Source: a virus
DNA length: 64,000 nucleotides
Strand: one strand, 5' to 3'
Virus record (IMG/VR): IMGVR_UViG_3300050501_000129
The stretch's first letter is position 1. The number at the start of each line of letters is the position of its first letter. Both the position numbers and the translations under genes were made by a program. Under the pieces are notes generated by a model. It saw only the letters and a program-made list of their open reading frames with translations, ran no database searches and was not told the DNA's origin. Shown here piece by piece: positions 1 through 64,000 of this stretch.

Positions 1-120
1 ATCTATCCGCTCGACAAGTGGATCAAGAACCAGCGGCGCTTCACGCGCAAGGTGTACCAGCGCGAGATCGAGGTCATCGCAGATTGGACGGAGGTTCCCC
101 ATGGCGATCAAGAAAGTTAA
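1..120 (+). CDS. 3' end of an upstream gene (partial), function unknown
   Basis: Frame 1 is open from the window edge to TAA at 118-120 (..IYPLDKWIKNQRRFTRKVYQREIEVIADWTEVPHGDQES). Third codon positions are GC-rich. Confidence 0.4.
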   Translation: MYPLDKWIKNQRRFTRKVYQREIEVIADWTEVPHGDQES

Positions 121-331
121 AGCCACCCAGGTCATCTGCGACGCGTGCGGCGCGATCCAGGTCGTCACCGATCACATCGATATCGTTGGCTTCAGCGGCG
201 TCGTCTCCGAGCAGGGAACGTGGGGAGGCACCGGGTCTGTCAAGTGGTTCGCCTGCAGCGCGACCTGCGTCAGCGCCGCGGTCGTCAACGCGATCAAGGA
301 GTCGTACGGAAATGACGAAGATCCGAGGTAA
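101..331 (+). CDS. hypothetical small protein (76 aa, CxxC-containing)
   Basis: Track ORF with ATG preceded by ggagg. Composition is protein-like (CDAC plus two more Cys). No family recognised. Confidence 0.55.
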   Translation: MAIKKVKATQVICDACGAIQVVTDHIDIVGFSGVVSEQGTWGGTGSVKWFACSATCVSAAVVNAIKESYGNDEDPR

Positions 332-539
332 GGGCACGTTCCGTGCGCAGCACGCCCAGAAGTCCGGGCGTGCTGCGCAGCGGACCCCGCTGCCGCCGCG
401 CTGCACCGAGTGCCGGATGCCCGGCACCTACATGATCAACGGACAACCACGGTGTGACGAACACCGTAAGCTCTGTACGTGTCCACATGGTGACGACTCT
501 CCCGCAAAGAATCACTGGTTCGAGTGTCCGAAGGAGTGA
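312..539 (+). CDS. hypothetical Cys/His-rich small protein (75 aa)
   Basis: In-frame ATG inside track ORF 18..539. The distal part (CTEC...C..H..CTCPH...C) looks coding. The proximal part of the track ORF is an Arg/Ser-rich shadow of 101..331. Confidence 0.45.
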   Translation: MTKIRGKGTFRAQHAQKSGRAAQRTPLPPRCTECRMPGTYMINGQPRCDEHRKLCTCPHGDDSPAKNHWFECPKE

Positions 540-544
540 TAAAG

Positions 545-727
545 ATGACAACGTGGTGGGATGACGTCGAGTACCTCGCCGCGCAGTCCCAGCGGATCGA
601 AGACATGGACGGCGACAACGAAGAGTGGGAGTGCGGCGTCAGTGAAGATCACGACTGGAAGCCTGGTGACCTTGAGTGTCGACGCTGTCACGCTGACCTC
701 AGTGAGTGGAATGAGGAGAAAGAATAG
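545..727 (+). CDS. hypothetical acidic small protein (60 aa)
   Basis: AAGGAG lies 8 nt upstream of ATG 545 (the track ORF starts at GTG 524). The protein is acidic with C..CxxC. Confidence 0.55.
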   Translation: MTTWWDDVEYLAAQSQRIEDMDGDNEEWECGVSEDHDWKPGDLECRRCHADLSEWNEEKE

Positions 728-729
728 TG

Positions 730-903
730 ATGCAGATTCGATTTGACCTCGTCAAGACGGCGTACGCGCTGATTTGGACCGAGGGCGGCCGCGGCCCGTT
801 CGCGGTGATGAGTAAGATAGAGTTCAGCAGGTTTCTCGAGACCTACGACGCGCGCAACATCAAGACCTACGTGTTCATCAGTATGAAGGGAGAAGAGCGA
901 TGA
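730..903 (+). CDS. hypothetical protein (57 aa, below track cutoff)
   Basis: ATG lies 3 nt after the preceding stop, with GAGGAG upstream. The ORF ends in an ATGA overlap with the gene starting at 900. Confidence 0.45.
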   Translation: MQIRFDLVKTAYALIWTEGGRGPFAVMSKIEFSRFLETYDARNIKTYVFISMKGEER

Positions 904-1865
904 GTGAAGAGCAGAGCACCCAGTTCAGCGTCCGTGAGGCGCCGTGGTTCAAACTCGGCAAGCTGGTCGACGAGCCGGTAACGGCCAAGGAGGCCGCAGA
1001 GCTTGGCGGACTCAACTTTGACGTTGAACTGCAAGAGGTCGGCACGTTCAAACGCGACGACAGCGGAAACATCTATCATACAAGTGTCGCACCGATCGAC
1101 AAGCGCCGTGCCGTCGTTGCCGTAGACAACGGCCAATTCATGGGATTCGTCTCGGCCAAAAAGTACACATCCCTCCAGTACGCGGACGCGTTCAACTTCA
1201 TGGACACGATCAACCCGCGCTACGTCGCCGCGGGCACGCTACGTGACCGCCGGCAGGGCTTTATGGTCGTCAAGCCGGAGATCCAGCTTAACGTCCTGGA
1301 CGGTGAGGATCCGCACGAGCTGTTCGCCGTGCTGCGGACGAGCCACGACTGCACCCGCGCCGTCGAGGTATCGGTGATGCCGCTGCGCGGACGCTGTATG
1401 AACCAGTTGACGCTCCGCAGCTTCGCCAAGGGTGTGCCACACCGCTGGTCGATCAAGCACACGACGACGCTGAACGCCAAGCTCGCGGAGGCAAAGAGCT
1501 CGCTGCAGCGTATCGGTATCTACGTCAAGCGCTACGAGCAGCTCGCACAACGTGTGGCGGATATAAACATCAGTGAGATGCAGGCGCGCGAGCTGCTGCA
1601 GATCTCGATCCCGCGACCGGCTAAGAAGACTGAGCGCATCGACCAGCAGTACCAGGACCGCATCAACGCCATGATAGATCTGTGGCAGACGTCGCCAACG
1701 GTGGCCTACGCGGGTACCGGTTGGGGCCTGGTCAACGCCGTCTCCGAGTACTACGACTGGTACCGGTCGGGCGGAACTCCCGAGTCCCGCTTCCTCAACG
1801 CGCTGGAGGGACAGACCCACAAGATCGTTAACAAGGTGGCGGGTCTCGTTCTGTCCGCCGCGTAG
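900..1865 (+). CDS. DUF932-family phage/plasmid protein
   Basis: 321 aa. Motifs LRTSHDCTRAVEVSVMPLRGRCMNQ and C-terminal WGLVNAVSEYYDW resemble the DUF932 (TIGR03299-type) family. Confidence 0.8.
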   Translation: MSEEQSTQFSVREAPWFKLGKLVDEPVTAKEAAELGGLNFDVELQEVGTFKRDDSGNIYHTSVAPIDKRRAVVAVDNGQFMGFVSAKKYTSLQYADAFNFMDTINPRYVAAGTLRDRRQGFMVVKPEIQLNVLDGEDPHELFAVLRTSHDCTRAVEVSVMPLRGRCMNQLTLRSFAKGVPHRWSIKHTTTLNAKLAEAKSSLQRIGIYVKRYEQLAQRVADINISEMQARELLQISIPRPAKKTERIDQQYQDRINAMIDLWQTSPTVAYAGTGWGLVNAVSEYYDWYRSGGTPESRFLNALEGQTHKIVNKVAGLVLSAA

Positions 1866-1875
1866 GGGAGGTCAG

Positions 1876-2199
1876 GTGTGGATCCTAGACGTGCCCCACT
1901 GGATGCTACGGGGTCGCTGCCGCGGAGCCAACCCAGAGATCTTTGACGGTGATCCGCTCTATGAGGAGACCGCCAAGGGCTTCTGCGCCCGGTGCGTCGT
2001 ACGTACCGAGTGTCTGAATTACGCCCTCGAACACGGCAGCGCCGTCATCGGAGTCTGGGGCGGACTTAGTGAAGATGAACGCAACGCCCACCGGCGTGGC
2101 GGTCCGCGTCTCTCGTGTCCCGGTTGCCGCACGACGTTACACTTCAGCGACGGCCGAACCGAGATCTGTCTCAGCTGCGGACTGACGTGGAAGTCTTAA
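1876..2199 (+). CDS. WhiB-like (Wbl) Fe-S transcription factor with C-terminal CxxC..CxxC extension
   Basis: Cys pattern C-x21-C-x2-C-x5-C (RCRG...FCARCVVRTEC) followed by the GVWGG turn. Extra C-terminal CPGC...CLSC zinc-ribbon-like tail. GGGGAGG RBS precedes the GTG start. Confidence 0.85.
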   Translation: MWILDVPHWMLRGRCRGANPEIFDGDPLYEETAKGFCARCVVRTECLNYALEHGSAVIGVWGGLSEDERNAHRRGGPRLSCPGCRTTLHFSDGRTEICLSCGLTWKS

Positions 2200-2219
2200 A
2201 GACGATGCTCTAAGACGCC

Positions 2220-2258
2220 ACTGGCCGTCTCTCGTACGAAACAACGGAGACGGCCAGT
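2220..2258. terminator. hairpin between convergent genes (bidirectional terminator candidate)
   Basis: Perfect 12-bp stem ACTGGCCGTCTC / GAGACGGCCAGT with a 15-nt loop. It sits between the WhiB-like gene (+) and the glycosyltransferase gene (-). Confidence 0.55.
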
Positions 2259-2275
2259 TCTATGTCCAGCGCACG

Positions 2276-3349
2276 CTACGTGCCGCTTGTTTCGCGTTCT
2301 AGCGTAACCGCGCGCGTCCACGCGTCCAGCCAGCGCCACGCGTTGCGCTCGATGGTCAGCTTGGCGGCGGCGTCTCGGCCGGCTAGCGCGCTCTCGGTGC
2401 GGCGGTCCGCGCTCTTAACCAAGCTATGAACGTACTTTCGCCACTCATGTGAATTTTTTGCGAGCAGACCGACGCCAAGACGCGCCAAGCGAGAGTACTC
2501 AGCGCGCGGTGACATGACGCACGGAACGCCGACCGCCGCGTACTCCAGCGGCTTAAGCCATGACTTAGCGGCGTTAAACTTAGAGTCCGCCAGCGGCGCG
2601 ACCCCGATACCGATCGTGTTAACCGCCAGGGGCCACGCGTTGATGTCCCTTATGACGTCCGTCGTGTCGATCGTGTAGCGCGTCGAGACGCCCAGCGCGG
2701 TATGAACGCCCGCCAGCGGGCCGGCGACACGGAACTGGCAGCCAAGCTGCAGCAGCTGCGCCATAGAGGGTCCCATAACCTGCAGGTCGGTCGGGTGTGA
2801 GTGCACCGAGCCAGCCCAACCGATGACGTTAGAGTCGGTATGTTCGATCTTCAGGTAGCGCTCGGGAACGCAGTTGCGCAGAATGTGTACCGGGGTCTTG
2901 GCGCCGTAGCGCGTCGCTAGCGCGTCGGTCGAGACCGTCACCAGTGACGCCGCGTCGCAGGCGAGCAGCGTGTTTTGCCACGAGTGTACCGCGTTGGGCC
3001 CGCTGGGATGCAGCGCGTGGAACGCTGGATTGGCCGGGTGGATGCACGTTAAGTCATCATCCATGTCGACGACGACGGCGGTACCCGCGTTGCGGATGAT
3101 CGGTATCGCCTGCACCAGGTACCGGTGCGTGACGCGTTGGAACACGATGACGTCCGCGTCCTGCGGAATCCGGACCTGGACAACGTGATCACCGTCGAGC
3201 TTGGCCTGCAGCATCTGGTCACGTTCCTGTGACGTGACGATCACGACGTCATGTCCCTGGCGCTGCAGCTCACGCGCTGGCCAGATCAGCCGGTAGTAGC
3301 CGCAGCCGGTGGTGTCGGCCGGAAAGATGTAGATCTTCACCGGATCCAC
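2276..3349 (-). CDS. glycosyltransferase (GT-B type, tentative)
   Basis: 357 aa. N-terminal IYIFPADTTGCGYY and C-terminal KSWLKPLEYAAVGVPCVMS resemble the GT1/GT4 nucleotide-sugar binding region. The start may instead be the GTG at 3340. Confidence 0.75.
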   Translation of the reverse strand: MDPVKIYIFPADTTGCGYYRLIWPARELQRQGHDVVIVTSQERDQMLQAKLDGDHVVQVRIPQDADVIVFQRVTHRYLVQAIPIIRNAGTAVVVDMDDDLTCIHPANPAFHALHPSGPNAVHSWQNTLLACDAASLVTVSTDALATRYGAKTPVHILRNCVPERYLKIEHTDSNVIGWAGSVHSHPTDLQVMGPSMAQLLQLGCQFRVAGPLAGVHTALGVSTRYTIDTTDVIRDINAWPLAVNTIGIGVAPLADSKFNAAKSWLKPLEYAAVGVPCVMSPRAEYSRLARLGVGLLAKNSHEWRKYVHSLVKSADRRTESALAGRDAAAKLTIERNAWRWLDAWTRAVTLERETSGT

Positions 3350-3438
3350 CGGACCTCATCATAGTCGACGTACCACATGCAGTAGCTGAGATAGAAGATC
3401 CATAAGCCAAGCAAGGCATCATACAGCAGTCTTACCAC
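3337..3438 (-). CDS. possible 33-aa hydrophobic micro-ORF between two glycosyltransferase genes
   Basis: The GTG overlaps the upstream TAA. The product is VVRLLYDALLGLWIFYLSYCMWYVDYDEVRWIR. Its TGA forms a GTGA overlap with an alternative GTG start of the downstream gene. It is short and unverified. Confidence 0.25.
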   Translation of the reverse strand: MVRLLYDALLGLWIFYLSYCMWYVDYDEVRWIR

Positions 3439-4034
3439 CGGTCCGGCCTTCCGCTCGTGTTGTTACCATGGTGGTGCCAGACCCAGGTCACCTCAGGAAC
3501 GTGCAGAAACGCCGCGCCAACCTCCAGCAGCCGCAGATAGAAGCCCCAGTCGTCATAGTCGCTGTCCGGTGACGTGGCCGGCGGACCGAACAGCGCCTGC
3601 TTGGCCAGGTTGGCGTACACGAGAGACGTCACCGGTATGTATGACTTCTGACGCAGCAGGTCAGCGTCGAACGGCTGACCGAAGCGTCCCCACTCCTCGC
3701 GCTGCGGAAGTATCTCGCCCCGCGCGTCGACCACGCGGCAGCCGGAATAGACCACAGTGGCACCGGACCGCAGCGCGTGATGCAGCAGGATCGTAAGGTG
3801 ATCCGGTAGAAGCTCATCATCGTCGTCGAGAAACGCGACCCACGTCGTTGATATGTGATACAGCGCCCGGTTGCGCGTCAGCGCCGAGCCGTCGTGTCGC
3901 TTGTCGAACGAGATGACGACGTTCTCCGGCTGGTGAGTCTGCGCCGCGACGCTCGTGACCGCGCGCGTCAGCTCGAAACGACGCGTCGGGATATGCGGTA
4001 TGATGACGGTTACCCTGTCCACAGCTGTCCCCAT
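3432..4034 (-). CDS. glycosyltransferase family 2 (GT-A)
   Basis: 200 aa. N-terminal VIIPHIPTR and DxD-type FLDDDDELLPDH are typical of GT2. Confidence 0.85.
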   Translation of the reverse strand: MGTAVDRVTVIIPHIPTRRFELTRAVTSVAAQTHQPENVVISFDKRHDGSALTRNRALYHISTTWVAFLDDDDELLPDHLTILLHHALRSGATVVYSGCRVVDARGEILPQREEWGRFGQPFDADLLRQKSYIPVTSLVYANLAKQALFGPPATSPDSDYDDWGFYLRLLEVGAAFLHVPEVTWVWHHHGNNTSGRPDRW

Positions 4035-4045
4035 TCAGTAACCCG

Positions 4046-4624
4046 TCACTGCCACCTGGTTGGCAGTCCGCTGGTGTGATGTCCGTGCAGCCGGTAGTGC
4101 CAGGTAATCTCACCGGTGCCGGCAAACTTCGCGCTGATGTTCATACACCGCAGGATGAACATCCAGTCCTCTCCCATCCAGTCTTGGTGAAGCGGACCAT
4201 CCGGCATGAGAAAACCGGCCTCCTTGGCGATTCGCGTTCGTACCATGACATTCATCGTCGTGTGATGTGGCTCAGTGGGATTGAACTGCCGGCCGCGATG
4301 CATCGGAAACGGGTTGTTGCCGTCGAACCACGAGTACAGGAAGTCGGCACCGGTATCATGTTGAAGGTTCAACAGCGTCTCAACGTGGTGCGGATACCAG
4401 AGGTCGTCGTCATCGAGAAAGGCAACCCACTCGGTCTGTACGGCGTCCAACGCCCGCTGACGGGTCCGCGCCGCACCCTCGTGATTACAGTCCAGCGCGA
4501 CGGAGATGCCACCGTGCAGCGTCACCGTCTGCGCCTGCACCGAGCTGACGGCCTCTGACAGGAGGTTGCCGACGCGCGGCGGAATGGCCGCGATCGCTGC
4601 CGTGACGTCTACCGTCTTCTTCAC
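4046..4624 (-). CDS. glycosyltransferase family 2 (GT-A)
   Basis: 192 aa, a paralogue-like copy of 3432..4034 (FLDDDDLWYPHH; similar C-terminal HHTSGLPTRW). Confidence 0.85.
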   Translation of the reverse strand: MKKTVDVTAAIAAIPPRVGNLLSEAVSSVQAQTVTLHGGISVALDCNHEGAARTRQRALDAVQTEWVAFLDDDDLWYPHHVETLLNLQHDTGADFLYSWFDGNNPFPMHRGRQFNPTEPHHTTMNVMVRTRIAKEAGFLMPDGPLHQDWMGEDWMFILRCMNISAKFAGTGEITWHYRLHGHHTSGLPTRWQ

Positions 4625-5139
4625 TTAGCCAGAGCTCCCACGGCACACTGCCACTTGGGGCGCGCGTCAGCGACCGGCCAAAGCAGCTTGACTTCATCCA
4701 TATTCATCGGCACGACGCTCGACCAGCCCGCGTCTTCCAGCAGCTCAACGAGTCGCGTCTCGGTACACTCCCACAGGTGAACGTCGCCAGCCCACCGGCC
4801 AGCGCCGAAGCGCAGCGAATCTAGCGTCGCGCCGTACTCGTCCGACCCGGTCTCACCGAGCAGCTCGCGGCCGCGGTCGACGTCCGGTCCAACGATCATG
4901 ATCGCGCCGTTAATGACCATACAGTCGCGCAGCCGTGACAGCAGCGTCCACGCGTCTGCACGCGTCAGGTGCTCTAGGACGTGTCCCGCGTAGACGCACT
5001 CGACGCTACCCGTCGGCCACGGCAGCTCACCGGTCAGGTCGACACGCTGGTCAGCGCGGTGCGGCATTTCAGGTAGGTCGACGTTGAGCCAGCCGTTTGC
5101 GTAGCGGTCGCCGCAGCCTAGGTTAAGTTGCACGCTCAT
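4621..5139 (-). CDS. class I SAM-dependent methyltransferase
   Basis: 172 aa. LNLGCGDRYANGWLNVD glycine-rich SAM motif plus VYAGHVLEHL. Forms a 4-nt overlap with the downstream gene. Confidence 0.8.
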   Translation of the reverse strand: MSVQLNLGCGDRYANGWLNVDLPEMPHRADQRVDLTGELPWPTGSVECVYAGHVLEHLTRADAWTLLSRLRDCMVINGAIMIVGPDVDRGRELLGETGSDEYGATLDSLRFGAGRWAGDVHLWECTETRLVELLEDAGWSSVVPMNMDEVKLLWPVADARPKWQCAVGALAK

Positions 5140-5144
5140 ACCTC

Positions 5145-6374
5145 CTACAGCAGGGTCGGCGCGGGAATCGGTAGGATCCAGTGGCCGCCGTCGATCGTGA
5201 ACTGCTGCTCATTACGCATGATTGAACCGGCGTAGTTCCACGCGAGTAGCAGGTAGGTGTCAGTAATCTCATGATCGACGACGGTCTGGTTGTAGATCTT
5301 TATTCCCGTTCCCGGAATGTAGCGCTCCTGCTTCGCTTCAGTCGTATCGGTGACGTAGCGTAGCAGCTCACCGTCGATGCCACAGAAGTTAAGCAGCGTC
5401 GTCGCCTTGGCCGGCGCGCCGTATCCAACAACTGCGTGACCGGCGTCACGTTCGTCAAGCAGCAGCTGCAGAAGCCGTTGTTTGAGCCGCTCAGCACGCC
5501 CCTGGAGCCCGAGGTAGACGTTCGTGTCCGTTAACCAGGCTTCAGAGCTGACGACGCTGGAGACTCGTCTAGAGACCTGACTCTGCCGGCGCAGCTTGAC
5601 ACGCAACGAGCCACCCTGTCGGTCAGTAAGCTGCGCGTCAACGACGTACAAGCCGTGGTTACGCGCCGCAGAGCGCAGACTGGTCAGCGAGAAGAAGTTG
5701 CGATGCTCGTGGTAGACCAGGTCGAACGCGTTATTGAGGATCAAGTCAGGTAGGTACTGCACCTCGACATACACGGTACCCTTGAACGCCAGCAACTCAT
5801 CGATACCGGCGAAGACGTCAGAGACGCTCTCGACGTGCGCCAAGACATGGTTCGCGATGATGACGTCTGCGGGCCCGTGCTGCGCGTGAATCTCGTGTGC
5901 CAGGTTGCGGCCGAATGGCTTGACGACCGTCTCGACGCCGCGCTGCGCGGCGACCTCAGCCGGTCCGTCAGCTGGATCAACTCCAATGACACGCCAGCCC
6001 GCGCGCAAGAGCAAGTGTGAGAAATCACCGTCGTTTGACCCGATCTCAACTACGAGCGGCTTGCGTGCCAGTCCGCTGTCGCTTAGATTCCACTCGTTAA
6101 GAACGTCGTTGGCGTAGCGCGCATGATAGAGCGACAGCGGCTTGGATGCACTTGAGTAGAACGAGTAGCCCGAGCCGAATAGGTCCGGCACCACCTCGAG
6201 CAGCTGAACCAGGTGGCAGCCGGCGCAGACCGCCAGCTGCAGCGGGTAGTGCGTCACCGTCTCGTTGTCCTTGGTGTAGTTGTCCGCGATCGGCGACAGT
6301 CCCAAGTCAAGAACCAGGCGCAAGTCGTCGTAGTTGCACGCGCTGCAGCGCGTCCTCTTCATCGTTGTCCCCAC
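5145..6374 (-). CDS. C-methyltransferase-family enzyme (NDP-hexose C-methyltransferase-like)
   Basis: 409 aa. N-terminal Zn-type CSAC...CAGCHLVQL, a central SAM domain (VVEIGSNDGDF), and the LVYHEHRNFFSLTSL motif typical of the TylCIII-like architecture. Confidence 0.75.
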   Translation of the reverse strand: MGTTMKRTRCSACNYDDLRLVLDLGLSPIADNYTKDNETVTHYPLQLAVCAGCHLVQLLEVVPDLFGSGYSFYSSASKPLSLYHARYANDVLNEWNLSDSGLARKPLVVEIGSNDGDFSHLLLRAGWRVIGVDPADGPAEVAAQRGVETVVKPFGRNLAHEIHAQHGPADVIIANHVLAHVESVSDVFAGIDELLAFKGTVYVEVQYLPDLILNNAFDLVYHEHRNFFSLTSLRSAARNHGLYVVDAQLTDRQGGSLRVKLRRQSQVSRRVSSVVSSEAWLTDTNVYLGLQGRAERLKQRLLQLLLDERDAGHAVVGYGAPAKATTLLNFCGIDGELLRYVTDTTEAKQERYIPGTGIKIYNQTVVDHEITDTYLLLAWNYAGSIMRNEQQFTIDGGHWILPIPAPTLL

Positions 6375-6997
6375 TTCGAGTTGAAGATCTCCTCGGCACG
6401 CAGCCGCATCTCGTGAGATTTCTCGGTCTTATAGCCGAAGGTCGTATGATGATAAGTGTCGATGTCAGCGACGTAGACCCGCTTGCCGGCGTGCCTTGCC
6501 TCGAGACAGACGTCATCGTAGCCGTGAAATTCATAGCGTTCATCGAAGCGCAGCTCCTGAATCGCCCACGGCGAGAACACCATAAATGATCCCTCAACGA
6601 TGTCGACGTCTCCCGCAGACCGGTCACCAAAGTGAAGAAGTGCGCTGTCGGTCGACTGGTGACCGATCGGGTCGACGTCCCACCAGTTAAGTGACGGTCC
6701 GCCCCCGGCGACACCGATGATTGCGATTTGCGGATCTGCCGCAAAGACGGAGATAATCATCGGTTCTGTCAACGGATCAGTCATCTCGAGGTCATCGTGA
6801 AGTAGAACGACGGCATCCAAGTCATAGACTCGAAAGCCGTCTAGAATCGCGTTATACGCCACCGAGATCGAAATCTGGTTAAACGCCGTTAGGACCGGTT
6901 GATTCTTTGGGATCCGCGGCTCGACGTACCGGTGAAACTTGTCCCACGTGCCGACGCAGCAGCCGTAGCCGATCTTCACCATGGCCGCCGTCCCCAC
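6359..6997 (-). CDS. GT-A-like glycosyltransferase (tentative)
   Basis: 212 aa with LLHDDLEM (DxD-like) and a GT-A-like length. Translationally overlapped on both sides within the cassette. The family assignment is weak. Confidence 0.5.
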   Translation of the reverse strand: MGTAAMVKIGYGCCVGTWDKFHRYVEPRIPKNQPVLTAFNQISISVAYNAILDGFRVYDLDAVVLLHDDLEMTDPLTEPMIISVFAADPQIAIIGVAGGGPSLNWWDVDPIGHQSTDSALLHFGDRSAGDVDIVEGSFMVFSPWAIQELRFDERYEFHGYDDVCLEARHAGKRVYVADIDTYHHTTFGYKTEKSHEMRLRAEEIFNSKWGQR

Positions 6998-7683
6998 TTA
7001 AGCGCGAACGTCTCACCGTCGCGGCCGGCCTGCTCAGCGAGTGCGCCGCACGTCGTCGAGTTGGCTAGCGTGTTGAGCGGCGCCTCGCCCGGTAGCATCA
7101 GAACGCCGCCGGCTTGGATCGCTTGCCACTCAAAGTCAGTGTCGCCCCACCACCAGTGCATCTTCTCGTCGGCGCGCAGACCAAGCTCGCCGCGAACAAC
7201 GAACGCCCACGGACACATACGAGTCATGATGTTGCCGTCGATCTGCGTCTTTAGGTGTGGCATGCCGGCAGTCGTTTGTGTGTACGTGCACGCGATCGCG
7301 GGAACGTTCAGATGCTTTAGCGACTCCGTCGTCCGAAACAGCGCTCCAGCAACGTTGTCATACCAATTGGCGGGCAGTGATGTGTCGTCATTGAGGACCG
7401 CGACATCCCACAGCTTTTCACCAAACGCCTTGACGGTCATCTCGATGACGTTAAACGCCGTGTTCCACATCTTATAGAGGTGAGGCGGCTGCTCGTCATC
7501 ACGGTGAACGATCGTCTTGACGTCCGGAACCTGCATACGCAGCCACAGCGAAGACAGAGGTAGGTCACTGGCATTGTCGATGACGTAGACGAAGTCGACC
7601 TGGCCAGCTAGCTGGCGCAGCAGCGAGATCAGCTGTTCGTGACGGTTACGTGTTGGGATAATCGCGTATCGGGGGACTCTCAC
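6976..7683 (-). CDS. glycosyltransferase family 2 (GT-A)
   Basis: 235 aa. YAIIPTRNRHEQLISLLRQL and VYVIDNASD are typical of the GT2 N-terminus. Confidence 0.8.
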   Translation of the reverse strand: MRVPRYAIIPTRNRHEQLISLLRQLAGQVDFVYVIDNASDLPLSSLWLRMQVPDVKTIVHRDDEQPPHLYKMWNTAFNVIEMTVKAFGEKLWDVAVLNDDTSLPANWYDNVAGALFRTTESLKHLNVPAIACTYTQTTAGMPHLKTQIDGNIMTRMCPWAFVVRGELGLRADEKMHWWWGDTDFEWQAIQAGGVLMLPGEAPLNTLANSTTCGALAEQAGRDGETFALKWGRRPW

Positions 7684-7711
7684 CGGCCTACCGTATCACG
7701 CGAAGGGGTCG

Positions 7712-8392
7712 CTACGGCGTCTCGGTGATCGTGCACGTGATGACGTCGAAGGTGTCGATGTTAACGTTACCGGCACCGAGAAACTTACGAAAGCGCAACG
7801 TGCACTCGTAGACGCCGGCCGCGAAGTCCGCTGGCAGGTGAAACGCGGCCCCGACGTTCAGGTGCTGCAGCGCGGTGTTATATATCATGTGTGTCGTCGT
7901 GTAGTCGGTACCGTCGATCTGGATCGCGCCCTCGACGCCGATGCCGTTAGCGCTGACGTACGCTGCCATATTGTGGTTAACGTGAATCCGACTTGACGTG
8001 TAGTACTTAACGAACCGGATCGTGGCGGGTACGGCGCTAACCAGAACGTCATGAAACGCCGTATCTCCGAAGACCTGTGCATCAGGAGCGATGTACGTCG
8101 ACTCCTGCGACGGACCAGGTCCGCGACTGAGGTTGTTAACGACGTAGTTTAGGTTTGGCAGCACCGACTGCACCATCACTCGATCGCCAGGCGCCGCGGT
8201 GCCAGTCATCAACGTCGCGGGAACGTTGACGACTGAGCTTCCCTCAAAGCCCTCACCGTCGAACTGAATCATAAGTGACGTGCTCTCGCCGGTGACTACC
8301 GTCGCCGGCCGAAGCTGCCACATGTCGCTGCGGTATGAGGGCGTTCCACGCAAGCCTGCAACGCTCTCGGCAATAGCTAGCGGTGTCGTCAC
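7712..8392 (-). CDS. minor tail / tail-tip associated protein
   Basis: Last gene of the tail block. The GTG at 8392 makes a GTGA overlap with the upstream stop (the track start 8467 would overlap by 79 nt). No family recognised. Confidence 0.55.
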   Translation of the reverse strand: MTTPLAIAESVAGLRGTPSYRSDMWQLRPATVVTGESTSLMIQFDGEGFEGSSVVNVPATLMTGTAAPGDRVMVQSVLPNLNYVVNNLSRGPGPSQESTYIAPDAQVFGDTAFHDVLVSAVPATIRFVKYYTSSRIHVNHNMAAYVSANGIGVEGAIQIDGTDYTTTHMIYNTALQHLNVGAAFHLPADFAAGVYECTLRFRKFLGAGNVNIDTFDVITCTITETP

Positions 8393-9459
8393 AGAAAAGT
8401 CCTTCGTAAGATATGACGCATTGGCCGTATGATATCTAGTGGAAGTGTCCAGCTGATTTCTTGCCACAGCTTTTCCTGCCAGCGGATGACGTCGTACGAG
8501 TCGTGACGTGGATCCGGCAACGTCTCCAGCTCAACCTGCTGAAAGAGCGTTTGTGTCTGTACGAGCTGCTGCGCGATCGCCGCGGCTTGACCACGTGTAG
8601 TAACTTGACGCGTCGTTACCTCAGACACGATAAAGCCGCGGTTAGCGATCGAGTGCGGCGCCGAGCTGGGAACGTCGGCCGATGCGATGACCGCTTCATC
8701 GAATACCGCGGCGCCGTTTCCGATGACGACAAACCGGTTGGGAGCGTTAATCAGGTTATCGCTCTCGATGATCTGGTCGCGTATCACATTACCAGAGTCA
8801 AAATCAAAGTCTGGAATCTCATGCACGGGATCGAAAGTGCGCTTAAGCTGTAGCACCGAGTTGTTGTCAAACCACGGCGACAGGTAGTCTCCGTCAACGG
8901 CGAGCTGCTCCAGCACCTGCCCGCCACGGGTACCAGCGGCCCACGATCCCAGCGTCGTGAACTCGGACGAACCGGCAATGTAGAAGTCAATGGGATACCG
9001 CGATAAAAAACGGGTCAGCGCTGCCGACGCGACTTCGCCGTTAAGCGAGTTGGCGCCAAATGCGTTCGGAATCTGCTGGTCGATGATGAATCCCTCATCA
9101 TAGAACGAGGCGATCGACTGATTTCCGCCGCTCAGTCGAAACTGCGCCCAGTCGGACGGGACGTATCGACCGAGCGGAAACTCCTCATCTTTAATGACCA
9201 TGAAAAGCTGTAGGCGTGAAGAGATGCTGTTGAACGCGTTCGTATCGACTGTGTCAAGCGTCACCCCGGTGAGAGTACGTTTGATTGTCGCAAGTGTGTT
9301 GTGGACTAGAGATCCCGACTGACTGATGATCGGATTAATCTCACGCGTGTAGCCGGTTACCGCATCTACGAGCTCAAAACGCAGCGTCGCCATACGCTGA
9401 CCAACGTACGGCCGGCTGTCAAGCAGCACGTTGACGGGAGTCTTAGTTAAGTGTGTCAC
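8389..9459 (-). CDS. minor tail protein
   Basis: 356 aa. It lies downstream of the large tail protein within the tail block. Assigned by synteny only. Confidence 0.6.
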   Translation of the reverse strand: MTHLTKTPVNVLLDSRPYVGQRMATLRFELVDAVTGYTREINPIISQSGSLVHNTLATIKRTLTGVTLDTVDTNAFNSISSRLQLFMVIKDEEFPLGRYVPSDWAQFRLSGGNQSIASFYDEGFIIDQQIPNAFGANSLNGEVASAALTRFLSRYPIDFYIAGSSEFTTLGSWAAGTRGGQVLEQLAVDGDYLSPWFDNNSVLQLKRTFDPVHEIPDFDFDSGNVIRDQIIESDNLINAPNRFVVIGNGAAVFDEAVIASADVPSSAPHSIANRGFIVSEVTTRQVTTRGQAAAIAQQLVQTQTLFQQVELETLPDPRHDSYDVIRWQEKLWQEISWTLPLDIIRPMRHILRRTFL

Positions 9460-9680
9460 CGTGATACCCGATTAATACTAGGCAACACCAAGCTGCAAAT
9501 CAGATAGAGACAGACCAGCGTCCACACGTATATGAGCGCAATCACGTCATCAGTTAGGTAGGTACGTGCCGCTTGCGTGACGTATGTCCCGATCATAATT
9601 CCTAGTCCGAGCACCGTAACCGCTAGAAGTGCACCGATCTTGACATTTAGTCGCCGACGACATCGTTCTACTTTATTCAT
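9456..9680 (-). CDS. small two-TM membrane protein
   Basis: 74 aa with two hydrophobic segments. It has its own GAGGAGG RBS and visibly lower GC than the flanking tail genes. Confidence 0.6.
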   Translation of the reverse strand: MNKVERCRRRLNVKIGALLAVTVLGLGIMIGTYVTQAARTYLTDDVIALIYVWTLVCLYLICSLVLPSINRVSR

Positions 9681-9717
9681 CTGAGTTTACCTCCTCTCAT
9701 CTTGATTTATCATAGTA

Positions 9718-12700
9718 TCACGCCGGATCAAACGGACTGGCTGTGTCCGTCGTCTGTATGACCTCGATCTCCGCGAGGTAGATCGTCCGGTCACCCTGAA
9801 CGACGCCGTCCGGCACGATGACCGTCGCAAACCAGCGGTTGCCCAGCTCGTCGCGGACACAGACGTAGTCCAAGTCTGCCCACACTAAGTCACGCAGCTG
9901 ACGGAAGTTCGCTAGACTCGGCAGCGCGATCGCCGCGTTATTGACCAGTATCGTGCGCTTAAAACGCTCACCACCACGTTCAAGCGGCCGCACCGCCATG
10001 AAAAAGTCTCGGCCGAACAGCCGTTGCAGCGAGACGGTGTCAGCCTCAGGGAAACTGAACAGCTCGGCCGGCCGGCTCTCCCACTGCATAACATACGCCA
10101 GGCTGGCGGCCACGCTCGCGTTGCTGGTGAAGATAAGTACCGAGTTACCCGCTCCGGGCGCGTTGAGCGTGACACCCGGTGCCGGGATCGTTCCCGAACC
10201 GGTTACCCAGGGTCCCGCGAAGTCCAAGACGTTCAGCGTCCGGATCCGGTACAGACTGAGTACGCCGACGCGCGCCTCAAAGTCACTAAATGCTGTGACC
10301 AGCGGATCTGTAGACAGCATGACCGTTTGCCAGTCGGTGAGAGCGTCGGACCGCTGGATCTCCAGCGCCGTAACCGACGTATTCACGGGAGTGGCGATGA
10401 TCTCAGCTTCACCATGTAGCGTCCAGACGCGACCGGCAGCGTCAGTGAAGGTCGTAGTACCGGCAGCCTGCAGCCTGAAGTCTGGGTTAGCCACCGCTGA
10501 GCCGGCGATGCCGTTGCGAACCTCAACCGCGTGAATGATACCCTGTGTAGGCGTAAGCGTGCCGTTGGAGTGCGTTCCGATCTCAAGCGCGGCGGTACCG
10601 GCGAAGATCGATGTCACGCCACCCTGGACGACCGGTGCCCCGAGTTGAACCCACGTCCCATCGATGGTGCTAGCGGTATAAAATGTGATCGTCCTACCGG
10701 CGGCGCCGTTGTCGACGTCCAGCGTCGCGCGTATGGCGAGTCGACCTCCGTTAACCACGGGTACGGTCGTAGTTGAAGACGCGGCAAGCGCGTTGATACC
10801 GTCACTGCTCCACACAAACTGAAGTCCACCAGTATCGGTAACCTGCAGCGCGTAGCTTCGCTGGTTGGTGCCTTCTTGGTTCCACTTAGAGACGACGGTC
10901 TCGAAGACTCCCGGTGACCAGTCACTCAACGTCAGGTCGGTACGCAGGTCGATGTCACCGACGATGTCTAGCGCGGCGTTATCAGGTGTCGAGGCGTAGG
11001 AACCAGGTATGCCCGGTAGACTGAGCGCGGTGGTGTACGGCAGCGTGCTCCACGTGAGCCGGTTGTACCGGACTCCCGTCGGAACGCAGGCGCTCGGCAG
11101 GCACGCCGTACCGATGCCGCTGACCGCCTGCGACAGCGTTGTGACGGCAAAACCAGTTACCGTCGGCGGATCCTGTGAAAAGATCAGAACCGCGTCGCTC
11201 GTCGTGTCGTTAGCGACGCCAGAGACGCCCGGCGACTGCCAGATCAGAGCGTCAGTGCTGCCCAGCGGTGCCCAGTACGTCGCGGGACCGGTCGCCGCGG
11301 CGTTAGCGTTCGGTCCCCACGCGCCGCTCGGACCGGAGGCAACCATCACCTGCCACTGGTTGCCAGTCAGCTCACTAGACGCGGACCAGCGCCAGTCGGA
11401 CGTGCCGGCACTCGGCGCTATCGCCACCGGCGTCGAAAACGTCAGGTTGACTTCACGCCAACCGTCGACGATCTCTTCTAGCGCGTCGAAGCTTGCGACG
11501 CTGATCGATACCTGCTCGCTACCGACGAGCGTCGCGGCGCCGTTAAGCGTCCACACCCGACCGGCGGCGTCGGTAAATGAGGTAGTTCCGGACGGCTGGA
11601 TCGCGAAATTCGGATTAGCTACCTCGGTGTCCGCGATGCCGTTGAGCACGGCGGCCGCGTAGACGATTCCGGTGACGTTGTTGATGGTTTCCTGCTGCGT
11701 GCCGACTCGAACCGGTGACGTGCTGTTAAAGATGGACGTTGTACCTGCCTGGGTAACCGTCGCGCCGACCTGCGTCCAGGGTCCGTCGATGGTTGGCGCG
11801 GTGTAGAACGTAGCCGTCTTACCACCCGCGCCGTTGTCGACGTCAAGAGTGAAGCGAAGTGCTAGACGTTGCCCGTCACGCGGGGAAATCGGCACCGTGG
11901 CCGCGAAGGAAGAGAGACCTACAAGTGTTCCGTCACTTGACACATTCGCATTCAGTGTGCCAGCTGAATCAATATAGAACTGCCAGCTCAACTGGCCTAC
12001 GGCGCCCCACTTAGACATCAACACCGGAACGTTCGCATCCGTCCAGTCGACCATTGAGAGGTCAATGCGAAGGTCGATGTCACCGAGAACGTCTAGCGCC
12101 GCGACGTCTGGCGTCGAGGCGAAGCTGCCGGCGGTGCCGGGTAGAACCATTCCGCCGTTGCGCGTAAGGGTCAGCGGTATCGTCGTGTTACCGTAGCGCC
12201 GCGCGTAGTAGCGTACCTGCGTGTACGCGCCAGCTGCCGGATCGTCCTCAATGCTCTGTGTTGCTATGCGCGCTCCGTAGATCGGCGCGCCGAAGCTGGT
12301 GCCGTACGGGTGAACGCCGGTGACGATCTGCGTCGCGGTATGCAACGTGATCTGTGTTAAAACCGGGTCTGGCTGAGCGATCGTAAACTGTTCATCTTCA
12401 ACAAGCGTCTGTTGGATCCAGCGAACCCGCTGACGCGGCAACTGGTAGTACTCACGGTTAGCGTGAATCTGCGGTGCACCCTGGTAGATTGAGCGTGATG
12501 ACATGTCTCGGTGATAGATCGTTACGACGTATTCACCCGCTGACAGAGTGTTTCCCTGTGTGAACGTCTCGGGGTTGTACAGGCGTGTAGCTATGGCTCC
12601 GGCGTTGTAGAATTCAATCGGCAGCACCGGTGAGTTGGCGATCGTGGTATCATATGTCTTGAAGCCGCCGTAGAGAACCCGAGTCTCCTCGCAGTATATG

Positions 12701-13479
12701 ACTTCAAGATCCATAAATCCGAGAAAGACGTCAAATCCAGTCGCGTTGTTTTGCAGAGAGACGACAAGCGGCGGACTGGCTCCTGACCGAAAGCGATTGA
12801 GTTCTTGAAATCGCCACGGTAGGATCGTCCGTTGCCCACGCGCGATGGCCGTCGTGTCCCAGAATGGGTTCATCTCGCTAATCGACAGGGTAGAGACCTT
12901 TGAAATGTTATCGATGCTAGTCATCTCAGTGGCCTGTGGAAATGTGATGGTGCTGTTTACGGTGTCTTTGATAGCGAACGAGAAGCTATCAGCGTTACCA
13001 AGGTTAAATGAGCTCAGCGCGTAGCGAATCCGGACATCGAGTATCCGCTTACCAAGCAAAATTGCGGCGTACGTGTTGGTGTCAAAACTGACGCGCAACT
13101 GTGAGCTGATGCCCGTATCCGCGGTAAAGATGATAAATTCGGTGTCTTCAGGATTAAGCAGCGCGTTGACGCCGGCGGTGACATCGATCGATCCAGGGTT
13201 ATTTACGGTGATTGCTGACGCGGGAATGTTAATCTTCTTAACGGGACCGCTCAGCATCTCTCGACCGGACGGATAAACCGCGATAAAGTCGCACGCATTG
13301 GCTAACCGGTTATCGGGAATCTTGTTGACGTAGAATGCGCCCGACACCGGAATTGTCGTTGCGTCAATCATGAACGTATAGCCACGTTCGATGACGCCGT
13401 CGGGAACATAAGGCGCGTGTCGGATCGGTACCCACTCTTGGCCCAGGATGTATGGCGCGTGCGGGTTGTACTGTCCCAT
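9718..13479 (-). CDS. large minor tail protein with two tandem LamG/ConA-like lectin domains and a C-terminal distal-tail-like region
   Basis: 1253 aa, immediately downstream of the tape measure gene. An internal ~207-aa duplication is present. The C-terminal ~220 aa resemble siphovirus distal tail proteins (by eye). Confidence 0.8.
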   Translation of the reverse strand: MGQYNPHAPYILGQEWVPIRHAPYVPDGVIERGYTFMIDATTIPVSGAFYVNKIPDNRLANACDFIAVYPSGREMLSGPVKKINIPASAITVNNPGSIDVTAGVNALLNPEDTEFIIFTADTGISSQLRVSFDTNTYAAILLGKRILDVRIRYALSSFNLGNADSFSFAIKDTVNSTITFPQATEMTSIDNISKVSTLSISEMNPFWDTTAIARGQRTILPWRFQELNRFRSGASPPLVVSLQNNATGFDVFLGFMDLEVIYCEETRVLYGGFKTYDTTIANSPVLPIEFYNAGAIATRLYNPETFTQGNTLSAGEYVVTIYHRDMSSRSIYQGAPQIHANREYYQLPRQRVRWIQQTLVEDEQFTIAQPDPVLTQITLHTATQIVTGVHPYGTSFGAPIYGARIATQSIEDDPAAGAYTQVRYYARRYGNTTIPLTLTRNGGMVLPGTAGSFASTPDVAALDVLGDIDLRIDLSMVDWTDANVPVLMSKWGAVGQLSWQFYIDSAGTLNANVSSDGTLVGLSSFAATVPISPRDGQRLALRFTLDVDNGAGGKTATFYTAPTIDGPWTQVGATVTQAGTTSIFNSTSPVRVGTQQETINNVTGIVYAAAVLNGIADTEVANPNFAIQPSGTTSFTDAAGRVWTLNGAATLVGSEQVSISVASFDALEEIVDGWREVNLTFSTPVAIAPSAGTSDWRWSASSELTGNQWQVMVASGPSGAWGPNANAAATGPATYWAPLGSTDALIWQSPGVSGVANDTTSDAVLIFSQDPPTVTGFAVTTLSQAVSGIGTACLPSACVPTGVRYNRLTWSTLPYTTALSLPGIPGSYASTPDNAALDIVGDIDLRTDLTLSDWSPGVFETVVSKWNQEGTNQRSYALQVTDTGGLQFVWSSDGINALAASSTTTVPVVNGGRLAIRATLDVDNGAAGRTITFYTASTIDGTWVQLGAPVVQGGVTSIFAGTAALEIGTHSNGTLTPTQGIIHAVEVRNGIAGSAVANPDFRLQAAGTTTFTDAAGRVWTLHGEAEIIATPVNTSVTALEIQRSDALTDWQTVMLSTDPLVTAFSDFEARVGVLSLYRIRTLNVLDFAGPWVTGSGTIPAPGVTLNAPGAGNSVLIFTSNASVAASLAYVMQWESRPAELFSFPEADTVSLQRLFGRDFFMAVRPLERGGERFKRTILVNNAAIALPSLANFRQLRDLVWADLDYVCVRDELGNRWFATVIVPDGVVQGDRTIYLAEIEVIQTTDTASPFDPA
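10399..11019 (-). repeat. intragenic repeat copy 2 (LamG-like domain, aa 821-1027)
   Basis: LPGIPGSYASTPDNAALDIVGDIDLRTDL...FTDAAGRVWTLHGEAEII. The offset from copy 1 is 375 aa. Confidence 0.85.
11524..12144 (-). repeat. intragenic repeat copy 1 (LamG-like domain, aa 446-652)
   Basis: LPGTAGSFASTPDVAALDVLGDIDLRIDL...FTDAAGRVWTLNGAATLV aligns collinearly with copy 2. Confidence 0.85.
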
Positions 13480-15771
13480 CTAGACCGCCCTTAGCTGAAC
13501 GCGAACGTTACGTGTCATAAGCTGGTCAGCGATGCCGTCGCCAACGGCGCGCCCGGCGGCGCGGGCCTGTCCCTCGGTCGGCAACGCACCGTTAAAGCTG
13601 ACGCTGATCGCTCCCGGTCCGAAGTTGACCGTCATCCCAGCTCCCGGCGCGTCACCGCCGAAGAACTTCTTGATGATGTCTTCCAGCGTCGAGATTGGAG
13701 AGACAACCTCATCCTCAGAGCCTTCACCGACGTTTGCCAGGATGCCGCCGGGCCGGTGACGGATGACGGCTCCCGAAGCCAGGCGGGGAATCCGCGCCAG
13801 GCTACCGGGTAGCAGGTCATCGATCGTCTTGATGCCTGAGTTGATTTTGTCGATCGCACGGTTGAGGAATCCCTTGACTGAGCTGACGATGTCACCCGCG
13901 ACGTCTCCGATGAACGACCCGACCGACCGGAAACCGTTCATGAACGACTGGATGAGGTTCTTACCAGCCTGCAGGAACAGCGGCGCGAGCGCGGCAATGC
14001 GGTTTGGCACCGAAAAGATGAACGCGACGATCTCGTTGAACTTCTGTACGATGAACGCCTGCGCGTCGTCAAGCGCGCGCTTGAAGATGTCCAGAAGCGT
14101 CGGTCCCGTGCTCGTCAGGGCAGCACCGATGCGTGACGGTAGTGACACAAAGAAGTCTACGATCTTTCCGGGAAGCACCTGAATCGCGAACAACAGCAGA
14201 CCGATCTGCGTTCCGATGACCTTAAACGCGGTGTCGACGGCGTTCGAGATCGCGCTTCCGATGATTCCCGGTATGGTCTCTAGAAACGCGCCAAGCTGGC
14301 GCATCTTGTCAGGAACCGTCCCGAAGAAGTCACCGATCACACCAATGAGATCTACGAAACCCTCACCGATCAGCTTGACGAGCTTTATCGTGTTGTTGAA
14401 CTGGAAGGTGAGAAATGAGAACACGGTCAGCGTCGCACCCAGCGAGACACCCAGCGCCTTGACCAGCAGAACAAGATCCTTTAACGCCTGCTGTCCGTCG
14501 GCGGACTTGAAGAAGTCATCGAGCCGCACCGTCAGGTCCGTCAACGTTACGATAAAGTCGTGACCTGACTCCTCGGTTCCGGCAAAGATCGTGCCGAGCA
14601 GCCCGCCGAGCGCCTTGGTTAGACCGATGAGTTCCTTGACGGTCCGAATGGCGTCCTCGACGAACTCGTTGAACGCGCCGCTCTCGATCGACTTGTTGAT
14701 GAAAGCCGTGAAGGTATCCAGCGCGCGCCCGAGCGCGTTGACCAACCGGTCGACGAACGGTAGGCCGGCGCTGGTTGTCACCGCGATCGCGTCCAGTAGA
14801 CGTATGATCGGTCCGCTGAGCTTATTGATGATGTTAGCGGTCGCGTTGAAGACGTCGTTGAGCGCGTTGACGGCGTTGATCGACGTCGCGAACTTGGCCA
14901 GCTGGTTAAAGAACTGGCCAAGCGTCGCGGCGATCAGCCTGAAGTTGTCGGAGATCAGCGGCAGCACGCTCGCTAGTAGGCTAAAGCTGCCGCGCACCTG
15001 TGAAAAGAACGCCTCCTGCACACCGCGCTGAAACTTCTTGAGCAGCGGCAGCAGACCAGCCACCTCACGCGCAACCAGGCGCGCTGACGGTGACAGCTTC
15101 TTGAGCGCCTCGTTGATCTTATCTATGTCACCCTCGGCGAGCGCCGAGACGGCGTCACCAAAGTTCTGAAACGCGACCACCGCGGGAACGATCGCCGCGA
15201 CGAGCACGCCGAGACCGGCCGGCAGGATGCCGACCAGCCCGATGAGCTGCGACAGCGCGGCCGCCAGCGCGATGATCGCGGGAACTAGCGCCAGGATCAA
15301 CGCAAGCAGCGGACTTGACGTGACAAATCCACCGAGACCCGAGCCGATCTGCCCGATCGCGCGGCCGGTCTCGGTGACGATGTCCGTAAGCTTTTCAAAG
15401 CCACGACGCAGCGGACCGAACACGCGGCGCTCGACGTCTTCCCCGACGTTATCGATGTCGTTACCGATGTTTTTAATGCTGCGTCTGATCGACCGACCGG
15501 CGTCGTCGAACTCGGTCTCCATGCGCTTCGTCAGGTGATTCGTGCTGTCTATGATCTCTTCGAAGACGGCGTCGGTGCTCTTCTCGAGGTCAACGAACCG
15601 CTTGTCGATCTTCTCGAACAGCTCGTCAAACTTGTCGTCGATACTCTTGAGGTCGTTACCGATGTTCTTGTCGATCTCGTCAAAGCTCTTATCGATGTCT
15701 TTCTCGAGCTTATCCAGTGACCTGTCACGAACAACGATGTCGACGTACGCGACGTCGATGGGGTTAGTCAC
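13480..15771 (-). CDS. tail tape measure protein
   Basis: 763 aa, directly after the chaperone pair. Helical charged N-terminus followed by long Ala/Leu/Gly/Ile-rich hydrophobic stretches typical of tape measure proteins. Confidence 0.85.
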   Translation of the reverse strand: MTNPIDVAYVDIVVRDRSLDKLEKDIDKSFDEIDKNIGNDLKSIDDKFDELFEKIDKRFVDLEKSTDAVFEEIIDSTNHLTKRMETEFDDAGRSIRRSIKNIGNDIDNVGEDVERRVFGPLRRGFEKLTDIVTETGRAIGQIGSGLGGFVTSSPLLALILALVPAIIALAAALSQLIGLVGILPAGLGVLVAAIVPAVVAFQNFGDAVSALAEGDIDKINEALKKLSPSARLVAREVAGLLPLLKKFQRGVQEAFFSQVRGSFSLLASVLPLISDNFRLIAATLGQFFNQLAKFATSINAVNALNDVFNATANIINKLSGPIIRLLDAIAVTTSAGLPFVDRLVNALGRALDTFTAFINKSIESGAFNEFVEDAIRTVKELIGLTKALGGLLGTIFAGTEESGHDFIVTLTDLTVRLDDFFKSADGQQALKDLVLLVKALGVSLGATLTVFSFLTFQFNNTIKLVKLIGEGFVDLIGVIGDFFGTVPDKMRQLGAFLETIPGIIGSAISNAVDTAFKVIGTQIGLLLFAIQVLPGKIVDFFVSLPSRIGAALTSTGPTLLDIFKRALDDAQAFIVQKFNEIVAFIFSVPNRIAALAPLFLQAGKNLIQSFMNGFRSVGSFIGDVAGDIVSSVKGFLNRAIDKINSGIKTIDDLLPGSLARIPRLASGAVIRHRPGGILANVGEGSEDEVVSPISTLEDIIKKFFGGDAPGAGMTVNFGPGAISVSFNGALPTEGQARAAGRAVGDGIADQLMTRNVRVQLRAV

Positions 15772-15965
15772 CGCGGCCTCCGCAGCTCGAGACCGATCTG
15801 GTTGACATCACTCAGAGTCGTCTCACGTACGTTGAACCACGCCGGCACGGGGATGCCGATCTCCGCGGCGAGCTGGTCCACCCGCGTCATCTCGCTACCG
15901 CTGGTCAGCCGGCCGAGCAGCTGCGCGCGCAGCTGGTCGACGCCGCGACGCTGCTCCTGTGACAT
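15768..15965 (-). CDS. tail assembly chaperone, distal (-1 frameshift) segment
   Basis: This ORF is in the -1 frame relative to 16031..16468. The -1 frame is open from 16151 through this ORF, so a G-T fusion is possible. Confidence 0.6.
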   Translation of the reverse strand: MSQEQRRGVDQLRAQLLGRLTSGSEMTRVDQLAAEIGIPVPAWFNVRETTLSDVNQIGLELRRPR

Positions 15966-16030
15966 CTCACCCTCCGCGACGGTCGCAAGAACGATCCAGT
16001 GTTGTACCAGGTCGAGAAACCGGACGGGAT

Positions 16031-16468
16031 CTAGCTCGAGGGGATCAACTGATCGAGCTGCGCACCAGCCGGAGAACTCGTGCCACCGTCGTCGCTCTGA
16101 GATGAGTCCGATGAGTCCGACGACGGCTGTGTAGGGCGTCGCGTATACACCTCAACGATCCACGAAACGATGGCAAGAAGCTGCTGCGTGTCGATCGGTT
16201 GCTTCGTGTCAGCCAGACGTCTCATGAATTGCGTGAACGACTCGGGCACCACAAAGACCTTGAAGATACCCTCAAGCACCTCAATGACCTTAGCGGCGTC
16301 ACCGTCTTTAATCGCCTGTGTCAGGTCGTTGCTCCGCCATAGCTTCATGACATCTTGCAGCGCAAAGATCGTCAATCCCGATACACACTCAAAGACATCG
16401 TCGTCGACCTGAAACTTTACGGGTACGCGCTTCTTGGTGAAGTCCTTGAACATAATCTCTTCGGACAC
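16031..16468 (-). CDS. tail assembly chaperone (G-like)
   Basis: 145 aa. It sits upstream of the tape measure gene, has an acidic Ser/Asp-rich C-terminus, and overlaps an open -1 frame. Confidence 0.75.
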   Translation of the reverse strand: MSEEIMFKDFTKKRVPVKFQVDDDVFECVSGLTIFALQDVMKLWRSNDLTQAIKDGDAAKVIEVLEGIFKVFVVPESFTQFMRRLADTKQPIDTQQLLAIVSWIVEVYTRRPTQPSSDSSDSSQSDDGGTSSPAGAQLDQLIPSS

Positions 16469-16529
16469 CGTATTCTCCGTTTCGTCAGATCTGGACCCTA
16501 CAACGCCCAGAGGTGACTCAGGTACAGAG

Positions 16530-16988
16530 CTACCCGGCGGTCCGGAACGCCGGCAGCGCGTCGGTCAGGAACGGGTTCGGTTTCATACCGCGAACGTACT
16601 TAGCGAAGACCAAGCCGGCGTGCTTTCCCTTCTTAGCGCCGTAGATCTTTGAGCGAAAGACGAGCACCTTGCTGAACCTTGGCCGGATAAGAGTGTGTTT
16701 TGGTCCGTAGAGACCGGTACCGTCGTGAACGTAGAGCGCGTAGTGCACACCGGTACCGACGCGCACGGCCAGTCCCTGCGGACGCATCAGCAGGTTGGTG
16801 CCGATGCTCGCGCGCAGGTGTCCGGTATCAATGCGTTTCGGCTTACCACCGACGCCGGCCAGGTTGCGCTTGGCGCGTGACTCGACGCGCTTACCGCGCT
16901 TGATGAGATCCTTCGCAACGGCACCGGCGGGATTCTTGAGCATGAACTGCAGCTGTGCCTCGTTGAAAACGTGGTGAACAGAAGACAC
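16530..16988 (-). CDS. HK97 gp10-like neck/tail-completion protein
   Basis: 152 aa. DTGHLRASIG...VGTGVHYALYVHDGTG matches the HK97 gp10-family pattern. Confidence 0.65.
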   Translation of the reverse strand: MSSVHHVFNEAQLQFMLKNPAGAVAKDLIKRGKRVESRAKRNLAGVGGKPKRIDTGHLRASIGTNLLMRPQGLAVRVGTGVHYALYVHDGTGLYGPKHTLIRPRFSKVLVFRSKIYGAKKGKHAGLVFAKYVRGMKPNPFLTDALPAFRTAG

Positions 16989-16998
16989 GATAAGCCTC

Positions 16999-17544
16999 CT
17001 AGATCAGCTCGAACTTGTAGGTCAACTCGACGCCAGCGCAGTTTCCCTCGGGACCGACGCGCATAGCGCGTCCGACGCTGAACTTGGCGATCTGGTAGCT
17101 GTCCTGTAGCGTCGTCAGGCAGCACTCGACGGCGCGGCGCAGCGCGAAGGCGTCGGCCTGCATAATTATCGCGGCGGCCCGCAGCGCGTCGCACGTTGGT
17201 GATCGCGGCGGAGTCGTATTGGTCATTCCCGGTACGCAACGGATGATCGATGCCAACACCGTGTAGACCAGTGGACGCGAGTTGCAGCCGCCGACTCCGA
17301 TCACCTGCTCTGAGGCGTCAGCCGGAAAGATCAGCGTCGGGTAGTCGTCCTGGATCGTCTGCGCAAACTGGCCGCAGTCACAGCCGTCCCACGCGATGTT
17401 TCCAGGTACGAGCAGGCAGACGCGCATCTTATCCGGTACGCCGCCGGACTCAGGTGTGTTCTCAAGCTCCTCGACAACACACATACCGATGCCGGTGACG
17501 ATGACGGCGGCGGTTAGAGACTCAATCACGGTGTTGTCCCCCAC
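16999..17544 (-). CDS. head-tail connector protein (tentative)
   Basis: 181 aa, Cys-rich. Assigned from its position between adaptor-like and gp10-like genes. Confidence 0.5.
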   Translation of the reverse strand: MGDNTVIESLTAAVIVTGIGMCVVEELENTPESGGVPDKMRVCLLVPGNIAWDGCDCGQFAQTIQDDYPTLIFPADASEQVIGVGGCNSRPLVYTVLASIIRCVPGMTNTTPPRSPTCDALRAAAIIMQADAFALRRAVECCLTTLQDSYQIAKFSVGRAMRVGPEGNCAGVELTYKFELI

Positions 17545-19160
17545 GCTCGGTGCTGCGGTCCGTCCAGGTCGTAGACCGTTGAGCGTGCGTCCAGGTGGTG
17601 TGGATTGGCGGTCTTGATGAGCAAATCACACATGCGCAGCTGGATGAAACCGGTGTTAAACAGGTCCGCGACGTTTGCGATCGTCATCGAGATGCCCTGC
17701 CGGCTGACGTCAACGACTCCCTGCGGCAGCTGACAGTCCAGACAGAGCAGGTACTTAGCGATCTCATTTGCCAGCTCACCGACCGCGAGCCGACCGAGCA
17801 TCGGAACAACCTCACCGTAGTCGACGGACACCGACCACGTGTCGACCTCCGTGTCTGCCAGGTTCATGTTCTGGCAGAACGGCCACAGGTTACCGCCGAG
17901 CCGAACGAGCTTGCGGTAGTCGTCAATCCGGTAGTCGACGTTCTTCTCCAGTACGACTCCGTTAACCTTTACCTCGGTGACGTCGTAGACCGGCCCGGGA
18001 AGAACCGTCTCCTCCAGCGCGACGCATGAGCAGGAGTCGTTCGGGCACGTCCCACAGGCCAGGTTGTACCACGTTCCGGCCCACCAGTACGGCTGCGGAT
18101 ACGTGCCGTACTGCCACCACGTGTGCCATGGAAACGTCGAGCTGCAGCTCTGCCGGCACGGACGAAGCTTAACGTTGCACAGCCCGAAGCGCTGCGCGGT
18201 CAGCTGGTATAGGATCTCCGATGCGGCCTGAACGGCGTCACCGGTTACGGCGGCCGCACCGGTCTCCAGTAGGACACTGCACGAACCTCCCGGCCAGATC
18301 GCGTCCCACGGCTCGCACGGACCGAACTTGTAGAGATGCACGTCACCCTCCTCTCCCGCGGAGGGCTGCGGCGCCCGCCCGGTACCGCTAGCGACGCCCG
18401 CCGTCACCGTAACGTTTACTGTAGCTGCTCCCGCGGTACCCGTTCCCGCTGCGACGTCCGCGTTGGCGACGTTGCCGCCGAACGCGTCAGCGTCCAGCGC
18501 CGCGCCGGTCCCGGTTGACACGCCCGCCGTAGTCGTCACAGCGACGGACGGCGTCGGCGCCGAGCCTGTGCCGTCTGAGACGCCCGTAGACGCCCGAACT
18601 AGCCCGGCCCCGGCGTTGGCTACCCCCGTTCCGGCGGCGTTTCCGGCGCTAGCCGTCGTACCGGCGGCCTCGACGTTGACGTCCGCGAAGAAGTACGCCT
18701 CATATGACGTCGCGGGCATGGCAGCTTGACCGGCGGCGTTGTTGAACCGTCCCGTGGTCGAGACGACCAGTCCGCCCGAGCCGACGGGAAACGTCTCGCT
18801 GCCGTCGTCGACGAAGACGCCCGTACCGATGAAGTAGACGTTGACGACGTAGTCTTCAGCGGGATCAAGCGCGACGTCACCGGGTGTGGTGAACAGCGCC
18901 GAAGAAAATGACATCCACGCGTTGGCGCCCGGACTGCCGTGTCCAGCGGCGTTGAGGTTGGAGTCAGCGATCAGCGTCGTGTCAGAGATGCGCCACAGCT
19001 GCCAGAAGAAGGTGCCCGGTCGACCTCCCGTAGGCACCCACGCGCGTCCGCCGGCGCACGTGGCGTCGGCCGAGACGGTAAACTCCATACCCCAGCCGTG
19101 ATTGGCGCCGTCGAAGTCGCTTCCCGTCGGGGTCTGACCGGTGAAGATGGTGTCGGTCAC
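17526..19160 (-). CDS. DUF4082-like N-terminal domain fused via an Ala/Gly/Thr linker to a head-tail adaptor-like domain
   Basis: 544 aa. The N-terminal ~165 aa (GMEFTV..GGRAWVP..FWQLWRI..YVVNVY) resemble DUF4082. A low-complexity AGTG-rich segment follows. The Cys-rich C-terminal ~270 aa resemble actinophage head-to-tail adaptors. Confidence 0.6.
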   Translation of the reverse strand: MTDTIFTGQTPTGSDFDGANHGWGMEFTVSADATCAGGRAWVPTGGRPGTFFWQLWRISDTTLIADSNLNAAGHGSPGANAWMSFSSALFTTPGDVALDPAEDYVVNVYFIGTGVFVDDGSETFPVGSGGLVVSTTGRFNNAAGQAAMPATSYEAYFFADVNVEAAGTTASAGNAAGTGVANAGAGLVRASTGVSDGTGSAPTPSVAVTTTAGVSTGTGAALDADAFGGNVANADVAAGTGTAGAATVNVTVTAGVASGTGRAPQPSAGEEGDVHLYKFGPCEPWDAIWPGGSCSVLLETGAAAVTGDAVQAASEILYQLTAQRFGLCNVKLRPCRQSCSSTFPWHTWWQYGTYPQPYWWAGTWYNLACGTCPNDSCSCVALEETVLPGPVYDVTEVKVNGVVLEKNVDYRIDDYRKLVRLGGNLWPFCQNMNLADTEVDTWSVSVDYGEVVPMLGRLAVGELANEIAKYLLCLDCQLPQGVVDVSRQGISMTIANVADLFNTGFIQLRMCDLLIKTANPHHLDARSTVYDLDGPQHRAWGTTP

Positions 19161-19172
19161 GGCACCACCTCA

Positions 19173-19649
19173 CTATGTATGCGTGTAGCGCAGGATGCCG
19201 TTCGCGTGCCAGGCTACGGTGAACTGACCGTTGGTGACGCCGTTCGAGCCGCCGAAGTAGTTGTAGCAGACGCCCTGGTTGGCGACCGGCGCGGCAAGCG
19301 TGTCGTCATAAACCTCACAACCGAAGACGTTCGCCAGCGTCGCCGCCGAGCCAGACGCCGTGTCATTGGCGTCGAGAAAGACGACATCGGACGTGGCGCT
19401 GTTCAGCGTCTGGCCCGTCAGCGCGACGCCGCCCTGTGGCCACTGGATCGCCTGGAAGACCTCGTTACCCGCGCTAGTCCACTGGCCGGCGTTGTACGCC
19501 GTGTTGGCTGACGACGCGTTTGAGTCAGGAGTGATGTCGTTGTCATAGAGCGCGACCAGCAGCGCGTCGGCGTCCAGGTCGAACGCCGCCACGTTTCCGA
19601 GGACGTCCGCTAGGAAGGCGCGAAAGATCTTAGACGCGGTCCAAGCCAC
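19173..19649 (-). CDS. virion-block protein of unknown function
   Basis: 158 aa track ORF in the structural operon, abutting the upstream gene (its start at 19649 coincides with the first base of that gene's stop codon). Confidence 0.5.
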   Translation of the reverse strand: MAWTASKIFRAFLADVLGNVAAFDLDADALLVALYDNDITPDSNASSANTAYNAGQWTSAGNEVFQAIQWPQGGVALTGQTLNSATSDVVFLDANDTASGSAATLANVFGCEVYDDTLAAPVANQGVCYNYFGGSNGVTNGQFTVAWHANGILRYTHT

Positions 19650-19954
19650 TATGACCTCCCGGACGCGGTAGCGATCGGCGCCAGGACGCGGCAGTCGGTT
19701 CCGTCCTCACGTACCGTGACGATAGCCATGATCGGCCGGCCCTCGCCGTCAGTCTGTACGACGTCACGACCGACGTAGTCCTCACGCTCGACGGCGATCA
19801 CCTTGGCCTTGACTCCGTCTTCGACCAGGGGCGCGATCAGGCCGAGCCCGCGACACGTGTGGATAACCGCCTGCTTTCCCGGCTTGAACGTAACACGCGT
19901 ATAGTCACAGTTGGGACACCCCCAGTGCCGCTCCATGCTCAGGTCAAAGGGCAT
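19649..19954 (-). CDS. virion-block protein of unknown function (CPNC motif)
   Basis: 101 aa track ORF in the structural operon. Confidence 0.5.
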   Translation of the reverse strand: MPFDLSMERHWGCPNCDYTRVTFKPGKQAVIHTCRGLGLIAPLVEDGVKAKVIAVEREDYVGRDVVQTDGEGRPIMAIVTVREDGTDCRVLAPIATASGRS

Positions 19955-19964
19955 AATTCCTCCC

Positions 19965-20648
19965 TTACGTCAGCAGGAACGCGCCGCAGATCGCGGGCTG
20001 GCTCGGCGGCGGCGTGGTTGTGATATTCCACAGGTAGTCGTCGATGTAGTTCGTCGTGTCGATGACGCCTGGCAGCCACGACGTGCCGGTACCGGGTCCG
20101 TCACCCCACAGCGGAGACGGGTAGGTTGTCATCGCCTCGAACGCGAGCTCCAGCGGCCCGTTCTCGATGCTGAACGAGTTGACCTTCGCGTTGAACACGT
20201 GCGGCCACGCCCAGTAGACGTAGCGCTGCAGACCCGTTACGGGATCGCACCGACCAGCGCCGGACAGCGGCTGCCACGTCTCGAGCGAGAAGTGCGCCGC
20301 CGGGTTGTTGTAGCCGTACGCGTTGCCGGAGCCAGTTACCGAGTTGGTAAGGATGAGCCGTGAACCGGTGATCAGTACGCCGGCGTCTGGATCAAGTACA
20401 CACATCGTTACGGTGACGTTCGAGTTGGCGTAGACGTTCGGTCCGACGAAGTTGACACACAGCTCTCCCGAGGCGGTCTTCGTCCGGAACGTGTCACCGT
20501 CCTCGTACTGCGGCTCGGGAGCGATCGAGGTGTATCCCTTGGTGACGACGACCGCGCTGGACGCGCCGGTGACCGGCGCCCCGCAGGCGTCAAGCTTGAC
20601 CAGTCGCAGAACAGTTCCCTGCACCGCGGGTCCGCACCACGCTGCCAC
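19965..20648 (-). CDS. major tail (tube)-like protein (tentative)
   Basis: 227 aa. LRLVKLDACGAPVTG...GELCVNFVG...MCVLDPD resembles actinophage major tail subunits from memory. The C-terminus is Thr/Pro-rich (NITTTPPPSQP). The position is atypical (upstream of the connectors). Confidence 0.45.
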   Translation of the reverse strand: MAAWCGPAVQGTVLRLVKLDACGAPVTGASSAVVVTKGYTSIAPEPQYEDGDTFRTKTASGELCVNFVGPNVYANSNVTVTMCVLDPDAGVLITGSRLILTNSVTGSGNAYGYNNPAAHFSLETWQPLSGAGRCDPVTGLQRYVYWAWPHVFNAKVNSFSIENGPLELAFEAMTTYPSPLWGDGPGTGTSWLPGVIDTTNYIDDYLWNITTTPPPSQPAICGAFLLT

Positions 20649-20656
20649 ATTTCCTC

Positions 20657-21559
20657 CTACGTGGGTGATGCGGCGGTGCCGGTGATGACTCCGCCGGTGC
20701 TAACGAGTAGACCGTAGTGACAGCAGTCCCAACCAAGCGCGAACCACTGCTCCGCGATCAGGACCGTGTCGTTGTTGGTGCGGTTTAAGAACTCGCGCGC
20801 GCTACGCGCCTTCCAGTCGACGTCCGACTGCCACAGCTTGACCGAGCCGGTGGCGTACATCCACTCTTGGCCAAACGGCGGGTTGACGCCAGCCGGTGAC
20901 GTTCCCGGGTAGCCCGGCGCGCCGACCACAATTGAGCCAGCCGGCGTAACGAGCCGCGAGCCCTTGCGTTCCAGGAGGTGATTGGCCGCCAGGTGCGCCA
21001 CGACGTTCATCGGCATGTGCAGGAACGGCGTGCCGCCGTAGCACGAGCCCATCAGACCCTCGAGCGTACCGACGGCTTCGACGACGTCAAACGTGCCGGT
21101 GACGACGGTAGCCGCGGTCTGCAGCGTGACGGTCGAGCCGCCGCTGACCTCAGTGACCGCGGTGTCCTCAGCCAGGTGTGGCATCGTGTTGTACAGGCCA
21201 CCGGTCCAGAAGATCTCTTCGATTCGCGTGTCGACGTTGCGCTCGTGCGCCAGCAGCGTCTTACGCTTAAGTTCCGCCTCACCGATACCGACCAGCCCGC
21301 AGTCTAGCCACGTGTAGACGACGAACGGCGTCGCGCCGCGGAAGTTGGCCAGCGCGTTCGGCGTCTTGGTCGGCCCGAGGCCAACGCCGGTGATACACTG
21401 CGTCGTGGCCTCGAGCGGGATGTTGCATGACTCAGCGTCGTAAAAGATGCCGAGCCTCTGGTGTCCCGTGAACGGGTGCGGTCCGTCGGCCGCGGCCCGC
21501 AGCCGGTACGGATGCGGCTGAAAGACCGGCGGCGATGCCCAGTCAAACTTGCTAACCAC
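20657..21559 (-). CDS. HK97-fold capsid-like protein (second capsid-type gene, tentative)
   Basis: 300 aa. Its C-terminal segment FLNRTNNDTVLIAEQWFALGW resembles the HK97 gp5 C-terminal segment FVKNMLTILCEERLALAHY. There is no N-terminal delta domain. Confidence 0.5.
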   Translation of the reverse strand: MVSKFDWASPPVFQPHPYRLRAAADGPHPFTGHQRLGIFYDAESCNIPLEATTQCITGVGLGPTKTPNALANFRGATPFVVYTWLDCGLVGIGEAELKRKTLLAHERNVDTRIEEIFWTGGLYNTMPHLAEDTAVTEVSGGSTVTLQTAATVVTGTFDVVEAVGTLEGLMGSCYGGTPFLHMPMNVVAHLAANHLLERKGSRLVTPAGSIVVGAPGYPGTSPAGVNPPFGQEWMYATGSVKLWQSDVDWKARSAREFLNRTNNDTVLIAEQWFALGWDCCHYGLLVSTGGVITGTAASPT

Positions 21560-21604
21560 CGGTTATCACTCCCTTCAGTACCGGCTCGCGGTTGACGGGA
21601 GTGA

Positions 21605-23269
21605 TTAGACGCCGCACTCGGTCAGGTCGGCCGCGCCGGTCGTACCGTCGGGGCAGATGTTAACGGTGAGACGCCGTACCTCGTGGCCCGGGTTGAAGAT
21701 CAACCAGCACTCTTCCATCCACTCGGCGGTGTAGTCGTTGGTGGCGTTGAGCACTGAGTCACGGATGATGCCGAGGTCCAAGCGCATGCCCTGACCGAGC
21801 ACGACGGTGCCCGGCGCGAACATCATGAACTCGACGGTCGTCGGCCACGCGGTCGGCAGCGTTCCGGGAACGCCCGGGAAGCCGGTGGTACGGACCTGGT
21901 AGTCGTTGACCCACTGGATCCGGACGTTGATCGCGTCGAACAGGCTCATCAGGTACGCGTCGGACGCGGACAGCATGTCCGTACCGGCACCCATGCGCTT
22001 GCGCAGGTCGGAACGCAGCACGCCGCGCAGCCAGCGGGGAGCGATGACCTCAAGGACCGCGTCTTGGCACATCGAGTAGCGGTCACGGTAGTCAATCGCC
22101 TGCAGCTCCATCGCGCCAAGGACCGGTGCGACGGCGCCCGCGCCCGCGGAGCCGTTGGTCACGGTGAACGACGCGGACAGCGCCCGGACCTCGTTGATGC
22201 GCGCACGGTTGATCTTGTGGAAGTGCGACGCCATCACCAAGCGGGTGTGGTTGGCGATCAGCTCGGGATACGCGTCCTCGGTCAGGTTGCCGACGGTGAG
22301 ACAGATACCGTCACAGTGGAGACGTGCCTCGTTGAAGCCGGGGCACGGCACCCGGCCGCAGGTCTTGGTACCCGACTGCCCGGTGCCCGTGACGGCCGCG
22401 ATGTCCTGCGTCTCGGTCCAAGTCCACAGCGCGCCGCCGAGGACGACGTCCGCGAATGACGGTGAGGTGGGCCAGCGGATGCCGCCGCGGTTGATACCGA
22501 CCGTCGGCAGGTCGAGCGCGCCGTCCTCACAGACGATGTTGAAGAAGTCGTAGCTGATCTCGGAGGGCGAGCACCAGCCACCGGCCGCGATCAAGATGTC
22601 GGGGTTGGCCGCCGCGGTCATCACCGCGTTGAACTCGGCGAGACTCGAGTCTAGACCGAGCATGTACTTGTGCTCTCGCATCAGCGACGCGATCGGGATG
22701 CGAGGCGCGGCGTCTCCCTTGTCGGTGATCGGCAGGTGCTTGGCACGAGCGGTCATCGCCGCGACGAGACCCTCCATACCCTCAAGCTTGGTACCCGACT
22801 GGAAGCCCGGGATGTCCGACGACGCGATGAGCACCGACTCGGGACGCGGCGCGTCGGCCGGCGGCGCGTTGCGCTGCGCGTCAGCCAGTGACGGGTTCTT
22901 GAACTTGCCCATCGGTCGGGGCTGCGTCGTGGCGCCGCCCTTAGCCGGTGTCGCGGCCGCCTCGACCGGCGTCTCAGCCGCGTCCTCGGGCTCTTCAGCT
23001 GCCTCTTCCAGCGCGGCCTTGCCCTTGGCGCGCTTGTCTGCGACAGCCGCGGCTTCCTCGGTCCGGCGGATCTTCTCCAGCTTGACGCGACCGATGCCGT
23101 CCGCAAGGGACTCCATCTCGTTGGCCTCGACGACCTGCACGGCGAGCTCGACCGTGTCGCTGGCGTACAGCTCGCTGATTCGCGCTCTCGCGGCGGTGAC
23201 GAACTGGTCTAGCTGCTCTACGCTGAGGGTGGTGATGTCCTCAGGCAGGCTCAGAATGTTCTCAGACAC
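21605..23269 (-). CDS. major capsid protein with N-terminal scaffold/delta-like region
   Basis: 554 aa. The N-terminal ~160 aa are coiled-coil and Ala/Glu/Pro-rich. The C-terminal ~390 aa carry capsid-like motifs (AAGGWCSPSEISYDF; NATNDYTAEWMEECW). It lies downstream of the protease gene. Confidence 0.7.
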   Translation of the reverse strand: MSENILSLPEDITTLSVEQLDQFVTAARARISELYASDTVELAVQVVEANEMESLADGIGRVKLEKIRRTEEAAAVADKRAKGKAALEEAAEEPEDAAETPVEAAATPAKGGATTQPRPMGKFKNPSLADAQRNAPPADAPRPESVLIASSDIPGFQSGTKLEGMEGLVAAMTARAKHLPITDKGDAAPRIPIASLMREHKYMLGLDSSLAEFNAVMTAAANPDILIAAGGWCSPSEISYDFFNIVCEDGALDLPTVGINRGGIRWPTSPSFADVVLGGALWTWTETQDIAAVTGTGQSGTKTCGRVPCPGFNEARLHCDGICLTVGNLTEDAYPELIANHTRLVMASHFHKINRARINEVRALSASFTVTNGSAGAGAVAPVLGAMELQAIDYRDRYSMCQDAVLEVIAPRWLRGVLRSDLRKRMGAGTDMLSASDAYLMSLFDAINVRIQWVNDYQVRTTGFPGVPGTLPTAWPTTVEFMMFAPGTVVLGQGMRLDLGIIRDSVLNATNDYTAEWMEECWLIFNPGHEVRRLTVNICPDGTTGAADLTECGV

Positions 23270-23374
23270 CCGACAACCCTCTCATGGATGCGACTAGGTA
23301 GGTCTTTAGAGAACAGCTCTGGCCCGCTGTTGATCGGATAATAATCGACACCAAGTTATTGAGCAAAAAACCGC

Positions 23375-23554
23375 TTACGAGCTGGCGTTTCGCGCGGCGT
23401 TAGCCGCTGACGAAGCATATGTCTCAGCCGTTCTAACCGCCTCGGCTTCAAGCATCGCCAGCGCGGCGTCAGCCGCGGCGCGGCGGTCAGCCTCAGTCTG
23501 CGCCGCCTGGACGCTGGTTACCGCGTCGGTGCTTCTACGTCCGCAGCCACACAT
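23375..23554 (-). CDS. possible small protein (59 aa)
   Basis: ATG lies directly after the protease stop. The product is Ala-rich and helical (MCGCGRRSTDAVTS...). It is below the track cutoff. Confidence 0.35.
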   Translation of the reverse strand: MCGCGRRSTDAVTSVQAAQTEADRRAAADAALAMLEAEAVRTAETYASSAANAARNASS

Positions 23555-25819
23555 CTAGATCAGCTCCAGTTCTTTCATCACTTGGTTCTTGCGGGTCTGG
23601 GGATCCAGTCCGACGCTGGCAACGAGCAGCCGCTTGGTCATCTGGATCGCGTTGAACGTGTCGTCATACCTTGGCCCGGTGACGTACGTCGGCGCCTTGA
23701 CGTGCTCGATCGGGATCGCCGAGGCGGTAATGACACCGTCGTTATACACAACTGACGCCTGCGTGCGAGCCATCGGGAACCCAGGTACCGGCACGAGGTG
23801 CGCCGCGATGAACTCCTGAACACCGGGACGATCAGGGTGCGGCTGCCAGTCGCCGGACAGCGAGCAGCCGAGCGCCTGCGCGACCTGGCGCGGATCAGCA
23901 CCGGGGTTCAGCGCGCCGGCTGCGTAGATGTAGCCCTGCTTTGACTCACCGATCTTGACGTTAGCTAGCACTGAGCACGAGTTGTCGTAGTGCTCGCGCC
24001 GGCGCTCGAGCGTGCCGTAGTTCTCGGTCGGCGCGTGACCGCAGGACGCGGTGATAACGCCGGTGACGACGCGGCCGCCGCCCTCGACGATCGTCTCGGC
24101 CTTGTGAAAGCGCGTGTAGTCGACGTTGCCGCGCGGCACCTTGCGTTTGACGCTGCGGTGCGTCGTGTTTCCCGGTGCCAGGATCCCATAGATGCGGCCC
24201 TCATCGGTGATCGTCAGCGCGCCAGACAGCTTGACGTCCGTCGGTTCGTTGAACCACGCGGCTTTCGGTAGGTTCGGAATCGTGATGGTGTGCACAGACG
24301 CGACGAGCGGATCATCATCGTCACATCCGCAGCCGTCAGGACCGCAGGACGCGGTCAGCGTCTCGGCATTGGTAAACGTCAGCTTGGCCTCGACAAACGC
24401 CGGGAAGGCGACCAGCGTCGCGCCGCGGATCCGGCCGCGGTGGAAGATCGTGGTCTCAGGCTTGGCGAACATGTTGCCGCCGTCACCGAACTCGTCATCC
24501 GCGTAGACCATCTCGACATCGGCGTCTTTGACCTTGTCAACGTCGACGGAGACGCCGCCGGTCTCCATCATGTGCCGGATGCTCTCGCCGTGCTCGCTTT
24601 TGAGCGCCGAGCCGAAGACGGTACCCTCGCCGCGGATTCGGCTACCGTGTCGAGTCATCTTGGTGATGTTACCAACCATGATAGAGCCGTTGTGTCCACC
24701 GACGTTGGCCGGCTGGTACATCAGCGGCTGTGGCGGCTTCTCCCAATCCAGGCTTCCCAGCCCAAACAGCCGACCGTCACCAGACTCAACGCCCTCAACG
24801 GTCAGGACGCCGCTCCACGGCTCGTCACCATCGCCGACCGCATAGCCGTCCATCGCGGGACTGTCATCATCCATGCACGAGCCGTCGTCCATCTGGTGCT
24901 GCCCCGGGCCGCAGTCGGTTTTCTTACCGGCAAACTCAACAGTCTTACCAGTGTAGTCGGTATCATCTTCACGATCAGCTCGACGATTTTCTTCCTCATC
25001 GAGATCTTCCATCATCTGACGTTCACTCTCAGCTGGACTGCGACGAGCACGTTTAGCACGCTCTCGATGAATCTCAGCAACACGCTTCTCGTGTTGCTTT
25101 TGAAGCTTGTCGAACAGATCAGCGTCGTTTAATTCTGGATCATAGACATCAAGATCGTCTTCATCCACGTCGGGAAGCAGGTCTTCCGGATCGACCTCGC
25201 CGCCAACGTCTCTGCGCCCGTACTTACTTTCGATCTCACGCAGTTCGCGCGCTTCGGCGTCTGTTACGTCATCGTTGAGAGACTTGTGACGCAGCTCGTT
25301 GTACCGCTTGGTAGACACCATATGAGGATTCTCATCCTCATCAACGCCTGGAACATGAAATCCCTTGTGTGGATTGTGATCCCGCTGGTTGTGAGTACCG
25401 TGCGCCTCGACCATGTCACTCATCGAGCTCTCTACCCCCTTCTCGGCCGGCCACTCGCCGGTAGCGGCCTTGTGGTACTCGGCACACAGACCCTGCGGAT
25501 TCTTGACGTACTTACCGAGGTGACGAACGCACCGGTCAAACGAGCCGTCGGTGCCCCAGCGGATCTTCGCCGCGCCCGGTCCCCGCACCCAGTGGTTCTT
25601 GAGGTTGTGGCTACCACCGGGTAGGTTGACGTCACTCTCTCTGTCGAACTCGAGATTGAAATCCTGGATCGCGAGCTTCAGCCCGTAGTCCTCGCTCGCG
25701 TAGAGCGCGCGCCGCTGCGCGTTCGCCTTCTCCTCGGTGTCGTGACACGCGACGACCGCGCCGTCGCTGATTTTTACGACACAGAACTTGGCGCCCTGCT
25801 TGGTTACCCTCCACGGCAT
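23555..25819 (-). CDS. capsid maturation protease (long form)
   Basis: 754 aa. The central GVLTVEGVESGDGRLF...LDWEKPPQPLMY is prohead-protease-like, and there is an acidic linker. Positioned between the MuF/2H genes and the capsid gene. Confidence 0.75.
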   Translation of the reverse strand: MPWRVTKQGAKFCVVKISDGAVVACHDTEEKANAQRRALYASEDYGLKLAIQDFNLEFDRESDVNLPGGSHNLKNHWVRGPGAAKIRWGTDGSFDRCVRHLGKYVKNPQGLCAEYHKAATGEWPAEKGVESSMSDMVEAHGTHNQRDHNPHKGFHVPGVDEDENPHMVSTKRYNELRHKSLNDDVTDAEARELREIESKYGRRDVGGEVDPEDLLPDVDEDDLDVYDPELNDADLFDKLQKQHEKRVAEIHRERAKRARRSPAESERQMMEDLDEEENRRADREDDTDYTGKTVEFAGKKTDCGPGQHQMDDGSCMDDDSPAMDGYAVGDGDEPWSGVLTVEGVESGDGRLFGLGSLDWEKPPQPLMYQPANVGGHNGSIMVGNITKMTRHGSRIRGEGTVFGSALKSEHGESIRHMMETGGVSVDVDKVKDADVEMVYADDEFGDGGNMFAKPETTIFHRGRIRGATLVAFPAFVEAKLTFTNAETLTASCGPDGCGCDDDDPLVASVHTITIPNLPKAAWFNEPTDVKLSGALTITDEGRIYGILAPGNTTHRSVKRKVPRGNVDYTRFHKAETIVEGGGRVVTGVITASCGHAPTENYGTLERRREHYDNSCSVLANVKIGESKQGYIYAAGALNPGADPRQVAQALGCSLSGDWQPHPDRPGVQEFIAAHLVPVPGFPMARTQASVVYNDGVITASAIPIEHVKAPTYVTGPRYDDTFNAIQMTKRLLVASVGLDPQTRKNQVMKELELI

Positions 25820-25866
25820 CGCGTCACCTCCGAACTGCGCGTTACGGTATCACCAGACGATCAATT

Positions 25867-26562
25867 TCACGAAACGAGCGGGATATCATGCACGTCGCCA
25901 CCGAACGCGAGCCGTACCCGGTCAAACGTCACCGGTCCCGTCTTATCCGCAAGCGCGACGACCCGCTGAATGTCGTCAGTGTAGACCAGCGTCAGGTGCG
26001 GTATCCAGGGAACGTGCTGCTCCGGTAGACCAAAGCCAGGTGACGTATCCTGTACATCACGCGCGACGCTGTCGACCGTCGTGTGAATCTGCTCGAGCTC
26101 ACGGCCGGACAGCCCTAGAACGATGCACGTATCCCGGTCCTTGCCGTCTTCCTTAGTGTGTCCCGGCGGGTTGAAAACGCTAACCGCGAAGCCCTCGCCG
26201 GCGACCGTGCCGCGTCCGCCGAGGACGTTCTTTAGGCGCTCAACCAGCTTGTTACGCGCGTTCGTCGAGATGTCGTCAGCTTCTCCGAGGTAAACCAGCG
26301 TTACGTGCAATTGATCTTGTGGTTCGCCGCCGTCAACAGTGAGTCGTTTGACGTCCGCGTCGCTCGGCACTAACGCAATCATCGCTCCAGTATGTACCTC
26401 AGCGGCTGCAACGGTGATCTTCGGTAGACCGAACGTGTTCATGTCTGCACCGGCCAGCAGCGCGTACGCCTCAGCCTCAGTAAGGCCGGGACGTTCCTCA
26501 ACTTCCTCAAAGAGGACGTTCTCCGGGTCAGAGAGCGGCGTCAGTCGTGTAGGATTTGTCAC
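25867..26562 (-). CDS. 2H phosphoesterase (LigT / cyclic phosphodiesterase-like)
   Basis: 231 aa with two HxTx motifs (H86-V-T-L in QLHVTLVYLG; H189-L-T-L in IPHLTLVY) at the spacing typical of the 2H superfamily. Confidence 0.8.
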   Translation of the reverse strand: MTNPTRLTPLSDPENVLFEEVEERPGLTEAEAYALLAGADMNTFGLPKITVAAAEVHTGAMIALVPSDADVKRLTVDGGEPQDQLHVTLVYLGEADDISTNARNKLVERLKNVLGGRGTVAGEGFAVSVFNPPGHTKEDGKDRDTCIVLGLSGRELEQIHTTVDSVARDVQDTSPGFGLPEQHVPWIPHLTLVYTDDIQRVVALADKTGPVTFDRVRLAFGGDVHDIPLVS

Positions 26563-29500
26563 TACGCCTCCACCCGCAGATGTACCTCTATCACGTTGTT
26601 GTACCCCGTATCTTTTACCGAGACGACGCGGTAGTTAAGCCCCAGCGCCAGCAGCATCTCATCTTCACTCGGGTTAGCGCTGATTGACTTGATGAACGCC
26701 GCCGGTGTACCCGCTGGCAGATCGATCGTCAGGTGTACGTTTCCGCTCCACGTTCCGGACGAGACGCTCGTTGACAGCGGCGCGCGGTCGACAAACAGCT
26801 TGCCCTCTAGCTTCTTTATGTCGGCATACCCGGAGCCGTTGGTCAGTCCCGGAAACTGTGACGCTCCTGTCTTACGGAAGACGCGAACGCTCTCCGGCAG
26901 CGGCCGCATGCCCGCTTGGATGTTGACCGCGGTCCGCGCGGCGAGCAGCTTCGCGTCTTCAGACATGTACTTGACTTCATTGGTAAGATCACGGATAACT
27001 GGGTTCATCTCGCTGTAGTAACTGCCGGAGTACTTCGTTAGCGCGGCCTTCTGCGCGCTCGTCCAGGGGGCGCTAGCCAGCATCTGGTTCTGCAGCGTCT
27101 GTGCCGTAGAGATGTTGAGCGTCTTGAAGGTCTTCGCGTTGAGATCAGGCGTCCCGATCTGTCCCGGTGTCTTGATCTTCGCGAGGGTGTCGAGAACCGC
27201 CTGCGAGAAGTTCGACTTGTAGACGTGACCGTTGACCGTCGTGGGGGGCGGCGGGTGCAGCAGGTCGGTCGCGAACTTAGCACCGGCCGGCGTTTGCAGC
27301 CACGCGACGATCGCCTTCTCGTACGCGTTGGTGTTGGTGACCTCCGGCGCGCTCGCGTCCTTCTGCTTGGCAACCGCGTTGGCCTTGTTGGTCGACTGCT
27401 CATCGACGATCTTCAGTAGCTGCAGCAGATTGAGCTTAGGTACAAGTGAAAGCTTGCTATCCTCGTTGTGCTTCTCAAGAGTTTCGTGCAGCGCGGTGAA
27501 CAGCGTCTCAGGAGTCGAGCTAAGCGTGACAAATCCCACGCTGCTCTGCTTCTTAAACCTGTCGAATATCGCGCGTTGTGCTGCAGAACTCATGTCAACG
27601 GGAATCTGTCCGTGCATCTTCTGCAGCGTTGCGACGTCAAACTTCTCCTGCGGCTTTGGTTTTACAGCCGGCGCGGAGACGGCGGTAGACGGCGTCGGAC
27701 CGGACGTCGAGATCTTCGGCGCAACCGAGCTGGTGCCAAAGACGCCACCGGAGCCAATCGCCGAGTCACCCGCCGGCGGCTCAAACCAGTTGCTTCCCTT
27801 ACCAAACGCGGCGTACGCGTCTTTCTTGCTGTGGAACGTCACATTTGTCCACAACGAGTTATCATTCTGTGACTGTTCCTGCAGCACGAACTTCTTTAGG
27901 TTGTCGTTCCAGACCAACCGGCTAATCTGGTCAGTGTTGGGATTCTTGTGATAGCCGACGACCGCGCCGTTCTGGTACTTCGTCGTGTGAATCGTCTTGG
28001 TGCTGATCTTCATCGGCTTCTTGAGGTCGCTCGCCTTGATCGGTCCGAGCGTCGGCGCGGTGGGTGCGCTCGGCGTGACCAGAGTCATGACGCTTGGCGC
28101 GACGGCGGGAGCTGGCGCGACGGCGGGATCCGGCGTCACCGGCGCGTTGATCGGTGACGAGCTAGTCGACGTCGACGGCACGATCGTGGCAACTACGACG
28201 TGCTCGGTACCCATACCGAACTTGGCCCTGTCCTCCGCGGTGGCCTTGCGGACCTCGTCGATCCGGTAGCTCGTTCCCGCGGCGAGGATGATTTCGTGCT
28301 CACTGTGCCCCGGGATGCCCGCGTCCGCGTAGACGGCCGGCGTACCCTCAGGCGTGTTGACGATCATCTGGATCGGCTTTTTGGCGTAGTCGTACGAGAC
28401 GGCCTTGGTCTCGTCGACGGTCGTCGAGAAGAAGCCCTTGTCGGTCAGCGTCTGGCCCTCGAGCGCCTTGAGCTTGGTGAAGTCGGCCGCGATCGTGTTC
28501 TGTCCGAACGCCTGCGCGCCCGTACCGCGGAACAGCCGTAGGCTGGACGGCAGCGGCTTCATCGCGTTCTGTAGGTTGACGGCGTGTTTGACGCCGTCCT
28601 GCAGCTGCGCGTCGCTGAACTTAGCGAGCTGGTTCTTGTCATCACGCAAGACCGCATTCATGCTGCGGTATCCGACGCTGGTGCCGTACTTCTTTATGGC
28701 AGCGATCTGTCCCGAGTTCCACGCGCCAGAGTCAGCAAACATCGACTTCTGCAGCTTGTCAGCCTGCGTCGGCGTGATAACGCTGTAGATCGCGTTCTTG
28801 ACCGGCGCGTTGGGCGTGCCGATCTCGCTGACCTTCTTGATCTTTCCGTGCACATCGACGTAAAACTTGCTACCAATCGTCGCCGATACCGTCGCCGGTA
28901 CCGACGTCTTAACCGGTGGTCTAGCCGTCACAGTCGCCGTTGGCGTAGGTGTAGCGCTCTGCCACTCCTCAATCTTCTGCTTCGGTGTGTTGAATCCCCA
29001 CACGTCAGCCTCGTTCGCGAGCAGCTTCAGCTTCTGCTGCTGCGGCGCGTCCAGCTGGTCCCAGTCGTTGGCGGTAACGCCCTTTGTGTGCAGATCGAAC
29101 CAGTCGGCGAACGCCGCCGGCGCAATCAGGTGACTAACGTCCTTGATGTCTTGGTCGAGCTTCTGCGCGACGGCACCGGCGCCGCCCTTGCCGGCTATGA
29201 AGCCTTTGATCTTGTCGCTAAACTTCTGCCCGAGCGGCGCGTTGACGTCGTAGAACGGTGCTTCATGAGCAATCACAGCCTGGTCAGACGCGGACAGCTT
29301 ATCGAAGTCGTCCTGCGTCAGCTTGGTGAAAAAGTCTGCGACAACGTGTGGTGGATCGTTATAGAAGTCAGGTATAGCTACGCCTGACCCGGATGGTGAC
29401 GTCAGCGGCGCCATGTTGAGCAGCGCCTCAGAGATGTTTGTGTGTTCAATCTTCGAAAGCTTACCCTGCAGCATCAATGTGGTATTTACCGCGTCAATCC

Positions 29501-32453
29501 CGTTGATGTCTGCGGGTGAAAACTTCTCGAGATCTTTCGGCGTCAGCGACAGCAGCCACGCGACCTTCTTATCTACCGGTAGCTGTAGGAACTTCTTAAA
29601 GGTGTCGACGTCACCAGTCTTCAGGGTAGATGGCACCGCCGGAGCTGCAACCGGCGCAGCTGATGGCGCTACCGGTTGCGTCCAGCCAGTCTGCTTCGAG
29701 AACTTCTTGTAGGCATCACCCTTGGTGAACAGGTGTTGTCCGAACGCGGGTCCCCAGTTACCAGACGGAGTCTTCTGCTGCAGGTTAAATTTCTTGAGAT
29801 TCTCACTCCACACCAGTCGTTGGTCACCTTTTTCGGCAACTACAGTGCCGTCCGCATACTTCGTCTTGTAGATCGCGACGGTGTTGAGCTTGATCGGCGC
29901 ACCGAGCGCCGGCGTCGCTCCGGGCGACTGAGCCAGGAGGGTCTTCATCTTAGAGGGAGCAACCGGTGGAGTCGCAGGGGCCGGCAACGGTGGTGCAGTT
30001 AGCGGCACCGGTGTATGCGGCTCAAACCAGCCCGTCTCCTTCGAGAACTTGGCATAGGCGTCCTTCTTGGTGTAGGCCTTGACGGTCGTCCAGTTGCCGT
30101 CCGCGTCGGCGCCCTGCAGCAGAAACTTCTTCTGGCCGGCATCCCACACCAGGCGTGACGGTCCCGCGTGCGCGTAGTTCTTCTCTGCGACGACGGCGCC
30201 GTCGGCATACTTGGTCGTGTAGATGACCTTGGTGTTGATATGAATTGGCTCAGCGTCGGTCATTGTGATTGGACCGTACTTAGACGGCAGTGTCTTCTTC
30301 GGTAACGTCGTCGCCTTCTTGGCAAACTTGCCCTCAGAATCACGCGGATGCTTCGCCTCGTCAGCCGCGGTCCACTCATCACTCGACGCCGTCACCAGGT
30401 CATAATAATCCTGGTTCGTGACGGTAGGCGAACCGGCTGTCATCGTTATGACATGAAAACCAGCGATCAGCGGCTCGTCGTACTTGGCGAGGATGTTGTC
30501 GATCTCCGCAGCCAGCGGCGCGACCAGCCGGTCGCGCGTCATCATCTCGCGGATCTGCTCCTCGGTGAGCCAGACGGCCTTCCACAGCTCACCCTCCTGG
30601 CGGTCGACCCGCGGTGTGAACTGCTCCGGCGCGTCCGCGACCACGTTCGTGTAGCGCCACGGTGGCTTACCCTCGACCGGCCGCAGGATCGAGTGCTCCC
30701 CGCGCGGCTGCAGGCTCTCAAGCAGCTCCGGCGTCGCCCCGATCTCCTCAAAGGCCTCACGCGCCGCGCCCTGCGCCGGCGTCTCGTTCTGCTCCAGCGC
30801 GCCGCCGGGCAGCTGCCACTTCCACTGGTTCTTGCCGGGGTTGGCGCGCTGGACTAGCAGGTAGCGCGGCGTACCTCGTTCATCAACGTGCCGCATCATG
30901 ACGCCGGCGGCGCCGTATTTTCCCCACATGCCGGGCGCGTACATACCGTCGCCGGACTTGCCCCGCAGCTCCTCCGGCAAGATGGTGAACGGTGACTTAG
31001 TGCCGAAGCGGCCGTCCGCGTCACGCGGGTGCTTCAGTTCGTCCTGCGGAGTCCACGCAGCCGTTTCGACACGATCCAAGTTAAGAACCCAAGCCTTAAG
31101 CAGTCCTAGTGGACCCCGCGCTGCTGCCCGGTGATGTCCGTCAATCAGATACGGTTTACCGTTCTTGATTATGACGAATGGATCAGCATCTCCGACCTCG
31201 TCATCACCGATCGCGTTGTCGTCTTCATCTTGTGTCGGAGTCAGTTCAATGACTTGAAACGTGTCTCGATAAAAGCTCTTATCTTTCTCAAAGTCGACGT
31301 TATCGGGTCCCGGCATGAGGTGCCCGTAGTCAAACTGTATGTCCTGTACCGGCGCGTACTTAAACGGTCCCCACGCACCGAGTTCACGTTTTCTTGGTTG
31401 CACATTGGATGCAACGCGCACCTTTAACGGTGGCCGTGGCGTCGACTTCTTTTTCTCAACGTTGTTAATGTGAGACTTTCGATCATATTGTCCCGACTGG
31501 ATCGTTACTATGTCTCCATTTATCTCCTTAATAACTCCTGAACCGGCGTTATCCTCGACTAAATCACCGACAGATACCTTCTTATCGGTGAACTGCCCCT
31601 GATGATCACGCGGGTGTTTGTCTTCATCCTCCGGCGTCCACGCAGCCGCAGTGATCGGCTCGTCATCAGAGTCTTCGGAGTCGTCAGTGAAGACGTACGC
31701 AACGGTGCACCGGCAGTTGATGACGTTCTCCGGCCGGCCAGTCGGGTCACCCGGCACCTGCAGAAAGTCACCGTCTACCTGGAACGGCTGGTTGACGCCG
31801 ACGCGCTGTCCGTCCGCCAGCCGGTGCGCCTCGCGAGTACGCGCGTCGTTCGTCGCCAGCCACTCCTTCTGGCACTCGGCGTCGGTGAACTCGGCAACCT
31901 TAAGCTGCTGCAGTGAGCCAAAGTTCGCGGCCGGCACGACCTCGGTACGCGCGATCATCTGGGCGTGCGGCTCAGAGATCTTGGCTACGCCGCGCAAGCG
32001 CGTCGCCAACTGGGTGATCGACTCGCCGGCCTCGTAACCGAGCGCCAGCTGGGTGCGCATGTCGTCCCAGACGACGTCCCCGATACCGGTGAGCCGGTTC
32101 TTGGCACCGGCCAGGTAGGTCGCCGCCAGGTCATAGGTGATCTTGGGAACACCGGCCGGCAGCGCGGCGTGGATGTCCTCTGCCGCGTCGACGAACGTCT
32201 GGACGACGTACGGGAACAGGACGTCGTCAACTTCCTGCGTCCACGTCGTCGTAACGACACCCAGCGCACCTGCGGGAATCGTCGGGTTCGGCGGGGGCGG
32301 CTCGGCGAACAGCGTGATCTCGGTAGCCGCAGTCATAACTGAGCCGTAGTTGATCGCGCGTAGCGCGCGTCGGATCGCCCGCGTTGTGAGGCCGTCAAAC
32401 ACCCTCTCGCGGGTCTCCAGCTCGTCGCTGGTTAGACCAACCGCGCGCCGCAT
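26562..32453 (-). CDS. MuF (SPP1 gp7-like) polyvalent virion protein with ParB-like, Nudix and two ADP-ribosyltransferase domains
   Basis: 1963 aa. MuF motif TNDARTREAHRLADGQ...NCRC (aa ~100-256). ParB-like PYLIDGHHRAAA (aa ~360-460). Nudix box G551-x5-E-x7-REAFEEIGA. ART1 has R1309 (LFRGTG), STT (FFSTTV) and ExE (SEHEI). ART2 has R1860 (VFRKTG), STS (LSTSV) and ExE (EDEML). Confidence 0.9.
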   Translation of the reverse strand: MRRAVGLTSDELETRERVFDGLTTRAIRRALRAINYGSVMTAATEITLFAEPPPPNPTIPAGALGVVTTTWTQEVDDVLFPYVVQTFVDAAEDIHAALPAGVPKITYDLAATYLAGAKNRLTGIGDVVWDDMRTQLALGYEAGESITQLATRLRGVAKISEPHAQMIARTEVVPAANFGSLQQLKVAEFTDAECQKEWLATNDARTREAHRLADGQRVGVNQPFQVDGDFLQVPGDPTGRPENVINCRCTVAYVFTDDSEDSDDEPITAAAWTPEDEDKHPRDHQGQFTDKKVSVGDLVEDNAGSGVIKEINGDIVTIQSGQYDRKSHINNVEKKKSTPRPPLKVRVASNVQPRKRELGAWGPFKYAPVQDIQFDYGHLMPGPDNVDFEKDKSFYRDTFQVIELTPTQDEDDNAIGDDEVGDADPFVIIKNGKPYLIDGHHRAAARGPLGLLKAWVLNLDRVETAAWTPQDELKHPRDADGRFGTKSPFTILPEELRGKSGDGMYAPGMWGKYGAAGVMMRHVDERGTPRYLLVQRANPGKNQWKWQLPGGALEQNETPAQGAAREAFEEIGATPELLESLQPRGEHSILRPVEGKPPWRYTNVVADAPEQFTPRVDRQEGELWKAVWLTEEQIREMMTRDRLVAPLAAEIDNILAKYDEPLIAGFHVITMTAGSPTVTNQDYYDLVTASSDEWTAADEAKHPRDSEGKFAKKATTLPKKTLPSKYGPITMTDAEPIHINTKVIYTTKYADGAVVAEKNYAHAGPSRLVWDAGQKKFLLQGADADGNWTTVKAYTKKDAYAKFSKETGWFEPHTPVPLTAPPLPAPATPPVAPSKMKTLLAQSPGATPALGAPIKLNTVAIYKTKYADGTVVAEKGDQRLVWSENLKKFNLQQKTPSGNWGPAFGQHLFTKGDAYKKFSKQTGWTQPVAPSAAPVAAPAVPSTLKTGDVDTFKKFLQLPVDKKVAWLLSLTPKDLEKFSPADINGIDAVNTTLMLQGKLSKIEHTNISEALLNMAPLTSPSGSGVAIPDFYNDPPHVVADFFTKLTQDDFDKLSASDQAVIAHEAPFYDVNAPLGQKFSDKIKGFIAGKGGAGAVAQKLDQDIKDVSHLIAPAAFADWFDLHTKGVTANDWDQLDAPQQQKLKLLANEADVWGFNTPKQKIEEWQSATPTPTATVTARPPVKTSVPATVSATIGSKFYVDVHGKIKKVSEIGTPNAPVKNAIYSVITPTQADKLQKSMFADSGAWNSGQIAAIKKYGTSVGYRSMNAVLRDDKNQLAKFSDAQLQDGVKHAVNLQNAMKPLPSSLRLFRGTGAQAFGQNTIAADFTKLKALEGQTLTDKGFFSTTVDETKAVSYDYAKKPIQMIVNTPEGTPAVYADAGIPGHSEHEIILAAGTSYRIDEVRKATAEDRAKFGMGTEHVVVATIVPSTSTSSSPINAPVTPDPAVAPAPAVAPSVMTLVTPSAPTAPTLGPIKASDLKKPMKISTKTIHTTKYQNGAVVGYHKNPNTDQISRLVWNDNLKKFVLQEQSQNDNSLWTNVTFHSKKDAYAAFGKGSNWFEPPAGDSAIGSGGVFGTSSVAPKISTSGPTPSTAVSAPAVKPKPQEKFDVATLQKMHGQIPVDMSSAAQRAIFDRFKKQSSVGFVTLSSTPETLFTALHETLEKHNEDSKLSLVPKLNLLQLLKIVDEQSTNKANAVAKQKDASAPEVTNTNAYEKAIVAWLQTPAGAKFATDLLHPPPPTTVNGHVYKSNFSQAVLDTLAKIKTPGQIGTPDLNAKTFKTLNISTAQTLQNQMLASAPWTSAQKAALTKYSGSYYSEMNPVIRDLTNEVKYMSEDAKLLAARTAVNIQAGMRPLPESVRVFRKTGASQFPGLTNGSGYADIKKLEGKLFVDRAPLSTSVSSGTWSGNVHLTIDLPAGTPAAFIKSISANPSEDEMLLALGLNYRVVSVKDTGYNNVIEVHLRVEA

Positions 32454-34064
32454 CTACGGCCTCCTCGGGCCGCTCGCGGCGCCAGACGGCGCATCTCGCT
32501 TGGCGGCCGCGCCGTTGGTCGCGCCGGATGGGGGTCCGGCGGCCGGCGCACCCGCGGCGGGCCGGCCAGGACCCATGGGAAGCGCGCCGGCCACCGAGCC
32601 GTCGGGAAGGATGTCGCCGGCCTTGGGCGGCTCTGGCTTGTCCTCCGGGTACAGGAGGAAGTACGCGTCGGACAGCGGCACACCCGCGACGGTCGCGTTG
32701 GTGAGCAGCATCCGGCGCAGCTCCTCGTCGTTGGGCTGGTCGGCCTTGTCCAGACCGATCACCTTGCGGTAGGCCACGTCGTCGATCGACATGCGCGTGC
32801 GCGCGTCGATCGCGTTCTGTGAGTTGTCGGGCTTCTGGATCAGGTCAGACGCGTCATACCAGACGACGCTACGACCCTCATCATTCTTGATCGGCAGGCC
32901 GGCAGCGCGCATGATCGGCCACAGGTACTTCTCGGTCAGGCCACCGACCAGGATCTCGATCGTCGACCCGAAGATGTACTTGATGTTATCCTCGGAGTCG
33001 ACATACGCGTTCCAGTGGTTGAGGTCGCTCTTGCCTTGCATAGCCTCGGGCGGCGCGGGCAGCTGCTTGGACAGGTTAGCTAGCGCCGCGGCACGTGCCT
33101 CGATGACCTTCGAGTCGATGCCAGTCGCGATGATGAGGTGCTTGAACTTCTCGATGAACTCGGCGGGAACGCGCAGCGGCACGGGAATGGCGCTGGCTGG
33201 CGAGCCCGGATCCCGGATGCCGCGCGACGCGATCGCAATCAGCTCAGCGATGAACGGGTCTGGCGCGTCCTTGAACTGTGGGTTGACCGGGAACGTGACC
33301 TCAGACGGGATGAACAGGAAACCGTTGAAGACCAGGCGAGACAGCAACGTCGCGATGATGTGCCGGTTGTACAGGTCGATCTCACGCAGCGTCGTGATCG
33401 CGGGACGCGCCCAGCTGGTGACCTCGTAGTCGAGCTCGTCGTCTGGCCGAAAGATGCGCGCGACCAGTGACGACGGCGCCAGCTGCCGCCACTCGTTGGG
33501 CGCTATCCGGACGTCGAATCCGGCAAGCAGCGGCTTACCGTCATCACCACGAACGATCTGATTGGTTATCGGATCACGGAACGGCTTCTGCGACCGCCGG
33601 ATCTGCTTGGCGGACTTGACCTCAAAGACGCGCGAGTCGCCGTCGACGTCGCCTACCTCATCTTCACCGATGAAGTACCCGACGCCGGCCACGCCGAGGT
33701 GCCGGCCCCACTTGTACAGGTACTGCGTCTCGCCGCCGCGGGCGTTGATCACTAGATCGTCGACGTACTGTGCGGCGGGTCCCTTGTCGGTCATCTCGGG
33801 TTCACGGATGCCGGGCTTCTGGTTGGCCGCGACCAGGTGCATGCGGCTGATGCCCGCAGAGAACCAGTCCATCACCGAGCCGAACTCGCCAATGGAGCGG
33901 GTGAACTCCCACATCTCATCCTGCCACGTCTTGTACTGCAGGGCGTACTGCTCACGCGCGGCGCCGGACAGCGTCTGCGCGGAACCGACCAGGATCTGCG
34001 GGTTGACCTGGTCTAGCGGCGCCGGCAGCCGGGGCCGGGTTCGTGCGGCGGGAGCGTTAGCCAC
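32454..34064 (-). CDS. portal protein
   Basis: 536 aa, immediately upstream of the MuF gene (canonical portal-MuF pairing). The C-terminus is Pro/Ala/Gly-rich. Confidence 0.8.
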   Translation of the reverse strand: MANAPAARTRPRLPAPLDQVNPQILVGSAQTLSGAAREQYALQYKTWQDEMWEFTRSIGEFGSVMDWFSAGISRMHLVAANQKPGIREPEMTDKGPAAQYVDDLVINARGGETQYLYKWGRHLGVAGVGYFIGEDEVGDVDGDSRVFEVKSAKQIRRSQKPFRDPITNQIVRGDDGKPLLAGFDVRIAPNEWRQLAPSSLVARIFRPDDELDYEVTSWARPAITTLREIDLYNRHIIATLLSRLVFNGFLFIPSEVTFPVNPQFKDAPDPFIAELIAIASRGIRDPGSPASAIPVPLRVPAEFIEKFKHLIIATGIDSKVIEARAAALANLSKQLPAPPEAMQGKSDLNHWNAYVDSEDNIKYIFGSTIEILVGGLTEKYLWPIMRAAGLPIKNDEGRSVVWYDASDLIQKPDNSQNAIDARTRMSIDDVAYRKVIGLDKADQPNDEELRRMLLTNATVAGVPLSDAYFLLYPEDKPEPPKAGDILPDGSVAGALPMGPGRPAAGAPAAGPPSGATNGAAAKRDAPSGAASGPRRP

Positions 34065-34074
34065 CGGTCACCTC

Positions 34075-34458
34075 CTAGTCGGGCTCACGTTGAGCGATCA
34101 GACCGGTGACGGACGACGCGACCAGCGTCATCAGTACCCACAGCATCGTCTCGTGCCAGCGCCACGTCAGGTACGTTAGGCCAGCACCGACCCAGATCGA
34201 AGTGCACCAGTCGCACTCCCAGGCATACGCGAGCGACCGCATGACCAGGTTCGTGTCGTGTCCGCTCATCGAGACCCGGCCGCGCTCCTCCGGTGGCGCA
34301 TCCGCGTAGACGCCCCACCGCGTGACGAACTTGTCGCGCATGACACAGTACAGTGGGAACTTGTCACGCGTCACCCAGCGGGTGATCCGGTGCGTCCCGA
34401 GCGCGAGCAGAATTACCGTCACGGAGAAGAGACCAACTGACACGCGCAGATCGTACAA
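34075..34458 (-). CDS. DUF1360-like integral membrane protein
   Basis: 127 aa with multiple TM segments and the WECDWCTSIW motif characteristic of DUF1360. TTG start with GGAGA RBS. Confidence 0.65.
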   Translation of the reverse strand: MYDLRVSVGLFSVTVILLALGTHRITRWVTRDKFPLYCVMRDKFVTRWGVYADAPPEERGRVSMSGHDTNLVMRSLAYAWECDWCTSIWVGAGLTYLTWRWHETMLWVLMTLVASSVTGLIAQREPD

Positions 34459-34473
34459 CGGATCTCCGAGCGG

Positions 34474-34545
34474 GCCGAAAAACGACGAAGGGGCCGTCCC
34501 GCGCTCGCTCCGGCATAGGAACGGAGGCGAGGGGACGGCCCCTTC
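34474..34545 (-). terminator. strong rho-independent terminator downstream of the SsgA-like gene
   Basis: 14-bp perfect GC-rich stem (GAAGGGGCCGTCCC / GGGACGGCCCCTTC) with further pairing inside the loop. On the minus strand it is followed by GTCGTTTTTCGG. Confidence 0.7.
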
Positions 34546-34681
34546 TCTGTGCGTTGACGCAGAAGCGGCGTACGCGCAGTTTGACCTGGGATGCGCGTTT
34601 CTCGTTATGAAGCTGAGCGGCTTCCGAGATGTCGCTTCTTACCGGCGGGTTTGCTGCTACCGGCTTGACGTCACCGTTAAG

Positions 34682-35095
34682 CTATGAGAATATCTTATCC
34701 AGGGCGTCGTTGACGGACTTGCGCAGCGTCTTCGGCGCGATCGCGTTGACGTCATCTAGGAAGCGCGCGACGTCCAGCGCGTTGCAGACCAGGTACGTGT
34801 GCTTCTCGCCCGTCGGTACGTGCGTAGCCAGCCGCAGCGACAGCAGCGTGGGATCGGACATACGCAGCTGCAGCGACGCGACACCGCTGGGCATCGGGAT
34901 ACCCGGAACGCAGCTCGCCAGCGCGTCCGAGAAGTGCTGGCGGTCAAGCTGCCAGAACTCGTCGGTGCCCTCCGCGTGCAGGGTCAGCGCGAACGGGTCG
35001 TCATCCTCGTAGGTCCACATCACCGATATGCCGCCATGATCATGCATCTTTCGGCAGCTGACGACGGTCAAGATCCGCATGTTCTTCGTAGTCAT
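34682..35095 (-). CDS. SsgA/SsgB-like sporulation-specific cell division protein (SALP)
   Basis: 137 aa from ATG 35095 (GAGGAGAG RBS). WTYEDDDPFALTLHAEGTDEFWQLDRQHFSDAL and PTLLSLRL..HVPTGEKHTYL..ALDVARFL follow the SsgA-like family pattern. The longer track ORF (to 35266) is an upstream shadow. Confidence 0.7.
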   Translation of the reverse strand: MTTKNMRILTVVSCRKMHDHGGISVMWTYEDDDPFALTLHAEGTDEFWQLDRQHFSDALASCVPGIPMPSGVASLQLRMSDPTLLSLRLATHVPTGEKHTYLVCNALDVARFLDDVNAIAPKTLRKSVNDALDKIFS

Positions 35096-35108
35096 CTCTC
35101 TTCTCTCC

Positions 35109-35258
35109 TCACCTGGCGGTTGCGGTGATTTCCGCGACGCAGTCCGGGCAGAGCAGCAGCTCGACGCCGTTGTCCGCGCGGACGGAGACCAGTTCGGTCT
35201 CTGGCACGATCTCACCCATCCGCTCGCAGCGGCCCAGGTGATCAGTGTACTCGTACAT
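35109..35258 (-). CDS. possible small Cys-containing protein (49 aa)
   Basis: GAGGAG RBS precedes the ATG at 35258. The product is MYEYTDHLGRCERMGEIVPETELVSVRADNGVELLLCPDCVAEITATAR. It is below the track cutoff. Confidence 0.45.
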   Translation of the reverse strand: MYEYTDHLGRCERMGEIVPETELVSVRADNGVELLLCPDCVAEITATAR

Positions 35259-35286
35259 CTTCTCACTCCTCACTTTAGCTTACGCG

Positions 35287-35360
35287 TAGACCGCGCGGGG
35301 CTCGAACCCGCGACCTCCGGATTGAGAGTCCGGTGTGCTAACCAGCTGCACCAGCGGTCC
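35287..35360 (-). tRNA. tRNA-Glu (anticodon CUC)
   Basis: Hand-folded 74-nt cloverleaf: acceptor GGACCGC/GCGGTCT (G1-U72), D stem GTGC/GCAC, anticodon stem CCGGA/TCCGG with loop CTCTCAA, T arm GCGGG-TTCGAGC-CCCGC. CCA is not encoded. Confidence 0.8.
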
Positions 35361-35443
35361 CTAGTTGAGGCGGTGTACGCAGCTTGTTTCCACGTACAGG
35401 CCTTGTGCTCCTTCGGGTTTTTCTCCCTCTCCGACACTCAACG

Positions 35444-35516
35444 TGCATGATGCAGGATTCGAACCCGCCCATTCTGCTTGGAAGGCAGACATGCTAGCCA
35501 CTAACATCAATCATGC
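35444..35516 (-). tRNA. tRNA-Gly (anticodon UCC)
   Basis: Hand-folded 73-nt cloverleaf: acceptor GCATGAT/ATCATGC, anticodon stem TCTGC/GCAGA with loop CTTCCAA, T arm GCGGG-TTCGAAT-CCTGC. Confidence 0.85.
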
Positions 35517-35631
35517 ATTTTGTGATCCGCGGTGGTGAAGGGTCAGACTATGCCCTACGCCCCGTCTCCTACGGGAGCACCCAGTCCCTTGGCCTTCGGG
35601 ATCTGCTTTACCGCGGATCTAGTTCATATTA

Positions 35632-35859
35632 TCACAACAGCTTGCCAGACGCAATCTCGATCACGAGCGCCGCGATGGCGGTCAGCGTACCGCCCGCGCC
35701 GGCCAGCAGCGCCAGCGCCAGGAACCGGCAGCTCTTCTGCGGCGGCTTGCCACTCCCACCGGACGCGGTCGTATGTCCCATGTCTTGCATCCTCTTCGCG
35801 CCGGCCGCCAAGCCACGGTAGTGGCCGAGCGCCTTGCGCAGGTCACCGTTTCCGCTCAC
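35632..35859 (-). CDS. small membrane protein
   Basis: 75 aa with a C-terminal hydrophobic segment. GTGA overlap with the upstream gene and GC-rich third positions. Confidence 0.55.
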   Translation of the reverse strand: MSGNGDLRKALGHYRGLAAGAKRMQDMGHTTASGGSGKPPQKSCRFLALALLAGAGGTLTAIAALVIEIASGKLL

Positions 35860-36185
35860 TTGTCCTCCTCTAGCTCAACGTCGGGAAAGTAGACGATGAC
35901 GTCAAACGCCATGGTGTCAGCGCGTGAACGCGTTATCATCTGATAACCAAGCTCAAGCTCGTCCTCATCGATATCTTCATCATCTTTCATCCCGTTAAAT
36001 GTGATCGCGATCGCCGCGCCGAGCGCTAGCTGCGCACGTGACGAGATGACAAACCCGATGCACGTCTTACCGTACATGCCACGTCCCGAGTAGTCTGACC
36101 GGAACGTCTCGTCATCAGTCTCAACGTCGAACATGTTGCGCATGATGTCGATGATCTCATCGACCTGCGACTTCGTGATCTTCAC
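35856..36185 (-). CDS. hypothetical acidic protein
   Basis: 109 aa track ORF, GTG start with GAGGAGAG RBS. Confidence 0.6.
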   Translation of the reverse strand: MKITKSQVDEIIDIMRNMFDVETDDETFRSDYSGRGMYGKTCIGFVISSRAQLALGAAIAITFNGMKDDEDIDEDELELGYQMITRSRADTMAFDVIVYFPDVELEEDK

Positions 36186-36235
36186 CGCTCTCTCCTCTGC
36201 TCGTCGTTCACTCTAACTGTATCAAAGGTATGAGT

Positions 36236-36269
36236 AAAAGGCACCCCGGCCGGCTATCAACCGGTCGGG
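36236..36269 (-). terminator. terminator-like hairpin
   Basis: On the minus strand: CCCGACCGG-TTGATAG-CCGGCCGGG (one mismatch) followed by TGCCTTTTAC. Confidence 0.45.
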
Positions 36270-36276
36270 ATGCGGA

Positions 36277-36435
36277 CTACTCAGCCCCGTCTAGCTTACC
36301 CGCCGCGACGCAGCACAGCTCGCTGGTACAGGTGCGCGGCTCAGGACACGGCAACGTCGCCGCGTGGTAGTGTCCGCACTCGTGGTAGGGAACCTCCTCC
36401 CGCACGAGCTCGAACTGGATGTCGTCGTTGAACAT
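36277..36435 (-). CDS. possible small Cys-rich protein (52 aa)
   Basis: TAATG overlap with the upstream gene. The product is MFNDDIQFELVREEVPYHECGHYHAATLPCPEPRTCTSELCCVAAGKLDGAE. It is below the track cutoff. Confidence 0.45.
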   Translation of the reverse strand: MFNDDIQFELVREEVPYHECGHYHAATLPCPEPRTCTSELCCVAAGKLDGAE

Positions 36436-36833
36436 TACTCACTCTCCTTCTCCCAAACGATCTCGGGCCGGAACACCCGCGCGACCTCATTGACGACCTT
36501 GAGCCGCCACATGTCACCGTTAACCTCGCCCTCGGCGTCGATCCGGCCGGTGTAGATCCGCTCTGGAAACGCGTTAACGAGCTCCTGCAGGTGCTTCTGC
36601 ATCGTCTCTGGGCTGCCATAGTTGGAGAACGTCGGCACCAGTGCGACCGCCTCCTTGCGGATCAGCGTGCCCTCGTTGGTCTCAACCTGCGTCTCTTCGA
36701 TCACAAATCGCAGCTGACGACCAGTCTTACTGTGCTGTGCGTTGATCTCCAGAAAGACGCTACCCTGCACATCTCGCCAGGACAGCGGCGGCTCGATCTG
36801 GATCTCACCGGTCAGCGTGATCTCGTAACTCAT
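36435..36833 (-). CDS. hypothetical protein
   Basis: 132 aa track ORF with AAGGAG RBS. Confidence 0.65.
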   Translation of the reverse strand: MSYEITLTGEIQIEPPLSWRDVQGSVFLEINAQHSKTGRQLRFVIEETQVETNEGTLIRKEAVALVPTFSNYGSPETMQKHLQELVNAFPERIYTGRIDAEGEVNGDMWRLKVVNEVARVFRPEIVWEKESE

Positions 36834-36871
36834 CTCTATTCACTCCTTTATGAGATCTTGGGTCTCATCGG

Positions 36872-36918
36872 CAGCCGCCTAACGGCTGGACGGAGTTCTG
36901 CCTCCCGGCGATCTCCGT
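36872..36918 (-). promoter_or_regulatory. conserved intergenic double-hairpin element, copy A
   Basis: Contains CCGCCTAACGG inside the stem-loop CAGCCG/CGGCTG, plus GCCTCCCGGCG. The same two strings recur at 37360-37391. Confidence 0.5.
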
Positions 36919-36927
36919 TTCGACCTG

Positions 36928-37320
<393 letters not shown>

Positions 37321-37359
37321 GATGTTTCTCCCTCTTAATGGTCTTCTGGCCATCTTCAG

Positions 37360-37391
37360 AACCCGCCTAACGGGTTGACGCCTCCCGGCGT
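37360..37391 (-). promoter_or_regulatory. conserved intergenic double-hairpin element, copy B
   Basis: Stem AACCCG/CGGGTT around the same loop as copy A (compensatory stem changes), followed by ACGCC-TCCC-GGCGT. Confidence 0.5.
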
Positions 37392-37399
37392 TTCGGCCT

Positions 37400-37717
37400 C
37401 TACTTCACGATCGCGATGATCAGGTCAGACGCGGTGCCGTCGTAGCGAAACTTGATGACCTCACCGTCGGTGAGCACGATGCTCGCGTCGATCCCGATCT
37501 TCTCGTAGCCGTCGTTAAACGTGTCCGCGCCGTCCCACCAGCGTGACTCTTCCCAGGTAGACGCGTCGTAGTTGATCCCAATGGTCGCGACACGCTCACG
37601 CTTGCTTTCCCAGTCGCGCGCCAGATATCCCCACGCGGTGTTACCGTCGCGCAGCGGCAATCCCTCGCTGACGACCACGTCAATGAACGCCCGCTTGAAC
37701 TCACTCTTCCAGCTCAT
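37400..37717 (-). CDS. hypothetical protein
   Basis: 105 aa from ATG 37717 (GAGGAGAG RBS). The track ORF start at 37804 lacks an RBS. Confidence 0.6.
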   Translation of the reverse strand: MSWKSEFKRAFIDVVVSEGLPLRDGNTAWGYLARDWESKRERVATIGINYDASTWEESRWWDGADTFNDGYEKIGIDASIVLTDGEVIKFRYDGTASDLIIAIVK

Positions 37718-37806
37718 CGCTCTCTCCTCGCTCGTCGTGTTCCTATTAACTATAACGCCCGGGAGCGCCGTTTGGTTCAACACCGTGTGATGAATTTTTA
37801 TCATCT

Positions 37807-37920
37807 CTATGACATAAGCTCGGTGATGATCAGGACCCAGGTGCCGACGGTGACTAGGATGCCGAACAGCTCAAATGGCCACCAGACGCTGGTCTTGAGG
37901 TGGTTTCGCAGGGCTTTCAT
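37807..37920 (-). CDS. possible 37-aa single-TM peptide
   Basis: GAGGAG RBS. The product is MKALRNHLKTSVWWPFELFGILVTVGTWVLIITELMS. Confidence 0.4.
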   Translation of the reverse strand: MKALRNHLKTSVWWPFELFGILVTVGTWVLIITELMS

Positions 37921-37937
37921 CTCTTCGCTCCTCATCT

Positions 37938-38126
37938 TTATGACACGAGTACGATTACCAGGTAGATCAGTACTCCGAAACAGATCGAACCTAAGACGAC
38001 GACAACCTTGATCACATCTTGGTCATCCCGGCCAAAGCTAGCGTAAAAGCGCCCGATCTTGGTGTGGTACAGGAACCGCTCGGCCAGGTTCGGCTTGCCC
38101 CAGGTGTCTTTTCGCTCGTTCTTCAT
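37938..38126 (-). CDS. small membrane protein (C-terminal TM)
   Basis: 62 aa track ORF with GAGGAG RBS. Confidence 0.55.
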   Translation of the reverse strand: MKNERKDTWGKPNLAERFLYHTKIGRFYASFGRDDQDVIKVVVVLGSICFGVLIYLVIVLVS

Positions 38127-38161
38127 CTTTTCACTCCTCGCTCGTTTTTTCCTCTACGTTA

Positions 38162-38191
38162 ATCATACCATGACGATGACAGCTTTGCCAA
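38162..38191 (-). promoter_or_regulatory. sigma-70-like promoter candidate
   Basis: On the minus strand: TTGGCA, an 18-nt spacer, then TATGAT, about 35 nt upstream of the 38126 start. Confidence 0.35.
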
Positions 38192-38208
38192 CTCTATGAC
38201 GGTGACTT

Positions 38209-38388
38209 TTATGTCATCTTCATGACAGCGCAGCAGTCCTCTCGATCGCAGCCGGTGCAGCCGCAGTCTCCCTTAAGATCACACGCTCCCGTGCAGTCCG
38301 GATTATCACAAAACCCGTACCAGTCGCCGTCAACGCAGCACTCTCCCTCGAGCGGGTCGCCGCAGCTCGGCGGCGCCAGTGACGTCAC
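38209..38388 (-). CDS. Cys-rich microprotein (11 Cys in 59 aa)
   Basis: The GTG at 38388 forms a GTGA overlap with the terminase stop. Contains CC, CxxxxC, CGC and CxxC clusters. Confidence 0.55.
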   Translation of the reverse strand: MTSLAPPSCGDPLEGECCVDGDWYGFCDNPDCTGACDLKGDCGCTGCDREDCCAVMKMT

Positions 38389-39947
38389 CGCCGGTCCCAC
38401 GGCGACAGGCTGCGCGCCCCGAGCAGGTCACCCGGCAGGACGTTCTCGAGCAGGGACGGCGCCGCGAGCAGGCCATCCGTGTGCGTCTCGGCGGACCAGG
38501 ACGCCGGCACGAACGCCAGCAGCACCGACTCGGCGACGTCGGGCGAAACGCCGAGCCGGTCGATGATGTCCTTCTTCGCCTCGATCTGGACCTGGCCCTT
38601 GGCGGCAACGATCTTGTACAGCGGCATCGTCAGCTCGCGGATCAGCCGGTCCTGGGTGTCCGGGCTGAGCGCCGAGAAGTCCCAGTGTCGCGTACGGGAC
38701 AGCTCCCGGCCCAGCCACCACATCTCGGCACGCCGGTTGTAGTACAGGTGCTCGTTTCCCGCGGTCGGTGACATGGCAACGTTGATCGGCACGACGCTGG
38801 CGTCGTGTCCCGTTGAGGCGGTCGCGCGCTGCGCGTCGAGCACCTCCAGCGGCGACGCGTCATGACGGCTAGACAGCGCCCGCAGGTGGCCGTAGACGCC
38901 CCAGCCGACGCCGATGCTGTCTACCTTGACGGTCTTGACGTTCCACTCACGTAGCACCAGGACGATCGCGCCGACGGTCGTCGTCGGGTCCGGACTAGTG
39001 AACTCCTGGATGTAGAGAATCGCGCCACCGCGCCGGATCGTCACCACCGTGCGGTCGTTTCCCGCGCCGACGTCGACGCCGGCCTCGACGTCGTCGGTTT
39101 CGTGTACCGGCATCTCGAGGTAGCGGCACTGTGCCGCCCAGTTGTGCGGCACCACCTGCCACGGCGAGCCGACCTTCGGGAACTGGCCGGCGCACTTCGA
39201 GGTGAACAACGCCGACTCTTCTCCCCAGTTGTGCCGGCGGTCCTCGACCCACCCCGGTGAGATCAGCATCTCGCGCAACCGGTCCGAGACCGGCTCATCC
39301 GTAAAGTTGGGCGTGTCCTCGTAGGAGATGTGAATGACGTGCCACCCAGAGCCGGGCTGACAGATCTTCTCGAACTCGCCCGAGCCATCCGGGTTGCCGA
39401 CGGCGACCATCCGCGCGTTCTCGTTGGACGCCAGCGACGAGCCCTCGTTCCACAGGTGCAGCGGGATACCGTACGCCTCGTCAAAGATAACCATCAGGTA
39501 GCGCGCGTGCAGGCCCTGGAAAGCGGCCTCGACGTGATCCGGCGGCTTGCGGCCCAGCGCCGCCAGGAACTTGCCGATGTACCACTCGCGCTTATTGGTG
39601 TGTCCCTGCAGGCCGATCCGCGAGTGATGCTGGTTGATCTCGTTCCACAGCACCGCGTCGACCTGCTTCGAGGTCGGCGCGGTGCTGATGACTCTCGCCT
39701 CGCCGGCGGCGTGTGCGTCGATCCACCAGCAGCAGAGCAGACCCATCGTGAAGCTCTTGCCAGAGGAGTGACATGAGTGGATCGCCACCTTCGGGTGGTC
39801 GCGGACGGCCCGCAGAATCTCCTTCTGCTTGGACCAGACCTCGACGCGCGCCCGGTCCGTCGCCCAGCTCACCGGGTCTTGGCGCCAGCGTACGTTCGCC
39901 GGCGTGGCAAGCTCGGCGTAGACCTGAGCACGCGTCTTGGTCTCCAC
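38385..39947 (-). CDS. terL: terminase large subunit
   Basis: 520 aa. Walker A-like HSCHSSGKSF, Walker B-like MVIFDEAYG, and a C-terminal nuclease-like region with acidic motifs. Confidence 0.85.
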   Translation of the reverse strand: METKTRAQVYAELATPANVRWRQDPVSWATDRARVEVWSKQKEILRAVRDHPKVAIHSCHSSGKSFTMGLLCCWWIDAHAAGEARVISTAPTSKQVDAVLWNEINQHHSRIGLQGHTNKREWYIGKFLAALGRKPPDHVEAAFQGLHARYLMVIFDEAYGIPLHLWNEGSSLASNENARMVAVGNPDGSGEFEKICQPGSGWHVIHISYEDTPNFTDEPVSDRLREMLISPGWVEDRRHNWGEESALFTSKCAGQFPKVGSPWQVVPHNWAAQCRYLEMPVHETDDVEAGVDVGAGNDRTVVTIRRGGAILYIQEFTSPDPTTTVGAIVLVLREWNVKTVKVDSIGVGWGVYGHLRALSSRHDASPLEVLDAQRATASTGHDASVVPINVAMSPTAGNEHLYYNRRAEMWWLGRELSRTRHWDFSALSPDTQDRLIRELTMPLYKIVAAKGQVQIEAKKDIIDRLGVSPDVAESVLLAFVPASWSAETHTDGLLAAPSLLENVLPGDLLGARSLSPWDRR

Positions 39948-39949
39948 GG

Positions 39950-40273
39950 CTAGATCTTACCCGATCCCAGCTCGACGGCGATCCAGAACAGCGCGTCCGG
40001 GTGACTGACGTGAAACGGCTTGGGACCGGTCAGAAACAGCATGTTTATCTTGTCACGCGTCTCACGCCACGTGCGGTTTACCAACGTTACCGTGCCGGGC
40101 AGAAAGACCGCGTCCGCGGCCGCGCGCAGCGACCCGTACGCAGCGATTGCCCGCAGCGCCCACGCGTGTGGCATCTCGACCTCAATCGGCGCGTCCTTAT
40201 GCAGTCGCATCCGGTACCGGTATTCCTGCGCCTGCAGCTGCAGCGCGCTCAGGACGTCGGGCAGAGTCTCCAT
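39950..40273 (-). CDS. hypothetical protein (adjacent to terminase)
   Basis: 107 aa with GAGGAGAG RBS and GC-rich third positions. Could be a small terminase, but no motif supports that. Confidence 0.55.
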   Translation of the reverse strand: METLPDVLSALQLQAQEYRYRMRLHKDAPIEVEMPHAWALRAIAAYGSLRAAADAVFLPGTVTLVNRTWRETRDKINMLFLTGPKPFHVSHPDALFWIAVELGSGKI

Positions 40274-40463
40274 ATCTCTCCTCTACGAAGGCACGGCTCG
40301 TCAGATGCCACTGGTTGCCAGCGGGACAGGCGTAGACACGCAGAAGCTTGCCGCCGGCAGCCATGTGTCGCGCGGCCGAGGCGCTGGCCGCGGCCTCACT
40401 CGGCCAGCGGCGCTTGCGGCACACGCGACACAGTCGGGGACGGCGCGTCTTCCGCGTCTTCAA
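40197..40463 (-). CDS. possible zinc-ribbon protein (88 aa)
   Basis: The TTG start forms a TTGA overlap with the upstream stop. Contains CRVC...CPAGNQWHLTS. Its 3' end overlaps the next gene by 77 nt. Confidence 0.35.
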   Translation of the reverse strand: MKTRKTRRPRLCRVCRKRRWPSEAAASASAARHMAAGGKLLRVYACPAGNQWHLTSRAFVEERYGDSARRPERAAAAGAGIPVPDATA

Positions 40464-40639
40464 TTCACGCGTCCGTCCATTCCGCGCCGCTTCGCCGGAA
40501 CGACGGACTTCTTGGCGTTGTTTCCGGACGGAGCCGGATCTACCCGGCCGGAGCCGGCCTTGCCGCCGGTCGGCTTGGCGGCCTTCCCCTTGCCGCCCCG
40601 CTTGTTCGGGTCCCACCACTGCCACCACTTCTTTGCCAT
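40460..40639 (-). CDS. small basic Lys/Gly-rich protein (59 aa)
   Basis: ATG 40639 with GAGGAG RBS. The product begins MAKKWWQWWDPNKRGGKGKAAKPTGGK. Third positions are strongly GC-rich. Confidence 0.55.
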   Translation of the reverse strand: MAKKWWQWWDPNKRGGKGKAAKPTGGKAGSGRVDPAPSGNNAKKSVVPAKRRGMDGRVN

Positions 40640-40640
40640 C

Positions 40641-40910
40641 TCACTTCTCCTCATCCTCGTTGTCGTACTGGATCCATCCTACGCCTCCGCGTATCGGCTT
40701 TGTCACCTCAATCATGTGATCGAGCGCGGCGTCGACGAGCCGCTGGTACTCCTCGTTGCTGATGCCCCACGGAATCACCTGGACGTCCTCGAGCGTCATC
40801 TCCTCGAAGGACGGACACGGCGGAACACACGGTTTTGAGCTGAGATCTAGCTCTCTGTCTTCATCGACCAGTCGCCAATCTTCGGGTCTCTCGTTCAGCA
40901 TGTCACTCAT
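40641..40910 (-). CDS. hypothetical acidic protein
   Basis: 89 aa track ORF. Confidence 0.6.
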   Translation of the reverse strand: MSDMLNERPEDWRLVDEDRELDLSSKPCVPPCPSFEEMTLEDVQVIPWGISNEEYQRLVDAALDHMIEVTKPIRGGVGWIQYDNEDEEK

Positions 40911-41220
40911 GTATCACCTGTGTTGGTGCGCACCAGCCACGCACGTCAGCTATGACGACCGTGTCGTCGGTCTTTCCGCGGTGCAGCTCATCGTACCGTT
41001 CCTGGTCGTGGGGTAGGAAGACCGGCACGTAGACGACGCGCACCGCGTACGGCACGCCCCTCTGGTCACCGATCGCCGCGCGCATGCGCCACGACGAGCG
41101 GACACCGGCCATCGGCTCGGCGTCGGTACGCGCACCGATGACGATCTCCAGTGTCTCACCCGGCAGCCCGAGAAGCTCAAGCACCCGGTTGAAGTCCGCG
41201 TTGCTTATGAACTCTTTCAC
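40903..41220 (-). CDS. hypothetical protein
   Basis: The GTG at 41220 makes a GTGA overlap with the upstream stop. 105 aa. Confidence 0.55.
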   Translation of the reverse strand: MKEFISNADFNRVLELLGLPGETLEIVIGARTDAEPMAGVRSSWRMRAAIGDQRGVPYAVRVVYVPVFLPHDQERYDELHRGKTDDTVVIADVRGWCAPTQVIHE

Positions 41221-41717
41221 GCGTCCCCCAGCGGTACGACCGTCCACGGCGTCCGCAGGACGGTCTGCGTCTTGACCAACACAGGACTGTGCAGCGTGCC
41301 GTCCGCGGTATTTCCGCGCGCCCGGTCCTCGTTCATCAGCCGGGCGTGTCTGGCGGTCCGGTCTAACGACTCGTCCTCGTACAGCGCGGCGCGCGTCAGC
41401 AGCTCACGCAAACTCTCGGGCAGGTTGACCAGCTCGGGTGCGTCCGGGTCGTTGAAGATCGCGAAGTACGTCGAGCTGTCGAAGTCGTTGACGTCGAAAC
41501 CGAGCAGCTTGTCAACCTCGTATACCGGCTGGTAGTTGGCCAGGTCGAGCTTCTCATCGTCCATTACAATGATATCGACCTGCGGCTGTGGGACGTAGTT
41601 GACGCCGTCCCAGTTGATGACGCTGCGGTCAGCTGCGGCAAAGCAGCCCGGACCAATCGTCACGGTGTCACCTAGGTCATTCGGGTCTTGATGCAGCTCA
41701 ACGATGTCATGATTCAT
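41217..41717 (-). CDS. hypothetical protein
   Basis: 166 aa track ORF, translationally coupled on both sides. Confidence 0.6.
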   Translation of the reverse strand: MNHDIVELHQDPNDLGDTVTIGPGCFAAADRSVINWDGVNYVPQPQVDIIVMDDEKLDLANYQPVYEVDKLLGFDVNDFDSSTYFAIFNDPDAPELVNLPESLRELLTRAALYEDESLDRTARHARLMNEDRARGNTADGTLHSPVLVKTQTVLRTPWTVVPLGDA

Positions 41718-42067
41718 TTCTGGTAGATCCCCCTCGCTCGGCTGAGCCGGCCGTTCGGCTCACGTGTACGATAACCGCCGTAGCGCGCGGTCCGGACCAA
41801 GCCGATCATCGGCTTGGAACGCGCGGTCACGATCTGCTGGTCCTTGTTGAAGATCCCCACGGCCTCTAGAACCTCGCGAATCTCCCGCTGCAGCGCCTCG
41901 TCCCGGAGCGCGTTTTCCAGGCTGACGATGTCATCCATCGCCGCGGACGTCAGCACCAGTTGCGCGGCGCGTACCTGGTCCGGCGTCCGTTCGGTTACCA
42001 TTAACTGTGTGGCCGCGCTGGAGACGTCCGAGAGGCTGTCTCCGTACGGGCTTTTTGGCTTAGGCAA
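41714..42067 (-). CDS. hypothetical protein
   Basis: 117 aa track ORF. Confidence 0.6.
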   Translation of the reverse strand: MPKPKSPYGDSLSDVSSAATQLMVTERTPDQVRAAQLVLTSAAMDDIVSLENALRDEALQREIREVLEAVGIFNKDQQIVTARSKPMIGLVRTARYGGYRTREPNGRLSRARGIYQK

Positions 42068-42323
42068 TGACTTCTCCGTCAGTCTCTTCGGGATTGGTGA
42101 TCTCTTCAGGTGATTCGTGTAGCTGCGCCGCTAGTTCCGGCGGCAGGCTTGACCAGCCCGAGATCGAGTCACCCTCTGCATCCAGATGCTTCATGATAGC
42201 ACGCATCGATTCAATCACCTCAGGTGTCTGCCATGATTCATCATCACCAAAGGGTATACCGCCGGCGTCTAGACGCTCAGAGACGTGTCTGCGCGCCGGT
42301 TCATCAGACTCAGACTCAGTCAC
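42060..42323 (-). CDS. hypothetical acidic protein
   Basis: 87 aa track ORF. Confidence 0.55.
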   Translation of the reverse strand: MTESESDEPARRHVSERLDAGGIPFGDDESWQTPEVIESMRAIMKHLDAEGDSISGWSSLPPELAAQLHESPEEITNPEETDGEVIA

Positions 42324-42417
42324 AGTAGTATCTTAAACCGGCGCGTCCCTTTTGCTCGCGTCTGCCATTAGGCTTCAGATGTGGGGCGCGGCGTCGTGGG
42401 ACGCGCCGGAGCTTCTT

Positions 42418-42873
42418 CTAGTCGATGACCTCTGGCTTGTATGCCTGCGCGCGGCCGTCGGTCGGCTCCGTCTGTGGCCACGACGGCGAGACGAACGACG
42501 TCTGCTCACCGCGGATCACCGGCGCTTGTCCCGCCGGCATGTCTGCCGTCAGGATGTCTTTTGCCGCCTCGGTAACGTCGACCCAGGCCGTCGCGACCTG
42601 GACGTTCTCGGCCGCCGGATACTGGACGACAAACTCGATCAGTTCGTCGTAGGTGTGAATCGACCGTCGGTGCTGACCTGTCAAAGACCAGCCCATCGGC
42701 GTCTTGACGGCGGCGTAGGTGTACGTCTTTCCGGTCCCGTCCTGCGCATCGTGTGTCTTGTTGAACCGGATGACGTCACCGTTTTCAAACCGGTCCCGGC
42801 CAAACCGCTTGAGCTGGAAGATCTCCCGCTCCAGGTGGCGCAGCCGCTGCTCAGCCTCTTCTAACCTGCTCAC
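42418..42873 (-). CDS. hypothetical protein
   Basis: GTG 42873 is preceded by GAGGAGGAAAA. 151 aa with an N-terminal coiled-coil-like segment. Confidence 0.6.
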   Translation of the reverse strand: MSRLEEAEQRLRHLEREIFQLKRFGRDRFENGDVIRFNKTHDAQDGTGKTYTYAAVKTPMGWSLTGQHRRSIHTYDELIEFVVQYPAAENVQVATAWVDVTEAAKDILTADMPAGQAPVIRGEQTSFVSPSWPQTEPTDGRAQAYKPEVID

Positions 42874-42883
42874 TTTTCCTCCT

Positions 42884-43036
42884 CTACCAGGGCTTTCCGT
42901 AGCTCTGGACCAGCGGAAGCAACCCACTGGTCATCGCGTTTCCGATCTCATAATCTAGCATAACAAGCAGCGCGAGTAGCGCCGCCAGCTCGTAGACACC
43001 GAAGCGCCAGCGGCGCTCCCAGAGAAACTGGTTCAT
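42884..43036 (-). CDS. small membrane protein (50 aa)
   Basis: ATG 43036 with GAGGAGG RBS and one TM segment. Confidence 0.45.
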   Translation of the reverse strand: MNQFLWERRWRFGVYELAALLALLVMLDYEIGNAMTSGLLPLVQSYGKPW

Positions 43037-43266
43037 ACTTCCTCCTCTACGTAACCGATTTCTTGCCACACGGCCGCGTAGCCCTCAGGCCAGTGGTTGA
43101 CCAGCAGACCGGTGGCGTCTAGTTCCTTGTCGAAGTTGATGTGTGCCAAATAGACGCCGCGGTAGACGCGAACCGGCTGGCTTTGGTGGCCGCCGTTAAG
43201 CTCGCGCAGCATGACGAGAAACTGCTCCTGCGGCGCGCGCCAGTCCTCGGGTAGATCCTTCAACAT
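43033..43266 (-). CDS. hypothetical protein
   Basis: ATG 43266 with GAGGAGAG RBS. 77 aa. Confidence 0.55.
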   Translation of the reverse strand: MLKDLPEDWRAPQEQFLVMLRELNGGHQSQPVRVYRGVYLAHINFDKELDATGLLVNHWPEGYAAVWQEIGYVEEEV

Positions 43267-43277
43267 CTCTTCTCTCC

Positions 43278-43442
43278 TCACTCTACGGGATGAATCTTAC
43301 AGTCCCTATCGTAGCTTATGATGCGCTCCACCCACTCCTCAGGATAGTCACCGACGCCGAAGCCCCGCAGCCACGTGCACGTGCAGCCGGCCTGCCGCGC
43401 CTCATAGCACGGCTGGCCGGGCTGCGGCTCTGTGGCGCTCAC
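43278..43442 (-). CDS. possible small Cys-containing protein (54 aa)
   Basis: GTGA overlap with the upstream stop. The upstream part of the 43278..43637 track ORF is an Arg-rich shadow of 43439..43630. Confidence 0.4.
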   Translation of the reverse strand: MSATEPQPGQPCYEARQAGCTCTWLRGFGVGDYPEEWVERIISYDRDCKIHPVE

Positions 43443-43630
43443 AGAAAGATCACCTTGTTGTCGCGGTCGACACAGATCTCGTTGTCTCTCACCGAGATGA
43501 TGTGTCCACCGACGTCGTGACACTGCCGGCGGTAGCTGTCTACGCTGGCGTAGATAAGACCGATTATCCCGCCCAGTACGGTAGCGACGACTACCGTAAC
43601 GACCAGGCCGAACCACGGAAAGTCTCTCAT
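43439..43630 (-). CDS. small membrane-anchored protein
   Basis: 63 aa with an N-terminal TM segment. Confidence 0.55.
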   Translation of the reverse strand: MRDFPWFGLVVTVVVATVLGGIIGLIYASVDSYRRQCHDVGGHIISVRDNEICVDRDNKVIFL

Positions 43631-43633
43631 CTT

Positions 43634-43951
43634 TCACTTCTCTCTCGGCCGGCCGCAGGCGTCGCGATCAAGCACACGTGACACCCAGTCGGTGCCGTCG
43701 GGGTTGCGCTGCAGCGTTCCCGCAACCGTAAGCAAGATCTTACGGTCTCCTTCTATGATTACGTGTCCCGCGTTGTTGCGTATCGTATCGTCGCTCTCGT
43801 CTATGTCTACCGTGACCGTCAGGTACGGTCGTACGACGCAGATGAACTCTAGCGGATTTCCACCGGCCTGGACAACGCGCAGCACGTGCAGTCCGTCGTT
43901 GTTCTTCGTAAACGACAGCTCCGTCGAGCGGACCGTAAACTCGTAGATCAC
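43634..43951 (-). CDS. hypothetical protein
   Basis: 105 aa track ORF. Confidence 0.6.
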   Translation of the reverse strand: MIYEFTVRSTELSFTKNNDGLHVLRVVQAGGNPLEFICVVRPYLTVTVDIDESDDTIRNNAGHVIIEGDRKILLTVAGTLQRNPDGTDWVSRVLDRDACGRPREK

Positions 43952-43955
43952 TTTT

Positions 43956-44168
43956 TCACTCCTCGTTGATGTCTTCGCCGGCCTTGATCAGCAGCACCTG
44001 GTCGTGCAGCGTGTCCGCACAGACACGCAGGTAGCGCTCATCCGGATGATTTTTCTTATTCAAGAGGTCCCGGAACTCGGCTAGCGCCAGGTCAAGCACC
44101 CGCAGGTCGGTATCGGTTAAGTTGATCAGCGACGACTCGAGGGTGCGTCGGTACCTAATTTGTGCCAT
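43956..44168 (-). CDS. hypothetical protein
   Basis: 70 aa track ORF with RBS. Confidence 0.55.
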   Translation of the reverse strand: MAQIRYRRTLESSLINLTDTDLRVLDLALAEFRDLLNKKNHPDERYLRVCADTLHDQVLLIKAGEDINEE

Positions 44169-44177
44169 CTTTTGTCC

Positions 44178-44423
44178 TCACTCCTCATTATCGTGCGTCG
44201 TATCGACGTACCCGTCACCCGCGCGGTAGCGCACCATAGGTACGGTCCAGTCGTGCGTTGAGCGTCGCTGAACATGCTCAGACCGCGGAAGCAGCTGCGC
44301 CGCGGCAAATCCTACAACACCTCCGCCAATCACTCCCAGCGGGTGGAGGTAGCTACCTGTGAACACCAGCGCGATAACTCCGCCGAACACGATCCCCAGG
44401 GAGATGAACAGCGCTGTCCTCAT
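44178..44423 (-). CDS. small two-TM membrane protein
   Basis: 81 aa with two hydrophobic segments. Confidence 0.55.
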   Translation of the reverse strand: MRTALFISLGIVFGGVIALVFTGSYLHPLGVIGGGVVGFAAAQLLPRSEHVQRRSTHDWTVPMVRYRAGDGYVDTTHDNEE

Positions 44424-44659
44424 TTCTCACTTCTCTCGATCAAGGCAGCAGCGACCTCAACAGCGGTAGCTCCGTTACCAAACGTAACTGCGCCACCGTC
44501 CCCGTAGTCAACGTGAAAGCGATAGTCGTGCTCTGGCAGCGGACGACCGATGACGTAACTAGCCGCTTCGTCACCACCAAACATGCGACGCGCGGTGTCA
44601 GCGACATCAACGATGCTAACAGTGAACAGCACGTGGTCACCTATCTCGTTCAAGTTCAT
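44420..44659 (-). CDS. hypothetical protein
   Basis: 79 aa track ORF with a 4-nt overlap to the downstream gene. Confidence 0.55.
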   Translation of the reverse strand: MNLNEIGDHVLFTVSIVDVADTARRMFGGDEAASYVIGRPLPEHDYRFHVDYGDGGAVTFGNGATAVEVAAALIERSEK

Positions 44660-45467
44660 CTTCTCTCCTCGCTGTTCCCGTCTGCTCGGCCTCGAGCGCG
44701 AGCAGGTTCCTACTCATTATACCAAGCGCAAGCTCTCTCTGGTCCTCCGGTAGGCCAAGTTCATCCATAGTCAGCGTCGTCGCGCGCAGCATCAGCTGCG
44801 CCTCCAGTTCGACCTGCCGGACGAACCGCTCAGCCACACCCGCGTCGATCGCCAGCTTCGAGACACGGGCCAGCTTCTCGTGCCACAGCTCAGACTGCTT
44901 GACCCAGTGGTACAACCGGCCCGTTGGCTCCAGGTCCGCGTCGTCGTCAGCCGTGCCCAGCTTCGCCTCGCAGAACGCGAGCTTACCGGCGGCGACCCGC
45001 ACAGCCCACAGCAGGCCCTCCCACGGCGTCGTCTCCAGCGCGCGTGCAAACGCGTGTGCCACTATCCACGCTCCCGTCCCCTGTCCCAGTCGGCGCTTGT
45101 GCCGCGCGCACGCACCGATCCCCGCATGATCCGTCCCGTACCCGGCGGGCCTCTCGCAGTATTCAACCCAGCCTCCCCTTTCCGGTCCTCCCCGGCGCTG
45201 GATCGGCTCACCGCACCACGGCACATCGGGACCCTCGGCCGGCGGCCAGTTCCAGCCTAGCACCTCGATCGGCTCACCCGTGACCGGGTGCTCGATCCAG
45301 TCGCGCGTCAGCTCGACCTCTACGTGCCGGCCGTCGCGAACGAACGCCAGCGCGTCCCTCATCGAGCGCTCCTGCTCGTCCCGTTCACGCTGGGTCTCGG
45401 GCCGGCCAAAGCCCTCCCACCTGTGAGCCCAGTCGTCGTCCTGCGGCAACCGAGACCTCCCTACCAC
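44637..45467 (-). CDS. hypothetical protein (first gene after the AT-rich region)
   Basis: 276 aa, GTG start with AGGAG RBS. The C-terminal half is helical. No family recognised. Confidence 0.65.
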   Translation of the reverse strand: MVGRSRLPQDDDWAHRWEGFGRPETQRERDEQERSMRDALAFVRDGRHVEVELTRDWIEHPVTGEPIEVLGWNWPPAEGPDVPWCGEPIQRRGGPERGGWVEYCERPAGYGTDHAGIGACARHKRRLGQGTGAWIVAHAFARALETTPWEGLLWAVRVAAGKLAFCEAKLGTADDDADLEPTGRLYHWVKQSELWHEKLARVSKLAIDAGVAERFVRQVELEAQLMLRATTLTMDELGLPEDQRELALGIMSRNLLALEAEQTGTARREDELERDR

Positions 45468-45475
45468 CTGCTCCT

Positions 45476-45806
45476 GTTACGCTTCCCGTTACGTGTTGGC
45501 AAAAAGTATGTAGCCAGAAGGGACGATGATTAATTACTACAATATTTCGGACAACTTGGACATTAAGTCATATACAATAGCTACAACCGCTTTGGAGTTA
45601 ACTTCTATATAAACTAGTAAACTAGTAACAGAATATATAATAATAGATATATACTAGGTTATAATCGCAGCTCAGTAACCAAATCATATGAATGATTTGG
45701 TGTTACGTGTTGTGTTACGTGTTGCTCGGTGTTACGTGTCCAAACCAGTAACGCTCCCGGTCGCTGTTACGTGCTACGCGGCCGCTGTTACGCGGCGCGT
45801 TACGTC
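45476..45806. promoter_or_regulatory. AT-rich core flanked by eight same-orientation GTTACG(T/C)(G/T/C) repeats (origin or operator array candidate)
   Basis: Copies at 45476, 45488, 45702, 45714, 45731, 45766, 45787 and 45799; three are the exact 10-mer TGTTACGTGT. The ~200-bp core is strongly AT-rich and contains a tandem AACTAGTA x2 (45612-45627) and a 9-bp inverted repeat CCAAATCAT/ATGATTTGG (45679-45700). Confidence 0.6.
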
Positions 45807-45825
45807 TTTGACCTACGCGGGCGTC

Positions 45826-48363
45826 CTAGACCCCCGCCGAAACGAGCCGCAGCCCCAGCCGGACGCGCCGCTGGACGCCGTCCAGCCGGACCGGGTTGGG
45901 CGACGTCGTGAACCCGCGCGCCGTCAGCTCGCGACCGAAGATCGTGATGTTGCCGGCGTCGAAGCCGCGCAGCGCCGCCCAGATCTGCCACGAGCCGAAC
46001 AGGACGGATGAGTGTGACATCTCTTCGCTGCCCACGACGCAGCACTCGTCTAGCCACTGACCAATGTGATCCTCTTCCTCCCGGTACTCGGCCGTCGCCG
46101 CGTCAACGGCCGCCACGCCGCCCAGCTGTCCCAGCTGGACCCAGTCCGCCAGGCCCACGAGCGCCCAGTTCAGGATCCCCGGCAGCTCACGCTTGAGGAT
46201 CTCGTCATATCCCAGGATTCGCTGGTCCGCGCCCAGCTTCGCCGTGTACGGCACCAGCTTGAGCCGGCGCCAGATCCCGTCGTCTCCGCCGCGGATCTCC
46301 GGCTTGTGGTTGCCGGAGATCCAGACCTTGAACCGCGGCGTGTACGTGAAGAAGTCCTGCCGCATGAACCGGGCCTTGATCTGCTTGCCGGTCATCATCT
46401 TGATCCGCTGCTCCGCCAGCTTCTTCTCCCGGTCCGTCTCGTCACAGACGACCAGCCGGGCGCCCCGCAGGTCCGCCAGCTGGGTGGGATGCGCCGACGT
46501 GCTGGTGAGCAGGCTCTCGTCCCCGACGCTGGCGTACGAGCCGAGCAGCGCCAGGATGACGTCCAGAAACGTGCTCTTGCCGTTGGCGCCCGTCCCCCAC
46601 AGGAAGAACAGCTGCTGCTCGTCCGTCAGGCCGGTGAGCGTGTAGCCGACCGCGCGCCGCAGCCACGCCGCCAGGCCCGCGTCTCCCCGCGTCACGAACG
46701 CGACGTGCTGCAGCCACAGCGGGCAGGCCGCGCCGGGATCCCAGTCTACCTCCGCGCGCCGCGTGAACAGGTCGTCTGGCCGCGCCTCCCGCGCCGCGCC
46801 GGTCCGCAGGTCTAGCGCCACGCCCCCGCGCAGAGCCAGCAGCCACGGGTCCGCGTCTAGCTGGTCCGGCACCACCGCGATCCCGGGCTGCGCCGCGGCC
46901 GCGGTAAGCATCGCCTGCCGGCGCCCGACCGACTGCGACGTGTGTGCCCAGGCCTCGTGCCGGTCCCGCTCCGCGCCGTCTAGGCCGGCCGCCTCCACGT
47001 ACAGGTCCTTGACGATCTCACCGGTGAGGTAGAACACGCGGTTGAGCGCGTCTGGCGCCCAGCGCGTCCCGTCCCACAGGTACCAGCGCTGCTCACCCGT
47101 GCAGTACCGGACCACGTCCCGCATCCGCTGCGCGAACCGCTCGCCGTTGCCGGTGTCCGTCCGGCGCAGCGCCAGCTCCGGCCGGGACAGCAGCTCCGCG
47201 GCCGTCCTACCTGTTACAGTCGCTTCCTGACGGGAATCATGAAGCTCCCCGTTCACGGTCCCGGACTCGGCAAGGCTCGCTGAGTTCGGGACCGTTCCTA
47301 TCAGACCGGCTGGCGGTCGCCACGCCGGTACGTCCGCGACGTCCTCCGGCTTGACCTCGTCCCAGACGCGGTTCAGCTTGTAGACGCAGGCCTCCCAGCC
47401 GAACTCGTCCCCGGCCGGGTTCTCCATCCGCAGCCACTCGCGGCGCAGGGCCTCCGCGGCGTCCTCTATCGCCGCGCCCGCCCGGCGCAGCCGGAAGCAC
47501 AGGTCGTTGACGAAGTAGTCCCGGTGTCCCGCCGGGCAGCCGTCACCGGCGACGATTCTCCTAAAGTCATAGTCGTCTGGCACGGCGGGCGCACCCGCGC
47601 CGGACCGGCGCGTCACGTACCGGCCGCCCCTCACGGTGAGCAGCCACGCCAGCAGCTCCTGTGAAACGTACGGCGGCTCGACGTCCCTGATCACCGCGTA
47701 GAAGCCGCCCGAGACGTGCGCCGACGGCGGCACCAGGACATAGCCGCCGTCCGCCTTGACGTCGATCGCGGGCAGCACGCGGTTGCCGGACTTGACGCGG
47801 ACGTCCGGGTCTACCCGCAGCCACAGGTGCAGGCCGCCGGAGCCCGTTCTAATCACGCGGGAGTTCGCCGGCAGGCTGGTACCCTTCGTCCACGTCTCCC
47901 AGTCGTCTAGGACCTCTATGCCGGTTGGGAGGTCCGTCCGGGTCTGGCGGGCCTCCGCGTCTATGACGACCAGGCCACGACCGGTCGCTACGGCCAGGTT
48001 CCAGGGGATCCAGTCTGGCTCGTCTCGGACGCGGAACCAGTCCGCGACGGCGACCGGGTCCGTGACGGCGTCATTGTGGCCGTGTGGGACGAGCCAGCCG
48101 ACGGGGTGCTTGGCCGGGTTGTTGCAGGCCGGCCGGCAGCACGTGCACCGCGCGACGCGCCGCGGCTCACCGTCCGGGCCGGGCTCGGTTACCCAGCGGA
48201 CCGAGTGCACCGGAAAGACGCGGATCCCGCGCGCGGCCAGCGCCCGCGCCTCCCGTAGGATCTCCTCTCCCTGTGTTGCGGCGTCTAGCGGCTCTTGTGG
48301 TAGATTGGGCAACGGGAGACCCTCCTTAAGTTGTTTCGCTTGCCGACGTCCTCCCCAGGTCAC
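45826..48363 (-). CDS. bifunctional primase-polymerase / SF3 (P4, D5-type) helicase
   Basis: 845 aa. N-terminal prim-pol-like region (RGIRVFPVH...DGGYVLVPPS). C-terminal Walker A in FFLWGTGANGKSTF and Walker B in LVVCDE. Confidence 0.85.
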   Translation of the reverse strand: MTWGGRRQAKQLKEGLPLPNLPQEPLDAATQGEEILREARALAARGIRVFPVHSVRWVTEPGPDGEPRRVARCTCCRPACNNPAKHPVGWLVPHGHNDAVTDPVAVADWFRVRDEPDWIPWNLAVATGRGLVVIDAEARQTRTDLPTGIEVLDDWETWTKGTSLPANSRVIRTGSGGLHLWLRVDPDVRVKSGNRVLPAIDVKADGGYVLVPPSAHVSGGFYAVIRDVEPPYVSQELLAWLLTVRGGRYVTRRSGAGAPAVPDDYDFRRIVAGDGCPAGHRDYFVNDLCFRLRRAGAAIEDAAEALRREWLRMENPAGDEFGWEACVYKLNRVWDEVKPEDVADVPAWRPPAGLIGTVPNSASLAESGTVNGELHDSRQEATVTGRTAAELLSRPELALRRTDTGNGERFAQRMRDVVRYCTGEQRWYLWDGTRWAPDALNRVFYLTGEIVKDLYVEAAGLDGAERDRHEAWAHTSQSVGRRQAMLTAAAAQPGIAVVPDQLDADPWLLALRGGVALDLRTGAAREARPDDLFTRRAEVDWDPGAACPLWLQHVAFVTRGDAGLAAWLRRAVGYTLTGLTDEQQLFFLWGTGANGKSTFLDVILALLGSYASVGDESLLTSTSAHPTQLADLRGARLVVCDETDREKKLAEQRIKMMTGKQIKARFMRQDFFTYTPRFKVWISGNHKPEIRGGDDGIWRRLKLVPYTAKLGADQRILGYDEILKRELPGILNWALVGLADWVQLGQLGGVAAVDAATAEYREEEDHIGQWLDECCVVGSEEMSHSSVLFGSWQIWAALRGFDAGNITIFGRELTARGFTTSPNPVRLDGVQRRVRLGLRLVSAGV

Positions 48364-48546
48364 CGGCCGGAACGCGGGACGGGGACGTACGGACCGGACC
48401 GGCTACGAACTGGCCCGGCACGGACGTTCCCTCCCGGTTCTCCTGATTCTATCCCCGTCTCCTGCGGACACGTTGCCACAGAGGAGCGTATCTTCCGGAC
48501 GCGTTGTACGATCTAGATGTCGCAACTGAGTGAAAAGGAGAGAAAA
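48364..48546. promoter_or_regulatory. divergent intergenic region (leftward and rightward promoters expected)
   Basis: 183 nt separate the divergently oriented primase gene and gene 48547. No hexamers could be assigned confidently. Confidence 0.4.
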
Positions 48547-49032
48547 GTGAACAAGACCGATAAGATCACCCAGACCGCTACCGACGCCGCCGGCCCGACG
48601 CGGACCGTCCGGCTGGCTGGCCGTGACGGCCAGGAGTACAGCTTCACCGGCTACGCGCTGGGCGTCGCCACCAGCCGCGCCGACCAGCACACTCACAGCA
48701 CGCGCTACGCCGCGCCCGGTGACAAGTGCTCCGCCTGCCGCTGGTTCTCGGTCGGGATCTACCGCGTCTTCGCTGAACCGACCGGCTCCGGTGAGCGGCT
48801 CAAGCCGCGCGGCTATGTCGTCCAGACCGTCGGGGAGTCCGTCATCCCGGGAGAGCAGCGTCTGGCACGCGTCGAGGAGACGCCCAGCGCCTACGACGTG
48901 CTCGAGCTGCTGACGGTCCGGCGTCGCGGCGCCGAGCCGTTCATCACCAGCCAGTCGCTGCGCGCGCTGGCGCAGGCCGCGCGGCTGGACGAGGACCTGC
49001 GTGACGCGTACATCAACCGCGCGGTGGTGTAA
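48547..49032 (+). CDS. hypothetical protein (CxxC)
   Basis: GTG 48547 lies 6 nt after AAGGAGAG. 161 aa. No family recognised. Confidence 0.65.
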   Translation: MNKTDKITQTATDAAGPTRTVRLAGRDGQEYSFTGYALGVATSRADQHTHSTRYAAPGDKCSACRWFSVGIYRVFAEPTGSGERLKPRGYVVQTVGESVIPGEQRLARVEETPSAYDVLELLTVRRRGAEPFITSQSLRALAQAARLDEDLRDAYINRAVV

Positions 49033-49037
49033 TTAAC

Positions 49038-49277
49038 ATGACACTTGTCCAGGTCATCCACAACCTCGCCTGGCTCGGCACAGCGACCGGTGCCGTCATC
49101 CTGACGCTTGGTCTCGGCGCGCTGCTAGGCGTCTTTCGCAACACCGACGACGGCTACCAGCCGGTCGGTGAACCAGCTCCTTCCCCGCCGCGCACGTCGC
49201 CGTTCGCTAGGCCTTCCCCGTGCGGTGACGGCGACGAGCCCGGCCGCAGCCGCGCGGCAGGGGAGGTCCAACCGTGA
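49038..49277 (+). CDS. small membrane protein
   Basis: 79 aa with an N-terminal TM segment and a Pro-rich tail. Confidence 0.5.
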   Translation: MTLVQVIHNLAWLGTATGAVILTLGLGALLGVFRNTDDGYQPVGEPAPSPPRTSPFARPSPCGDGDEPGRSRAAGEVQP

Positions 49278-49567
49278 ACCCATACCGCTCCGGCGCGGTG
49301 GTCGACTACGTGCAGGGCACCGGCGGCCGGATCAGCGATCTACCGGGATATATGCTCGACGCGGCGGCCAAGGTCATAACATACGTGCATCCGCGCCAGC
49401 TGACGTGGCGGGTCGCTGACCAGCTCGTCTCCGGCCGGTTCGTCCGGTCGTCTCACCCGAGGCTCCGCGACGTCCGCGACGCCGCTGACCTGCGCCGCCG
49501 GCGCCGCCGGGGCAACATGATACTATGTTCATCTGAACTTGAAGATGATACGATGGATACCAGATAA
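49274..49567 (+). CDS. hypothetical protein
   Basis: GTGA overlap with the upstream gene. 97 aa. Confidence 0.45.
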   Translation: MNPYRSGAVVDYVQGTGGRISDLPGYMLDAAAKVITYVHPRQLTWRVADQLVSGRFVRSSHPRLRDVRDAADLRRRRRRGNMILCSSELEDDTMDTR

Positions 49568-49633
49568 GAGTTCGCGGGCGGTCGTTGGCGCTCGGGTTGC
49601 GGCCGCTCGTAGTTACGTGATACAACTGGATAC

Positions 49634-49709
49634 CGCGGAGTGGTGCAGCTCGGTCGTGCACGCCAGTCTCATAAGCTGGAGGTCGCCGGTTCGAATCCGG
49701 CCTCCGCGT
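49634..49709 (+). tRNA. tRNA-Met type (anticodon CAU; elongator or Ile-lysidine type)
   Basis: Hand-folded 76-nt cloverleaf: acceptor CGCGGAG/CTCCGCG, D stem GTGC/GCAC, anticodon stem CCAGT/GCTGG with loop CTCATAA, T arm GCCGG-TTCGAAT-CCGGC. C1-G72 is paired, so it is not initiator-like. Confidence 0.85.
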
Positions 49710-50031
49710 CGGGAAGATCCCCGGCCGTCGGCGGCCGTCGGGAATAGCAGGCTCGAGCGGAACAGACCGGTCCGAGACCATCCGGCGTCTTCCCGCGAGC
49801 CACAACTTAAGACTTAGGCCTACGTAGCCCCACGTGTCGGCTCTCTGGACGGGTTGAAGAGGGACGCATTCGTCTGGACCCAGCAGCGGCGTGACGGTGG
49901 CTTCAGTCCCGCGGCAGCTACGGTTAACGGGATGCGATGGAAGCGGCGTGCGCCGGCGCAAGGATATGGCGCTTCTCGGGTAAGGATTCCACCGGCGCAC
50001 AGAAGATGACCAGAGAAGAGAGGAGTGACAG

Positions 50032-50277
50032 GTGAATGAAAACGTCTCTGCAGCTGAGCAGGCCGTGATCGCGTATCACGAGATGCGCCGGTCTCTGCGC
50101 AGCTTCGCGAGCCTCGAGGCCGACATCGCGGCGCGGCGCGCGGCCGACCGGCTGCCGCCCAACGTCGAGACTATGCTGTCAGCTGAGCGTGACTCACACC
50201 GCAACCGCGCCCTGCTGTTCGCCGCGGTCTATCACGTTGAGCGTGACGTGGCTACGCACGGCCGCGTCCTGTGGTAG
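50032..50277 (+). CDS. hypothetical protein
   Basis: 81 aa, GTG start after GAGAGGAG. Confidence 0.5.
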   Translation: MNENVSAAEQAVIAYHEMRRSLRSFASLEADIAARRAADRLPPNVETMLSAERDSHRNRALLFAAVYHVERDVATHGRVLW

Positions 50278-50333
50278 GATCACCGCTAAGTGCAATGATG
50301 TACAGTCATCCAGACAGAGAGAAGTGAAAAGTT

Positions 50334-51257
50334 ATGGGAAACGTCAACGGCTGGCAGCGTAACTTCATACTACGTTGCGAGGCAGTCGGCTGGAGCGTCG
50401 AGCGCGGCGGATCCGATCACTACAAGGTCAAGGATCAGAACGGTAAGTTCCTGTTCTCGTTCGGATCGACGTCCAGCGACCAGCACGCGCTGAAGAAGAC
50501 CGTCGCCGACGCCAAGCGCGCCGGCATCGAGCAGCTCGAGACGCTCGCCAAGCTGCGCGCCGAGCACGAGCGACTGACGCGCATCGAGACGGACCGGCAG
50601 GCCAACGCCGTCGCACTGGCTAAGGTCACAGAAAATCTGACGTCAAGCGTCACCCTAGGTGACGTCGACGGCGTCACAATCATCGCGACCGCACCGGCTA
50701 AGATCAAGACACCGGTTACGCCGGTACCGAAGGCGCTCACCGATGGTGAGGAGCTGCTGCTGGCAGACGACCGTGTGGTGTACCGGTGCCTCAAACCCGC
50801 GGCTACGGTCAGTCACCCCGAACTTACGGGTGTCTGCCACCGTATCTTCGAGACGGCTAGCAGCCTCAGCGTGCATATCTCATATCACAGTCGCACGTCA
50901 CTTCCTCCAATGACACGGAAGGGACACACCAAACCAGTGAGGGAGCTGAGTGTGCAGACAGACGTTAAGCCAGACCCGACCGCTGACGCCGCGCCGGTGA
51001 AGTCAACGACGAAATCAACGGCGAAGTCAACGGCGAAGTCCGCGACATCAGGCCCCGCGCTTGCGCTCGCGCAGCGGATCGAGACCGCAATCAAGATGAT
51101 CGACCGCGTGGCAGCCACCGCGGCTACGCTCAAGCTTGACCTCACCGGCATCAAAGATGACCTGGTAATGCTGCCGGTCGTCGATCCCGAGGTTACCGAA
51201 AAGGCGCGTCAGTTCGATACCCTCCGGGGCATCTTCACCGGACAGACCGACAGCTAG
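50334..51257 (+). CDS. hypothetical protein with Lys/Ser/Thr tandem repeat
   Basis: 307 aa. The N-terminal ~50 aa (GGSDHYKVKDQNGKFLFSF) are faintly HicA/YcfA-like. A 12-nt tandem repeat at about 51001-51048 encodes (KSTx)4. Confidence 0.6.
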   Translation: MGNVNGWQRNFILRCEAVGWSVERGGSDHYKVKDQNGKFLFSFGSTSSDQHALKKTVADAKRAGIEQLETLAKLRAEHERLTRIETDRQANAVALAKVTENLTSSVTLGDVDGVTIIATAPAKIKTPVTPVPKALTDGEELLLADDRVVYRCLKPAATVSHPELTGVCHRIFETASSLSVHISYHSRTSLPPMTRKGHTKPVRELSVQTDVKPDPTADAAPVKSTTKSTAKSTAKSATSGPALALAQRIETAIKMIDRVAATAATLKLDLTGIKDDLVMLPVVDPEVTEKARQFDTLRGIFTGQTDS

Positions 51258-51337
51258 GATAGCAACCGGCGCGCGGCGCGGCGCAGCGCGGCGTTGCGCC
51301 ACGCGCCGTCTCATATTCCAGGTGAGGAAAGAAGCTT

Positions 51338-51844
51338 ATGAACGTTATCACCGCTACGCCCGAGACGGGATCTCCGGCAGCCACCGGCGAGCTTGGTCTC
51401 TCTTTCATCGACGGTGAGTCCACCCTGGTGATCGACGTTACCCCGGTCTCGACGCCTGATTCAGTCGTGTCACCGGCTCCGCGTAAGGGCATCCTAGCGC
51501 GCGTCGCGTGTGCCATGCGCGTCGCAGCCGGTACGCTCGCGCGACTAGCTGGTGTCCTGGTGCGCGCGGTGACGCGCGGCTGCGTCGCTATACGGTACGA
51601 GACGTCTCGAACGCTACGAGCTCATTCATACCGGCCGCGACACGTGACGCGCCGGACGTGGTACGCCCGCCAGCGCTCGACCTGCCAGTACAACGCCGCG
51701 CGTCGCGAGCAGGCCAAGGAGGGTGAATTACGTTACCCGCCCGAGTTCATCAGCCTGCTTGAGACGTTCGTTGAGACGCTGCGCTGCGAGGAAGATGTAC
51801 TACATCCCACCCGACCGCCAGGGAGACACTTCATATGCTCGTAA
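51338..51844 (+). CDS. hypothetical protein
   Basis: 168 aa track ORF with GAGGAAAG RBS. Confidence 0.5.
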   Translation: MNVITATPETGSPAATGELGLSFIDGESTLVIDVTPVSTPDSVVSPAPRKGILARVACAMRVAAGTLARLAGVLVRAVTRGCVAIRYETSRTLRAHSYRPRHVTRRTWYARQRSTCQYNAARREQAKEGELRYPPEFISLLETFVETLRCEEDVLHPTRPPGRHFICS

Positions 51845-52425
51845 TTTTTGAAGAAACGCGTATGCTACAATAAAAATTATGGATTTACATGCGCAAGTAG
51901 ATGATCTTTTTCCAGGCGATAAGAGAACAATGATAAGAATTCTTGTCCACGCTCTTATCGATTTAGAACAAATTACATCACTGGACTGTATGTGGAGTTT
52001 GTGTGTACTTCCCGGTATACCTCTTTCTCCTGCAGGTACGCGTAAAGCATGTGCAACATTAGATCACATTCAAGCACGTACAAACGGTGGATCGGACCAC
52101 TGGCGCAACGTTCAACTACTTCATCATACATGTAACATGCGTAAAAGTCATGATTTCACTGAAGAACATAGACAAAAAATTAGTGATGCGGTGCGTAAAC
52201 GCTGGCAAGATCCTGAGTATCGAGCCACTGTTGCGCCTAAAGTTGCAGCAAAACTTCGTGACCCAGAAGTAAGAAAACGAAAAAGTGAAGCAATGAAACG
52301 CCACTGGGCTGATCCTGAACGTAAAGCACAGCACTCAGCTAAGCTTGCACGCGGTGAAGACTGGCGAAGGGCAAGAAGTTAACTATGTTAATAATATTGG
52401 AAGGTCCTGATGGTTCTGGCAAGTC
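51845..52425 (+). mobile_element. AT-rich island carrying a free-standing HNH homing endonuclease
   Basis: There is an abrupt drop in GC by eye from the stop at 51844 to about 52425. The island contains the HNH ORF and extends into the first ~13 codons of the next gene. Confidence 0.65.
51879..52382 (+). CDS. HNH homing endonuclease with NUMOD-like C-terminal repeats
   Basis: 167 aa. HNH core LDHIQARTNGGSDHWRNVQLLHHTCNMRK. Repeated basic helices (EEHRQKISDAVRKRWQDPEYR, RKRKSEAMKRHWADPERK). Confidence 0.85.
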   Translation: MDLHAQVDDLFPGDKRTMIRILVHALIDLEQITSLDCMWSLCVLPGIPLSPAGTRKACATLDHIQARTNGGSDHWRNVQLLHHTCNMRKSHDFTEEHRQKISDAVRKRWQDPEYRATVAPKVAAKLRDPEVRKRKSEAMKRHWADPERKAQHSAKLARGEDWRRARS

Positions 52426-53479
52426 GACGCTGGCGCAGGAGATCGCCGCCGAGCTGGGCCGGACGACCAGCGACAGGGTCGAGATCTGGCACCGCGGCCG
52501 GCCGACCGGTCACCCGCTAGACGAGTACCTGCGGCCGCTGTACGGCTACCGACCCGGCACCGGTTACCACCTGATCCTGGACCGCTGGCACTGGGGCGAG
52601 GTCGTCTATCCGAAGATTCTCAACCGGCCGACGAGCCAGAACAGCGCTGTCTTCTGGGCGATTGAGGCGTATCTGCTGCGACTCGGTGCGTTGGTCATTA
52701 ACTGTGACAATAACTTCACGTTCCAGTATCACAACATCTACCGTGAACGCGAGCTTGACGGTACTTCCGACGCCTGGCAGATCACTCACTTGAACCGGAT
52801 TCGTGACGAGTTTTCTCGTATGATCTATCGCTCGGCGCTACCGTCGTTGACGTATTCCTACGGCCACGACCCCCAACCCAATATCATCGACTTAGCGCGC
52901 CGCTACGAGACTCAGGCACGTGAGCTCAACGACTTCGTGACGTACTCTGGTCCGGTCAAACCTCACATGCTGCTGCTCGGTGACGTTCGCAACCTGCAGC
53001 CGATCGATCCACTGAACTCACCGGCATTCGTTCCCACCAAGCAGTCGTCCGGTCACTTCCTACTCAAGTCGTTGACGTCTCTAACGTCCCGCACATGGGT
53101 GCACGGCGTCGGACTGGCCAACGTCAACGACGTCGACAACGTGTATAAACTATGGCAGACTCTCGGGCAGCCGTCAGTCGTCGCGCTTGGTAGGAAAGCC
53201 CACGCCCGTACTCTCTACGTGCTAAACCAGGAATATGGTGTCGTTCCCCATCCCCAGTACGTCCGCCGGTTTCACCACGGTAAAAGTGAGCAGTACGGCT
53301 GGCTCATCTGTCAGGCCAGCCAGACGAGAGAGGACTACAGCAAGTGGCCACAGTCATCCACGCCCGTGACGGGCGAACCGCCTACGTCGATGTCATCACC
53401 AAGCTCCGGCTCTTTGGCGTCAGCCGACCCAGTCGCAACGGCCCGACCCGTGACCTCGGACACACCACTATCATCCTAG
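52385..53479 (+). CDS. thymidylate/dNMP kinase-like P-loop domain fused to a UDG-superfamily-like domain
   Basis: 364 aa. N-terminus has ILEGPDGSGKST and LDRWHWGEVVY (Tmk-like P-loop and DR motif). The C-terminal ~170 aa have the UDG family-4-like layout (LLLGDVRN...PAFVP..SSGHFLL; VGLANVN; VPHPQYVRR) with altered catalytic residues. Confidence 0.7.
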   Translation: MLIILEGPDGSGKSTLAQEIAAELGRTTSDRVEIWHRGRPTGHPLDEYLRPLYGYRPGTGYHLILDRWHWGEVVYPKILNRPTSQNSAVFWAIEAYLLRLGALVINCDNNFTFQYHNIYRERELDGTSDAWQITHLNRIRDEFSRMIYRSALPSLTYSYGHDPQPNIIDLARRYETQARELNDFVTYSGPVKPHMLLLGDVRNLQPIDPLNSPAFVPTKQSSGHFLLKSLTSLTSRTWVHGVGLANVNDVDNVYKLWQTLGQPSVVALGRKAHARTLYVLNQEYGVVPHPQYVRRFHHGKSEQYGWLICQASQTREDYSKWPQSSTPVTGEPPTSMSSPSSGSLASADPVATARPVTSDTPLSS

Positions 53480-54204
53480 ACGAGCCGTGCGACGCGCTAC
53501 CTATCGACGTCGGTCGCGGGCTCAGCGAGCGGATCGCCGCGCTAGAGGCGATCCAGCTAGTTGGCGCCTTCTCTGACCCCGACTGGCTCGTCGAGAGGGC
53601 TCCCCAGCTGTCTCCCTACAGGGAGCCGTCCGGTGCGTTCTGGGGCGCGTACGGACGCCGGATCGGCTGGCAGATCCGCGACGCCGTCGCCAAGCTGCGT
53701 GCCGACCCGTGGACGCGCCAGGCCGTCGCCACTCTCTGGGATCCCATGTACGACAACTACCCGGAGAAGCGTGACTACCCGTGCACCGTCGCGCTTGGTT
53801 TCACCCAGCAGCCGACGTTTACCAGTGACCAGCTCAACATGCACGTCACGATGCGCTCAAACGACGCGTGGCTTGGACTACCGTATGACATGTTTCAGTT
53901 CACCCAGCTCTTCCAGACCGTCTGCCGCTGCCTGGACGTCCGACCCGGCACGTACACTCACACCGCGTGGTCGCTGCACCTGTATGACCGAGACGTCGAC
54001 CGCACGCACGACGTCGCGCTGGCCGGCGACACCGGCTACCGGTTTGACCCGACCGGTTTCGGTGAACCGAACATGTCGTTCACTGACGTCAGCCAGCGAG
54101 CGCACGTGATCGCGCTGACCCCGGACAAGATCGACTGGGAGCTTACTCCGAGTGAGAGGTGGTACCGTGACGCTATCCATGGCGATCCGACCAAGTTGGC
54201 ATGA
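53344..54204 (+). CDS. thymidylate synthase (ThyA)-family pyrimidine C5 (hydroxy)methylase, Asp at the specificity position
   Basis: 286 aa. RQAVATLWDP, YPC (catalytic Cys), MRSNDAWLGLPYDMFQF and HLY align to ThyA RRIIVSAWNV, APCH, QRSCDVFLGLPFNIASY and THLY. The gene overlaps the upstream gene by 136 nt. Confidence 0.85.
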   Translation: MATVIHARDGRTAYVDVITKLRLFGVSRPSRNGPTRDLGHTTIILDEPCDALPIDVGRGLSERIAALEAIQLVGAFSDPDWLVERAPQLSPYREPSGAFWGAYGRRIGWQIRDAVAKLRADPWTRQAVATLWDPMYDNYPEKRDYPCTVALGFTQQPTFTSDQLNMHVTMRSNDAWLGLPYDMFQFTQLFQTVCRCLDVRPGTYTHTAWSLHLYDRDVDRTHDVALAGDTGYRFDPTGFGEPNMSFTDVSQRAHVIALTPDKIDWELTPSERWYRDAIHGDPTKLA

Positions 54205-54664
54205 CGTGCGACTCGCGATGGCCACCGAGCTGGCCAAGCGCAGCCTGTGCAGCCGTGACCAGGTCGGCGCGGTGGTTGTCGACAAGTACAACAAGATCAT
54301 CGGTGAGGGCTACAACGGCCCGCCGCGTGGCTTCTGGCACGGTGGAGAGCCGTGCACCAAGTGGTGCCAGCGTACGATGAACTTTAAGCTCGCGGGTGAC
54401 GATGGACTTCATACAACATATGATGACTGTCCGTCACTGCACGCCGAAGCCAACGCCCTGCTGCAGGCCGACCGCTCGTTCTGCCTCGGCGGTACCATCT
54501 TCGTGACGAGCCACGTCTGCATGGGTTGTGCCAAGCTCATCGCCAACTCCGGCCTGGGAATGCTAGTCGTCCGATCCGTCGTCAAGGATCACCGACGCTC
54601 GGAAGAGGTCTACAACTTCCTGCGCGACTGCAAGATCGAGCTGGGTATCTGGGAGGACAGGTGA
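54167..54664 (+). CDS. dCMP deaminase
   Basis: Zinc motifs CPSLHAEANAL and HVCMGCAKLI (the HAE...PCxxC class). The start is ambiguous (GTG 54152, GTG 54167 or ATG 54179). Confidence 0.85.
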   Translation: MTLSMAIRPSWHDVRLAMATELAKRSLCSRDQVGAVVVDKYNKIIGEGYNGPPRGFWHGGEPCTKWCQRTMNFKLAGDDGLHTTYDDCPSLHAEANALLQADRSFCLGGTIFVTSHVCMGCAKLIANSGLGMLVVRSVVKDHRRSEEVYNFLRDCKIELGIWEDR

Positions 54665-56466
54665 CCGGTACCGGGGTACTTGACCGCGTCAAGCTGCACT
54701 ACATCGAGTCGTTCGACGACGTTCAGGCGTACATCGACTGGTTCTCCAACAAGGCTTATGATGACCCGATCGCCGTCGACACCGAGTCGACCGGCTTCTA
54801 CTGGCACCGTGATGACTACGTCCGGATGGTCCAGGTCGGTGACGAAGTCGACGGCTGGGCAATGCGCTGGGACCGATTCTCGGGCCTGTTCGAGGCGACC
54901 GTCGCGGTGCACGAGGGTCCGATCGACCTGATGAACGCCAAGTTCGACTACGCGTTCCTGCGCAAGGCCGGCGTCAAGCTTAGGCAGCCGCTGATCCGCG
55001 ACGTCGGTGTCATGTCGTACGTTCTCGAGCCGCACATGTCACGCGCGCTCAAGAACCAGGCCAAGCGGCACGTCGACCCGCGCGCCGGCACGCTCCAGTG
55101 GCAGCTCGACGAGGCGATCGGTGGTCGCAGCGAGTGGACGTGGGCGACGATCCCGCACGACTTTCCGCTGTACTGGCAGTACGCCGCGATGGACCCGGTG
55201 CTGACCGCTCTGATCCGTGAGCACCACTGGCCGCTCGTTCAGGAGCGCGCGCCGCGCGCCTATGAGATCGAGAACGAGTTCCAGTGGGTCGCGCTTAAGG
55301 CCGAGACGTACGGCGTCTGCATCGACGTCGACTACGCGGATCGGCACTACTCCAAGTTCACCGCGTACTGCGAGGACGTCGAGCGATGGTGTGAGAGTGA
55401 GTACGGCGTCAAGCCGGGCAGCAACCAGGCCATCGTGCGCAAGCTGGTCGAGCTTGGTTTCAGTGAAGATCACTACTTCTCTAAGTCAACCGCCAAGGGC
55501 GCGGTCGCGCTCGACTCTAGCGTCCTAGAAGTCATCGATCACCCGCTCGCGCAGGCGGTTCTCCAGCGGCGGCAGCTGCAGAAGATCGCATCAACGTACC
55601 TGCGGTTCTACGTCGGTCACGTCGACTCGAACTCGCTGATTCACCCGTCGATCAACACCGTCGGCGCGCTGACCGGCCGGATGACCGTCTCGGAGCCCAA
55701 CCTGCAGAACCTGCCGGTCCGCGGCACCAACCCAGCGCACAGGGTCGTCCGCAACTGCGTCGTCGCGCGGCCCGGTCACACGCTTATCATGGTCGACTTC
55801 GACCAGGTCGAGATGCGCGGACTGGCGATCGACTCCGGTGACGCCGGCTTGATCGCGGCGTTTCAGGCCGACGAGGACTTCTTCGTCTCGATCGCGCGCC
55901 AGGTCTACGACGACCCGACGCTGGTCAAGGCGGACCCGCGCCGGCAGCCGGTTAAGAACGGCATGTACGCCCGGATCTACGGCGCCGGGCTGGTCAAACA
56001 GGCCGCCACGGCCGGCGTGTCCGTCGAGCAGATGCGCTATGTCAACACGTCGCTGAACCTCAAGTTCCCGGGCATCGAGTCGTACGCGCGCGGCATCATC
56101 GACCAGGCGATCCGCGACGGTCGCAACGAGGGCGGACTGGCGTTCACGACCTGCTCGCTGACCGGCCAGCGTCACTACGCCGAGCGCGGCAAGGAGTACG
56201 CGCTGGTCAACTACAAGATCCAGGGATGGGCCGCCAAGCTGTTGAAGCTCAAGGCGCTCGAGTTAGACGCGGCCGGTCTCGGTGACTACATCATCGCGTT
56301 CATCCATGACGAAATCATCTTTGACATGCCGAATGACCTGGTCCGTGACGCGGTGCACACCATTCAAAAGATCATGAACGACACGACGATGTTCCCCGTC
56401 GCGATCACGGCCAGCGTCTCGACGGGGCAGCGGTGGGGAGAGAAGAAAGAGTGGAGTGAAGATTAA
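54661..56466 (+). CDS. polA: DNA polymerase I (family A) with 3'-5' exonuclease domain
   Basis: The GTG at 54661 makes a GTGA overlap with the deaminase stop. Exo I IAVDTESTGF; motif A MVDFDQVEMRGLA; motif B RRQPVKNGMYARIYG; motif C FIHDEIIFD. Confidence 0.9.
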   Translation: MTGTGVLDRVKLHYIESFDDVQAYIDWFSNKAYDDPIAVDTESTGFYWHRDDYVRMVQVGDEVDGWAMRWDRFSGLFEATVAVHEGPIDLMNAKFDYAFLRKAGVKLRQPLIRDVGVMSYVLEPHMSRALKNQAKRHVDPRAGTLQWQLDEAIGGRSEWTWATIPHDFPLYWQYAAMDPVLTALIREHHWPLVQERAPRAYEIENEFQWVALKAETYGVCIDVDYADRHYSKFTAYCEDVERWCESEYGVKPGSNQAIVRKLVELGFSEDHYFSKSTAKGAVALDSSVLEVIDHPLAQAVLQRRQLQKIASTYLRFYVGHVDSNSLIHPSINTVGALTGRMTVSEPNLQNLPVRGTNPAHRVVRNCVVARPGHTLIMVDFDQVEMRGLAIDSGDAGLIAAFQADEDFFVSIARQVYDDPTLVKADPRRQPVKNGMYARIYGAGLVKQAATAGVSVEQMRYVNTSLNLKFPGIESYARGIIDQAIRDGRNEGGLAFTTCSLTGQRHYAERGKEYALVNYKIQGWAAKLLKLKALELDAAGLGDYIIAFIHDEIIFDMPNDLVRDAVHTIQKIMNDTTMFPVAITASVSTGQRWGEKKEWSED

Positions 56467-56726
56467 TGCAGTACTGGTCTTGGATTCTAGCCACGATCGG
56501 AATCACCGCAATGTGGCTTGCCGGTCGACATAACAAGCTCGGTTGGCTGATCGGTGTCGCTGCACAGATCATTTGGTTTGTTTACGCGATCGTCACTCGA
56601 CAGTGGGGTTTCATCGCCACAGCGATCGCTTACAGCTTCGTCTACGCCCGTAACTGGTACCGCTGGCGTCAGCTTGAACATGCTGTAACCAGTCCGGTAA
56701 GAGAGTCAGAGAGTGTGAGTATATGA
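56466..56726 (+). CDS. three-TM membrane protein, PnuC-like (tentative)
   Basis: 86 aa. MWLAGRHNKLGWLIGVAAQIIWFVYAI...YARNWYRW resembles one repeat unit of nicotinamide riboside transporter PnuC. Confidence 0.5.
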   Translation: MQYWSWILATIGITAMWLAGRHNKLGWLIGVAAQIIWFVYAIVTRQWGFIATAIAYSFVYARNWYRWRQLEHAVTSPVRESESVSI

Positions 56727-57175
56727 TACTCGTCGGTGTGGACCCTGGCAACGTGACCGGCGTTGCAGTCTGGTGGGACCCGGACTTCTACGACTCGTCC
56801 AAGCGCGGACGTGACGTCGACGTCGCTGAGGTTGAAGATTCAACGAAGGTTTCAGCGGTGATCCGCCGGATGCTCAACGGTCACCGGCCGCACCTCATCC
56901 TCGTCGAGCGGTTCAAGCAGAATGCGCGCAAGACGCACCAGCCGGCCGCCAGCGAGGTCACCGGCGCCGTGCGCTCGCTCGCGGAGGAGCTGCACGTCCG
57001 CTGCGTCTACCAGTCGCCGTCGCCGGCCAAGCGGCTCGGTACCACCGCGCTGCTTAAGCAGCTAGACTGGTGGACGCCGTCACGCGACGACCATGGCAAC
57101 TCGGCCTGTCGGCACATCCTGCTCGGCATGGCGACGTTCCAACCCGTAAGGTTTGCGCGGCTGACCGGTATATAA
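56723..57175 (+). CDS. ruvC: RuvC-like Holliday junction resolvase
   Basis: 150 aa. The N-terminal ILVGVDPGNVTGVAVW and LILVERF acidic motifs are typical of RuvC-fold resolvases. Confidence 0.8.
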   Translation: MILVGVDPGNVTGVAVWWDPDFYDSSKRGRDVDVAEVEDSTKVSAVIRRMLNGHRPHLILVERFKQNARKTHQPAASEVTGAVRSLAEELHVRCVYQSPSPAKRLGTTALLKQLDWWTPSRDDHGNSACRHILLGMATFQPVRFARLTGI

Positions 57176-57211
57176 TAAGAACCATAGAAAAACGACGAGA
57201 GAGGAGCGACG

Positions 57212-57385
57212 TTGACGACATCGATAGGTGAAGAGCCGGAGATCGACGCGCACCAGTTCTGCAGCGTCGACTGCCCGTGCGGTCACTGGAGCGAGTACCG
57301 CCGCCGGGCGACGACCCGCGCGGACGGCCGACGCGGCAAGCCGAACCTCGACGTCATCGAGGAGAACCGCGATGCCGCACGCTGA
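57212..57385 (+). CDS. possible small protein (57 aa)
   Basis: TTG follows AGAGGAG. Contains CSVDCPCGH. It overlaps the SNF2 start by 14 nt and is below the track cutoff. Confidence 0.3.
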   Translation: MTTSIGEEPEIDAHQFCSVDCPCGHWSEYRRRATTRADGRRGKPNLDVIEENRDAAR

Positions 57386-59243
57386 CGTCATCGAAGACCG
57401 GATCTTCGTCCAGACCGAGTGGAACGAGCGTGACCTAGTCAAGCTCATTCCCGGCGCACGATGGCACACCGAGCGCAAGCTGTGGCACGTCCCGCTGACA
57501 TGGGTCGCGTGCCTGCAGCTGCGCGGCGTCTTCAGGGAGCGGCTGACCGTCGGCAGCGCGCTCATCGAGTGGTCTACCGGTGTCTTTCTCGACCGGATAG
57601 AACCGGCGCAAATGCTGCGCAGTCTCAGTAAACCACACTCTTATGACGAGCGTGACCTGTTGCGCGCGTTCCAGCGCGCCGGCGTGGACTTTATGTCCGT
57701 TGCCGGTTCGTGCCTACTCGGTGACGATACGGGGCTCGGTAAGACGATCCAGATGCTGGAGCTGTTCTCAGTCCTGCGCGTGACGGGAAACGGTCTACCG
57801 GCGCTTATCATCTGTCCAAAGTCCCTGAAGGTCAACTGGGCACGCGAGGCCGAGACATGGCTTCCGCTAGCCAACACGTACGTGATTAGCGGCGGAGCCG
57901 TCCAGCGGCACAGGCAGCTGGTCGCGGCGTCAAAGGACCGCAACGCGCTTGTGATGGTTTCGTACGACACGCTACGCAGCCACTCGCGCCTAGCGCCGTA
58001 CGGCTCGATCCGCCTGCGCCGGTGCCGTGAGTGTGGCGGCGTCGGTGAGCACGAGGTACCGGCGTCACGCTGTGAGGTCCACCTCGGTGAGCTCAACTGG
58101 ATCAAGTTCAAGACCGTCGTCCTCGACGAGGCGCACCGGATCAAGGATCCCGCGTCGAAGCAGACGCGCGCCGCCTGGGCCGTCGGTCACATGCCGCACG
58201 TTGAGCGCCGGTTCGCGCTGACCGGCACACCGATTGGTGACGCGGTTGACGACCTGTGGTCAATCATGCACTTCCTGGCACCGGACGAGCATCCCGTCCG
58301 CTCAACGTTCGTCGACCGCTACACGCTGACGTCGTGGGGAACCTACGGCGGCATCGAGATCTCGGGGCTCAATCCTGACACTCGGCGGGAGTTCTACGAC
58401 GTCATCGAGCCGCGATTTCGTCGGATGCCCAAGGCGCTAGTCCTCGACCAGCTGCCGCCGGTCGTCCGCAGCCGGCGATACGTCGAGCTGTCTCCCAAGC
58501 AGCGCAGGGCGTACAACGACATCGCCTACGGCAAGGAGAACGGCTACGCGCTGGTCACTAAGCTGCCCGACGGCAACATCCTCGTGGCACCAAGCGACCT
58601 GGAGGCGCAGCTGCGCCTGATGCAGTTCTCCAGCGCCACGATGAAGCAGATCGGGATCGACGAGAAGACCGGCAAGCCGAAGTTTGAGATGTGCGAGCCA
58701 TCTTCCAAGATCGACGCGCTGGAGGAGTTCATCGGCGAGTACGGCAACCGCCAGCTCGCGGTCTGCGCCGAGCACCGGCAGCTGGTCAACCTGGCCGCGC
58801 ACCGGCTCGACAAGATCGGAATCAAGTACAGCTTAGTCGTCGGCGGACAGCGGGACTTTGAGCGCGACTCAGCGCTGCGTCAGGCCGTTAAGGGTGACGT
58901 GCAGGTGCTGCTGTTCACGATCAAAGCCGGCGGCGAGGGTCTGACGATGACGTTTACCGACACGCTGGCGTTTCTCCAGCGGTCGTGGTCGATGCTGGCC
59001 AACCTACAGACCGAGGGCCGGATCAACCGGATCGGCGCCGAGAAGCACGACTCGCTCAACTACGTCGATTTCATCGCAGACACCGACGCCGAGCAGGTCC
59101 AGCTGACCCGGCTGTATCAGCGGCTCGAGCGGCTCGAAGAGATCACGCGTGACCGCGAGACGCTGCGCGCCGCCGGCGTCGACGTCCGCGAGCTAGACGC
59201 CGAGGAGCAGCGGATCCTCGCCGGAAACCTGGGGGTGCTGTAG
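57372..59243 (+). CDS. SNF2/RAD54-family helicase
   Basis: 623 aa from ATG 57372. Motif I LLGDDTGLGKTIQ and motif II VVLDEAHRIKD. The track ORF N-terminus (from 57228) is an Arg/Ser/Thr-rich shadow. Confidence 0.85.
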   Translation: MPHADVIEDRIFVQTEWNERDLVKLIPGARWHTERKLWHVPLTWVACLQLRGVFRERLTVGSALIEWSTGVFLDRIEPAQMLRSLSKPHSYDERDLLRAFQRAGVDFMSVAGSCLLGDDTGLGKTIQMLELFSVLRVTGNGLPALIICPKSLKVNWAREAETWLPLANTYVISGGAVQRHRQLVAASKDRNALVMVSYDTLRSHSRLAPYGSIRLRRCRECGGVGEHEVPASRCEVHLGELNWIKFKTVVLDEAHRIKDPASKQTRAAWAVGHMPHVERRFALTGTPIGDAVDDLWSIMHFLAPDEHPVRSTFVDRYTLTSWGTYGGIEISGLNPDTRREFYDVIEPRFRRMPKALVLDQLPPVVRSRRYVELSPKQRRAYNDIAYGKENGYALVTKLPDGNILVAPSDLEAQLRLMQFSSATMKQIGIDEKTGKPKFEMCEPSSKIDALEEFIGEYGNRQLAVCAEHRQLVNLAAHRLDKIGIKYSLVVGGQRDFERDSALRQAVKGDVQVLLFTIKAGGEGLTMTFTDTLAFLQRSWSMLANLQTEGRINRIGAEKHDSLNYVDFIADTDAEQVQLTRLYQRLERLEEITRDRETLRAAGVDVRELDAEEQRILAGNLGVL

Positions 59244-59348
59244 GTGGAGGTCGTCAAGCTTGTCCTAAGCTGGCTCTGCGGCTGCGCGTGTGCCACCGTC
59301 GTGGCCGTCGGATTCATAGCCTGGTGGTTTAAGGATGTGTACAGGTGA
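59244..59348 (+). CDS. possible 34-aa TM peptide
   Basis: GTG lies directly after the SNF2 stop. The product is VEVVKLVLSWLCGCACATVVAVGFIAWWFKDVYR. Confidence 0.3.
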   Translation: MEVVKLVLSWLCGCACATVVAVGFIAWWFKDVYR

Positions 59349-59503
59349 CCACTATTGAAGTTCTTCTTTGTCTTTGTGATAAGTTCACAAAGTGGTATGA
59401 TAACGTTTGCCGATGTGGTCATCGTAACATTGAACACATCGATGAGACTGGTTCGTGTACCGGTGAAAGCGTCTTAGAACGAGGTTTAAATGACCGTAGT
59501 TGA
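59345..59503 (+). CDS. possible small Cys/His-rich protein (52 aa)
   Basis: GTGA overlap with the upstream ORF. The segment is visibly AT-richer. Cys/His pattern CLC...CRCGH..H...C. Confidence 0.35.
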   Translation: MTTIEVLLCLCDKFTKWYDNVCRCGHRNIEHIDETGSCTGESVLERGLNDRS

Positions 59504-60512
59504 CGGCGTCCGTCTCGTGTCGAACTCTGAGGTCCAGACGTTCAAAGACTGCCCGCGCAAGTGGTGGCTGGCCTGGTACCGCGGCTTAAAATCGCGCAAT
59601 CGACAGGTTGTCAGTGCGCGCTCGACCGGCACACGGATTCACGTCGCGCTGGCGGAGCTGTACCGACCGAACGGCGTAACGCATGATGCCATGCGAATGC
59701 TGCTCGACGCGCAGGACGTTGACCGCAGAGAATTCGAAACGCAGCGCGCCGCGGTCAACTTTAACGAAGACACTGAGCTAAAGTCGTTCGACGAGTATGA
59801 ACGTACGCTGCTGAGCGCGTTTGACCTTGAACACGCGATGATTGAAGGTTACCTCGAGTGGATCCAAGAGACCGGCGTCGACTCGCAGCTCGAGGTGATC
59901 TCAGCCGAGCAGAAGATTGAGGTCGAGCTGACCACGTTGCCCCTGTCACTTCGGTCCGCGTGGGGTGACACCATCAAACTGATCGCCAAGCTTGACGCCC
60001 GCGTCCGCTCAACGGTTACCGGTGCCATCAAGTTTATAGATCACAAGACGGTCGGTTCACTGTACGACGCGACTCTTGGGATCAACCAGCAGATGCTACA
60101 TTATCATGTCATCGAAGACGCGACAACCGAGCCGGGTCAGCCGCGTGCTGAGGGTGCGCTGTACAACATGCTGCGTAAGGTCAAGCGAACACGTGCTTCA
60201 AGGAAACCGTACTACCTACGAATCCCAATCGATCATAATAGATATGAGCTGAACGGCTACCGCAACCAGCTGTACGGCGTCATCTCGCGTCTTAACCTCA
60301 CCGAGGTGTGGCTTGGTCAGCGACCGCAGCAGCACCAGGCGGTCGTACCGCCGCGGCCGTCGCGCGACTGCACCTGGAAGTGTGAATTCTTCAAGATCTG
60401 TCGGATGTTCGACGACGGCAGCCGCGTCGAAGCCGCGATAGAGGAGCACTACGTCGCCGGCGACCCGCTGGCGTACTACGACGACAAGGAGGAAAGTGGA
60501 GAGAGTAATTGA
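59490..60512 (+). CDS. Cas4/RecB-like PD-(D/E)XK exonuclease with 4-Cys cluster
   Basis: 340 aa. N-terminal Cys in DCPRKWW, core IDHKT and QQMLHYH, and C-terminal CTWKCEFFKIC. Confidence 0.85.
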   Translation: MTVVDGVRLVSNSEVQTFKDCPRKWWLAWYRGLKSRNRQVVSARSTGTRIHVALAELYRPNGVTHDAMRMLLDAQDVDRREFETQRAAVNFNEDTELKSFDEYERTLLSAFDLEHAMIEGYLEWIQETGVDSQLEVISAEQKIEVELTTLPLSLRSAWGDTIKLIAKLDARVRSTVTGAIKFIDHKTVGSLYDATLGINQQMLHYHVIEDATTEPGQPRAEGALYNMLRKVKRTRASRKPYYLRIPIDHNRYELNGYRNQLYGVISRLNLTEVWLGQRPQQHQAVVPPRPSRDCTWKCEFFKICRMFDDGSRVEAAIEEHYVAGDPLAYYDDKEESGESN

Positions 60513-61272
60513 GCGGCAACGTGTCCTGTCTCAACTGTTTCACTCAGCATCTAAGGCGGGAAAGTCGACGCTGTCCAGTACCGCGCCAACGCCCCATCTC
60601 GTGTTAGATGCGGAGGGCAGCTGGAGCTTCATTGAAGAGATGGGTTACAAGTCGGGGATACCGCTGCGCAAGAAGCTGTGGGATCCGCTGAAGGACGTCG
60701 TCCCGCGGTGGGACGATACGTGGGACGTGATTCGCGTTCACGTTGACTCGTGGCAGGTACTCAGCCAGACGTACATGCACCTGACGCAGTCTAAGTGGGA
60801 CTTCGTCTCTCTAACCGTCGACTCGGTGACGGAGTCTCAGCGGCGCTGCAAAGCCAACATCAAGGGAACCGGACCGATGCAGATCCAACAGTGGGGCATG
60901 CTGCTCGACAGCATGGACGCGCTAATCCGCGGCTTTCGTGACCTGCTGTTCCAGGCCAACCCACTGCGCGTCGTGACGTTCAACGCTGAGACAGCGATGA
61001 AAGACGGCAAGTGGCGTCCGTTCATGCAGGGCCAGATCCGTGACACAATGCCATATTGGGTCGACATCTGCGGCTACCTGTTCACCGAGATGCGTCCCGA
61101 CGGTGACCAGCAAGTCAAGTTCAAACGCATGCTGGTTGGTGAGGGTATCAACGACGCCTACGTCACCGGCGAGCGCGTCCAGGGACGCCTACCCGATATC
61201 ATCGATAACCCCAACATCTCGGCTATGCTGGCCGCGGTGTACCCGACAAGTCAGGAGCTAGCACGTGGCTGA
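60496..61272 (+). CDS. AAA_24 / Sak4-like RecA-fold ATPase
   Basis: 258 aa with Walker A SASKAGKST. It occupies the typical position between the Cas4-like exonuclease and the DUF669-like gene. Confidence 0.65.
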   Translation: MERVIERQRVLSQLFHSASKAGKSTLSSTAPTPHLVLDAEGSWSFIEEMGYKSGIPLRKKLWDPLKDVVPRWDDTWDVIRVHVDSWQVLSQTYMHLTQSKWDFVSLTVDSVTESQRRCKANIKGTGPMQIQQWGMLLDSMDALIRGFRDLLFQANPLRVVTFNAETAMKDGKWRPFMQGQIRDTMPYWVDICGYLFTEMRPDGDQQVKFKRMLVGEGINDAYVTGERVQGRLPDIIDNPNISAMLAAVYPTSQELARG

Positions 61273-61837
61273 CACCAACTGGGCCGATCTTCACAAGCAC
61301 GCGACGACGTCGCTCGAGGGTGAGTTTCCCCTCGTGATCGTCGAGGCGACGGCGACCAAGACGAACGACCAGACGAAAGATATGATCAAGTGGAAGGCGA
61401 AGATCGAGTCGGGTCCGTTCGTGGACCGACCGATCAGCGGCAACTTCACAATCTCACCAGATTCACCCATCGCGCTACGGATCTTCTTCTCGCAGATGTC
61501 CGTCCTCGGCTTGGACGGCGTATTTTTTCAGGCCAACCCGAACGCGCCCGTCGAGCTGATCGCGCAAGCGCTCGTCGGACGGCGCGCGATCGGTGTTCTC
61601 GGTACCCGCCAGTGGCAGGGCCGCGACTTTGATGAGGTCAAGGAGTGGAAGCCGGCGCTCGGTGGTCCAGGCGGCTCTGCCCTCTCTGCGGGCCCGCTCG
61701 GCGGACACGTTGCGACGCCCGCAACGGCGCTCGCCGGTGGCTCTCCGGTCACCTCGCCGGCCTCTCCGGCGGCTTCTCCGTCGTCCCCGGTTGCCGTCGC
61801 GCAGCCGCAGACCGCGCCGCCAGTAATCAACTTCTAG
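61265..61837 (+). CDS. DUF669-like (SSB-like) protein
   Basis: 190 aa. Assigned from synteny with the Sak4-like ATPase. The C-terminal tail is Pro/Ala/Ser-rich. Confidence 0.5.
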   Translation: MADTNWADLHKHATTSLEGEFPLVIVEATATKTNDQTKDMIKWKAKIESGPFVDRPISGNFTISPDSPIALRIFFSQMSVLGLDGVFFQANPNAPVELIAQALVGRRAIGVLGTRQWQGRDFDEVKEWKPALGGPGGSALSAGPLGGHVATPATALAGGSPVTSPASPAASPSSPVAVAQPQTAPPVINF

Positions 61838-61907
61838 ATATATGATCATATGGTAGAGTGGTGGATGTTAGATCCGCCGCTCTACCGTCTTAGAGAGGAG
61901 AGAGAAG

Positions 61908-63173
61908 GTGAAGAGACGAATCGGCTACGCCAAGCTCGGCCGCTCGATGCCGCTGCAGCTCGGTGACTGTGGCTCTAACGGCGGTGACGTTGAGATGATT
62001 CCGACGCTCCAGCTGCTCGCCGAGCGTCACCCAGACGTCGAGTTCGTTATCATCGGTCGCAACTCCGGTGAGGAGCCGGCGCGCGTCGGCCTACCTGCCA
62101 ACATCACCAATCCGTGGACCGGTTGGTGGCCCAAGATCCGCGCTGAGATGAACGCAGCGAAGCTGAATCATCCGGCTCTAAGCGTCGACGAGCACCTACG
62201 ACTTGCCGAGATCTTTGACCGGTACACACGCGACGCCTTTGTGCTGCTTGACGGCGTTGTTATGTGGCTTGGCCAGCACGGCACAACACACACTCCGCTG
62301 CCGTCAATTAAAGATCGCAGCGTCTTGACCAAACCATATGACTCATTGTCACTCTACGGCGGCTACCTGCTACGTGGCGTCAACGCGTGGCGCGACGTCG
62401 ATCCGCATAATCGTGAGGAGGTGCTGCTCAACCCAGACCCGCGCAACGTGCCAAAGTACCGGGACGGCCGGTATCCGTGGCGGCACGCCGTCTTGAGCCA
62501 GCACGACCAGGTAAACGCGATTAAGCACGAGGAGGGTGACCGGGTCGTTTCGTCGACGGTTCTCAGCGTCTACTCGCGCCTGGAGATCTCGGGTCTGCTC
62601 CCTAGTACGCCGTTCACCAACCTCATTAAGTTCAATGACGACCACAACCGACCGCACGACTTCGGCATCGTGTTCAATGAGACACGGCGTGACGTCGCGC
62701 TCGAGAAGTCACGACGTTACATCCTAGAGAAGTGGGTGTTCCCGCTGTCTCCCGGCTTTATCTACGGACAATGGAGCGACGCAACTCGGCGGCAGCTCGG
62801 CATCCGGATTGAACCGATCGACGTGCTGAACTACTTCAGTACGATCCAGACCACGCGCTGCACGTTGACGACCCCGTCATCTGGCTCCGGCTGGGCGACT
62901 GCCAAACCGTGGGAGTGCTTCGCCGCCGGCGTGGTCTGCTTCTTTCACCCAGCGTACGACGACCAGAACCACATACTCAACGACGCACCCTACGCGCTTG
63001 CGTCGTGGCTGCGCGTCCGTCACCCGATTGACCTACGTGACCGGATCCGCTACATGCGAGACAACCCAGAGTATTGGCAGGAAATCGTTCGGCTTCAACG
63101 CAATCACTACCTAAAAGCTATCGACGAGCTCAGCTACATAACAAAGATCGAACAGAGACTGGGACTGGACTAA
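61908..63173 (+). CDS. GT-B-like glycosyltransferase (tentative)
   Basis: 421 aa. The C-terminal TTPSSGSGWATAKPWECFAAGVVCFFHP resembles the GT4 PSxxEgfG..lEAmAxGxPV region. Confidence 0.55.
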   Translation: MKRRIGYAKLGRSMPLQLGDCGSNGGDVEMIPTLQLLAERHPDVEFVIIGRNSGEEPARVGLPANITNPWTGWWPKIRAEMNAAKLNHPALSVDEHLRLAEIFDRYTRDAFVLLDGVVMWLGQHGTTHTPLPSIKDRSVLTKPYDSLSLYGGYLLRGVNAWRDVDPHNREEVLLNPDPRNVPKYRDGRYPWRHAVLSQHDQVNAIKHEEGDRVVSSTVLSVYSRLEISGLLPSTPFTNLIKFNDDHNRPHDFGIVFNETRRDVALEKSRRYILEKWVFPLSPGFIYGQWSDATRRQLGIRIEPIDVLNYFSTIQTTRCTLTTPSSGSGWATAKPWECFAAGVVCFFHPAYDDQNHILNDAPYALASWLRVRHPIDLRDRIRYMRDNPEYWQEIVRLQRNHYLKAIDELSYITKIEQRLGLD

Positions 63174-63859
63174 TGGACGCGATAATCCTCGCCGGCGGGC
63201 GCGGCACCCGCGTCATGGAGCTGGCTCCCGAGTTCCACAAGCCGCTGCTGCCAGTCAACGGCGTCCCGATGGTGACGCTGGCCGTCGACCTGGCGCTGCG
63301 CGCCGGCGTCACGTGTCCCGTCGTCGTGGCCGCGCCCGCCAACACCGAGGCGATCTGCGGCGCACTGGACGGCCGACCCGCGTTCGTCGTCATCCAGCGC
63401 CAGCCGCTCGGCGCCGGCCACGCGCTGCTGCTCGGGCTGCAGGCCAGTCCGCGCCCGCTCGTCGATTGCGATCGGGTGCTCGTGCTACTCAGTGACAACG
63501 TCTCGACGGACACCGACGTCACCGCGGTGATGCAACACCCAACCGCGATCGGGATCCAGTACATCGAGCGGGTCAACGCGTTTCGCTTCGCGCGGCTGAA
63601 CGACGACGGCCGCTGGTGCGAAAAGGAACGCCTCAAGCTTGACGGTCCGCCCGTAGCGTGTTGGGTTGGACCGTTCATCGGCTGGCGCAACCGAATGGTG
63701 CGGGTGCTTGCCGAGGCGGTCGCCGCGCGCAAGCCGAATGAAGAGGTTTACATCGGACCCCACCTCGGTAACTTCATGTACAGCGAGACGAAGTGTCCCC
63801 TCGTGCCGGTCGACTCGCTCGACCTGGGCGTGACGGACGAGTACCGGAGGTTAACATGA
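63173..63859 (+). CDS. sugar-phosphate nucleotidyltransferase
   Basis: 228 aa from ATG 63173 (TAATG overlap with the upstream stop). AIILAGGRGTRV...KPLLPV is the GxGTR(x)n K signature of NDP-sugar pyrophosphorylases. Confidence 0.8.
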   Translation: MDAIILAGGRGTRVMELAPEFHKPLLPVNGVPMVTLAVDLALRAGVTCPVVVAAPANTEAICGALDGRPAFVVIQRQPLGAGHALLLGLQASPRPLVDCDRVLVLLSDNVSTDTDVTAVMQHPTAIGIQYIERVNAFRFARLNDDGRWCEKERLKLDGPPVACWVGPFIGWRNRMVRVLAEAVAARKPNEEVYIGPHLGNFMYSETKCPLVPVDSLDLGVTDEYRRLT

Positions 63860-63999
63860 ATGAAAACGAGACTGAAGAGATGAACGACGGTAAAATGAAC
63901 TGGCCGGCCGCGGTCGTCAACGTCGTACTTATCCTGGCCGTCGTCGCGATCGTATTCATTATCTGCGGCAACGACATCTTGAAGGGCTGGCTGACGTGA
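63856..63999 (+). CDS. small single-TM protein (47 aa)
   Basis: ATGA overlap with the upstream stop. The product begins MNENETEEMNDGKMNWPAAVVNVVLILAVVAIVFIICG. Confidence 0.45.
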   Translation: MNENETEEMNDGKMNWPAAVVNVVLILAVVAIVFIICGNDILKGWLT

Positions 64000-64000
64000 C

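Follow-up and report, generated by a model that had tools for sequence, protein, structure and literature searches.

What does a phage nucleotide kinase do with a second domain of the UDG type, and does such a protein act on free nucleotides or on bases within DNA? This question is raised by an ORF in the 64,000-nucleotide stretch of viral DNA analysed here (the window; IMG/VR record IMGVR_UViG_3300050501_000129), which runs into a ThyA-like gene. The original prediction, made from the letters alone, took its product for a Tmk-like kinase fused to a degenerate UDG-superfamily domain with the motif order of family 4. The ORF is present as proposed, on the plus strand with an ATG start and 364 codons for amino acids, and its features are collected in Table 1.

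Table 1. Features of the kinase-UDG gene and its surroundings in the window
Feature	Coordinates	Strand	Remarks
Whole ORF: kinase, UDG-fold domain and unconstrained tail	52385..53479	+	ATG start, 364 aa
P-loop nucleotide kinase domain, YorR/Tmk-like (res 1-181)	52385..52927	+	profile against PDB, PHROG 761, Foldseek
Walker A / P-loop GPDGSGKS (res 7-14)	52403..52426	+	G7 and K13 invariant; D9 in 172/174 homologues
DRWHWGE (res 66-72), counterpart of Tmk DR(Y/H/F)	52580..52600	+	D66 173/174, R67 174/174, G71 174/174, E72 173/174
Predicted UDG-superfamily domain, clusterless, family-4-like (res 186-320)	52940..53344	+	AF2 and Foldseek, phage G gp315 as bridge
Motif A equivalent LLLGDVRN (res 196-203), end of beta1	52970..52993	+	position 200 always acidic (D 156, E 18); R202 173/174
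PAFVP (res 213-217), Phe at the base-stacking Phe position	53021..53035	+	F215 174/174
LANVNDVD (res 244-251), Asn at end of beta2	53114..53137	+	N246 173/174; position 249 always acidic (D 162, E 12)
Motif B equivalent VPHPQYVRRF (res 287-296)	53243..53272	+	H289, P290, R295, F296 174/174; Q291 173/174; R294 170 R and 3 K
GAGAGAGGA, Shine-Dalgarno-like site for the ThyA-like GTG, inside the kinase ORF	53326..53334	+	AGGA ends 9 nt before GTG 53344
Overlap of kinase ORF with ThyA-like ORF, 136 nt	53344..53479	+	ThyA in +2 (= -1) frame relative to kinase
Ser/Pro/Thr-rich tail (res 322-364) inside the ThyA-like ORF	53348..53476	+	pLDDT 53-69
ThyA-like gene, predicted cytosine-specific pyrimidine hydroxymethylase	53344..54204	+	PF00303 E 8e-17; PDB MilA E 3.5e-11
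dCMP deaminase gene	54152..54664	+	PF00383 E 2.5e-14; PHROG 174 E 1e-36; start given is the first possible, true start may be downstream
Glycosyltransferase-like ORF	61908-63173	+	Glyco_trans_1_2 E 4e-4 (weak)
Sugar nucleotidyltransferase ORF	63074-63859	+	NTP_transf_3 E 8e-12

Architecture of the two-domain protein

The start of the protein, MLIILEGPDGSGKST, and the DR motif (DRWHWGE at residues 66-72) are as described in the original prediction, and its Tmk-like N-terminal half is recognized as a Tmk/YorR-like kinase both by its closest solved relative, SPbeta YorR (2axp; E = 6e-13 over residues 2-159, family profile against PDB), and by Foldseek. The full-length model (AlphaFold2, AF2; mean pLDDT 92, pTM 0.86) gave kinase matches only in the fold search (YorR, PPK2 and Tmk; probability 1.00), and its strands at residues 2-6, 31-36, 61-66, 102-107 and 154-157 form the five-stranded parallel sheet of the kinase fold. 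PHROG 761 is matched at its profile positions 20-201 (E = 4e-14). The LID arginine R122, aligned with RVRGD of YorR, is kept in 167 of the 174 distinct homologues on which all residue counts given here are based. Walker A, the DR motif, the LID arginine and the fold place the domain in the P-loop NMP kinase/thymidylate kinase superfamily.

The protein might be a plain thymidylate kinase, as it is labelled in GenBank, RefSeq and PHROGs, whose C-terminal domain would matter little. This label is carried by the homologue of the Actinomycetia phage DSL-LC01, by the RefSeq entry of phage G gp315 and by PHROG 761, and there are weak matches to the Pfam and NCBIfam Tmk models. However, the window protein misses the dTMP kinase cut-offs (PF02223, 19.1 bits against 27), falling far short of the NCBIfam equivalog TIGR00041 (23.6 against 83.25); some homologues do pass the Pfam threshold (P0081 with 34.7 and phage G gp315 with 28.9). 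Moreover, the ThyA-like partner carries an Asp of the cytosine type, so that dTMP cannot be presumed to be its product, and the C-terminal domain is conserved as strongly as the kinase domain among the 174 homologues. A plain thymidylate kinase consequently seems highly improbable to us.

Modelled alone, the C-terminal domain (pLDDT 88.5) adopts in the AF2 model an alpha/beta/alpha fold with a four-stranded parallel sheet, in which motifs A and B end beta1 and beta4. Its best PDB matches in Foldseek are the family-4 UDGs 1ui1 (E = 1e-4, TMq 0.59), 1l9g and 1vk2, followed by UdgX, family 5 and SMUG1; the top 36 PDB matches all belong to the UDG superfamily, one of them being a UDG-fused polymerase, and the matches from the viral library include UDGs and UDG-PolA fusions. 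The UDG-like motifs appear in the expected order (LLLGD..., PAF, SSG, LAN, VVALG, VPHPQY) and cap strands beta1-beta4 of the predicted fold. Structure prediction thus agrees with the earlier proposal of a family-4-like half: on the model, the C-terminal domain belongs to the UDG superfamily and is closest to family 4 and UdgX.

The C-terminal domain of the window protein finds no Pfam family at E <= 10, PF03167 included, and the sole match of the window protein and of the family profile for this part in the Pfam and PDB sequences, a de novo TIM barrel, is spurious. Because these direct searches gave no UDG match, the assignment goes through structure prediction and phage G gp315 (AEO93574; RefSeq "thymidylate kinase"; PHROG 761), which shares the kinase-UDG architecture (hhalign 98%, E = 3e-13, 275 columns), spans the whole 362-position PHROG 761 profile (E = 3e-67), and matches PF03167 (E = 1.5e-12) as well as family-4 UDGs in PDB. 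Judged by its sequence, gp315 is the bridge between the family and canonical UDGs. Its motif A is more canonical (VVAQNPGG) and is seen by the Pfam UDG model, whereas the GD/E-x-R-(H/N) of the window family escapes Pfam; its motif B reads KHPAYVKRF. The position of phage G in loop regions of the MAFFT alignment is unreliable, and hhalign and phmmer alignments were taken for this protein.

Aligned via gp315 to the family-4 GE(A/G)PG, motif A reads G-D/E-x-R-(H/N/G) in the family, with the Gly and the acid kept and Pro-Gly gone, and does not match the family-4 form. PAFVP aligns with GRPF of family-4 UDGs, among which F55 of the S. tokodaii enzyme has a stacking role (PMC11078745), and N246 is the counterpart of UdgX N91 and S. 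tokodaii N82. Motif B is HPQ(Y/F)VRR against HPS(S/A)(L/V)(L/V)R in family 4 and UdgX: His, Pro and the final Arg are invariant and in register, the Val is the majority residue (111/174), Gln stands for Ser, and an aromatic residue or Arg for small residues. The counterparts of UdgX E52, N91, H178 and R184, whose roles have been described together with this motif B (PMC10359453), are fixed across the 174 homologues (N246 in 173). Among the same homologues no invariant Cys is found in the domain as a ligand for a [4Fe-4S] cluster, and the CRPP...C segment after the Asn is missing when it is aligned with the UDGs of T. maritima, T. thermophilus and S. tokodaii.

The domain had been called degenerate on account of altered catalytic residues, a description that does not hold for the family: the motif-A acid is Asp or Glu throughout (Table 1), and the Asn, His and Arg are essentially invariant. 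Since the motif-A acid, the Asn, the motif-B His and the DNA-backbone Arg are kept in the homologues, the base pocket, as aligned, is under strong selection. However, glycosylase activity cannot be assumed from the sequence, because motif A is without Pro-Gly and motif B without Ser. The loss of these residues and of the Fe-S cluster would also suit a non-catalytic anchor, in which the UDG fold would bind DNA or polymerase and tether the dNMP kinase, and by way of it a dNTP-synthesising complex, to the replisome. The UDGs of poxviruses and herpesviruses act as replisome subunits, which such an anchor would resemble. In several viruses a UDG is associated with the replicative polymerase, and in SP15-like phages it is fused to PolA; the window has its PolA gene two genes downstream, and R202 and R294/R295 are conserved. 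Yet an anchor has no need for an invariant carboxylate that exchanges only between Asp and Glu, or for the invariant F215, N246 and H289 that line the UDG base pocket, and we regard a purely tethering role as unlikely.

The architecture is common in uncultured actinobacterial phages, where the only database label is "thymidylate kinase": the metagenome homologues of the same two-domain length class number 453, and the C-terminal domain profile matches 1,620 clusters at 50% identity (E <= 0.001). For instance, the DSL-LC01 "thymidylate kinase" (WJZ48531) shares both domains with 33% identity over 308 residues. Literature searches found no earlier description of a kinase-UDG fusion. The representative library holds five short proteins (143-170 aa), of which one, P0186, was checked as a stand-alone gene for the C-terminal domain (a Rosetta-stone test) and turned out to be a gene-calling truncation of a full-length gene. 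As the UDG-fold domain is kinase-fused in every full-length homologue among those listed, and the checked stand-alone copy is a truncation, the degree of fusion hints at a mechanistic coupling tighter than simple co-localisation.

The Ser/Pro/Thr-rich tail as read-through into the ThyA-like gene

The original prediction had left room for a frameshift fusion with the ThyA-like protein. The 136-nt overlap that prompted this idea, from GTG 53344 to 53479, and its -1 frame are real, and the end of the kinase ORF, said to be Ser/Pro/Thr-rich over about 45 codons, is so over the last ~43, which are predicted to be disordered. GTG 53344 is the sole start codon upstream of the conserved N-terminus of the ThyA-like ORF, and the homologous start is ATG in the related locus L002. 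We estimate from base composition that 45 stop-free codons in an alternative frame occur with P ~0.26 at 62% GC, and for this reason the overlap is not statistically remarkable.

The length of the overlap varies among homologues between none and 136 nt, with 7-16 nt being common, and that of the tail between 0 and 45 aa. The tail frame differs at 15-20 of 44 residues between close relatives, compared with 3-7 of 45 in the ThyA frame, and the third codon position of ThyA takes 15-19 of the 19-29 overlap differences in three divergent pairs; the kinase-only control of the window against L002, out of register through an indel, was left out of this comparison. The overlap contains neither a slippery heptamer X_XXY_YYZ in the upstream frame nor a homopolymer run of at least 5. 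Since substitutions follow the ThyA codon phase and a slippery site is lacking, the tail is incidental: it is a non-functional by-product, an unconstrained read-through into the next gene that exists because the kinase frame is stop-free over the first ~45 codons of the ThyA-like ORF in a high-GC subclade. Of the 26 loci whose GC is >= 0.59, 12 have an overlap of at least 50 nt, as does 1 of the 26 with lower GC; Spearman rho is 0.17 and not significant, and the effect of GC on overlap length is permissive only.

A programmed -1 frameshift yielding a kinase-UDG-ThyA protein might still be read from the long overlap of the window genome and from the -1 frame of ThyA in 49 of 52 non-redundant loci. 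However, this phase follows automatically from a shared (A/G)TGG start/Trp arrangement, and overlap length, slippery sites and tail evolution all speak against programming, as given above. The ThyA-like gene has its own Shine-Dalgarno site and start codon, and the 120 listed metagenome homologues and 150 listed representatives are all <= 371 aa with no in-frame fusion among them. With no fused homologue among those listed or recovered, we consider a frameshift product extremely improbable.

The pyrimidine-modification operon and the proposed role

The ThyA-like protein finds its best PDB match in MilA, a CMP hydroxymethylase. Among TS homologues, Asp at the N177 position is diagnostic of a cytosine substrate, and retention of D169 distinguishes an enzyme from 5hodCMP synthases (PMC13326640). 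In the window protein LGLPYD puts Asp at TS N177, RSND keeps D169, and the residue at the L143 position, in DYPC, is an Asp, as it is in M6 gp58. With the catalytic Cys, N177D and D169, it falls in the hydroxymethylase branch and not with the 5hodCMP synthases; we predict from these residues that it is a dCMP hydroxymethylase. The diagnostic motif is conserved wherever it is found in related loci.

In each of the 80 related viral loci the gene that directly follows the kinase gene is ThyA-like and carries Asp at TS-N177, and the order kinase, ThyA-like gene, dCMP deaminase and PolA is shared by all 80 of these IMG/VR loci, DSL-LC01 and L002, with PolA as a gene separate from the kinase. The two ORFs between 61908 and 63859 probably form a DNA glycosylation module of the same pathway, and the syntenic position of DSL-LC01 carries a gene annotated as a glycosyltransferase. 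In Gordonia phage Forza, a member of this kinase family that lacks the UDG domain overlaps the same D-type ThyA-like gene; Forza gp181, adjoining this kinase, was tested as a split-off UDG and is not one. Tmk/YorR-like "nucleotide kinase" genes also adjoin cytosine-modifying TS homologues in RB69, DLP3 and RL38J1, and a gp1-type dNMP kinase of RB69 has been co-expressed with the TS homologue to bring 5hodC into E. coli DNA (PMC13326640). As it was the gp1-type kinase that was used in this experiment, the part played by the Tmk-like kinases in such clusters is itself a presumed one.

We propose that the ORF belongs to a phage operon for pyrimidine modification and replication and that its product is a two-domain enzyme, a modified-dNMP kinase joined to a DNA-binding and probably active pyrimidine glycosylase-like module, a reading to which the sequence and model evidence gives, in our estimate, an even chance. 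The YorR/Tmk-like kinase would phosphorylate the modified dNMP supplied by the downstream ThyA-like enzyme, with which it is probably translationally coupled. Its substrate would probably be 5hm-dCMP if that enzyme is a dCMP hydroxymethylase, as the active-site signature predicts, or 5hm-dUMP if the adjacent deaminase acts first. This would be the step that T4 gp1 performs, and gene context favours the earlier suggestion of an action on free hydroxymethyl-dNMPs of this kind. The UDG-fold domain, which appears to keep the catalytic carboxylate, the stacking Phe, the base-reading Asn, the motif-B His and the DNA-backbone Arg, would most likely bind DNA and flip a pyrimidine, and would probably excise uracil, or a different non-cognate pyrimidine, from phage DNA as it replicates, in parallel with the active UDG domains fused to the DNA polymerases of SP15-like phages. 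The fusion may in this way place the modified-nucleotide kinase at the replication fork.

The same two domains could instead form a DNA-base kinase, in which the UDG fold flips a 5-hydroxymethylpyrimidine and the kinase phosphorylates its hydroxymethyl group, creating a leaving group for hypermodification; this would be an analogue of the 5-HMUDKs assembled from different parts. The constant fusion among the listed full-length homologues, the conserved DNA-backbone Arg and base-pocket residues and the setting in a pyrimidine-modification operon agree with this idea, and 5-HMUDKs are likewise small P-loop kinases (PMC8989533). However, the window family aligns with the 5-HMUDK M6 gp54 over 19 P-loop (Walker A) columns only (hhalign, probability 67%), and the aGPT-Pplase/AADT partners with which 5-HMUDKs such as M6 gp54 and ViI gp67 act in phage pyrimidine-hypermodification pathways are absent among the 25 window ORFs scanned against Pfam. 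The Tmk-type features for free dNMPs (P-loop Asp, DR motif, LID Arg) are kept. In Tmk, a P-loop Asp of the D9 type contacts the free 3'-OH of dTMP. Moreover, the fully conserved motif-A carboxylate would favour excision over modification, the C5 side of a flipped base should be buried in UDG folds and hard to reach for a second active site, glycosylation of hmC requires no prior phosphorylation, and Forza does without the UDG domain beside the same ThyA-like gene. A 5-hmdU DNA kinase, the second option of the original prediction, is thus disfavoured by the shared P-loop being the only likeness to M6 gp54 and by the Forza kinase, and we hold phosphorylation of DNA bases to be quite improbable. 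We judge in the same way, as a slim prospect, the broader idea that kinase and UDG pocket are one machine on DNA, whether a flipped 5-hydroxymethylpyrimidine is phosphorylated or the two activities are in some other way brought together on one flipped nucleotide.

Relation to known systems and significance

Phage G and DSL-LC01 have a like neighbourhood, with a D-type ThyA-like gene, a dCMP deaminase and glycosyltransferases; in phage G, however, the kinase gene lies four genes from the ThyA-like gene, whereas the two overlap in the window. The single-domain kinases SPbeta YorR (2axp, 3kb2), DLP3 gp78, RB69 gp45 and RL38J1 gp214 differ from the window protein in having no second domain, and those of DLP3, RB69 and RL38J1 stand beside a TS homologue in the same kind of position. 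T4 gp1 would share the proposed role, phosphorylating a hydroxymethylated dNMP from a TS homologue; it is likened by function only, is without a UDG domain, and is not among the 60 best PDB sequence matches or the 50 best fold matches of the kinase (1dek/1del). The 5-HMUDKs were reportedly predicted by Iyer et al. in 2013 (NAR).

Compared with family-4 UDGs and UdgX (T. thermophilus 1ui0/1ui1, T. maritima 1l9g, M. smegmatis UdgX 6ail), the C-terminal domain shares the fold (TMq ~0.6), the motif order, the counterparts of E52, N91, H178 and R184, and HPxx(V)xR in register. It differs in being ~40 residues shorter, in lacking the [4Fe-4S] cysteines, the motif-A Pro-Gly, the motif-B Ser and any sequence-level match, and in its fusion to a kinase in every listed full-length homologue. 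The PolA-UDG fusions of SP15-like phages also put a UDG fold on an enzyme of replication or nucleotide metabolism in phages with modified pyrimidines, and the phiLo polymerase is a Foldseek match of the domain (rank 25). Their partner is the polymerase, whereas that of the window domain is a kinase with PolA as a separate gene; active UDG domains have been described for such PolA fusions of hypermodified phages (bioRxiv 10.1101/2025.03.26.645540), with activity on dU demonstrated there; the window domain is a putative glycosylase. The anti-phage glycosylase Brig1, which excises alpha-glucosyl-hmC (PMC11078745), shows that UDG folds like that of family 4 can be adapted to a C5-modified cytosine by means of an aromatic residue that stacks and an acidic one at the Watson-Crick face; it is a stand-alone enzyme of host defence, likened to the present domain by description.

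The kinase-UDG family is large; in uncultured phages, most of them high in GC, its members have a fixed place in the replication operon, under a database name that is simply "thymidylate kinase". A conserved module of the UDG type that lacks an Fe-S cluster makes up half of the protein and represents a new lineage within the UDG superfamily, and the fusion physically joins modified-nucleotide synthesis to the recognition of DNA bases. An active glycosylase domain would make this the second case, after the PolA-UDG fusions, of base surveillance built into the replication machinery by phages with modified pyrimidines; if the domain recognises hmC or hmU, it may become a tool for modified-base mapping. 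Should kinase and pocket after all work as one machine, they would represent a second class of DNA nucleobase kinase in phage hypermodification, one that evolved independently. We predict that DSL-LC01-like actinophages and Bacillus phage G have DNA of the 5-hydroxymethylcytosine type, possibly glycosylated.

Domain architecture of the kinase-UDG protein

The product of the kinase-UDG gene begins with MLIILEGPDGSGKST and carries DRWHWGE at residues 66-72. In its kinase half Pfam matched the P-loop alone, with every match below threshold, and the PHROG 761 profile ('thymidylate kinase') matched residues 1-165 (E 4e-14). A family profile of 114 sequences aligned with YorR of the SPbeta prophage (PDB 2axp/3kb2) over residues 2-159 (E 6e-13), and more weakly with thymidylate kinases and PPK2. 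The full-length AlphaFold2 model (pLDDT 92, pTM 0.86) contains a five-stranded kinase fold, and Foldseek with this model retrieved YorR, PPK2 and Tmk structures. Across 174 distinct homologues the kinase residues G7, K13, R67, G71 and Y75 are invariant, while D66 and E72 (173 each), D9 (172) and R122 (167) are also conserved. Judged from these alignments and the model, the N-terminal domain appears to be a genuine enzyme of the NMP-kinase type and to belong to the YorR clade. Its TIGR00041 score, 23.6 bits where the cut-off is 83.25, shows that it is no orthologue of dTMP kinase.

No Pfam or PDB sequence match that would identify the C-terminal domain as a UDG was obtained, either with the window protein or with a 52-sequence profile of the domain. 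Modelled alone, residues 176-326 (pLDDT 88.5) adopt a UDG fold, as the original prediction had supposed from the motifs. Foldseek against the PDB placed family-4 UDGs of T. thermophilus (1ui1, E 1e-4, TMq 0.59) and T. maritima on top, followed by about 25 UdgX entries and then by family-5 UDG, SMUG1 and MUG; the UDG-bearing family-A polymerase of phage phiLo ranked 25th. In a viral structure library the domain matched UDGs, UDG-PolA fusions and two proteins of ~330 aa, including gp315 of Bacillus phage G. This protein matches the family profile along its kinase and UDG domains alike (hhalign 98%, E 3e-13, 275 columns) and covers all 362 positions of PHROG 761 (E 3e-67). It is matched in Pfam by Thymidylate_kin and, above threshold, by UDG PF03167 (E 1.5e-12), and its C-terminal domain matches family-4 UDGs by PDB sequence (1l9g, E 8e-5). 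By these matches gp315 bridges the window family to canonical UDGs.

Mapped via gp315 and hhalign, the family-4 motifs occur in the order that had been proposed earlier: LLLGD200VRN corresponds to motif A, VGE(A/G)PG; PAF215 to GRPF; SSG223 to GxAG; LAN246 to the Asn after beta2; VVALG to (I/V)VxLG; and H289PQYVRR295 to motif B, HPS(S/A)(L/V)(L/V)R. The motif-A Glu of UDG and UdgX activates water or the nucleophile, N91 and H178 of UdgX form hydrogen bonds to uracil and its motif-B R184 contacts the DNA backbone (PMC10359453), and in UDG a Phe stacks on the flipped base (PMC11078745). In the 174 homologues, some of them only ~29% identical, position 200 is always acidic (D in 156, E in 18), F215, H289 and R295 are present without exception, and N246 is found in 173. 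Further conserved residues of the domain are G199, R202, S222, G223, P290, Q291, R294, F296 and Y304, together with an invariably acidic position 249. Relative to family 4, motif A lacks its Pro-Gly and HPS its Ser, and the four Fe-S cysteines have disappeared with the segment that bears them. The domain had been described as degenerate, a view that does not hold with the acidic position 200, F215, N246, H289 and R295 fixed or nearly so; the pattern is instead that expected for a working pocket for DNA and a flipped pyrimidine, and not for a relic. Family members share a conserved two-domain build, a YorR/Tmk-like kinase followed by a family-4-like UDG fold that lacks the cluster, and strong purifying selection acts on the active-site regions of both.

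The C-domain profile detected 1,620 clusters (50% identity representatives, E <= 0.001). In the best 150 of them, fragments excepted, the domain lies at about residues 170-320 of proteins of 300-360 aa. Among cultured GenBank phages the two-domain form was found only in the Actinomycetia phage DSL-LC01 and in phage G. The sole apparent stand-alone copy that we checked, the 164-aa library protein P0186 (L086/L025, IMGVR_UViG_3300043344_000002), is a truncated call, and tblastn recovers the full kinase and UDG ORF on its contig. Short library proteins that seem to hold the C-domain only can be gene-calling truncations, and the DNA needs to be checked before stand-alone UDG-like genes are called.

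Overlap with the ThyA-like gene

The factual statements of the original prediction on the ORF, its motifs, the 136-nt overlap, the -1 frame and the Ser/Pro/Thr-rich end were all correct on checking. The ThyA-like ORF starts at GTG 53344, the sole start codon 5' of the conserved ThyA-like N-terminus, and is preceded by the Shine-Dalgarno-like site GAGAGAGGA, which ends 9 nt before the GTG; L002, a 65-kb relative, has ATG at the homologous position. The overlap thus covers 53344-53479, with ThyA in the -1 frame of the kinase ORF, and the final ~43 codons of the kinase-UDG ORF are rich in Ser, Pro and Thr. The overlap is real, yet statistically unremarkable; by our base-composition estimate, the probability of a 45-codon stop-free alternative frame at 62% GC is roughly 0.26. 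Some non-redundant loci have no overlap at all, and the longest reaches 136 nt; lengths of 7-16 nt, depending on start choice, are the most common, and overlaps of more than 50 nt are nearly confined to the high-GC subclade containing the window.

The near-invariant W321 of the kinase-UDG protein is encoded by the TGG within (A/G)TGG, in which the ThyA start codon is followed by G, and hence the functional kinase-UDG protein effectively stops where ThyA starts. In the three divergent pairs among the window and its close relatives L002 and L006, ThyA codon position 3 accounts for 15-19 of the 19-29 substitutions in the overlap. Because that base is the second of a kinase-frame codon, each such substitution is non-synonymous in the tail. 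In the same pairs, 3-7 of 45 residues are changed in ThyA and 15-20 of 44 in the tail, which is also modelled with low confidence by AlphaFold2. A kinase-ThyA fusion by frameshifting, suggested earlier as an alternative, is not borne out: neither an X_XXY_YYZ heptamer nor a homopolymer run of 5 or more was found in the overlap, whose length is variable, the tail is unconstrained, and no in-frame fusion occurs among the homologues listed or recovered. The -1 phase is constant because the ThyA start and the kinase Trp codon are shared, and does not point to frameshifting; the Ser/Pro/Thr tail is incidental read-through into the ThyA ORF.

Gene order and a probable cytosine-modification operon

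The window represents most of a ~68-kb phage genome of actinophage type. No close DNA relative was found among 50,697 GenBank phage records, and just one of these records, DSL-LC01, gave a protein match at E <= 1e-5 (33% identity, 'thymidylate kinase'). The order on the + strand is HNH, kinase-UDG, ThyA-like, dCMP deaminase, PolA, a RuvC-like gene, SNF2 helicase, PD-(D/E)XK nuclease, RecA-like AAA_24, a 190-aa ORF without assigned function, and the glycosyltransferase-like and sugar nucleotidyltransferase ORFs that close the replication block. We found 273 relatives in IMG/VR, and the 80 loci examined keep the order from kinase-UDG to AAA_24 where the contig extends.

The HNH ORF, which ends 2 nt before the kinase start, forms an island with a GC of 0.42-0.44 against about 0.62 in the flanks, and tblastn found a relative at the same position in only two related loci. 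It has the appearance of a homing endonuclease that was inserted recently. With mechanically assigned starts the dCMP deaminase and PolA ORFs overlap the preceding genes by 53 and 139 nt, respectively, and their tblastn matches in related loci start further downstream; these long overlaps are probably first-start-codon artefacts, unlike that of kinase and ThyA.

Features of the window and the phage G homologue
Feature	Position	Strand	Remarks
DUF932 protein	900-1865	+	E 9e-31
SsgA-like ORF	34682-35266	-	Weak, sub-threshold match, E 1e-3; SsgA is an actinobacterial cell-division protein
tRNA Glu (CTC)	35286-35360	-	
tRNA Gly (TCC)	35443-35516	-	
tRNA Met (CAT)	49634-49710	+	
HNH endonuclease	51879-52382	+	PF01844, E 5e-7; low-GC island
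Kinase-UDG	52385-53479	+	ATG start; 364 aa
ThyA-like ORF	53344-54204	+	
dCMP deaminase ORF	54152-54664	+	First possible start codon taken
PolA ORF	54526-56466	+	First possible start codon taken
Glycosyltransferase-like ORF	61908-63173	+	Weak Pfam match
Sugar nucleotidyltransferase ORF	63074-63859	+	NTP_transf_3, E 8e-12; overlaps glycosyltransferase-like ORF
Phage G gp315	25928-26923		L085, JN638751, region 18188-29495; kinase and Pfam-UDG fusion

The nearest solved structure to the ThyA-like protein is the CMP hydroxymethylase MilA (E 3.5e-11, versus about 1e-7 for true thymidylate synthases), and its nearest phage proteins are annotated or known pyrimidine hydroxymethylases. The catalytic Cys lies in DYPC, and LGLPYD puts Asp where E. 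coli TS has N177, which sets uracil versus cytosine specificity (PMC13326640). A further Asp stands in place of L143, a feature shared with the dUMP hydroxymethylase of M6. D169 is kept (RSND), and the protein therefore lacks the D169N signature of the recently described 5-hydroxy-dCMP synthases (PMC13326640). The combination RSND...PYD recurs in all related loci with a readable motif, in Gordonia phage Forza and in phage G gp319. These signatures predict a dCMP hydroxymethylase, and not a thymidylate synthase or 5-hydroxy-dCMP synthase. The kinase-UDG gene overlaps this predicted cytosine-type hydroxymethylase gene in a replication operon. DSL-LC01 has a glycosyltransferase at the place syntenic to the glycosyltransferase-like ORF, which together with the sugar nucleotidyltransferase ORF probably makes up a DNA glycosylation module. 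Given this pair and the Asp-type ThyA-like signature, the operon resembles the T4 pathway to (glycosylated) 5-hydroxymethylcytosine DNA, and such a pathway needs a kinase for the modified dNMP.

Three lines tie the kinase family to this step. In the related loci the kinase gene is always directly upstream of the predicted hydroxymethylase gene, mostly overlapping it; Forza gp180 belongs to the same kinase family without the UDG domain (hhalign 99%, E 7e-18) and overlaps a ThyA-like gene of the same type; and Tmk/YorR-like 'nucleotide kinase' genes adjoin cytosine-modifying TS homologues in RB69, DLP3 and RL38J1 (PMC13326640). Forza gp180 (262 aa; L004, NC_070763, region 5366-6999, - strand) has a different C-terminal extension of ~80 aa with unassigned fold, and overlaps its Asp-signature ThyA-like gene by 4 nt. 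The adjoining gp181 was considered as a UDG and rejected on testing. In phage G, gp315 (without annotation in GenBank, 'thymidylate kinase' in RefSeq) is accompanied by two alpha-glucosyltransferases, a glucose-1-phosphate thymidylyltransferase, a HAD phosphatase, a dCMP deaminase and a ThyA-like gene of the Asp type, a neighbourhood that predicts glucosyl-hmC-type DNA in this phage.

Proposed function and implications

We infer with moderate confidence that the kinase would phosphorylate the hydroxymethylated dNMP to give the diphosphate, the step performed by T4 gp1. With lower confidence, the UDG-fold domain may bind DNA and flip a pyrimidine, and would probably remove uracil or another non-cognate pyrimidine in replication; the analogy is to hypermodified phages of the SP15 type, whose PolA carries a fused, active UDG domain (bioRxiv 10.1101/2025.03.26.645540). 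The fusion may hold the kinase at the replication fork.

The original prediction had also considered a 5-hmdU DNA kinase, in which the fused protein phosphorylates the hydroxymethyl base within DNA. This idea keeps a low probability, as all full-length homologues among those listed are fusions. We disfavour it because the P-loop alone aligns with M6 gp54, a characterised 5-HMUDK, no AADT partner was seen among the 25 window ORFs scanned against Pfam, and Forza possesses a kinase in the same context without a UDG domain. Moreover, the invariant motif-A carboxylate favours hydrolysis over modification, and the C5 edge of the base would be buried in a UDG pocket. Phosphorylation of the free hydroxymethylated dNMP is the reading we prefer for the kinase.

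Kinase and UDG halves each belong to a known superfamily, and there is precedent for joining a UDG to a replication enzyme in phages. Our survey of the searchable literature found no prior description of the kinase-UDG fusion, of the divergent clusterless UDG lineage or of the family's fixed place in a putative operon for cytosine modification. In databases the combination is masked by the label 'thymidylate kinase'; two cultured phages that have it, DSL-LC01 and phage G, are predicted to carry modified DNA.

Follow-up and report, generated by a model that had tools for sequence, protein, structure and literature searches.

A predicted dCMP 5-hydroxymethylase in the replication operon of an actinobacterial phage lineage

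The gene at 53344..54204 on the forward strand of IMG/VR virus record IMGVR_UViG_3300050501_000129 raises the question of whether its product, a homologue of thymidylate synthase (TS), makes dTMP at all, or acts instead at C5 of cytosine. Positions refer to the window, the whole 64,000-nucleotide stretch of this record that was analysed, unless another locus is named. The Asn-to-Asp rule for phage TS homologues, on which the question turns, is already established and has been applied in large metagenome surveys (PMC8670742, PMC13326640, bioRxiv 10.1101/2023.12.21.572611).

The TS homologue and its base-selecting residue

The open reading frame has a GTG start, with GAGGA about 9 nt upstream, and encodes a member of the TS-fold family of 286 amino acids. 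The motifs that a first-pass annotation had read from the protein, TRQAVATLWDP, DYPCTV, MRSNDAWLGLPYDMFQF and SLHLYD, are all found, and the E. coli ThyA motifs set beside them are correct. That annotation also described the alignment to the TS core as free of gaps. The motif blocks are indeed ungapped, but a 4-residue indel relative to canonical TS lies elsewhere, between the Cys block and the RS(N/C)D block. The key residues are Glu68, Tyr103, Arg125, Asp144, Cys147 (the nucleophile), Thr148, Arg171, Ser172, Asp174, Asp182 (the putative cytosine selector), His212 and Tyr214.

The exchange of Asn in the PFN motif for Asp in PYD, noticed at the outset, is borne out by HMMER, which pairs Asp182 with the Asn of PFN in the canonical TS 3kgb and with the Asp of VSD in MilA. 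Its proposed equivalence to T4 gp42 Asp179 and E. coli Asn177 also holds, since MAFFT places all of these in a single column, which is shared by the Asp of the Xp12 enzyme. Asp182 is kept in all 115 database homologues (each of at least 230 aa) and in 81 of 81 related viral loci, and is therefore no chance substitution. Cys147, Arg171, Tyr103 and Glu68 are invariant across homologues and loci, and Asp144, Asp174, Ser172 and Arg125 are invariant in the family.

Public databases treat the family as ordinary thymidylate synthases. The records of DSL-LC01, GodonK, Forza and GMA2 name such an enzyme (ThyA, EC 2.1.1.45), as does every source name attached to a homologue. Under this reading, as annotated in GenBank and IMG, the Asp is tolerated; the protein matches Pfam PF00303 above its gathering score (E=8e-17), and the neighbouring dCMP deaminase would supply dUMP. 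It is nonetheless highly improbable, as five diagnostic positions depart from ThyA together and are invariant across the family; at 143, 147 and 177, for instance, E. coli ThyA has L, H and N where the phage protein has D, T and D. The curated NCBIfam ThyA equivalog models all score far below their cutoffs, failing by more than 100 bits (at best 58.6 against 174.6 bits, and 53.6 against 327). In canonical TS the hydrophobic Leu143, together with His147 and Trp80/Trp83, shields the reaction intermediate and places the folate so that hydride can be transferred. Besides the changes at 143 and 147, the phage protein has a gap at the Trp80 position of TS and Tyr in place of W83, as does MilA.

MilA, the CMP 5-hydroxymethylase of Streptomyces rimofaciens (PDB 5b6d/5jnh), comes ahead of every TS, whether the search is by sequence or by fold. 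With the family profile, MilA gives E=2e-29 and ThyAs give about 1e-17 to 1e-21. The AF2 model of the protein has a pLDDT of 92.6, and its seven top Foldseek matches in the PDB are all MilA chains, at a query-normalised TM of 0.70-0.80; a phage dCMP hydroxylase (9iqu/9iqc) comes next, and TSs after it. Profile and structure comparison, the kind of check proposed by the first-pass annotation, both place MilA first. The claim that the protein transfers a one-carbon unit to C5 of cytosine instead of making dTMP is supported by the alignment, the invariance and the MilA match, and also by the failed ThyA equivalog thresholds and the pathway context described below. No further TS-fold gene turned up in the ~68.4-kb genome by tblastn with E. 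coli ThyA, and the Pfam lists precomputed for its non-structural half contain no ThyX domain.

Signature residues and the predicted reaction

Specificity positions were taken from PMC13326640, PMC8670742 and PMC5175136. In E. coli numbering, the phage protein has the signature E58/Y94/R126/L143D/C146/H147T/R166/S167/D169/N177D/H207/Y209, which over these 12 catalytic and specificity positions is that of T4 gp42 (EC 2.1.2.8), with no mismatch, and is the same in all 81 viral loci. Leu143 is thus replaced by Asp144 and His147 by Thr148, Asp169 is kept as Asp174, and the deoxy-sugar residues Ser167 and Arg126 are kept as Ser172 and Arg125. An acidic residue at 143 and a retained Asp169 are criteria for a hydroxymethyl product, as opposed to a methyl or hydroxyl product (PMC13326640), and Ser167 with Arg126 are criteria for 2'-deoxy specificity (PMC5175136). 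The rule for position 143, hydroxymethyl versus methyl, only "appears to correlate" according to PMC13326640, and is a correlation rather than a proven determinant.

The earlier wording "(hydroxy)methylase" can be narrowed to a predicted hydroxymethylase. This step is supported by Asp144 and Thr148, by the retained Asp174, by the missing Trp80, and by the failure to detect a dihydrofolate reductase (DHFR): tblastn with two DHFR queries, that of Xp12 from its record and an E. coli FolA sequence, found none in the ~68.4-kb genome at E<0.4.

The predicted reaction is like that of T4 gp42, but the two enzymes belong to different clades. Against the family HMM, T4 gp42 reaches only 34.8 bits, less than any other reference, and in a neighbour-joining tree the family groups with MilA and the enzymes of 5hmU phages, with the pair of gp42 and Morttis apart. 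T4 gp42 has 246 aa, whereas the 286-aa phage protein carries a MilA-like helical C-terminal extension. MilA is the best match by both sequence and fold, over about 300 columns, and like the phage protein it has Asp at 177 and 143 and Thr at 147. The sole differences in its signature are at the two positions that select ribose, where Lys133 and Ala176 of MilA favour ribo-CMP and the phage protein has Arg125 and Ser172. Introduction of this Arg/Ser pair into MilA switches MilA to dCMP (PMC5175136). The role of MilA is in antibiotic biosynthesis, whereas the phage gene sits in a replication operon.

The closest phage clade by HMM score is that of the 5hmU-lineage phages, with CP-51 gp100 at 133 bits, PSA20 at 111 and Cba120 orf073 at 100; MilA scores 102 bits, a value obtained from a partial MilA sequence. 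These three enzymes, which to judge from their phage lineages make 5hm-dUMP, share with the phage protein the YxxDG...GxYG region and Asp at 143. They differ in having uracil-specific Asn at 177 and 147, with a one-residue insertion before the Asn, where the phage protein has Asp182 and Thr148. Given that the nearest characterised neighbours by HMM score are 5hmU-lineage enzymes, the specificity call rests on few residues.

The same residues bear on a second reading, that the protein methylates dCMP as the Xp12 enzyme does, the methylene being reduced to give 5-methyl-dCMP and 5mC replacing C in the DNA. Asp182 would fit this activity as well, the LGLPYD(M/V) motif of the family is nearly the same as VGLPYDV of Xp12, and a dCMP deaminase lies directly downstream of the Xp12 TS homologue too. 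Moreover, a TS with the N229D exchange acts as a dCMP methylase (Liu and Santi 1992, as cited in PMC13326640). Xp12, however, has Asn143 and Pro147, where the phage protein has Asp144 and Thr148, in agreement with T4 gp42 and MilA. The DHFR adjacent to the Xp12 gene, required there since folate is oxidised in methyl transfer, has no counterpart in the sequence comparison with the phage genome, and the fold and the extended C-terminus match MilA best. A methyl product is therefore rather unlikely, and genes discussed in the next section argue against it further.

A third reading is that dCMP receives some other C5 group, either a hydroxyl or a novel substituent. The TS superfamily includes flavin-dependent dCMP 5-hydroxylases (PMC13326640), and the next-best PDB match after MilA is a phage dCMP hydroxylase. 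The 5-hydroxy-dCMP synthases RB69 gp48, DLP3 gp80 and HY126 AfhB share the TS fold, Asp at 177 and an acidic residue at 143, and their loci have an adjacent Tmk-like kinase, with sugar-activating and glycosyltransferase genes nearby (PMC13326640). They use flavin and O2, and carry the D169N exchange that is diagnostic of all tested 5hodCMP synthases and is found also in the DLP3-like 5-hydroxy-dCMP synthase of phage Morttis. The phage family lacks this exchange, with Asp174 invariant, and a product of this kind is accordingly very improbable.

We therefore favour, with moderate confidence, the reading in which the 286-aa protein makes 5hm-dCMP as a folate-dependent dCMP 5-hydroxymethylase, taken with the whole pathway proposed here. 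In such a reaction Cys147 would attack C6 of dCMP, and Asp182 would select cytosine through hydrogen bonds with its N3 and its 4-amino group. C5 would receive the methylene of 5,10-methylene-THF, and the exocyclic methylene intermediate would be hydrated rather than reduced, given Asp144 at the L143 position and the loss of Trp80, to yield 5hm-dCMP and THF.

The replication operon and the downstream block

The gene upstream, at 52385..53479 on the same strand, encodes a kinase domain followed by a conserved alpha/beta domain and a disordered tail. The first-pass annotation had noted an adjoining nucleotide-kinase fusion, and a P-loop Tmk-like kinase with a second domain is indeed present. Residues 1 to about 180 form a Tmk/YorR-like P-loop nucleotide kinase, a predicted 5hm-dCMP kinase. 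The suggested analogy to T4 gp1 stands as one of function, but the protein is Tmk/YorR-like rather than gp1-like, and no homologue of gp1. Residues 325-364 make up the tail, the codons of which overlap the start of the TS homologue gene by 136 nt.

The conserved alpha/beta domain, at residues ~185-322, contains motifs like those of family-4 UDG (GDVRN...PAFVP...SGHFLL...LANVND...VVALG...VPHPQYVRRF), and these motifs suggest a UDG-like fold. Pfam UDG matched 4 of 17 members of the domain, with a best E of 2e-4, and the domain has no match in a PDB profile search or in PHROGs. The kinase domain dominates the Foldseek matches of the whole fusion model, and a large-database profile search with the C-terminal domain returned only unannotated relatives, some of them stand-alone proteins.

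Downstream, the expected dCMP deaminase is found at 54167..54664 (+), with HAE and CxxC zinc motifs; its open reading frame opens at 54152, with the start called at 54167. The deaminase gene overlaps the end of the TS homologue gene by 38 nt, suggesting translational coupling. It is followed by a Family A DNA polymerase (PolA) at 54661..56466 (+), whose start overlaps the deaminase stop by 4 nt and which is the predicted incorporating polymerase. The order of kinase, TS homologue, deaminase and PolA is kept in about 78-80 of the 81 loci, including the pairing of TS homologue and deaminase in 79, and the cultured Gordonia phages keep the same operon. In the proposed pathway, the Tmk-like kinase domain would phosphorylate 5hm-dCMP, a host NDP kinase would produce 5hm-dCTP for the phage PolA to insert into phage DNA, and the deaminase would turn some of the dCMP into dUMP, from which the host makes dTMP.

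A second block of genes lies at the end of the window, also on the forward strand. A glycosyltransferase-like protein of the replication module, GT421 (61908..63173), has a weak match to Glyco_trans_1_2 (E about 4e-4), with no match in a sequence search of the PDB, and is a candidate DNA 5hmC glycosyltransferase. The adjacent sugar-1-phosphate nucleotidyltransferase (63173..63859, PF00483/PF12804) is a candidate source of its NDP-sugar donor. After replication, 5hmC in this sub-lineage would then probably be glycosylated by GT421 with that donor. Three other glycosyltransferases, at 2276-4624, may act on virion proteins rather than DNA.

The block continues with a gene for a 224-aa protein of the PF08761 dimeric d(C/U)TPase family, of which the window holds the first 5 nt (63996..64000) and which extends past it (L013:10824-11498). 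The protein has a local match to T4 gp56 dCTPase (E=8e-9), although by sequence alone it fits an ordinary dUTPase equally. It may hydrolyse dCTP and/or dUTP, as T4 gp56 does, an activity that would supply dCMP to the pathway and deplete dCTP. Next, outside the window at L013:11535-13025, is a gene for a 496-aa PF00145 C5-DNA-methyltransferase (C5-MTase) homologue with intact motifs I, IV and VI, including the catalytic Cys (PPCSGFS), and with FAGG and ESV motifs. An early count of 1 in 81 loci made it look like a stray accessory gene, but that count reflected flank length, and loci centred on GT421 retain it in 44 of 45 cases.

GT421, the gene of the d(C/U)TPase family and the MTase homologue are found together with the Asp-type TS homologue. 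In XG4, an unrelated marine phage, a GT421 homologue lies 2.2 kb away from a gene that shares with T4 gp42 both 50% identity and the 12-position signature, and XG4 also carries a nucleotidyltransferase and a C5-MTase homologue. These genes add to the case against a 5-methyl-dCMP product, as glycosylation needs a hydroxyl acceptor and a conserved C5-MTase would be redundant in DNA in which all C is 5mC. The pathway logic is shared with T4, in that a kinase and a dCMP deaminase go together with a member of the d(C/U)TPase family and a candidate glycosyltransferase. The phage differs from T4 in its host phylum, here Actinomycetota, and in the C5-MTase homologue that accompanies the pathway. A route to 5hmC by way of C5-MTase, TET and glycosyltransferase (TET/5mYOX) was rejected because no oxidase was found: no TET/JBP domain is among the Pfam matches for the non-structural half of the genome, and the 190-aa protein preceding GT421 has no Pfam match and is not TET-like.

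The extent of replacement is a separate matter. A conserved and apparently intact C5-MTase homologue argues against every cytosine being C5-substituted already, since complete replacement of C by 5hmC would leave it nothing to act on. The phage sequence shows no depletion of GC-rich palindromes, which agrees with the prediction but is weak as evidence. It is possible, though unlikely, that 5hm-dCMP is made without wholesale replacement of cytosine. Either it would be deaminated to 5hm-dUMP, giving hmU-type DNA, or replacement would be fractional, with the C5-MTase covering the rest at motifs. The tight coupling of TS homologue and deaminase, with the 38-nt overlap and the pairing in 79 of 81 loci, would fit such a scheme, as would the C5-MTase homologue with its catalytic Cys intact in 44 of 45 loci and in XG4, and the dCTPase activity of the PF08761 protein is a candidate one.

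Pathways of 5hmU hypermodification include enzymes such as 5-HMU DNA kinase and aGPT-Pplase, none of which is among the domains found, and this counts against the hmU-type version. So does Xp12, in which a deaminase also adjoins the TS homologue and the cytosines are fully replaced. Co-occurrence of TS and deaminase is, further, typical of cytosine-modified contigs (PMC8670742).

With dCMP hydroxymethylation still the favoured reading, GT421, the d(C/U)TPase-family protein, the C5-MTase-fold protein and the kinase-UDG-like fusion could together form a new variant of a cytosine hypermodification system, a speculative proposal with a small chance of being right. In it, the C5-MTase-fold protein would act on or alongside 5hmC DNA made pre-replicatively, by protecting residual cytosines or as a base-flipping or modifying partner, and the part of the UDG-like domain would be to bind or police pyrimidines. 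The pairing of MTase and GT421 beside a T4-like gp42 in XG4 suggests a functional link rather than coincidence.

The phage lineage and its modified cytosine

The first-pass assignment to the actinophages is upheld by a WhiB gene and by Gordonia as the host of the nearest cultured relatives. The lineage takes in about 490 homologous proteins and 488 IMG/VR contigs, as well as cultured Gordonia phages such as GodonK, Forza and GMA2. No near-identical DNA was found in the GenBank phage collection, and a search of bacterial genomes for the host returned only MAG contigs and distant homologues from Micromonosporaceae or proteobacteria. The searchable literature yielded no report of 5hmC in actinophages, and nothing on restriction resistance of GMA2 or GodonK DNA. 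If the prediction is correct, the public label of thymidylate synthase is wrong across the group.

As the protein has all the active-site residues expected of an enzyme that makes 5hm-dCMP, the DNA of this widespread actinobacterial phage group probably contains modified cytosine. The prediction is directly testable, since cultured relatives exist. Hydroxymethylcytosine is a known anti-restriction chemistry; what would be new here is the host group, from which it has gone unreported, and the mis-annotated enzyme. For 5hmC chemistry, the proposal would provide a hydroxymethylase that resembles MilA but is specific for the deoxy substrate, and a new family of glycosyltransferases. It would also bear on sequencing and cloning artefacts with these phages and on phage-based tools for Gordonia and related genera. 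If true, 5hmC replaces or supplements cytosine in a large lineage of Actinomycetota phages, some of which probably glycosylate it, with a bearing on how such phages evade restriction and CRISPR in their actinobacterial hosts.

A thymidylate synthase homologue with aspartate at the base-selecting position

The open reading frame at 53344-54204 (+) begins with GTG, preceded by GAGGA about 9 nt upstream, and encodes a 286-aa protein (here Asp-TS) that is matched by Pfam Thymidylat_synt (PF00303, E=8e-17) and by four PHROG 'thymidylate synthase' families. Its coordinates are those of the first-pass annotation, and the motifs quoted there from the protein and from E. coli are all present and correct; the sole inaccuracy is the claim of a gap-free alignment to canonical thymidylate synthase (TS), since the motif blocks are separated by a short indel. 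The annotation had also placed Asp at the uracil/cytosine specificity position, equivalent to N177 of E. coli ThyA, and both alignment methods agree. HMMER pairs Asp182, in the motif LPYD, with the PFN Asn of a canonical TS and with the MilA Asp. In MAFFT alignments with reference sequences drawn from annotated records (T4 gp42, E. coli ThyA and the Xp12, Morttis, Cba120, PSA20 and CP-51 proteins), Asp182, T4 gp42 Asp179, the Xp12 Asp and E. coli Asn177 share one column. Chance does not explain the substitution: every one of 115 database homologues 230 aa or longer keeps Asp, as do all 81 related viral loci.

Several residues of the family predict product and substrate. In E. coli numbering, N177D results in dCMP selection (PMC8670742, PMC13326640), position 147 ranks second in association with modification in metagenomes (PMC8670742), an acidic residue at L143 accompanies hydroxymethyl and not methyl products, and D169N is the mark of flavin-dependent 5-hydroxy-dCMP synthases (PMC13326640). 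Ser167 and Arg126 confer deoxyribose specificity, whereas Ala176 and Lys133 of MilA favour ribose (PMC5175136). Asp-TS carries Arg125, Asp144, Cys147, Thr148, Ser172, Asp174 and Asp182 (own numbering), and is identical to T4 gp42 at all 12 positions compared. E. coli ThyA differs in having L143, H147 and N177, the 5hmU lineages of Cba120, PSA20 and CP-51 have N147 and N177, and MilA differs solely at the two sugar positions (K and A). Trp80 is missing and Trp83 is replaced by Tyr, both as in MilA. A 5-hydroxylase, such as would be expected from the N169 of the DLP3-like Morttis enzyme, appears excluded by the retention of Asp169. Methylation of the Xp12 type is disfavoured, in that the residues at 143 and 147 speak against it (N143 and P147 in the Xp12 dCMP methylase).

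The structural comparison with TS proposed in the first-pass annotation was run with an AF2 model of high confidence (pLDDT 92.6). Foldseek against the PDB returned MilA chains as the top seven matches (query-normalised TM 0.70-0.80, ~300 columns), then a phage dCMP hydroxylase and then TSs, such that MilA stands ahead of every TS. MilA also matches the family profile at E=2e-29, with true TSs behind at ~1e-17 to 1e-21, and Asp-TS falls far under the cutoff of all NCBIfam ThyA equivalog models. The family HMM gives its top scores to 5hmU-phage enzymes and MilA (100-133 bits) and its lowest to T4 gp42 (35 bits). These scores place Asp-TS, at the level of sequence, as a MilA-like enzyme of the pyrimidine-hydroxymethylase clade with cytosine- and deoxy-specific residues, outside the gp42 clade. 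Its substrate is very probably a cytosine deoxynucleotide. The view that dTMP synthesis is less likely than cytosine C5 modification is thereby supported, and an ordinary TS is very unlikely.

Operon and genome setting

Of a 68,421-bp contig, found at the same size in several metagenomes and with a gene order that wraps around, the window covers 64 kb. The virus is an actinophage, as first proposed, because it has a WhiB gene and Gordonia-phage relatives. A clear WhiB-like regulator lies at 1876-2199 (+) and a weak SsgA-like match (E=1e-3) at 34682-35266 (-), which suggest that the host is an actinobacterium, possibly one that sporulates; a genome scan gave no host assignment.

The kinase fusion and dCMP deaminase reported to flank Asp-TS do so in an operon of overlapping genes, in the order kinase fusion, Asp-TS, dCMP deaminase and PolA (overlaps of 136, 38 and 4 nt). 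There follow a 150-aa protein (RuvC-like by position, following the DSL-LC01 annotation), an SNF2 helicase, a PD-(D/E)XK exonuclease, an AAA_24 recombinase and a 190-aa protein. About 70-80 of 81 IMG/VR loci retain these genes, at identities as low as 35%. DSL-LC01 also keeps them, and so do three cultured Gordonia phages (GodonK, Forza and GMA2), whose enzymes have the same signature and are recorded as 'thymidylate synthase'. Searches by tblastn, with two DHFRs and E. coli ThyA as queries, found neither a DHFR nor a second TS-fold gene, and the lack of a detectable DHFR again speaks against Xp12-type methylation.

The kinase gene (52385-53479) encodes a Tmk-like kinase, Tmk/YorR-like by fold, fused to a conserved alpha/beta domain (residues ~185-322). 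YorR is also the top structural match of the kinases that adjoin the DLP3 and RB69 TS homologues (PMC13326640). The alpha/beta domain, with the motif order GDVRN, PAFVP, SGHFLL, LANVND, VVALG and VPHPQYVRRF, resembles family-4 uracil-DNA glycosylases (UDGs); because of this resemblance and Pfam UDG matches in 4/17 members (best E=2e-4), it may be tentatively called UDG-like. It has no PDB or PHROG match, occurs in stand-alone copies and is absent from the Gordonia phage kinases. Over the 136 nt shared with Asp-TS (53344-53479), both frames seem to be coding, because the conserved, structured N-terminus of Asp-TS lies opposite a Pro/Ser/Thr-rich kinase tail (residues 325-364) predicted to be disordered (pLDDT<50).

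Directly upstream of the kinase, an HNH endonuclease gene (51879-52382, +) lies in a locally AT-rich stretch, among overlapping spurious ORFs with atypical codon-position GC, and probably reflects insertion of a homing endonuclease. In GMA2, too, an HNH gene lies shortly before the kinase gene, and public gene calls for the contig omit both the HNH and the kinase genes. Between PolA and the 150-aa gene, 56466-56726 (+) encodes a hydrophobic protein of 86 aa that gives a weak Pfam match to NMN_transporter (PnuC-like).

Putative glycosyltransferase block and its parallel in phage XG4

Downstream of the operon lie the glycosyltransferase-like protein GT421 (61908-63173) and a sugar-1-phosphate nucleotidyltransferase (63173-63859), and association with a glycosyltransferase (GT) also speaks against Xp12-type methylation. 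Just past the window, in the sequence L013 that continues it, are a dimeric d(C/U)TPase-family protein (PF08761; L013:10824-11498, from window 63996), which matches T4 gp56 locally (E=8e-9), and a 496-aa homologue of PF00145 C5-DNA-methyltransferases (MTases; L013:11535-13025) with intact FAGG, PPCSGFS and ESV motifs. The PF08761 protein has an extra C-terminal region of ~100 aa, absent from T4 gp56 and C. jejuni dUTPase, whose many Cys pairs (CAGC, CSHC and others) suggest zinc binding. Among 67 viral loci with GT421 relatives, those with enough downstream sequence carry the PF08761 gene in 43/45 and the MTase homologue in 44/45, and Asp-TS is present in 35 of the 40 with enough upstream sequence. 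A post-replicative MTase-TET-GT route (bioRxiv 10.1101/2023.12.21.572611) does not account for this block, because no TET/5mYOX oxidase was found in Pfam domain lists for the non-structural half of the genome or on checking the 190-aa protein.

Within the GenBank phage collection, GT421 has a single homologue, from Pseudoalteromonas phage vB_Psh_XG4 (XG4), in a compact cluster of an unannotated record (L136:1-6600). The cluster encodes, in order, a gp42 homologue, a HAD phosphatase, a nucleotidyltransferase-sugar kinase fusion (APH-like), the GT421 homologue, a second GT and a PF00145 homologue (L136:5363-6580) whose FAGG, PPCSGFS and ESV motifs are intact. The cluster resembles the sugar-activation clusters of RB69 and DLP3, but the XG4 enzyme, 50% identical to T4 gp42, has the 5hm-type (Asp169) signature, and XG4 is probably a phage with glycosyl-5hmC. 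Thus two phage lineages that are unrelated, and whose TS homologues belong to different clades, have in common a hydroxymethylase, a nucleotidyltransferase, GT421 and a C5-MTase homologue. This sharing supports GT421 as a candidate 5hmC-DNA glycosyltransferase, shows the putative MTase to belong to the system rather than being an accessory gene, and indirectly supports 5hmC in the DNA of the window's phage.

A second sugar cluster (2276-6374, -) lies at the end of the tail-gene operon, with a GT-B-like GT (2276-3349, -), two GT2 enzymes (3432-4034 and 4046-4624, -), a small methyltransferase (4621-5139, -) and an NDP-hexose C-methyltransferase (5145-6374, -; PF08421/PF08484, E=3e-42). In many related loci, homologues of GT357 and GT200 co-occur. 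Glycosylation of virion proteins is seen in some mycobacteriophages, and the cluster could serve this purpose or contribute to DNA glycans.

Proposed pathway and significance

From the fold, residues, conservation and synteny shown here, a chemistry may be inferred that is, taken whole, somewhat more probable than otherwise. The PF08761 protein would hydrolyse dCTP and dCDP to dCMP, which Asp-TS would convert with CH2-THF to C5-hydroxymethylated dCMP, with Cys147 as nucleophile and Asp182 reading cytosine; Asp144 and the missing Trp80 would allow water to reach the exocyclic methylene. The fused Tmk-like kinase would produce 5hm-dCDP and host NDK the triphosphate, to be incorporated into phage DNA by PolA, and GT421 would glycosylate 5hmC with an NDP-sugar from the adjacent transferase. 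The dCMP deaminase would supply dUMP for host TS. The conserved C5-MTase homologue is puzzling if every cytosine is already C5-substituted. Partial replacement of C, or deamination to hmU, is a less likely alternative, and the conserved MTase makes partial replacement more plausible.

The Asn-to-Asp rule and virome mining of TS homologues with GTs are established, so the enzyme is an unrecognised case of a known kind. A literature search found no account of actinophage 5hmC or of modified DNA in GMA2 or GodonK. What is new is the conserved C5-MTase homologue, which the pathway does not explain, the kinase fused to a tentatively UDG-like domain, how large the lineage is and how uniformly the examined records mis-annotate it, the combination of deoxy-specific residues with a MilA-like scaffold, and the host phylum.

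Follow-up and report, generated by a model that had tools for sequence, protein, structure and literature searches.

The present analysis suggests that two overlapping genes of an uncultured phage, encoding a glycosyltransferase (GT) and a sugar-1-phosphate nucleotidyltransferase (NTase), probably serve the final, sugar-transferring part of a cytosine hypermodification pathway of the T-even type, in which 5-hydroxymethyl-dC (hm-dC) would be made and a sugar then moved from an NDP-sugar onto the DNA. The first-pass annotation had proposed the same gene logic. It is now well supported by computation, although not proven, because the fold of the GT resembles that of T4 DNA β-glucosyltransferase (BGT), a thymidylate synthase (TS) homologue encoded upstream carries the signature of T4 gp42, the pair belongs to a chain of overlapping genes, and the linkage is kept among relatives. 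The presence of kinase, deaminase and dCTPase-like genes is in line with this reading.

The stretch of DNA analysed here (the window, 64,000 nt) is part of a contig of 68,421 bp, of which a 21-kb locus, denoted L004, was also examined. The features discussed below are collected in Table 1. The host is probably an actinobacterium, i.e., a high-GC Gram-positive bacterium. A megablast search with 12 kb of sequence gave no match among 50,697 phage records. No relative of the GT turned up either when 185,579 cellular genomes were scanned by pattern, so that prophages give no clue to the host.

Table 1. Positions of the features in the window and the basis of their assignment.
Feature	Position	Strand	Basis or remark
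Leftward glycosylation cassette: GT-B-like gene, three GT2, NDP-hexose C-methyltransferase, methyltransferase	2276..7683	-	Pfam
P-loop nucleotide kinase (residues 1-180, YorR/TMPK-like) with conserved C-terminal domain; predicted 5hm-dCMP kinase	52385..53479	+	
TS homologue; predicted dCMP hydroxymethylase (5hm-dCMP synthase)	53344..54204	+	Pfam Thymidylat_synt, E 8e-17
dCMP deaminase	54167..54664	+	Pfam dCMP_cyt_deam_1, E 2.5e-14; L004 gene call
Family A DNA polymerase; would incorporate the modified dNTP	54661..56466	+	PF00476 on L004 gene call
17-bp stem-loop	61850..61887	+	In the 70-nt gap ahead of the GT gene
BGT-like GT-B glycosyltransferase; predicted DNA (5-hydroxymethylcytosine) glycosyltransferase	61908..63173	+	421 aa; AF2, Foldseek, profiles
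Sugar-1-phosphate nucleotidyltransferase, RmlA/GlmU type; predicted maker of the UDP- or dTDP-sugar donor	63173..63859	+	228 aa
47-aa predicted membrane protein	63856..63999	+	ATGA with NTase (63856-63859), GTGA with dUTPase_2 (63996-63999)
dUTPase_2 gene, dCTPase-like	starts at 63996, runs off the window	+	PF08761

The glycosyltransferase and its nucleotidyltransferase partner

Both genes of the pair are confirmed as real. The GT reading frame opens with a GTG codon preceded by a purine-rich, Shine-Dalgarno-like stretch, closes with a TAA stop at 63171-63173, and has 762 metagenomic homologues. The AF2 model of the protein (pLDDT 85.4, pTM 0.86) displays two Rossmann-like domains in a GT-B arrangement, which bears out the earlier GT-B-like reading. 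In a Foldseek search of this model against the PDB, ranks 1-6 are all occupied by T4 BGT, with E values of 3e-9 to 1e-7 and target-normalised TM scores of 0.57-0.68, whereas generic GT-B enzymes appear in the same list only from E 1e-5, three to four orders of magnitude behind. A BFVD match annotated as DNA beta-glucosyltransferase reaches a TMq of 0.75.

At the sequence level, the top match of the GT family profile among PDB sequences is 1bgt (hmmsearch, E 0.1), and hhalign aligns the family with BGT residues 264-331 (E 1.4e-4). The alignment is confined to the C-terminal 68-75 residues (blastp E 4e-4), and the profile matches span the UDP-binding helix of BGT. The invariant K333 and E336 of the GT stand opposite the UDP-binding residues Arg269 and Glu272 of BGT, with Lys in place of Arg. 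The catalytic base of BGT is Asp100 of the N-terminal domain. When a full-length hhalign alignment was forced, the N-terminal domain came out unreliable and Asp100 was not placed; as this acceptor domain of the GT is not alignable, no equivalent of the catalytic Asp is assigned. An invariant loop that follows a strand, N175-x-D177-x-R179-N180, is at most a candidate for the site.

The resemblance to BGT is thus one of fold level only. The GT gave no match to the Pfam family of T4 BGT, its Pfam score lies under the cut-off, searches of PHROGs and NCBIfam returned nothing, and in an all-against-all profile search of 379 clusters BGT was absent among the best 150 hits. The family is seen solely in phage or metagenome contigs, a single distant match, in Pseudoalteromonas phage XG4, being returned by tblastn. 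The median isoelectric point of the family is 6.8, i.e., not basic, versus 9.05 for BGT; as a proxy for DNA binding, this quantity proved uninformative.

For the NTase, a mechanical list of reading frames gives a longer version starting with TTG at 63074. All homologues, however, begin with MDA(I/V)ILAGG, which places the true start at 63173. The nucleotidyltransferase signature noted previously is present as LAGGRGTR, and the Pfam families NTP_transf_3 and NTP_transferase are matched past their cut-offs (40.9 bits against the gathering cut-off of 21.2 for PF00483, and 46.5 against 27). Across 11 homologues, G9, R13, K23, D108, and D217 do not vary; K23 is the conserved Lys, D108 and D217 are the metal-binding Asp pair, and the catalytic domain is full-length. 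The family profile aligns from end to end with 3hl3, a short RmlA (E 2.6e-23), and the best solved relatives are glucose-1-phosphate thymidylyltransferases. The NCBIfam equivalogs all score far under their cut-offs and assign no sugar or nucleotide specificity.

The ATG of the NTase gene (63173-63175) shares the final A of the GT stop codon, so that the TAATG overlap (63171-63175) previously taken to couple the two genes is real. Four genes are in fact chained by stop/start overlaps (TAATG, ATGA, and GTGA, in this order), namely those of the GT, the NTase, a 47-aa protein, and a dUTPase_2 protein. In L004 the last two are called at 11949-12092 and 12089-12763. The dUTPase_2 protein is similar to the T4 gp56 dCTPase (44% over 48 aa, E 1e-7).

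Ahead of the pair, where Cas4/Sak4/DUF669 recombination genes had been described, PDDEXK_1 (E 7.5e-18) and AAA_24 (E 2.2e-8) are matched in Pfam, and the DUF669 match is weak (E 0.084). The statement that the pair lies far from the virion genes does not hold, since the distance arises from the cut of the window rather than from the genome; the contig of 68,421 bp has the start of the leftward cassette ~6.7 kb downstream of the NTase gene.

This cassette is a possible alternative user of the NTase product, as the first-pass annotation had already noted. The NTase, and possibly the GT, would then serve virion or cell-envelope glycosylation, an early NDP-sugar feeding a cassette that decorates capsid or tail proteins, a modification that occurs in some mycobacteriophages. 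The short distance on the full contig, the dTDP- or NDP-hexose substrate needed by the NDP-hexose C-methyltransferase of the cassette, and the thymidylyltransferase relatives of the NTase all speak for such a role. The cassette is also kept in 24 related loci, but its co-occurrence cannot separate the two explanations because cassette and pair are both conserved in the clade. We nevertheless consider this role rather unlikely: the pair is located on the opposite strand and forms an overlapping chain with a dCTPase-like gene, the nearest fold of the GT is that of a DNA glucosyltransferase, and in the related loci L064 and L053 and in phage XG4 the NTase and GT genes lie directly amid genes for TS, kinase, and deaminase, the fetched flanks showing no cassette of this kind.

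Predicted synthesis of the modified nucleotide

The top match of the TS homologue among PDB sequences is the CMP 5-hydroxymethylase MilA. Its diagnostic residues were read from an alignment with E. coli ThyA, T4 gp42, and RB69 gp48. According to established structure-function rules (PMC13326640), Cys146 is catalytic, N177D specifies cytosine, L143D/E indicates a product other than the methylated one, and retention of D169 marks a hydroxymethylase, while D169N is the mark of a 5-hydroxy-dCMP synthase of the RB69 gp48 type. The window protein retains C146 and D169 and carries L143D, H147T, and N177D, a signature identical to that of T4 gp42 and unlike that of RB69 gp48. The alignment therefore agrees with the cytosine hydroxymethylase that had been predicted for this gene. 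In overall similarity, on the other hand, the protein is nearer to the RB69 enzyme (E 1e-12) than to gp42 (E 3e-3), and the hydroxymethyl assignment consequently depends on a few diagnostic residues.

It could be argued that the TS, kinase, and deaminase are an ordinary dTTP supply and that the GT and NTase serve an acceptor other than DNA, for example a small molecule or a polymer of the host wall; public records do label such genes thymidylate synthase and thymidylate kinase, and the sub-threshold Pfam score of the GT would fit. By the rules given above, N177D together with L143D is incompatible with a dUMP-methylating thymidylate synthase, and the GT family is not found in the cellular genomes scanned, while its linkage to these genes is conserved. 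We consider this explanation very improbable.

A different base might also be glycosylated, the TS homologue making 5-hydroxy-dCMP, as in RB69, DLP3, and HY126, or another C5 derivative to which the GT attaches an ether-linked sugar. The overall similarity to RB69 gp48 favours such a scheme, as do the parts of a UDP-arabinose pathway found in relatives (fused NTase-APH kinase, HAD, and SIS isomerase) and the match of the kinase N-domain to YorR (3kb2), the structure that ranks first for DLP3 gp78 as well (PMC13326640, Table 1). D169N is, however, absent from the window protein and from all 35 TS homologues linked to the GT family, each of which (35 of 35) has the gp42 signature (L143D, D169, N177D), and neither the window nor the fetched 21-kb locus contains a sugar kinase, HAD, or SIS gene. 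Glycosylation of another base is accordingly judged quite unlikely.

The remaining enzymes are consistent with the T-even-type pathway. The kinase matches phrog_761, annotated thymidylate kinase (E 4e-14); its AF2 model (pLDDT 89) retrieves 2axp and 3kb2 in Foldseek (E 1e-5), and TMP kinases as well. For its C-terminal domain, a search of PDB sequences found no match and the fold search gave matches to the kinase domain only. The polymerase matches actinophage DNA polymerase I in tblastn.

In the pathway that we infer, the dUTPase_2 protein would first remove dCTP, and the TS homologue would convert dCMP into 5-hydroxymethyl-dCMP. The TMPK-like kinase and the host NDP kinase would then yield 5hm-dCTP, which the phage PolA would build into DNA. 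The NTase would activate a host sugar-1-phosphate to a UDP- or dTDP-sugar, and the BGT-like GT would finally attach the sugar to hmC in duplex DNA through its hydroxymethyl group. So modified, the genome may be protected against restriction and CRISPR nucleases. The analysis directly supports the folds, the families, the active-site signatures, the coupling of the genes, and their conserved linkage; hmC in DNA as the acceptor, the sugar, its nucleotide carrier, and the protective role are inferred from these.

Linkage and donor genes among relatives

The association of these genes is conserved among relatives. A TS homologue is encoded in 32 of the 35 upstream-complete loci, with a kinase gene adjoining it in 23 of 35 and a dCMP deaminase present in 31 of 35, and dUTPase_2 or MazG occurs in 36 of 40 loci. 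The linkage of GT, NTase, and TS outlives genome rearrangement: the order is kinase-TS-APH kinase-HAD-NTase-GT-dCMP deaminase-PolA in L064 and C5MT-TS-kinase-orf-GT-NTase/kinase in L053, and the linkage recurs in the unrelated Pseudoalteromonas phage XG4 as TS-HAD-NTase/kinase-GT-GT-C5MT.

The module is also accompanied, in 39 of 40 loci, by a C5 DNA methyltransferase that is apparently intact, with its PPC catalytic motif. If cytosine were fully replaced, this enzyme would have no substrate, which counts against the T-even reading. The same enzyme, found in XG4 too, would suit a post-replicative route of the MT/5mYOX/GT type, in which the methyltransferase makes 5mC, an oxidase converts it into 5hmC, and the GT glycosylates the product. 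Since no dioxygenase of the Tet/JBP type was detected among the called genes of L004 (21 kb) or the other early reading frames scanned, and a dCMP-specific TS homologue is linked in most loci, we regard this route as highly unlikely.

Next to the constant GT, the genes for the sugar donor vary. The NTase may be the sole donor gene, it may be joined by a separate APH-type kinase, it may be fused to a kinase and accompanied by HAD and SIS genes, or an RGP-like protein and an epimerase may stand in its place. The last type is that of most relatives, and the NTase and RGP types are mutually exclusive. The fused NTase-kinase, HAD phosphatase, and arabinose-5-phosphate isomerase are encoded in L053, L056, L058, L059, L025, and L064; the window and the 21-kb locus yielded none of these genes. 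Such variation makes it conceivable, although we put this forward tentatively, that the phage-only BGT-like GTs place non-glucose sugars on 5-hydroxymethylcytosine and that the clade swaps its donor module beside a conserved GT (here the NTase alone, in most relatives an RGP-like mutase and an epimerase, and in some a pathway for arabinose similar to that of the Afh genes), giving several chemically new DNA bases in actinobacterial phages. These might possibly include arabinosyl-5hmC, a base once wrongly assigned to RB69.

Comparison with known systems

In T4, the hmC pathway consists of the gp56 dCTPase, the gp42 dCMP hydroxymethylase, the gp1 dNMP kinase, the cd dCMP deaminase, and BGT (CAZy GT63). 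The same set of activities is predicted here, with a TS signature equal to that of gp42, a dUTPase_2 protein resembling gp56, and a dCMP deaminase. The GT is nevertheless 70 residues longer than BGT, to which it is ~23% identical over 70 C-terminal residues, and the kinase, unlike gp1, is TMPK/YorR-like with an extra domain. T4 relies on UDP-glucose of the host, whereas the window phage encodes its own NTase; it further differs in its linked C5 DNA methyltransferase, its family A polymerase, and its probable actinobacterial host.

The arabinosyl-5-hydroxycytosine systems of RB69, DLP3, and HY126 (Afh genes; PMC13326640) share with the window phage the clustering of a TS homologue, a TMPK-like kinase, and a GT, as well as phage-encoded NDP-sugar synthesis, for which its relatives have the fused NTase-APH kinase, HAD, and SIS isomerase. 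The window phage departs from them in a TS without D169N, a GT that is BGT-like rather than GT4-like, and an NTase that stands alone. A metavirome survey has described GT-B genes beside ThyS, dCMP deaminase, methyltransferases, epimerases, and APH phosphotransferases (Pyle et al., bioRxiv 10.1101/2023.12.21.572611), and the present module has the gene pattern of these ThyS-associated clusters; the GTs tested in that work were MT/5mYOX-dependent.

Actinomycetia phage DSL-LC01 and Gordonia phages Forza and Mareelih possess a similar early module, composed of a TMPK-like kinase, a TS with the hydroxymethylase signature, dCMP deaminase, PolI, Cas4, and a RecA-like gene. At the equivalent position DSL-LC01 carries a GT followed by UDP-galactopyranose mutase. 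This GT was considered as a relative of the window GT and rejected, there being no detectable similarity; the GTs of all three phages belong to another family.

If the T-even reading is true, cytosine replacement and glycosylation in the style of T4 would reach beyond the T-even phages and be widespread in a large clade of uncultured phages of ~60-100 kb, probably infecting soil actinobacteria. Their DNA would be resistant to standard restriction and CRISPR tools, with a possible bias in the sequencing of such phages. The swappable donor modules would then represent a natural experiment on the diversification of DNA glycans under pressure from host nucleases, and the GT family with its NTase partners would provide new candidates for the enzymatic labelling of hmC with sugars other than glucose.

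The stem-loop ahead of the GT gene has no U-tail and was missed by the terminator scan. Its RNA fold has an energy of -30 kcal/mol (z -4.99), and 0 of 200 shuffled sequences were equally stable; it may possibly function as a terminator, an attenuator, or an RNA-stability element.

The glycosyltransferase and its coupled nucleotidyltransferase

Searches of PHROG and NCBIfam with the 421-aa glycosyltransferase (GT) returned no match, and its sole Pfam match, Glyco_trans_1_2, was below threshold. The family is tight, with 762 metagenomic homologues and, in a set of 1.84 billion representatives, 379 clusters at 50% identity; all of these are unnamed, and 185,579 cellular genomes yielded no relative. 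The AlphaFold2 model computed from 41 family members (pLDDT 85.4, pTM 0.86) has two Rossmann-like domains. In a Foldseek comparison with the PDB, the first six places all go to phage T4 DNA beta-glucosyltransferase (BGT; E 3e-9 to 1e-7, target-normalised TM 0.57-0.68), generic GT-B enzymes appearing first at E 1e-5, and match no. 2 among predicted viral structures is annotated "DNA beta-glucosyltransferase" (TMq 0.75). The confident model, with BGT as its top structural match, argues for the GT-B-like identity proposed in the first-pass annotation.

BGT is also the best match of the family profile among PDB sequences, a weak one (E 0.1), and hhalign aligns 68 C-terminal columns of the family with BGT (E 1.4e-4), placing the invariant K333 and E336 opposite R269 and E272 of the UDP-binding helix. 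Because the N-terminal acceptor domain has no reliable alignment, the catalytic Asp100 of BGT has no established equivalent in the GT. The isoelectric point of the family gives no sign of a strongly basic DNA binder.

The second protein of the pair is above the cut-off for both Pfam nucleotidyltransferase (NTase) families, has the Gly-rich loop, keeps K23, D108, and D217 invariant across 11 homologues, and in a profile comparison aligns over its whole length with the short glucose-1-phosphate thymidylyltransferase 3hl3 (E 2.6e-23). None of the NCBIfam equivalogs came near its cut-off, and hence no sugar or nucleotide specificity is assigned. The "IQRQPLG" motif, with a conserved Gln, is one that we take to resemble RmlA and GlmU, and from this Gln we infer that the nucleotide may be a pyrimidine. 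In a mechanical ORF list the gene has a TTG start further upstream; since all homologues begin with MDA(I/V)ILAGG, the start is placed at the downstream ATG.

The translational coupling of the pair noted earlier is present, the last A of the GT stop codon being the first base of the NTase ATG (TAATG, 63171-63175). Such overlaps extend to two further genes, as ATGA (63856-63859) between the NTase and a 47-aa ORF, and as GTGA (63996-63999) between the latter and dUTPase_2. The recombination genes reported upstream were also recovered, namely a PD-(D/E)XK/Cas4-like nuclease, an AAA_24/Sak4-like ATPase, and DUF669 (a weak match). The claim that the pair lies far from the virion genes, however, does not hold: the window is cut from a 68,421-bp contig (L004), on which the leftward glycosyltransferase cassette begins ~6.7 kb after the NTase, and the apparent distance is therefore an artefact.

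Coordinates of the features discussed (window positions unless a locus is given)
Feature	Position	Strand	Remarks
Leftward cassette	2276-7683	-	one GT-B-like, three GT2, NDP-hexose C-methyltransferase (Methyltransf_14/13/23), small methyltransferase
tRNA genes (3: Glu-CTC, Gly-TCC, Met-CAT)	35286-35516; 49634-49710	-; +	
HNH endonuclease gene	51879-52382		directly upstream of kinase/TS module
P-loop kinase	52385-53479	+	directly upstream of TS; N-domain like YorR and thymidylate kinases
TS homologue	53344-54204		predicted dCMP hydroxymethylase
Stem-loop, 17 bp	61850-61887		in 70-nt gap between DUF669-like gene and GT; -30 kcal/mol, z -5; without U-tail
GT gene	61908-63173	+	GTG start, 421 aa, TAA stop
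NTase gene	63173-63859	+	ATG start, 228 aa
47-aa membrane ORF	63856-63999	+	hydrophobic segment; between NTase and dUTPase_2, 4-nt overlap with each
dUTPase_2 gene		+	GTG start, 224 aa; continues past window end
C5 cytosine DNA methyltransferase (C5MT)	L004:12800-14290		just beyond window, after dUTPase_2 gene; intact PPC motif
XG4 island	L069:1-6600		
C5MT of XG4	L069:5363-6580		linked to GT
Loci of Gordonia phage Mareelih	L070:8186-9819; L071:351-1415		

The predicted hydroxymethylase and the proposed pathway

Among solved structures, the best match of the thymidylate synthase (TS) homologue is the CMP 5-hydroxymethylase MilA. In E. coli ThyA numbering, N177D indicates a cytosine substrate, L143D/E a product other than methyl, and D169N the flavin-dependent 5-hydroxy-dCMP synthases of RB69 and DLP3 (PMC13326640). 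Alignment with E. coli ThyA, T4 gp42, and RB69 gp48 gave C146, L143D, H147T, D169, and N177D, the same residues as in gp42 and in all 35 TS homologues linked to the GT family, whereas gp48 carries D169N. The modified base could also be other than 5-hydroxymethylcytosine (5hmC). Over the whole sequence, gp48 (E 1e-12) is a closer match than gp42 (E 3e-3), and the hydroxymethyl assignment therefore rests on the diagnostic residues, which agree with the cytosine hydroxymethylase predicted earlier.

YorR (3kb2), which the N-terminal domain of the upstream kinase resembles, is also the top match reported for DLP3 gp78 (PMC13326640). The C-terminal domain of the kinase (residues ~185-330) is well folded (pLDDT >90), has the invariant motifs LLLGDVR, PAFVP..SGH, and VPHPQY.RRF, and found no match in Pfam or PDB sequences; some relatives have a shortened domain or none (200 aa in L053). 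Its motifs may resemble those of the uracil-DNA-glycosylase superfamily. The kinase and TS ORFs share 136 nt, where the kinase tail is of low complexity and poorly predicted (pLDDT about 50-60). A dCMP deaminase and then a family A polymerase follow the TS, and dUTPase_2 matches the T4 gp56 dCTPase (44% over 48 aa, E 1e-7).

The likeliest mechanism, to which we give a modest preference, is of the T-even type: 5hm-dC would take the place of dC at the nucleotide level, the coupled NTase would supply an NDP-sugar, and the BGT-like GT would use it as donor to glycosylate the DNA.

Gene order in related loci

Genes were mapped by blastp in 61 IMG/VR loci encoding the GT family. Typically the genes run kinase - TS - dCMP deaminase - PolA ... 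AAA_24 - DUF669 - GT - [sugar genes] - dUTPase_2 or MazG - C5MT. Of the 35 loci whose upstream flank is complete, 32 have the TS homologue; where the downstream flank suffices, dUTPase_2 or MazG occurs in 36 of 40 loci and C5MT in 39 of 40. The latter is puzzling, since a conserved C5MT is hard to square with full replacement of cytosine by hmC, and replacement may therefore be partial. The ORFs scanned yielded no TET/JBP-type dioxygenase.

The sugar genes beside the GT differ. The window and its closest relatives have just the NTase; some loci have an APH-type kinase with NTase, these two with HAD, or a fused NTase-APH kinase (478-502 aa), sometimes accompanied by a SIS isomerase; most loci encode an RGP-like protein (PF03214; 25.1 bits, cut-off 23.8), in some cases together with an NAD-dependent epimerase. 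The NTase and RGP types were never found together at one mapped locus. The SIS isomerase matches the RB69 gp55 arabinose-5-phosphate isomerase (E 2e-8), and the components of the fused-kinase/SIS loci are those of the UDP-arabinose pathway in arabinosyl-5-hydroxycytosine phages. Actinomycetia phage DSL-LC01 has, at the same position, an unrelated GT followed by UDP-galactopyranose mutase.

The strongest evidence is provided by genomes in which the order is shuffled, yet the genes are still together. The relative L064 has a contiguous kinase - TS - APH kinase - HAD - NTase - GT - dCMP deaminase - PolA, and L053, where no replication gene lies nearer than 10 kb, has C5MT - TS - kinase - orf - GT - NTase/kinase. 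In the cultured marine Pseudoalteromonas phage vB_Psh_XG4 (PP712099, unannotated) the order is TS (with a gp42-like motif) - HAD-like - fused NTase/APH kinase - GT homologue - second GT-like - C5MT, an island that offers a ready experimental proxy.

Leftward cassette, host, and known systems

The NTase product could alternatively be used by the leftward cassette, which includes an NDP-hexose C-methyltransferase and is likewise a conserved feature of the clade, its GT-B and GT2 genes being kept in 24 related loci; this cassette is probably a virion glycosylation system.

A WhiB gene, a GC content of about 61%, and matches of the polymerase to those of actinophages point to an actinobacterium as the probable host. 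Systems of this kind are already known from T4, from RB69/DLP3/HY126, and from a metavirome survey describing GT-B genes beside ThyS, dCMP deaminase, methyltransferases, epimerases, and APH kinases (bioRxiv 10.1101/2023.12.21.572611). What appears to be new is the phage-only BGT-like GT family, the combination of this family with a TS homologue of the hydroxymethylase type and an NTase encoded by the phage, and the setting in phages probably infecting actinobacteria; the literature searched held no report of hmC in actinophages.

In cultured Gordonia phages belonging to Forzavirus, such as Mareelih, a TS homologue with the hydroxymethylase signature QDYPCT...MRSND...SSD adjoins a TMPK-like kinase. 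These phages also carry a GT related to that of DSL-LC01 (E 2e-57), and their DNA may also be modified.
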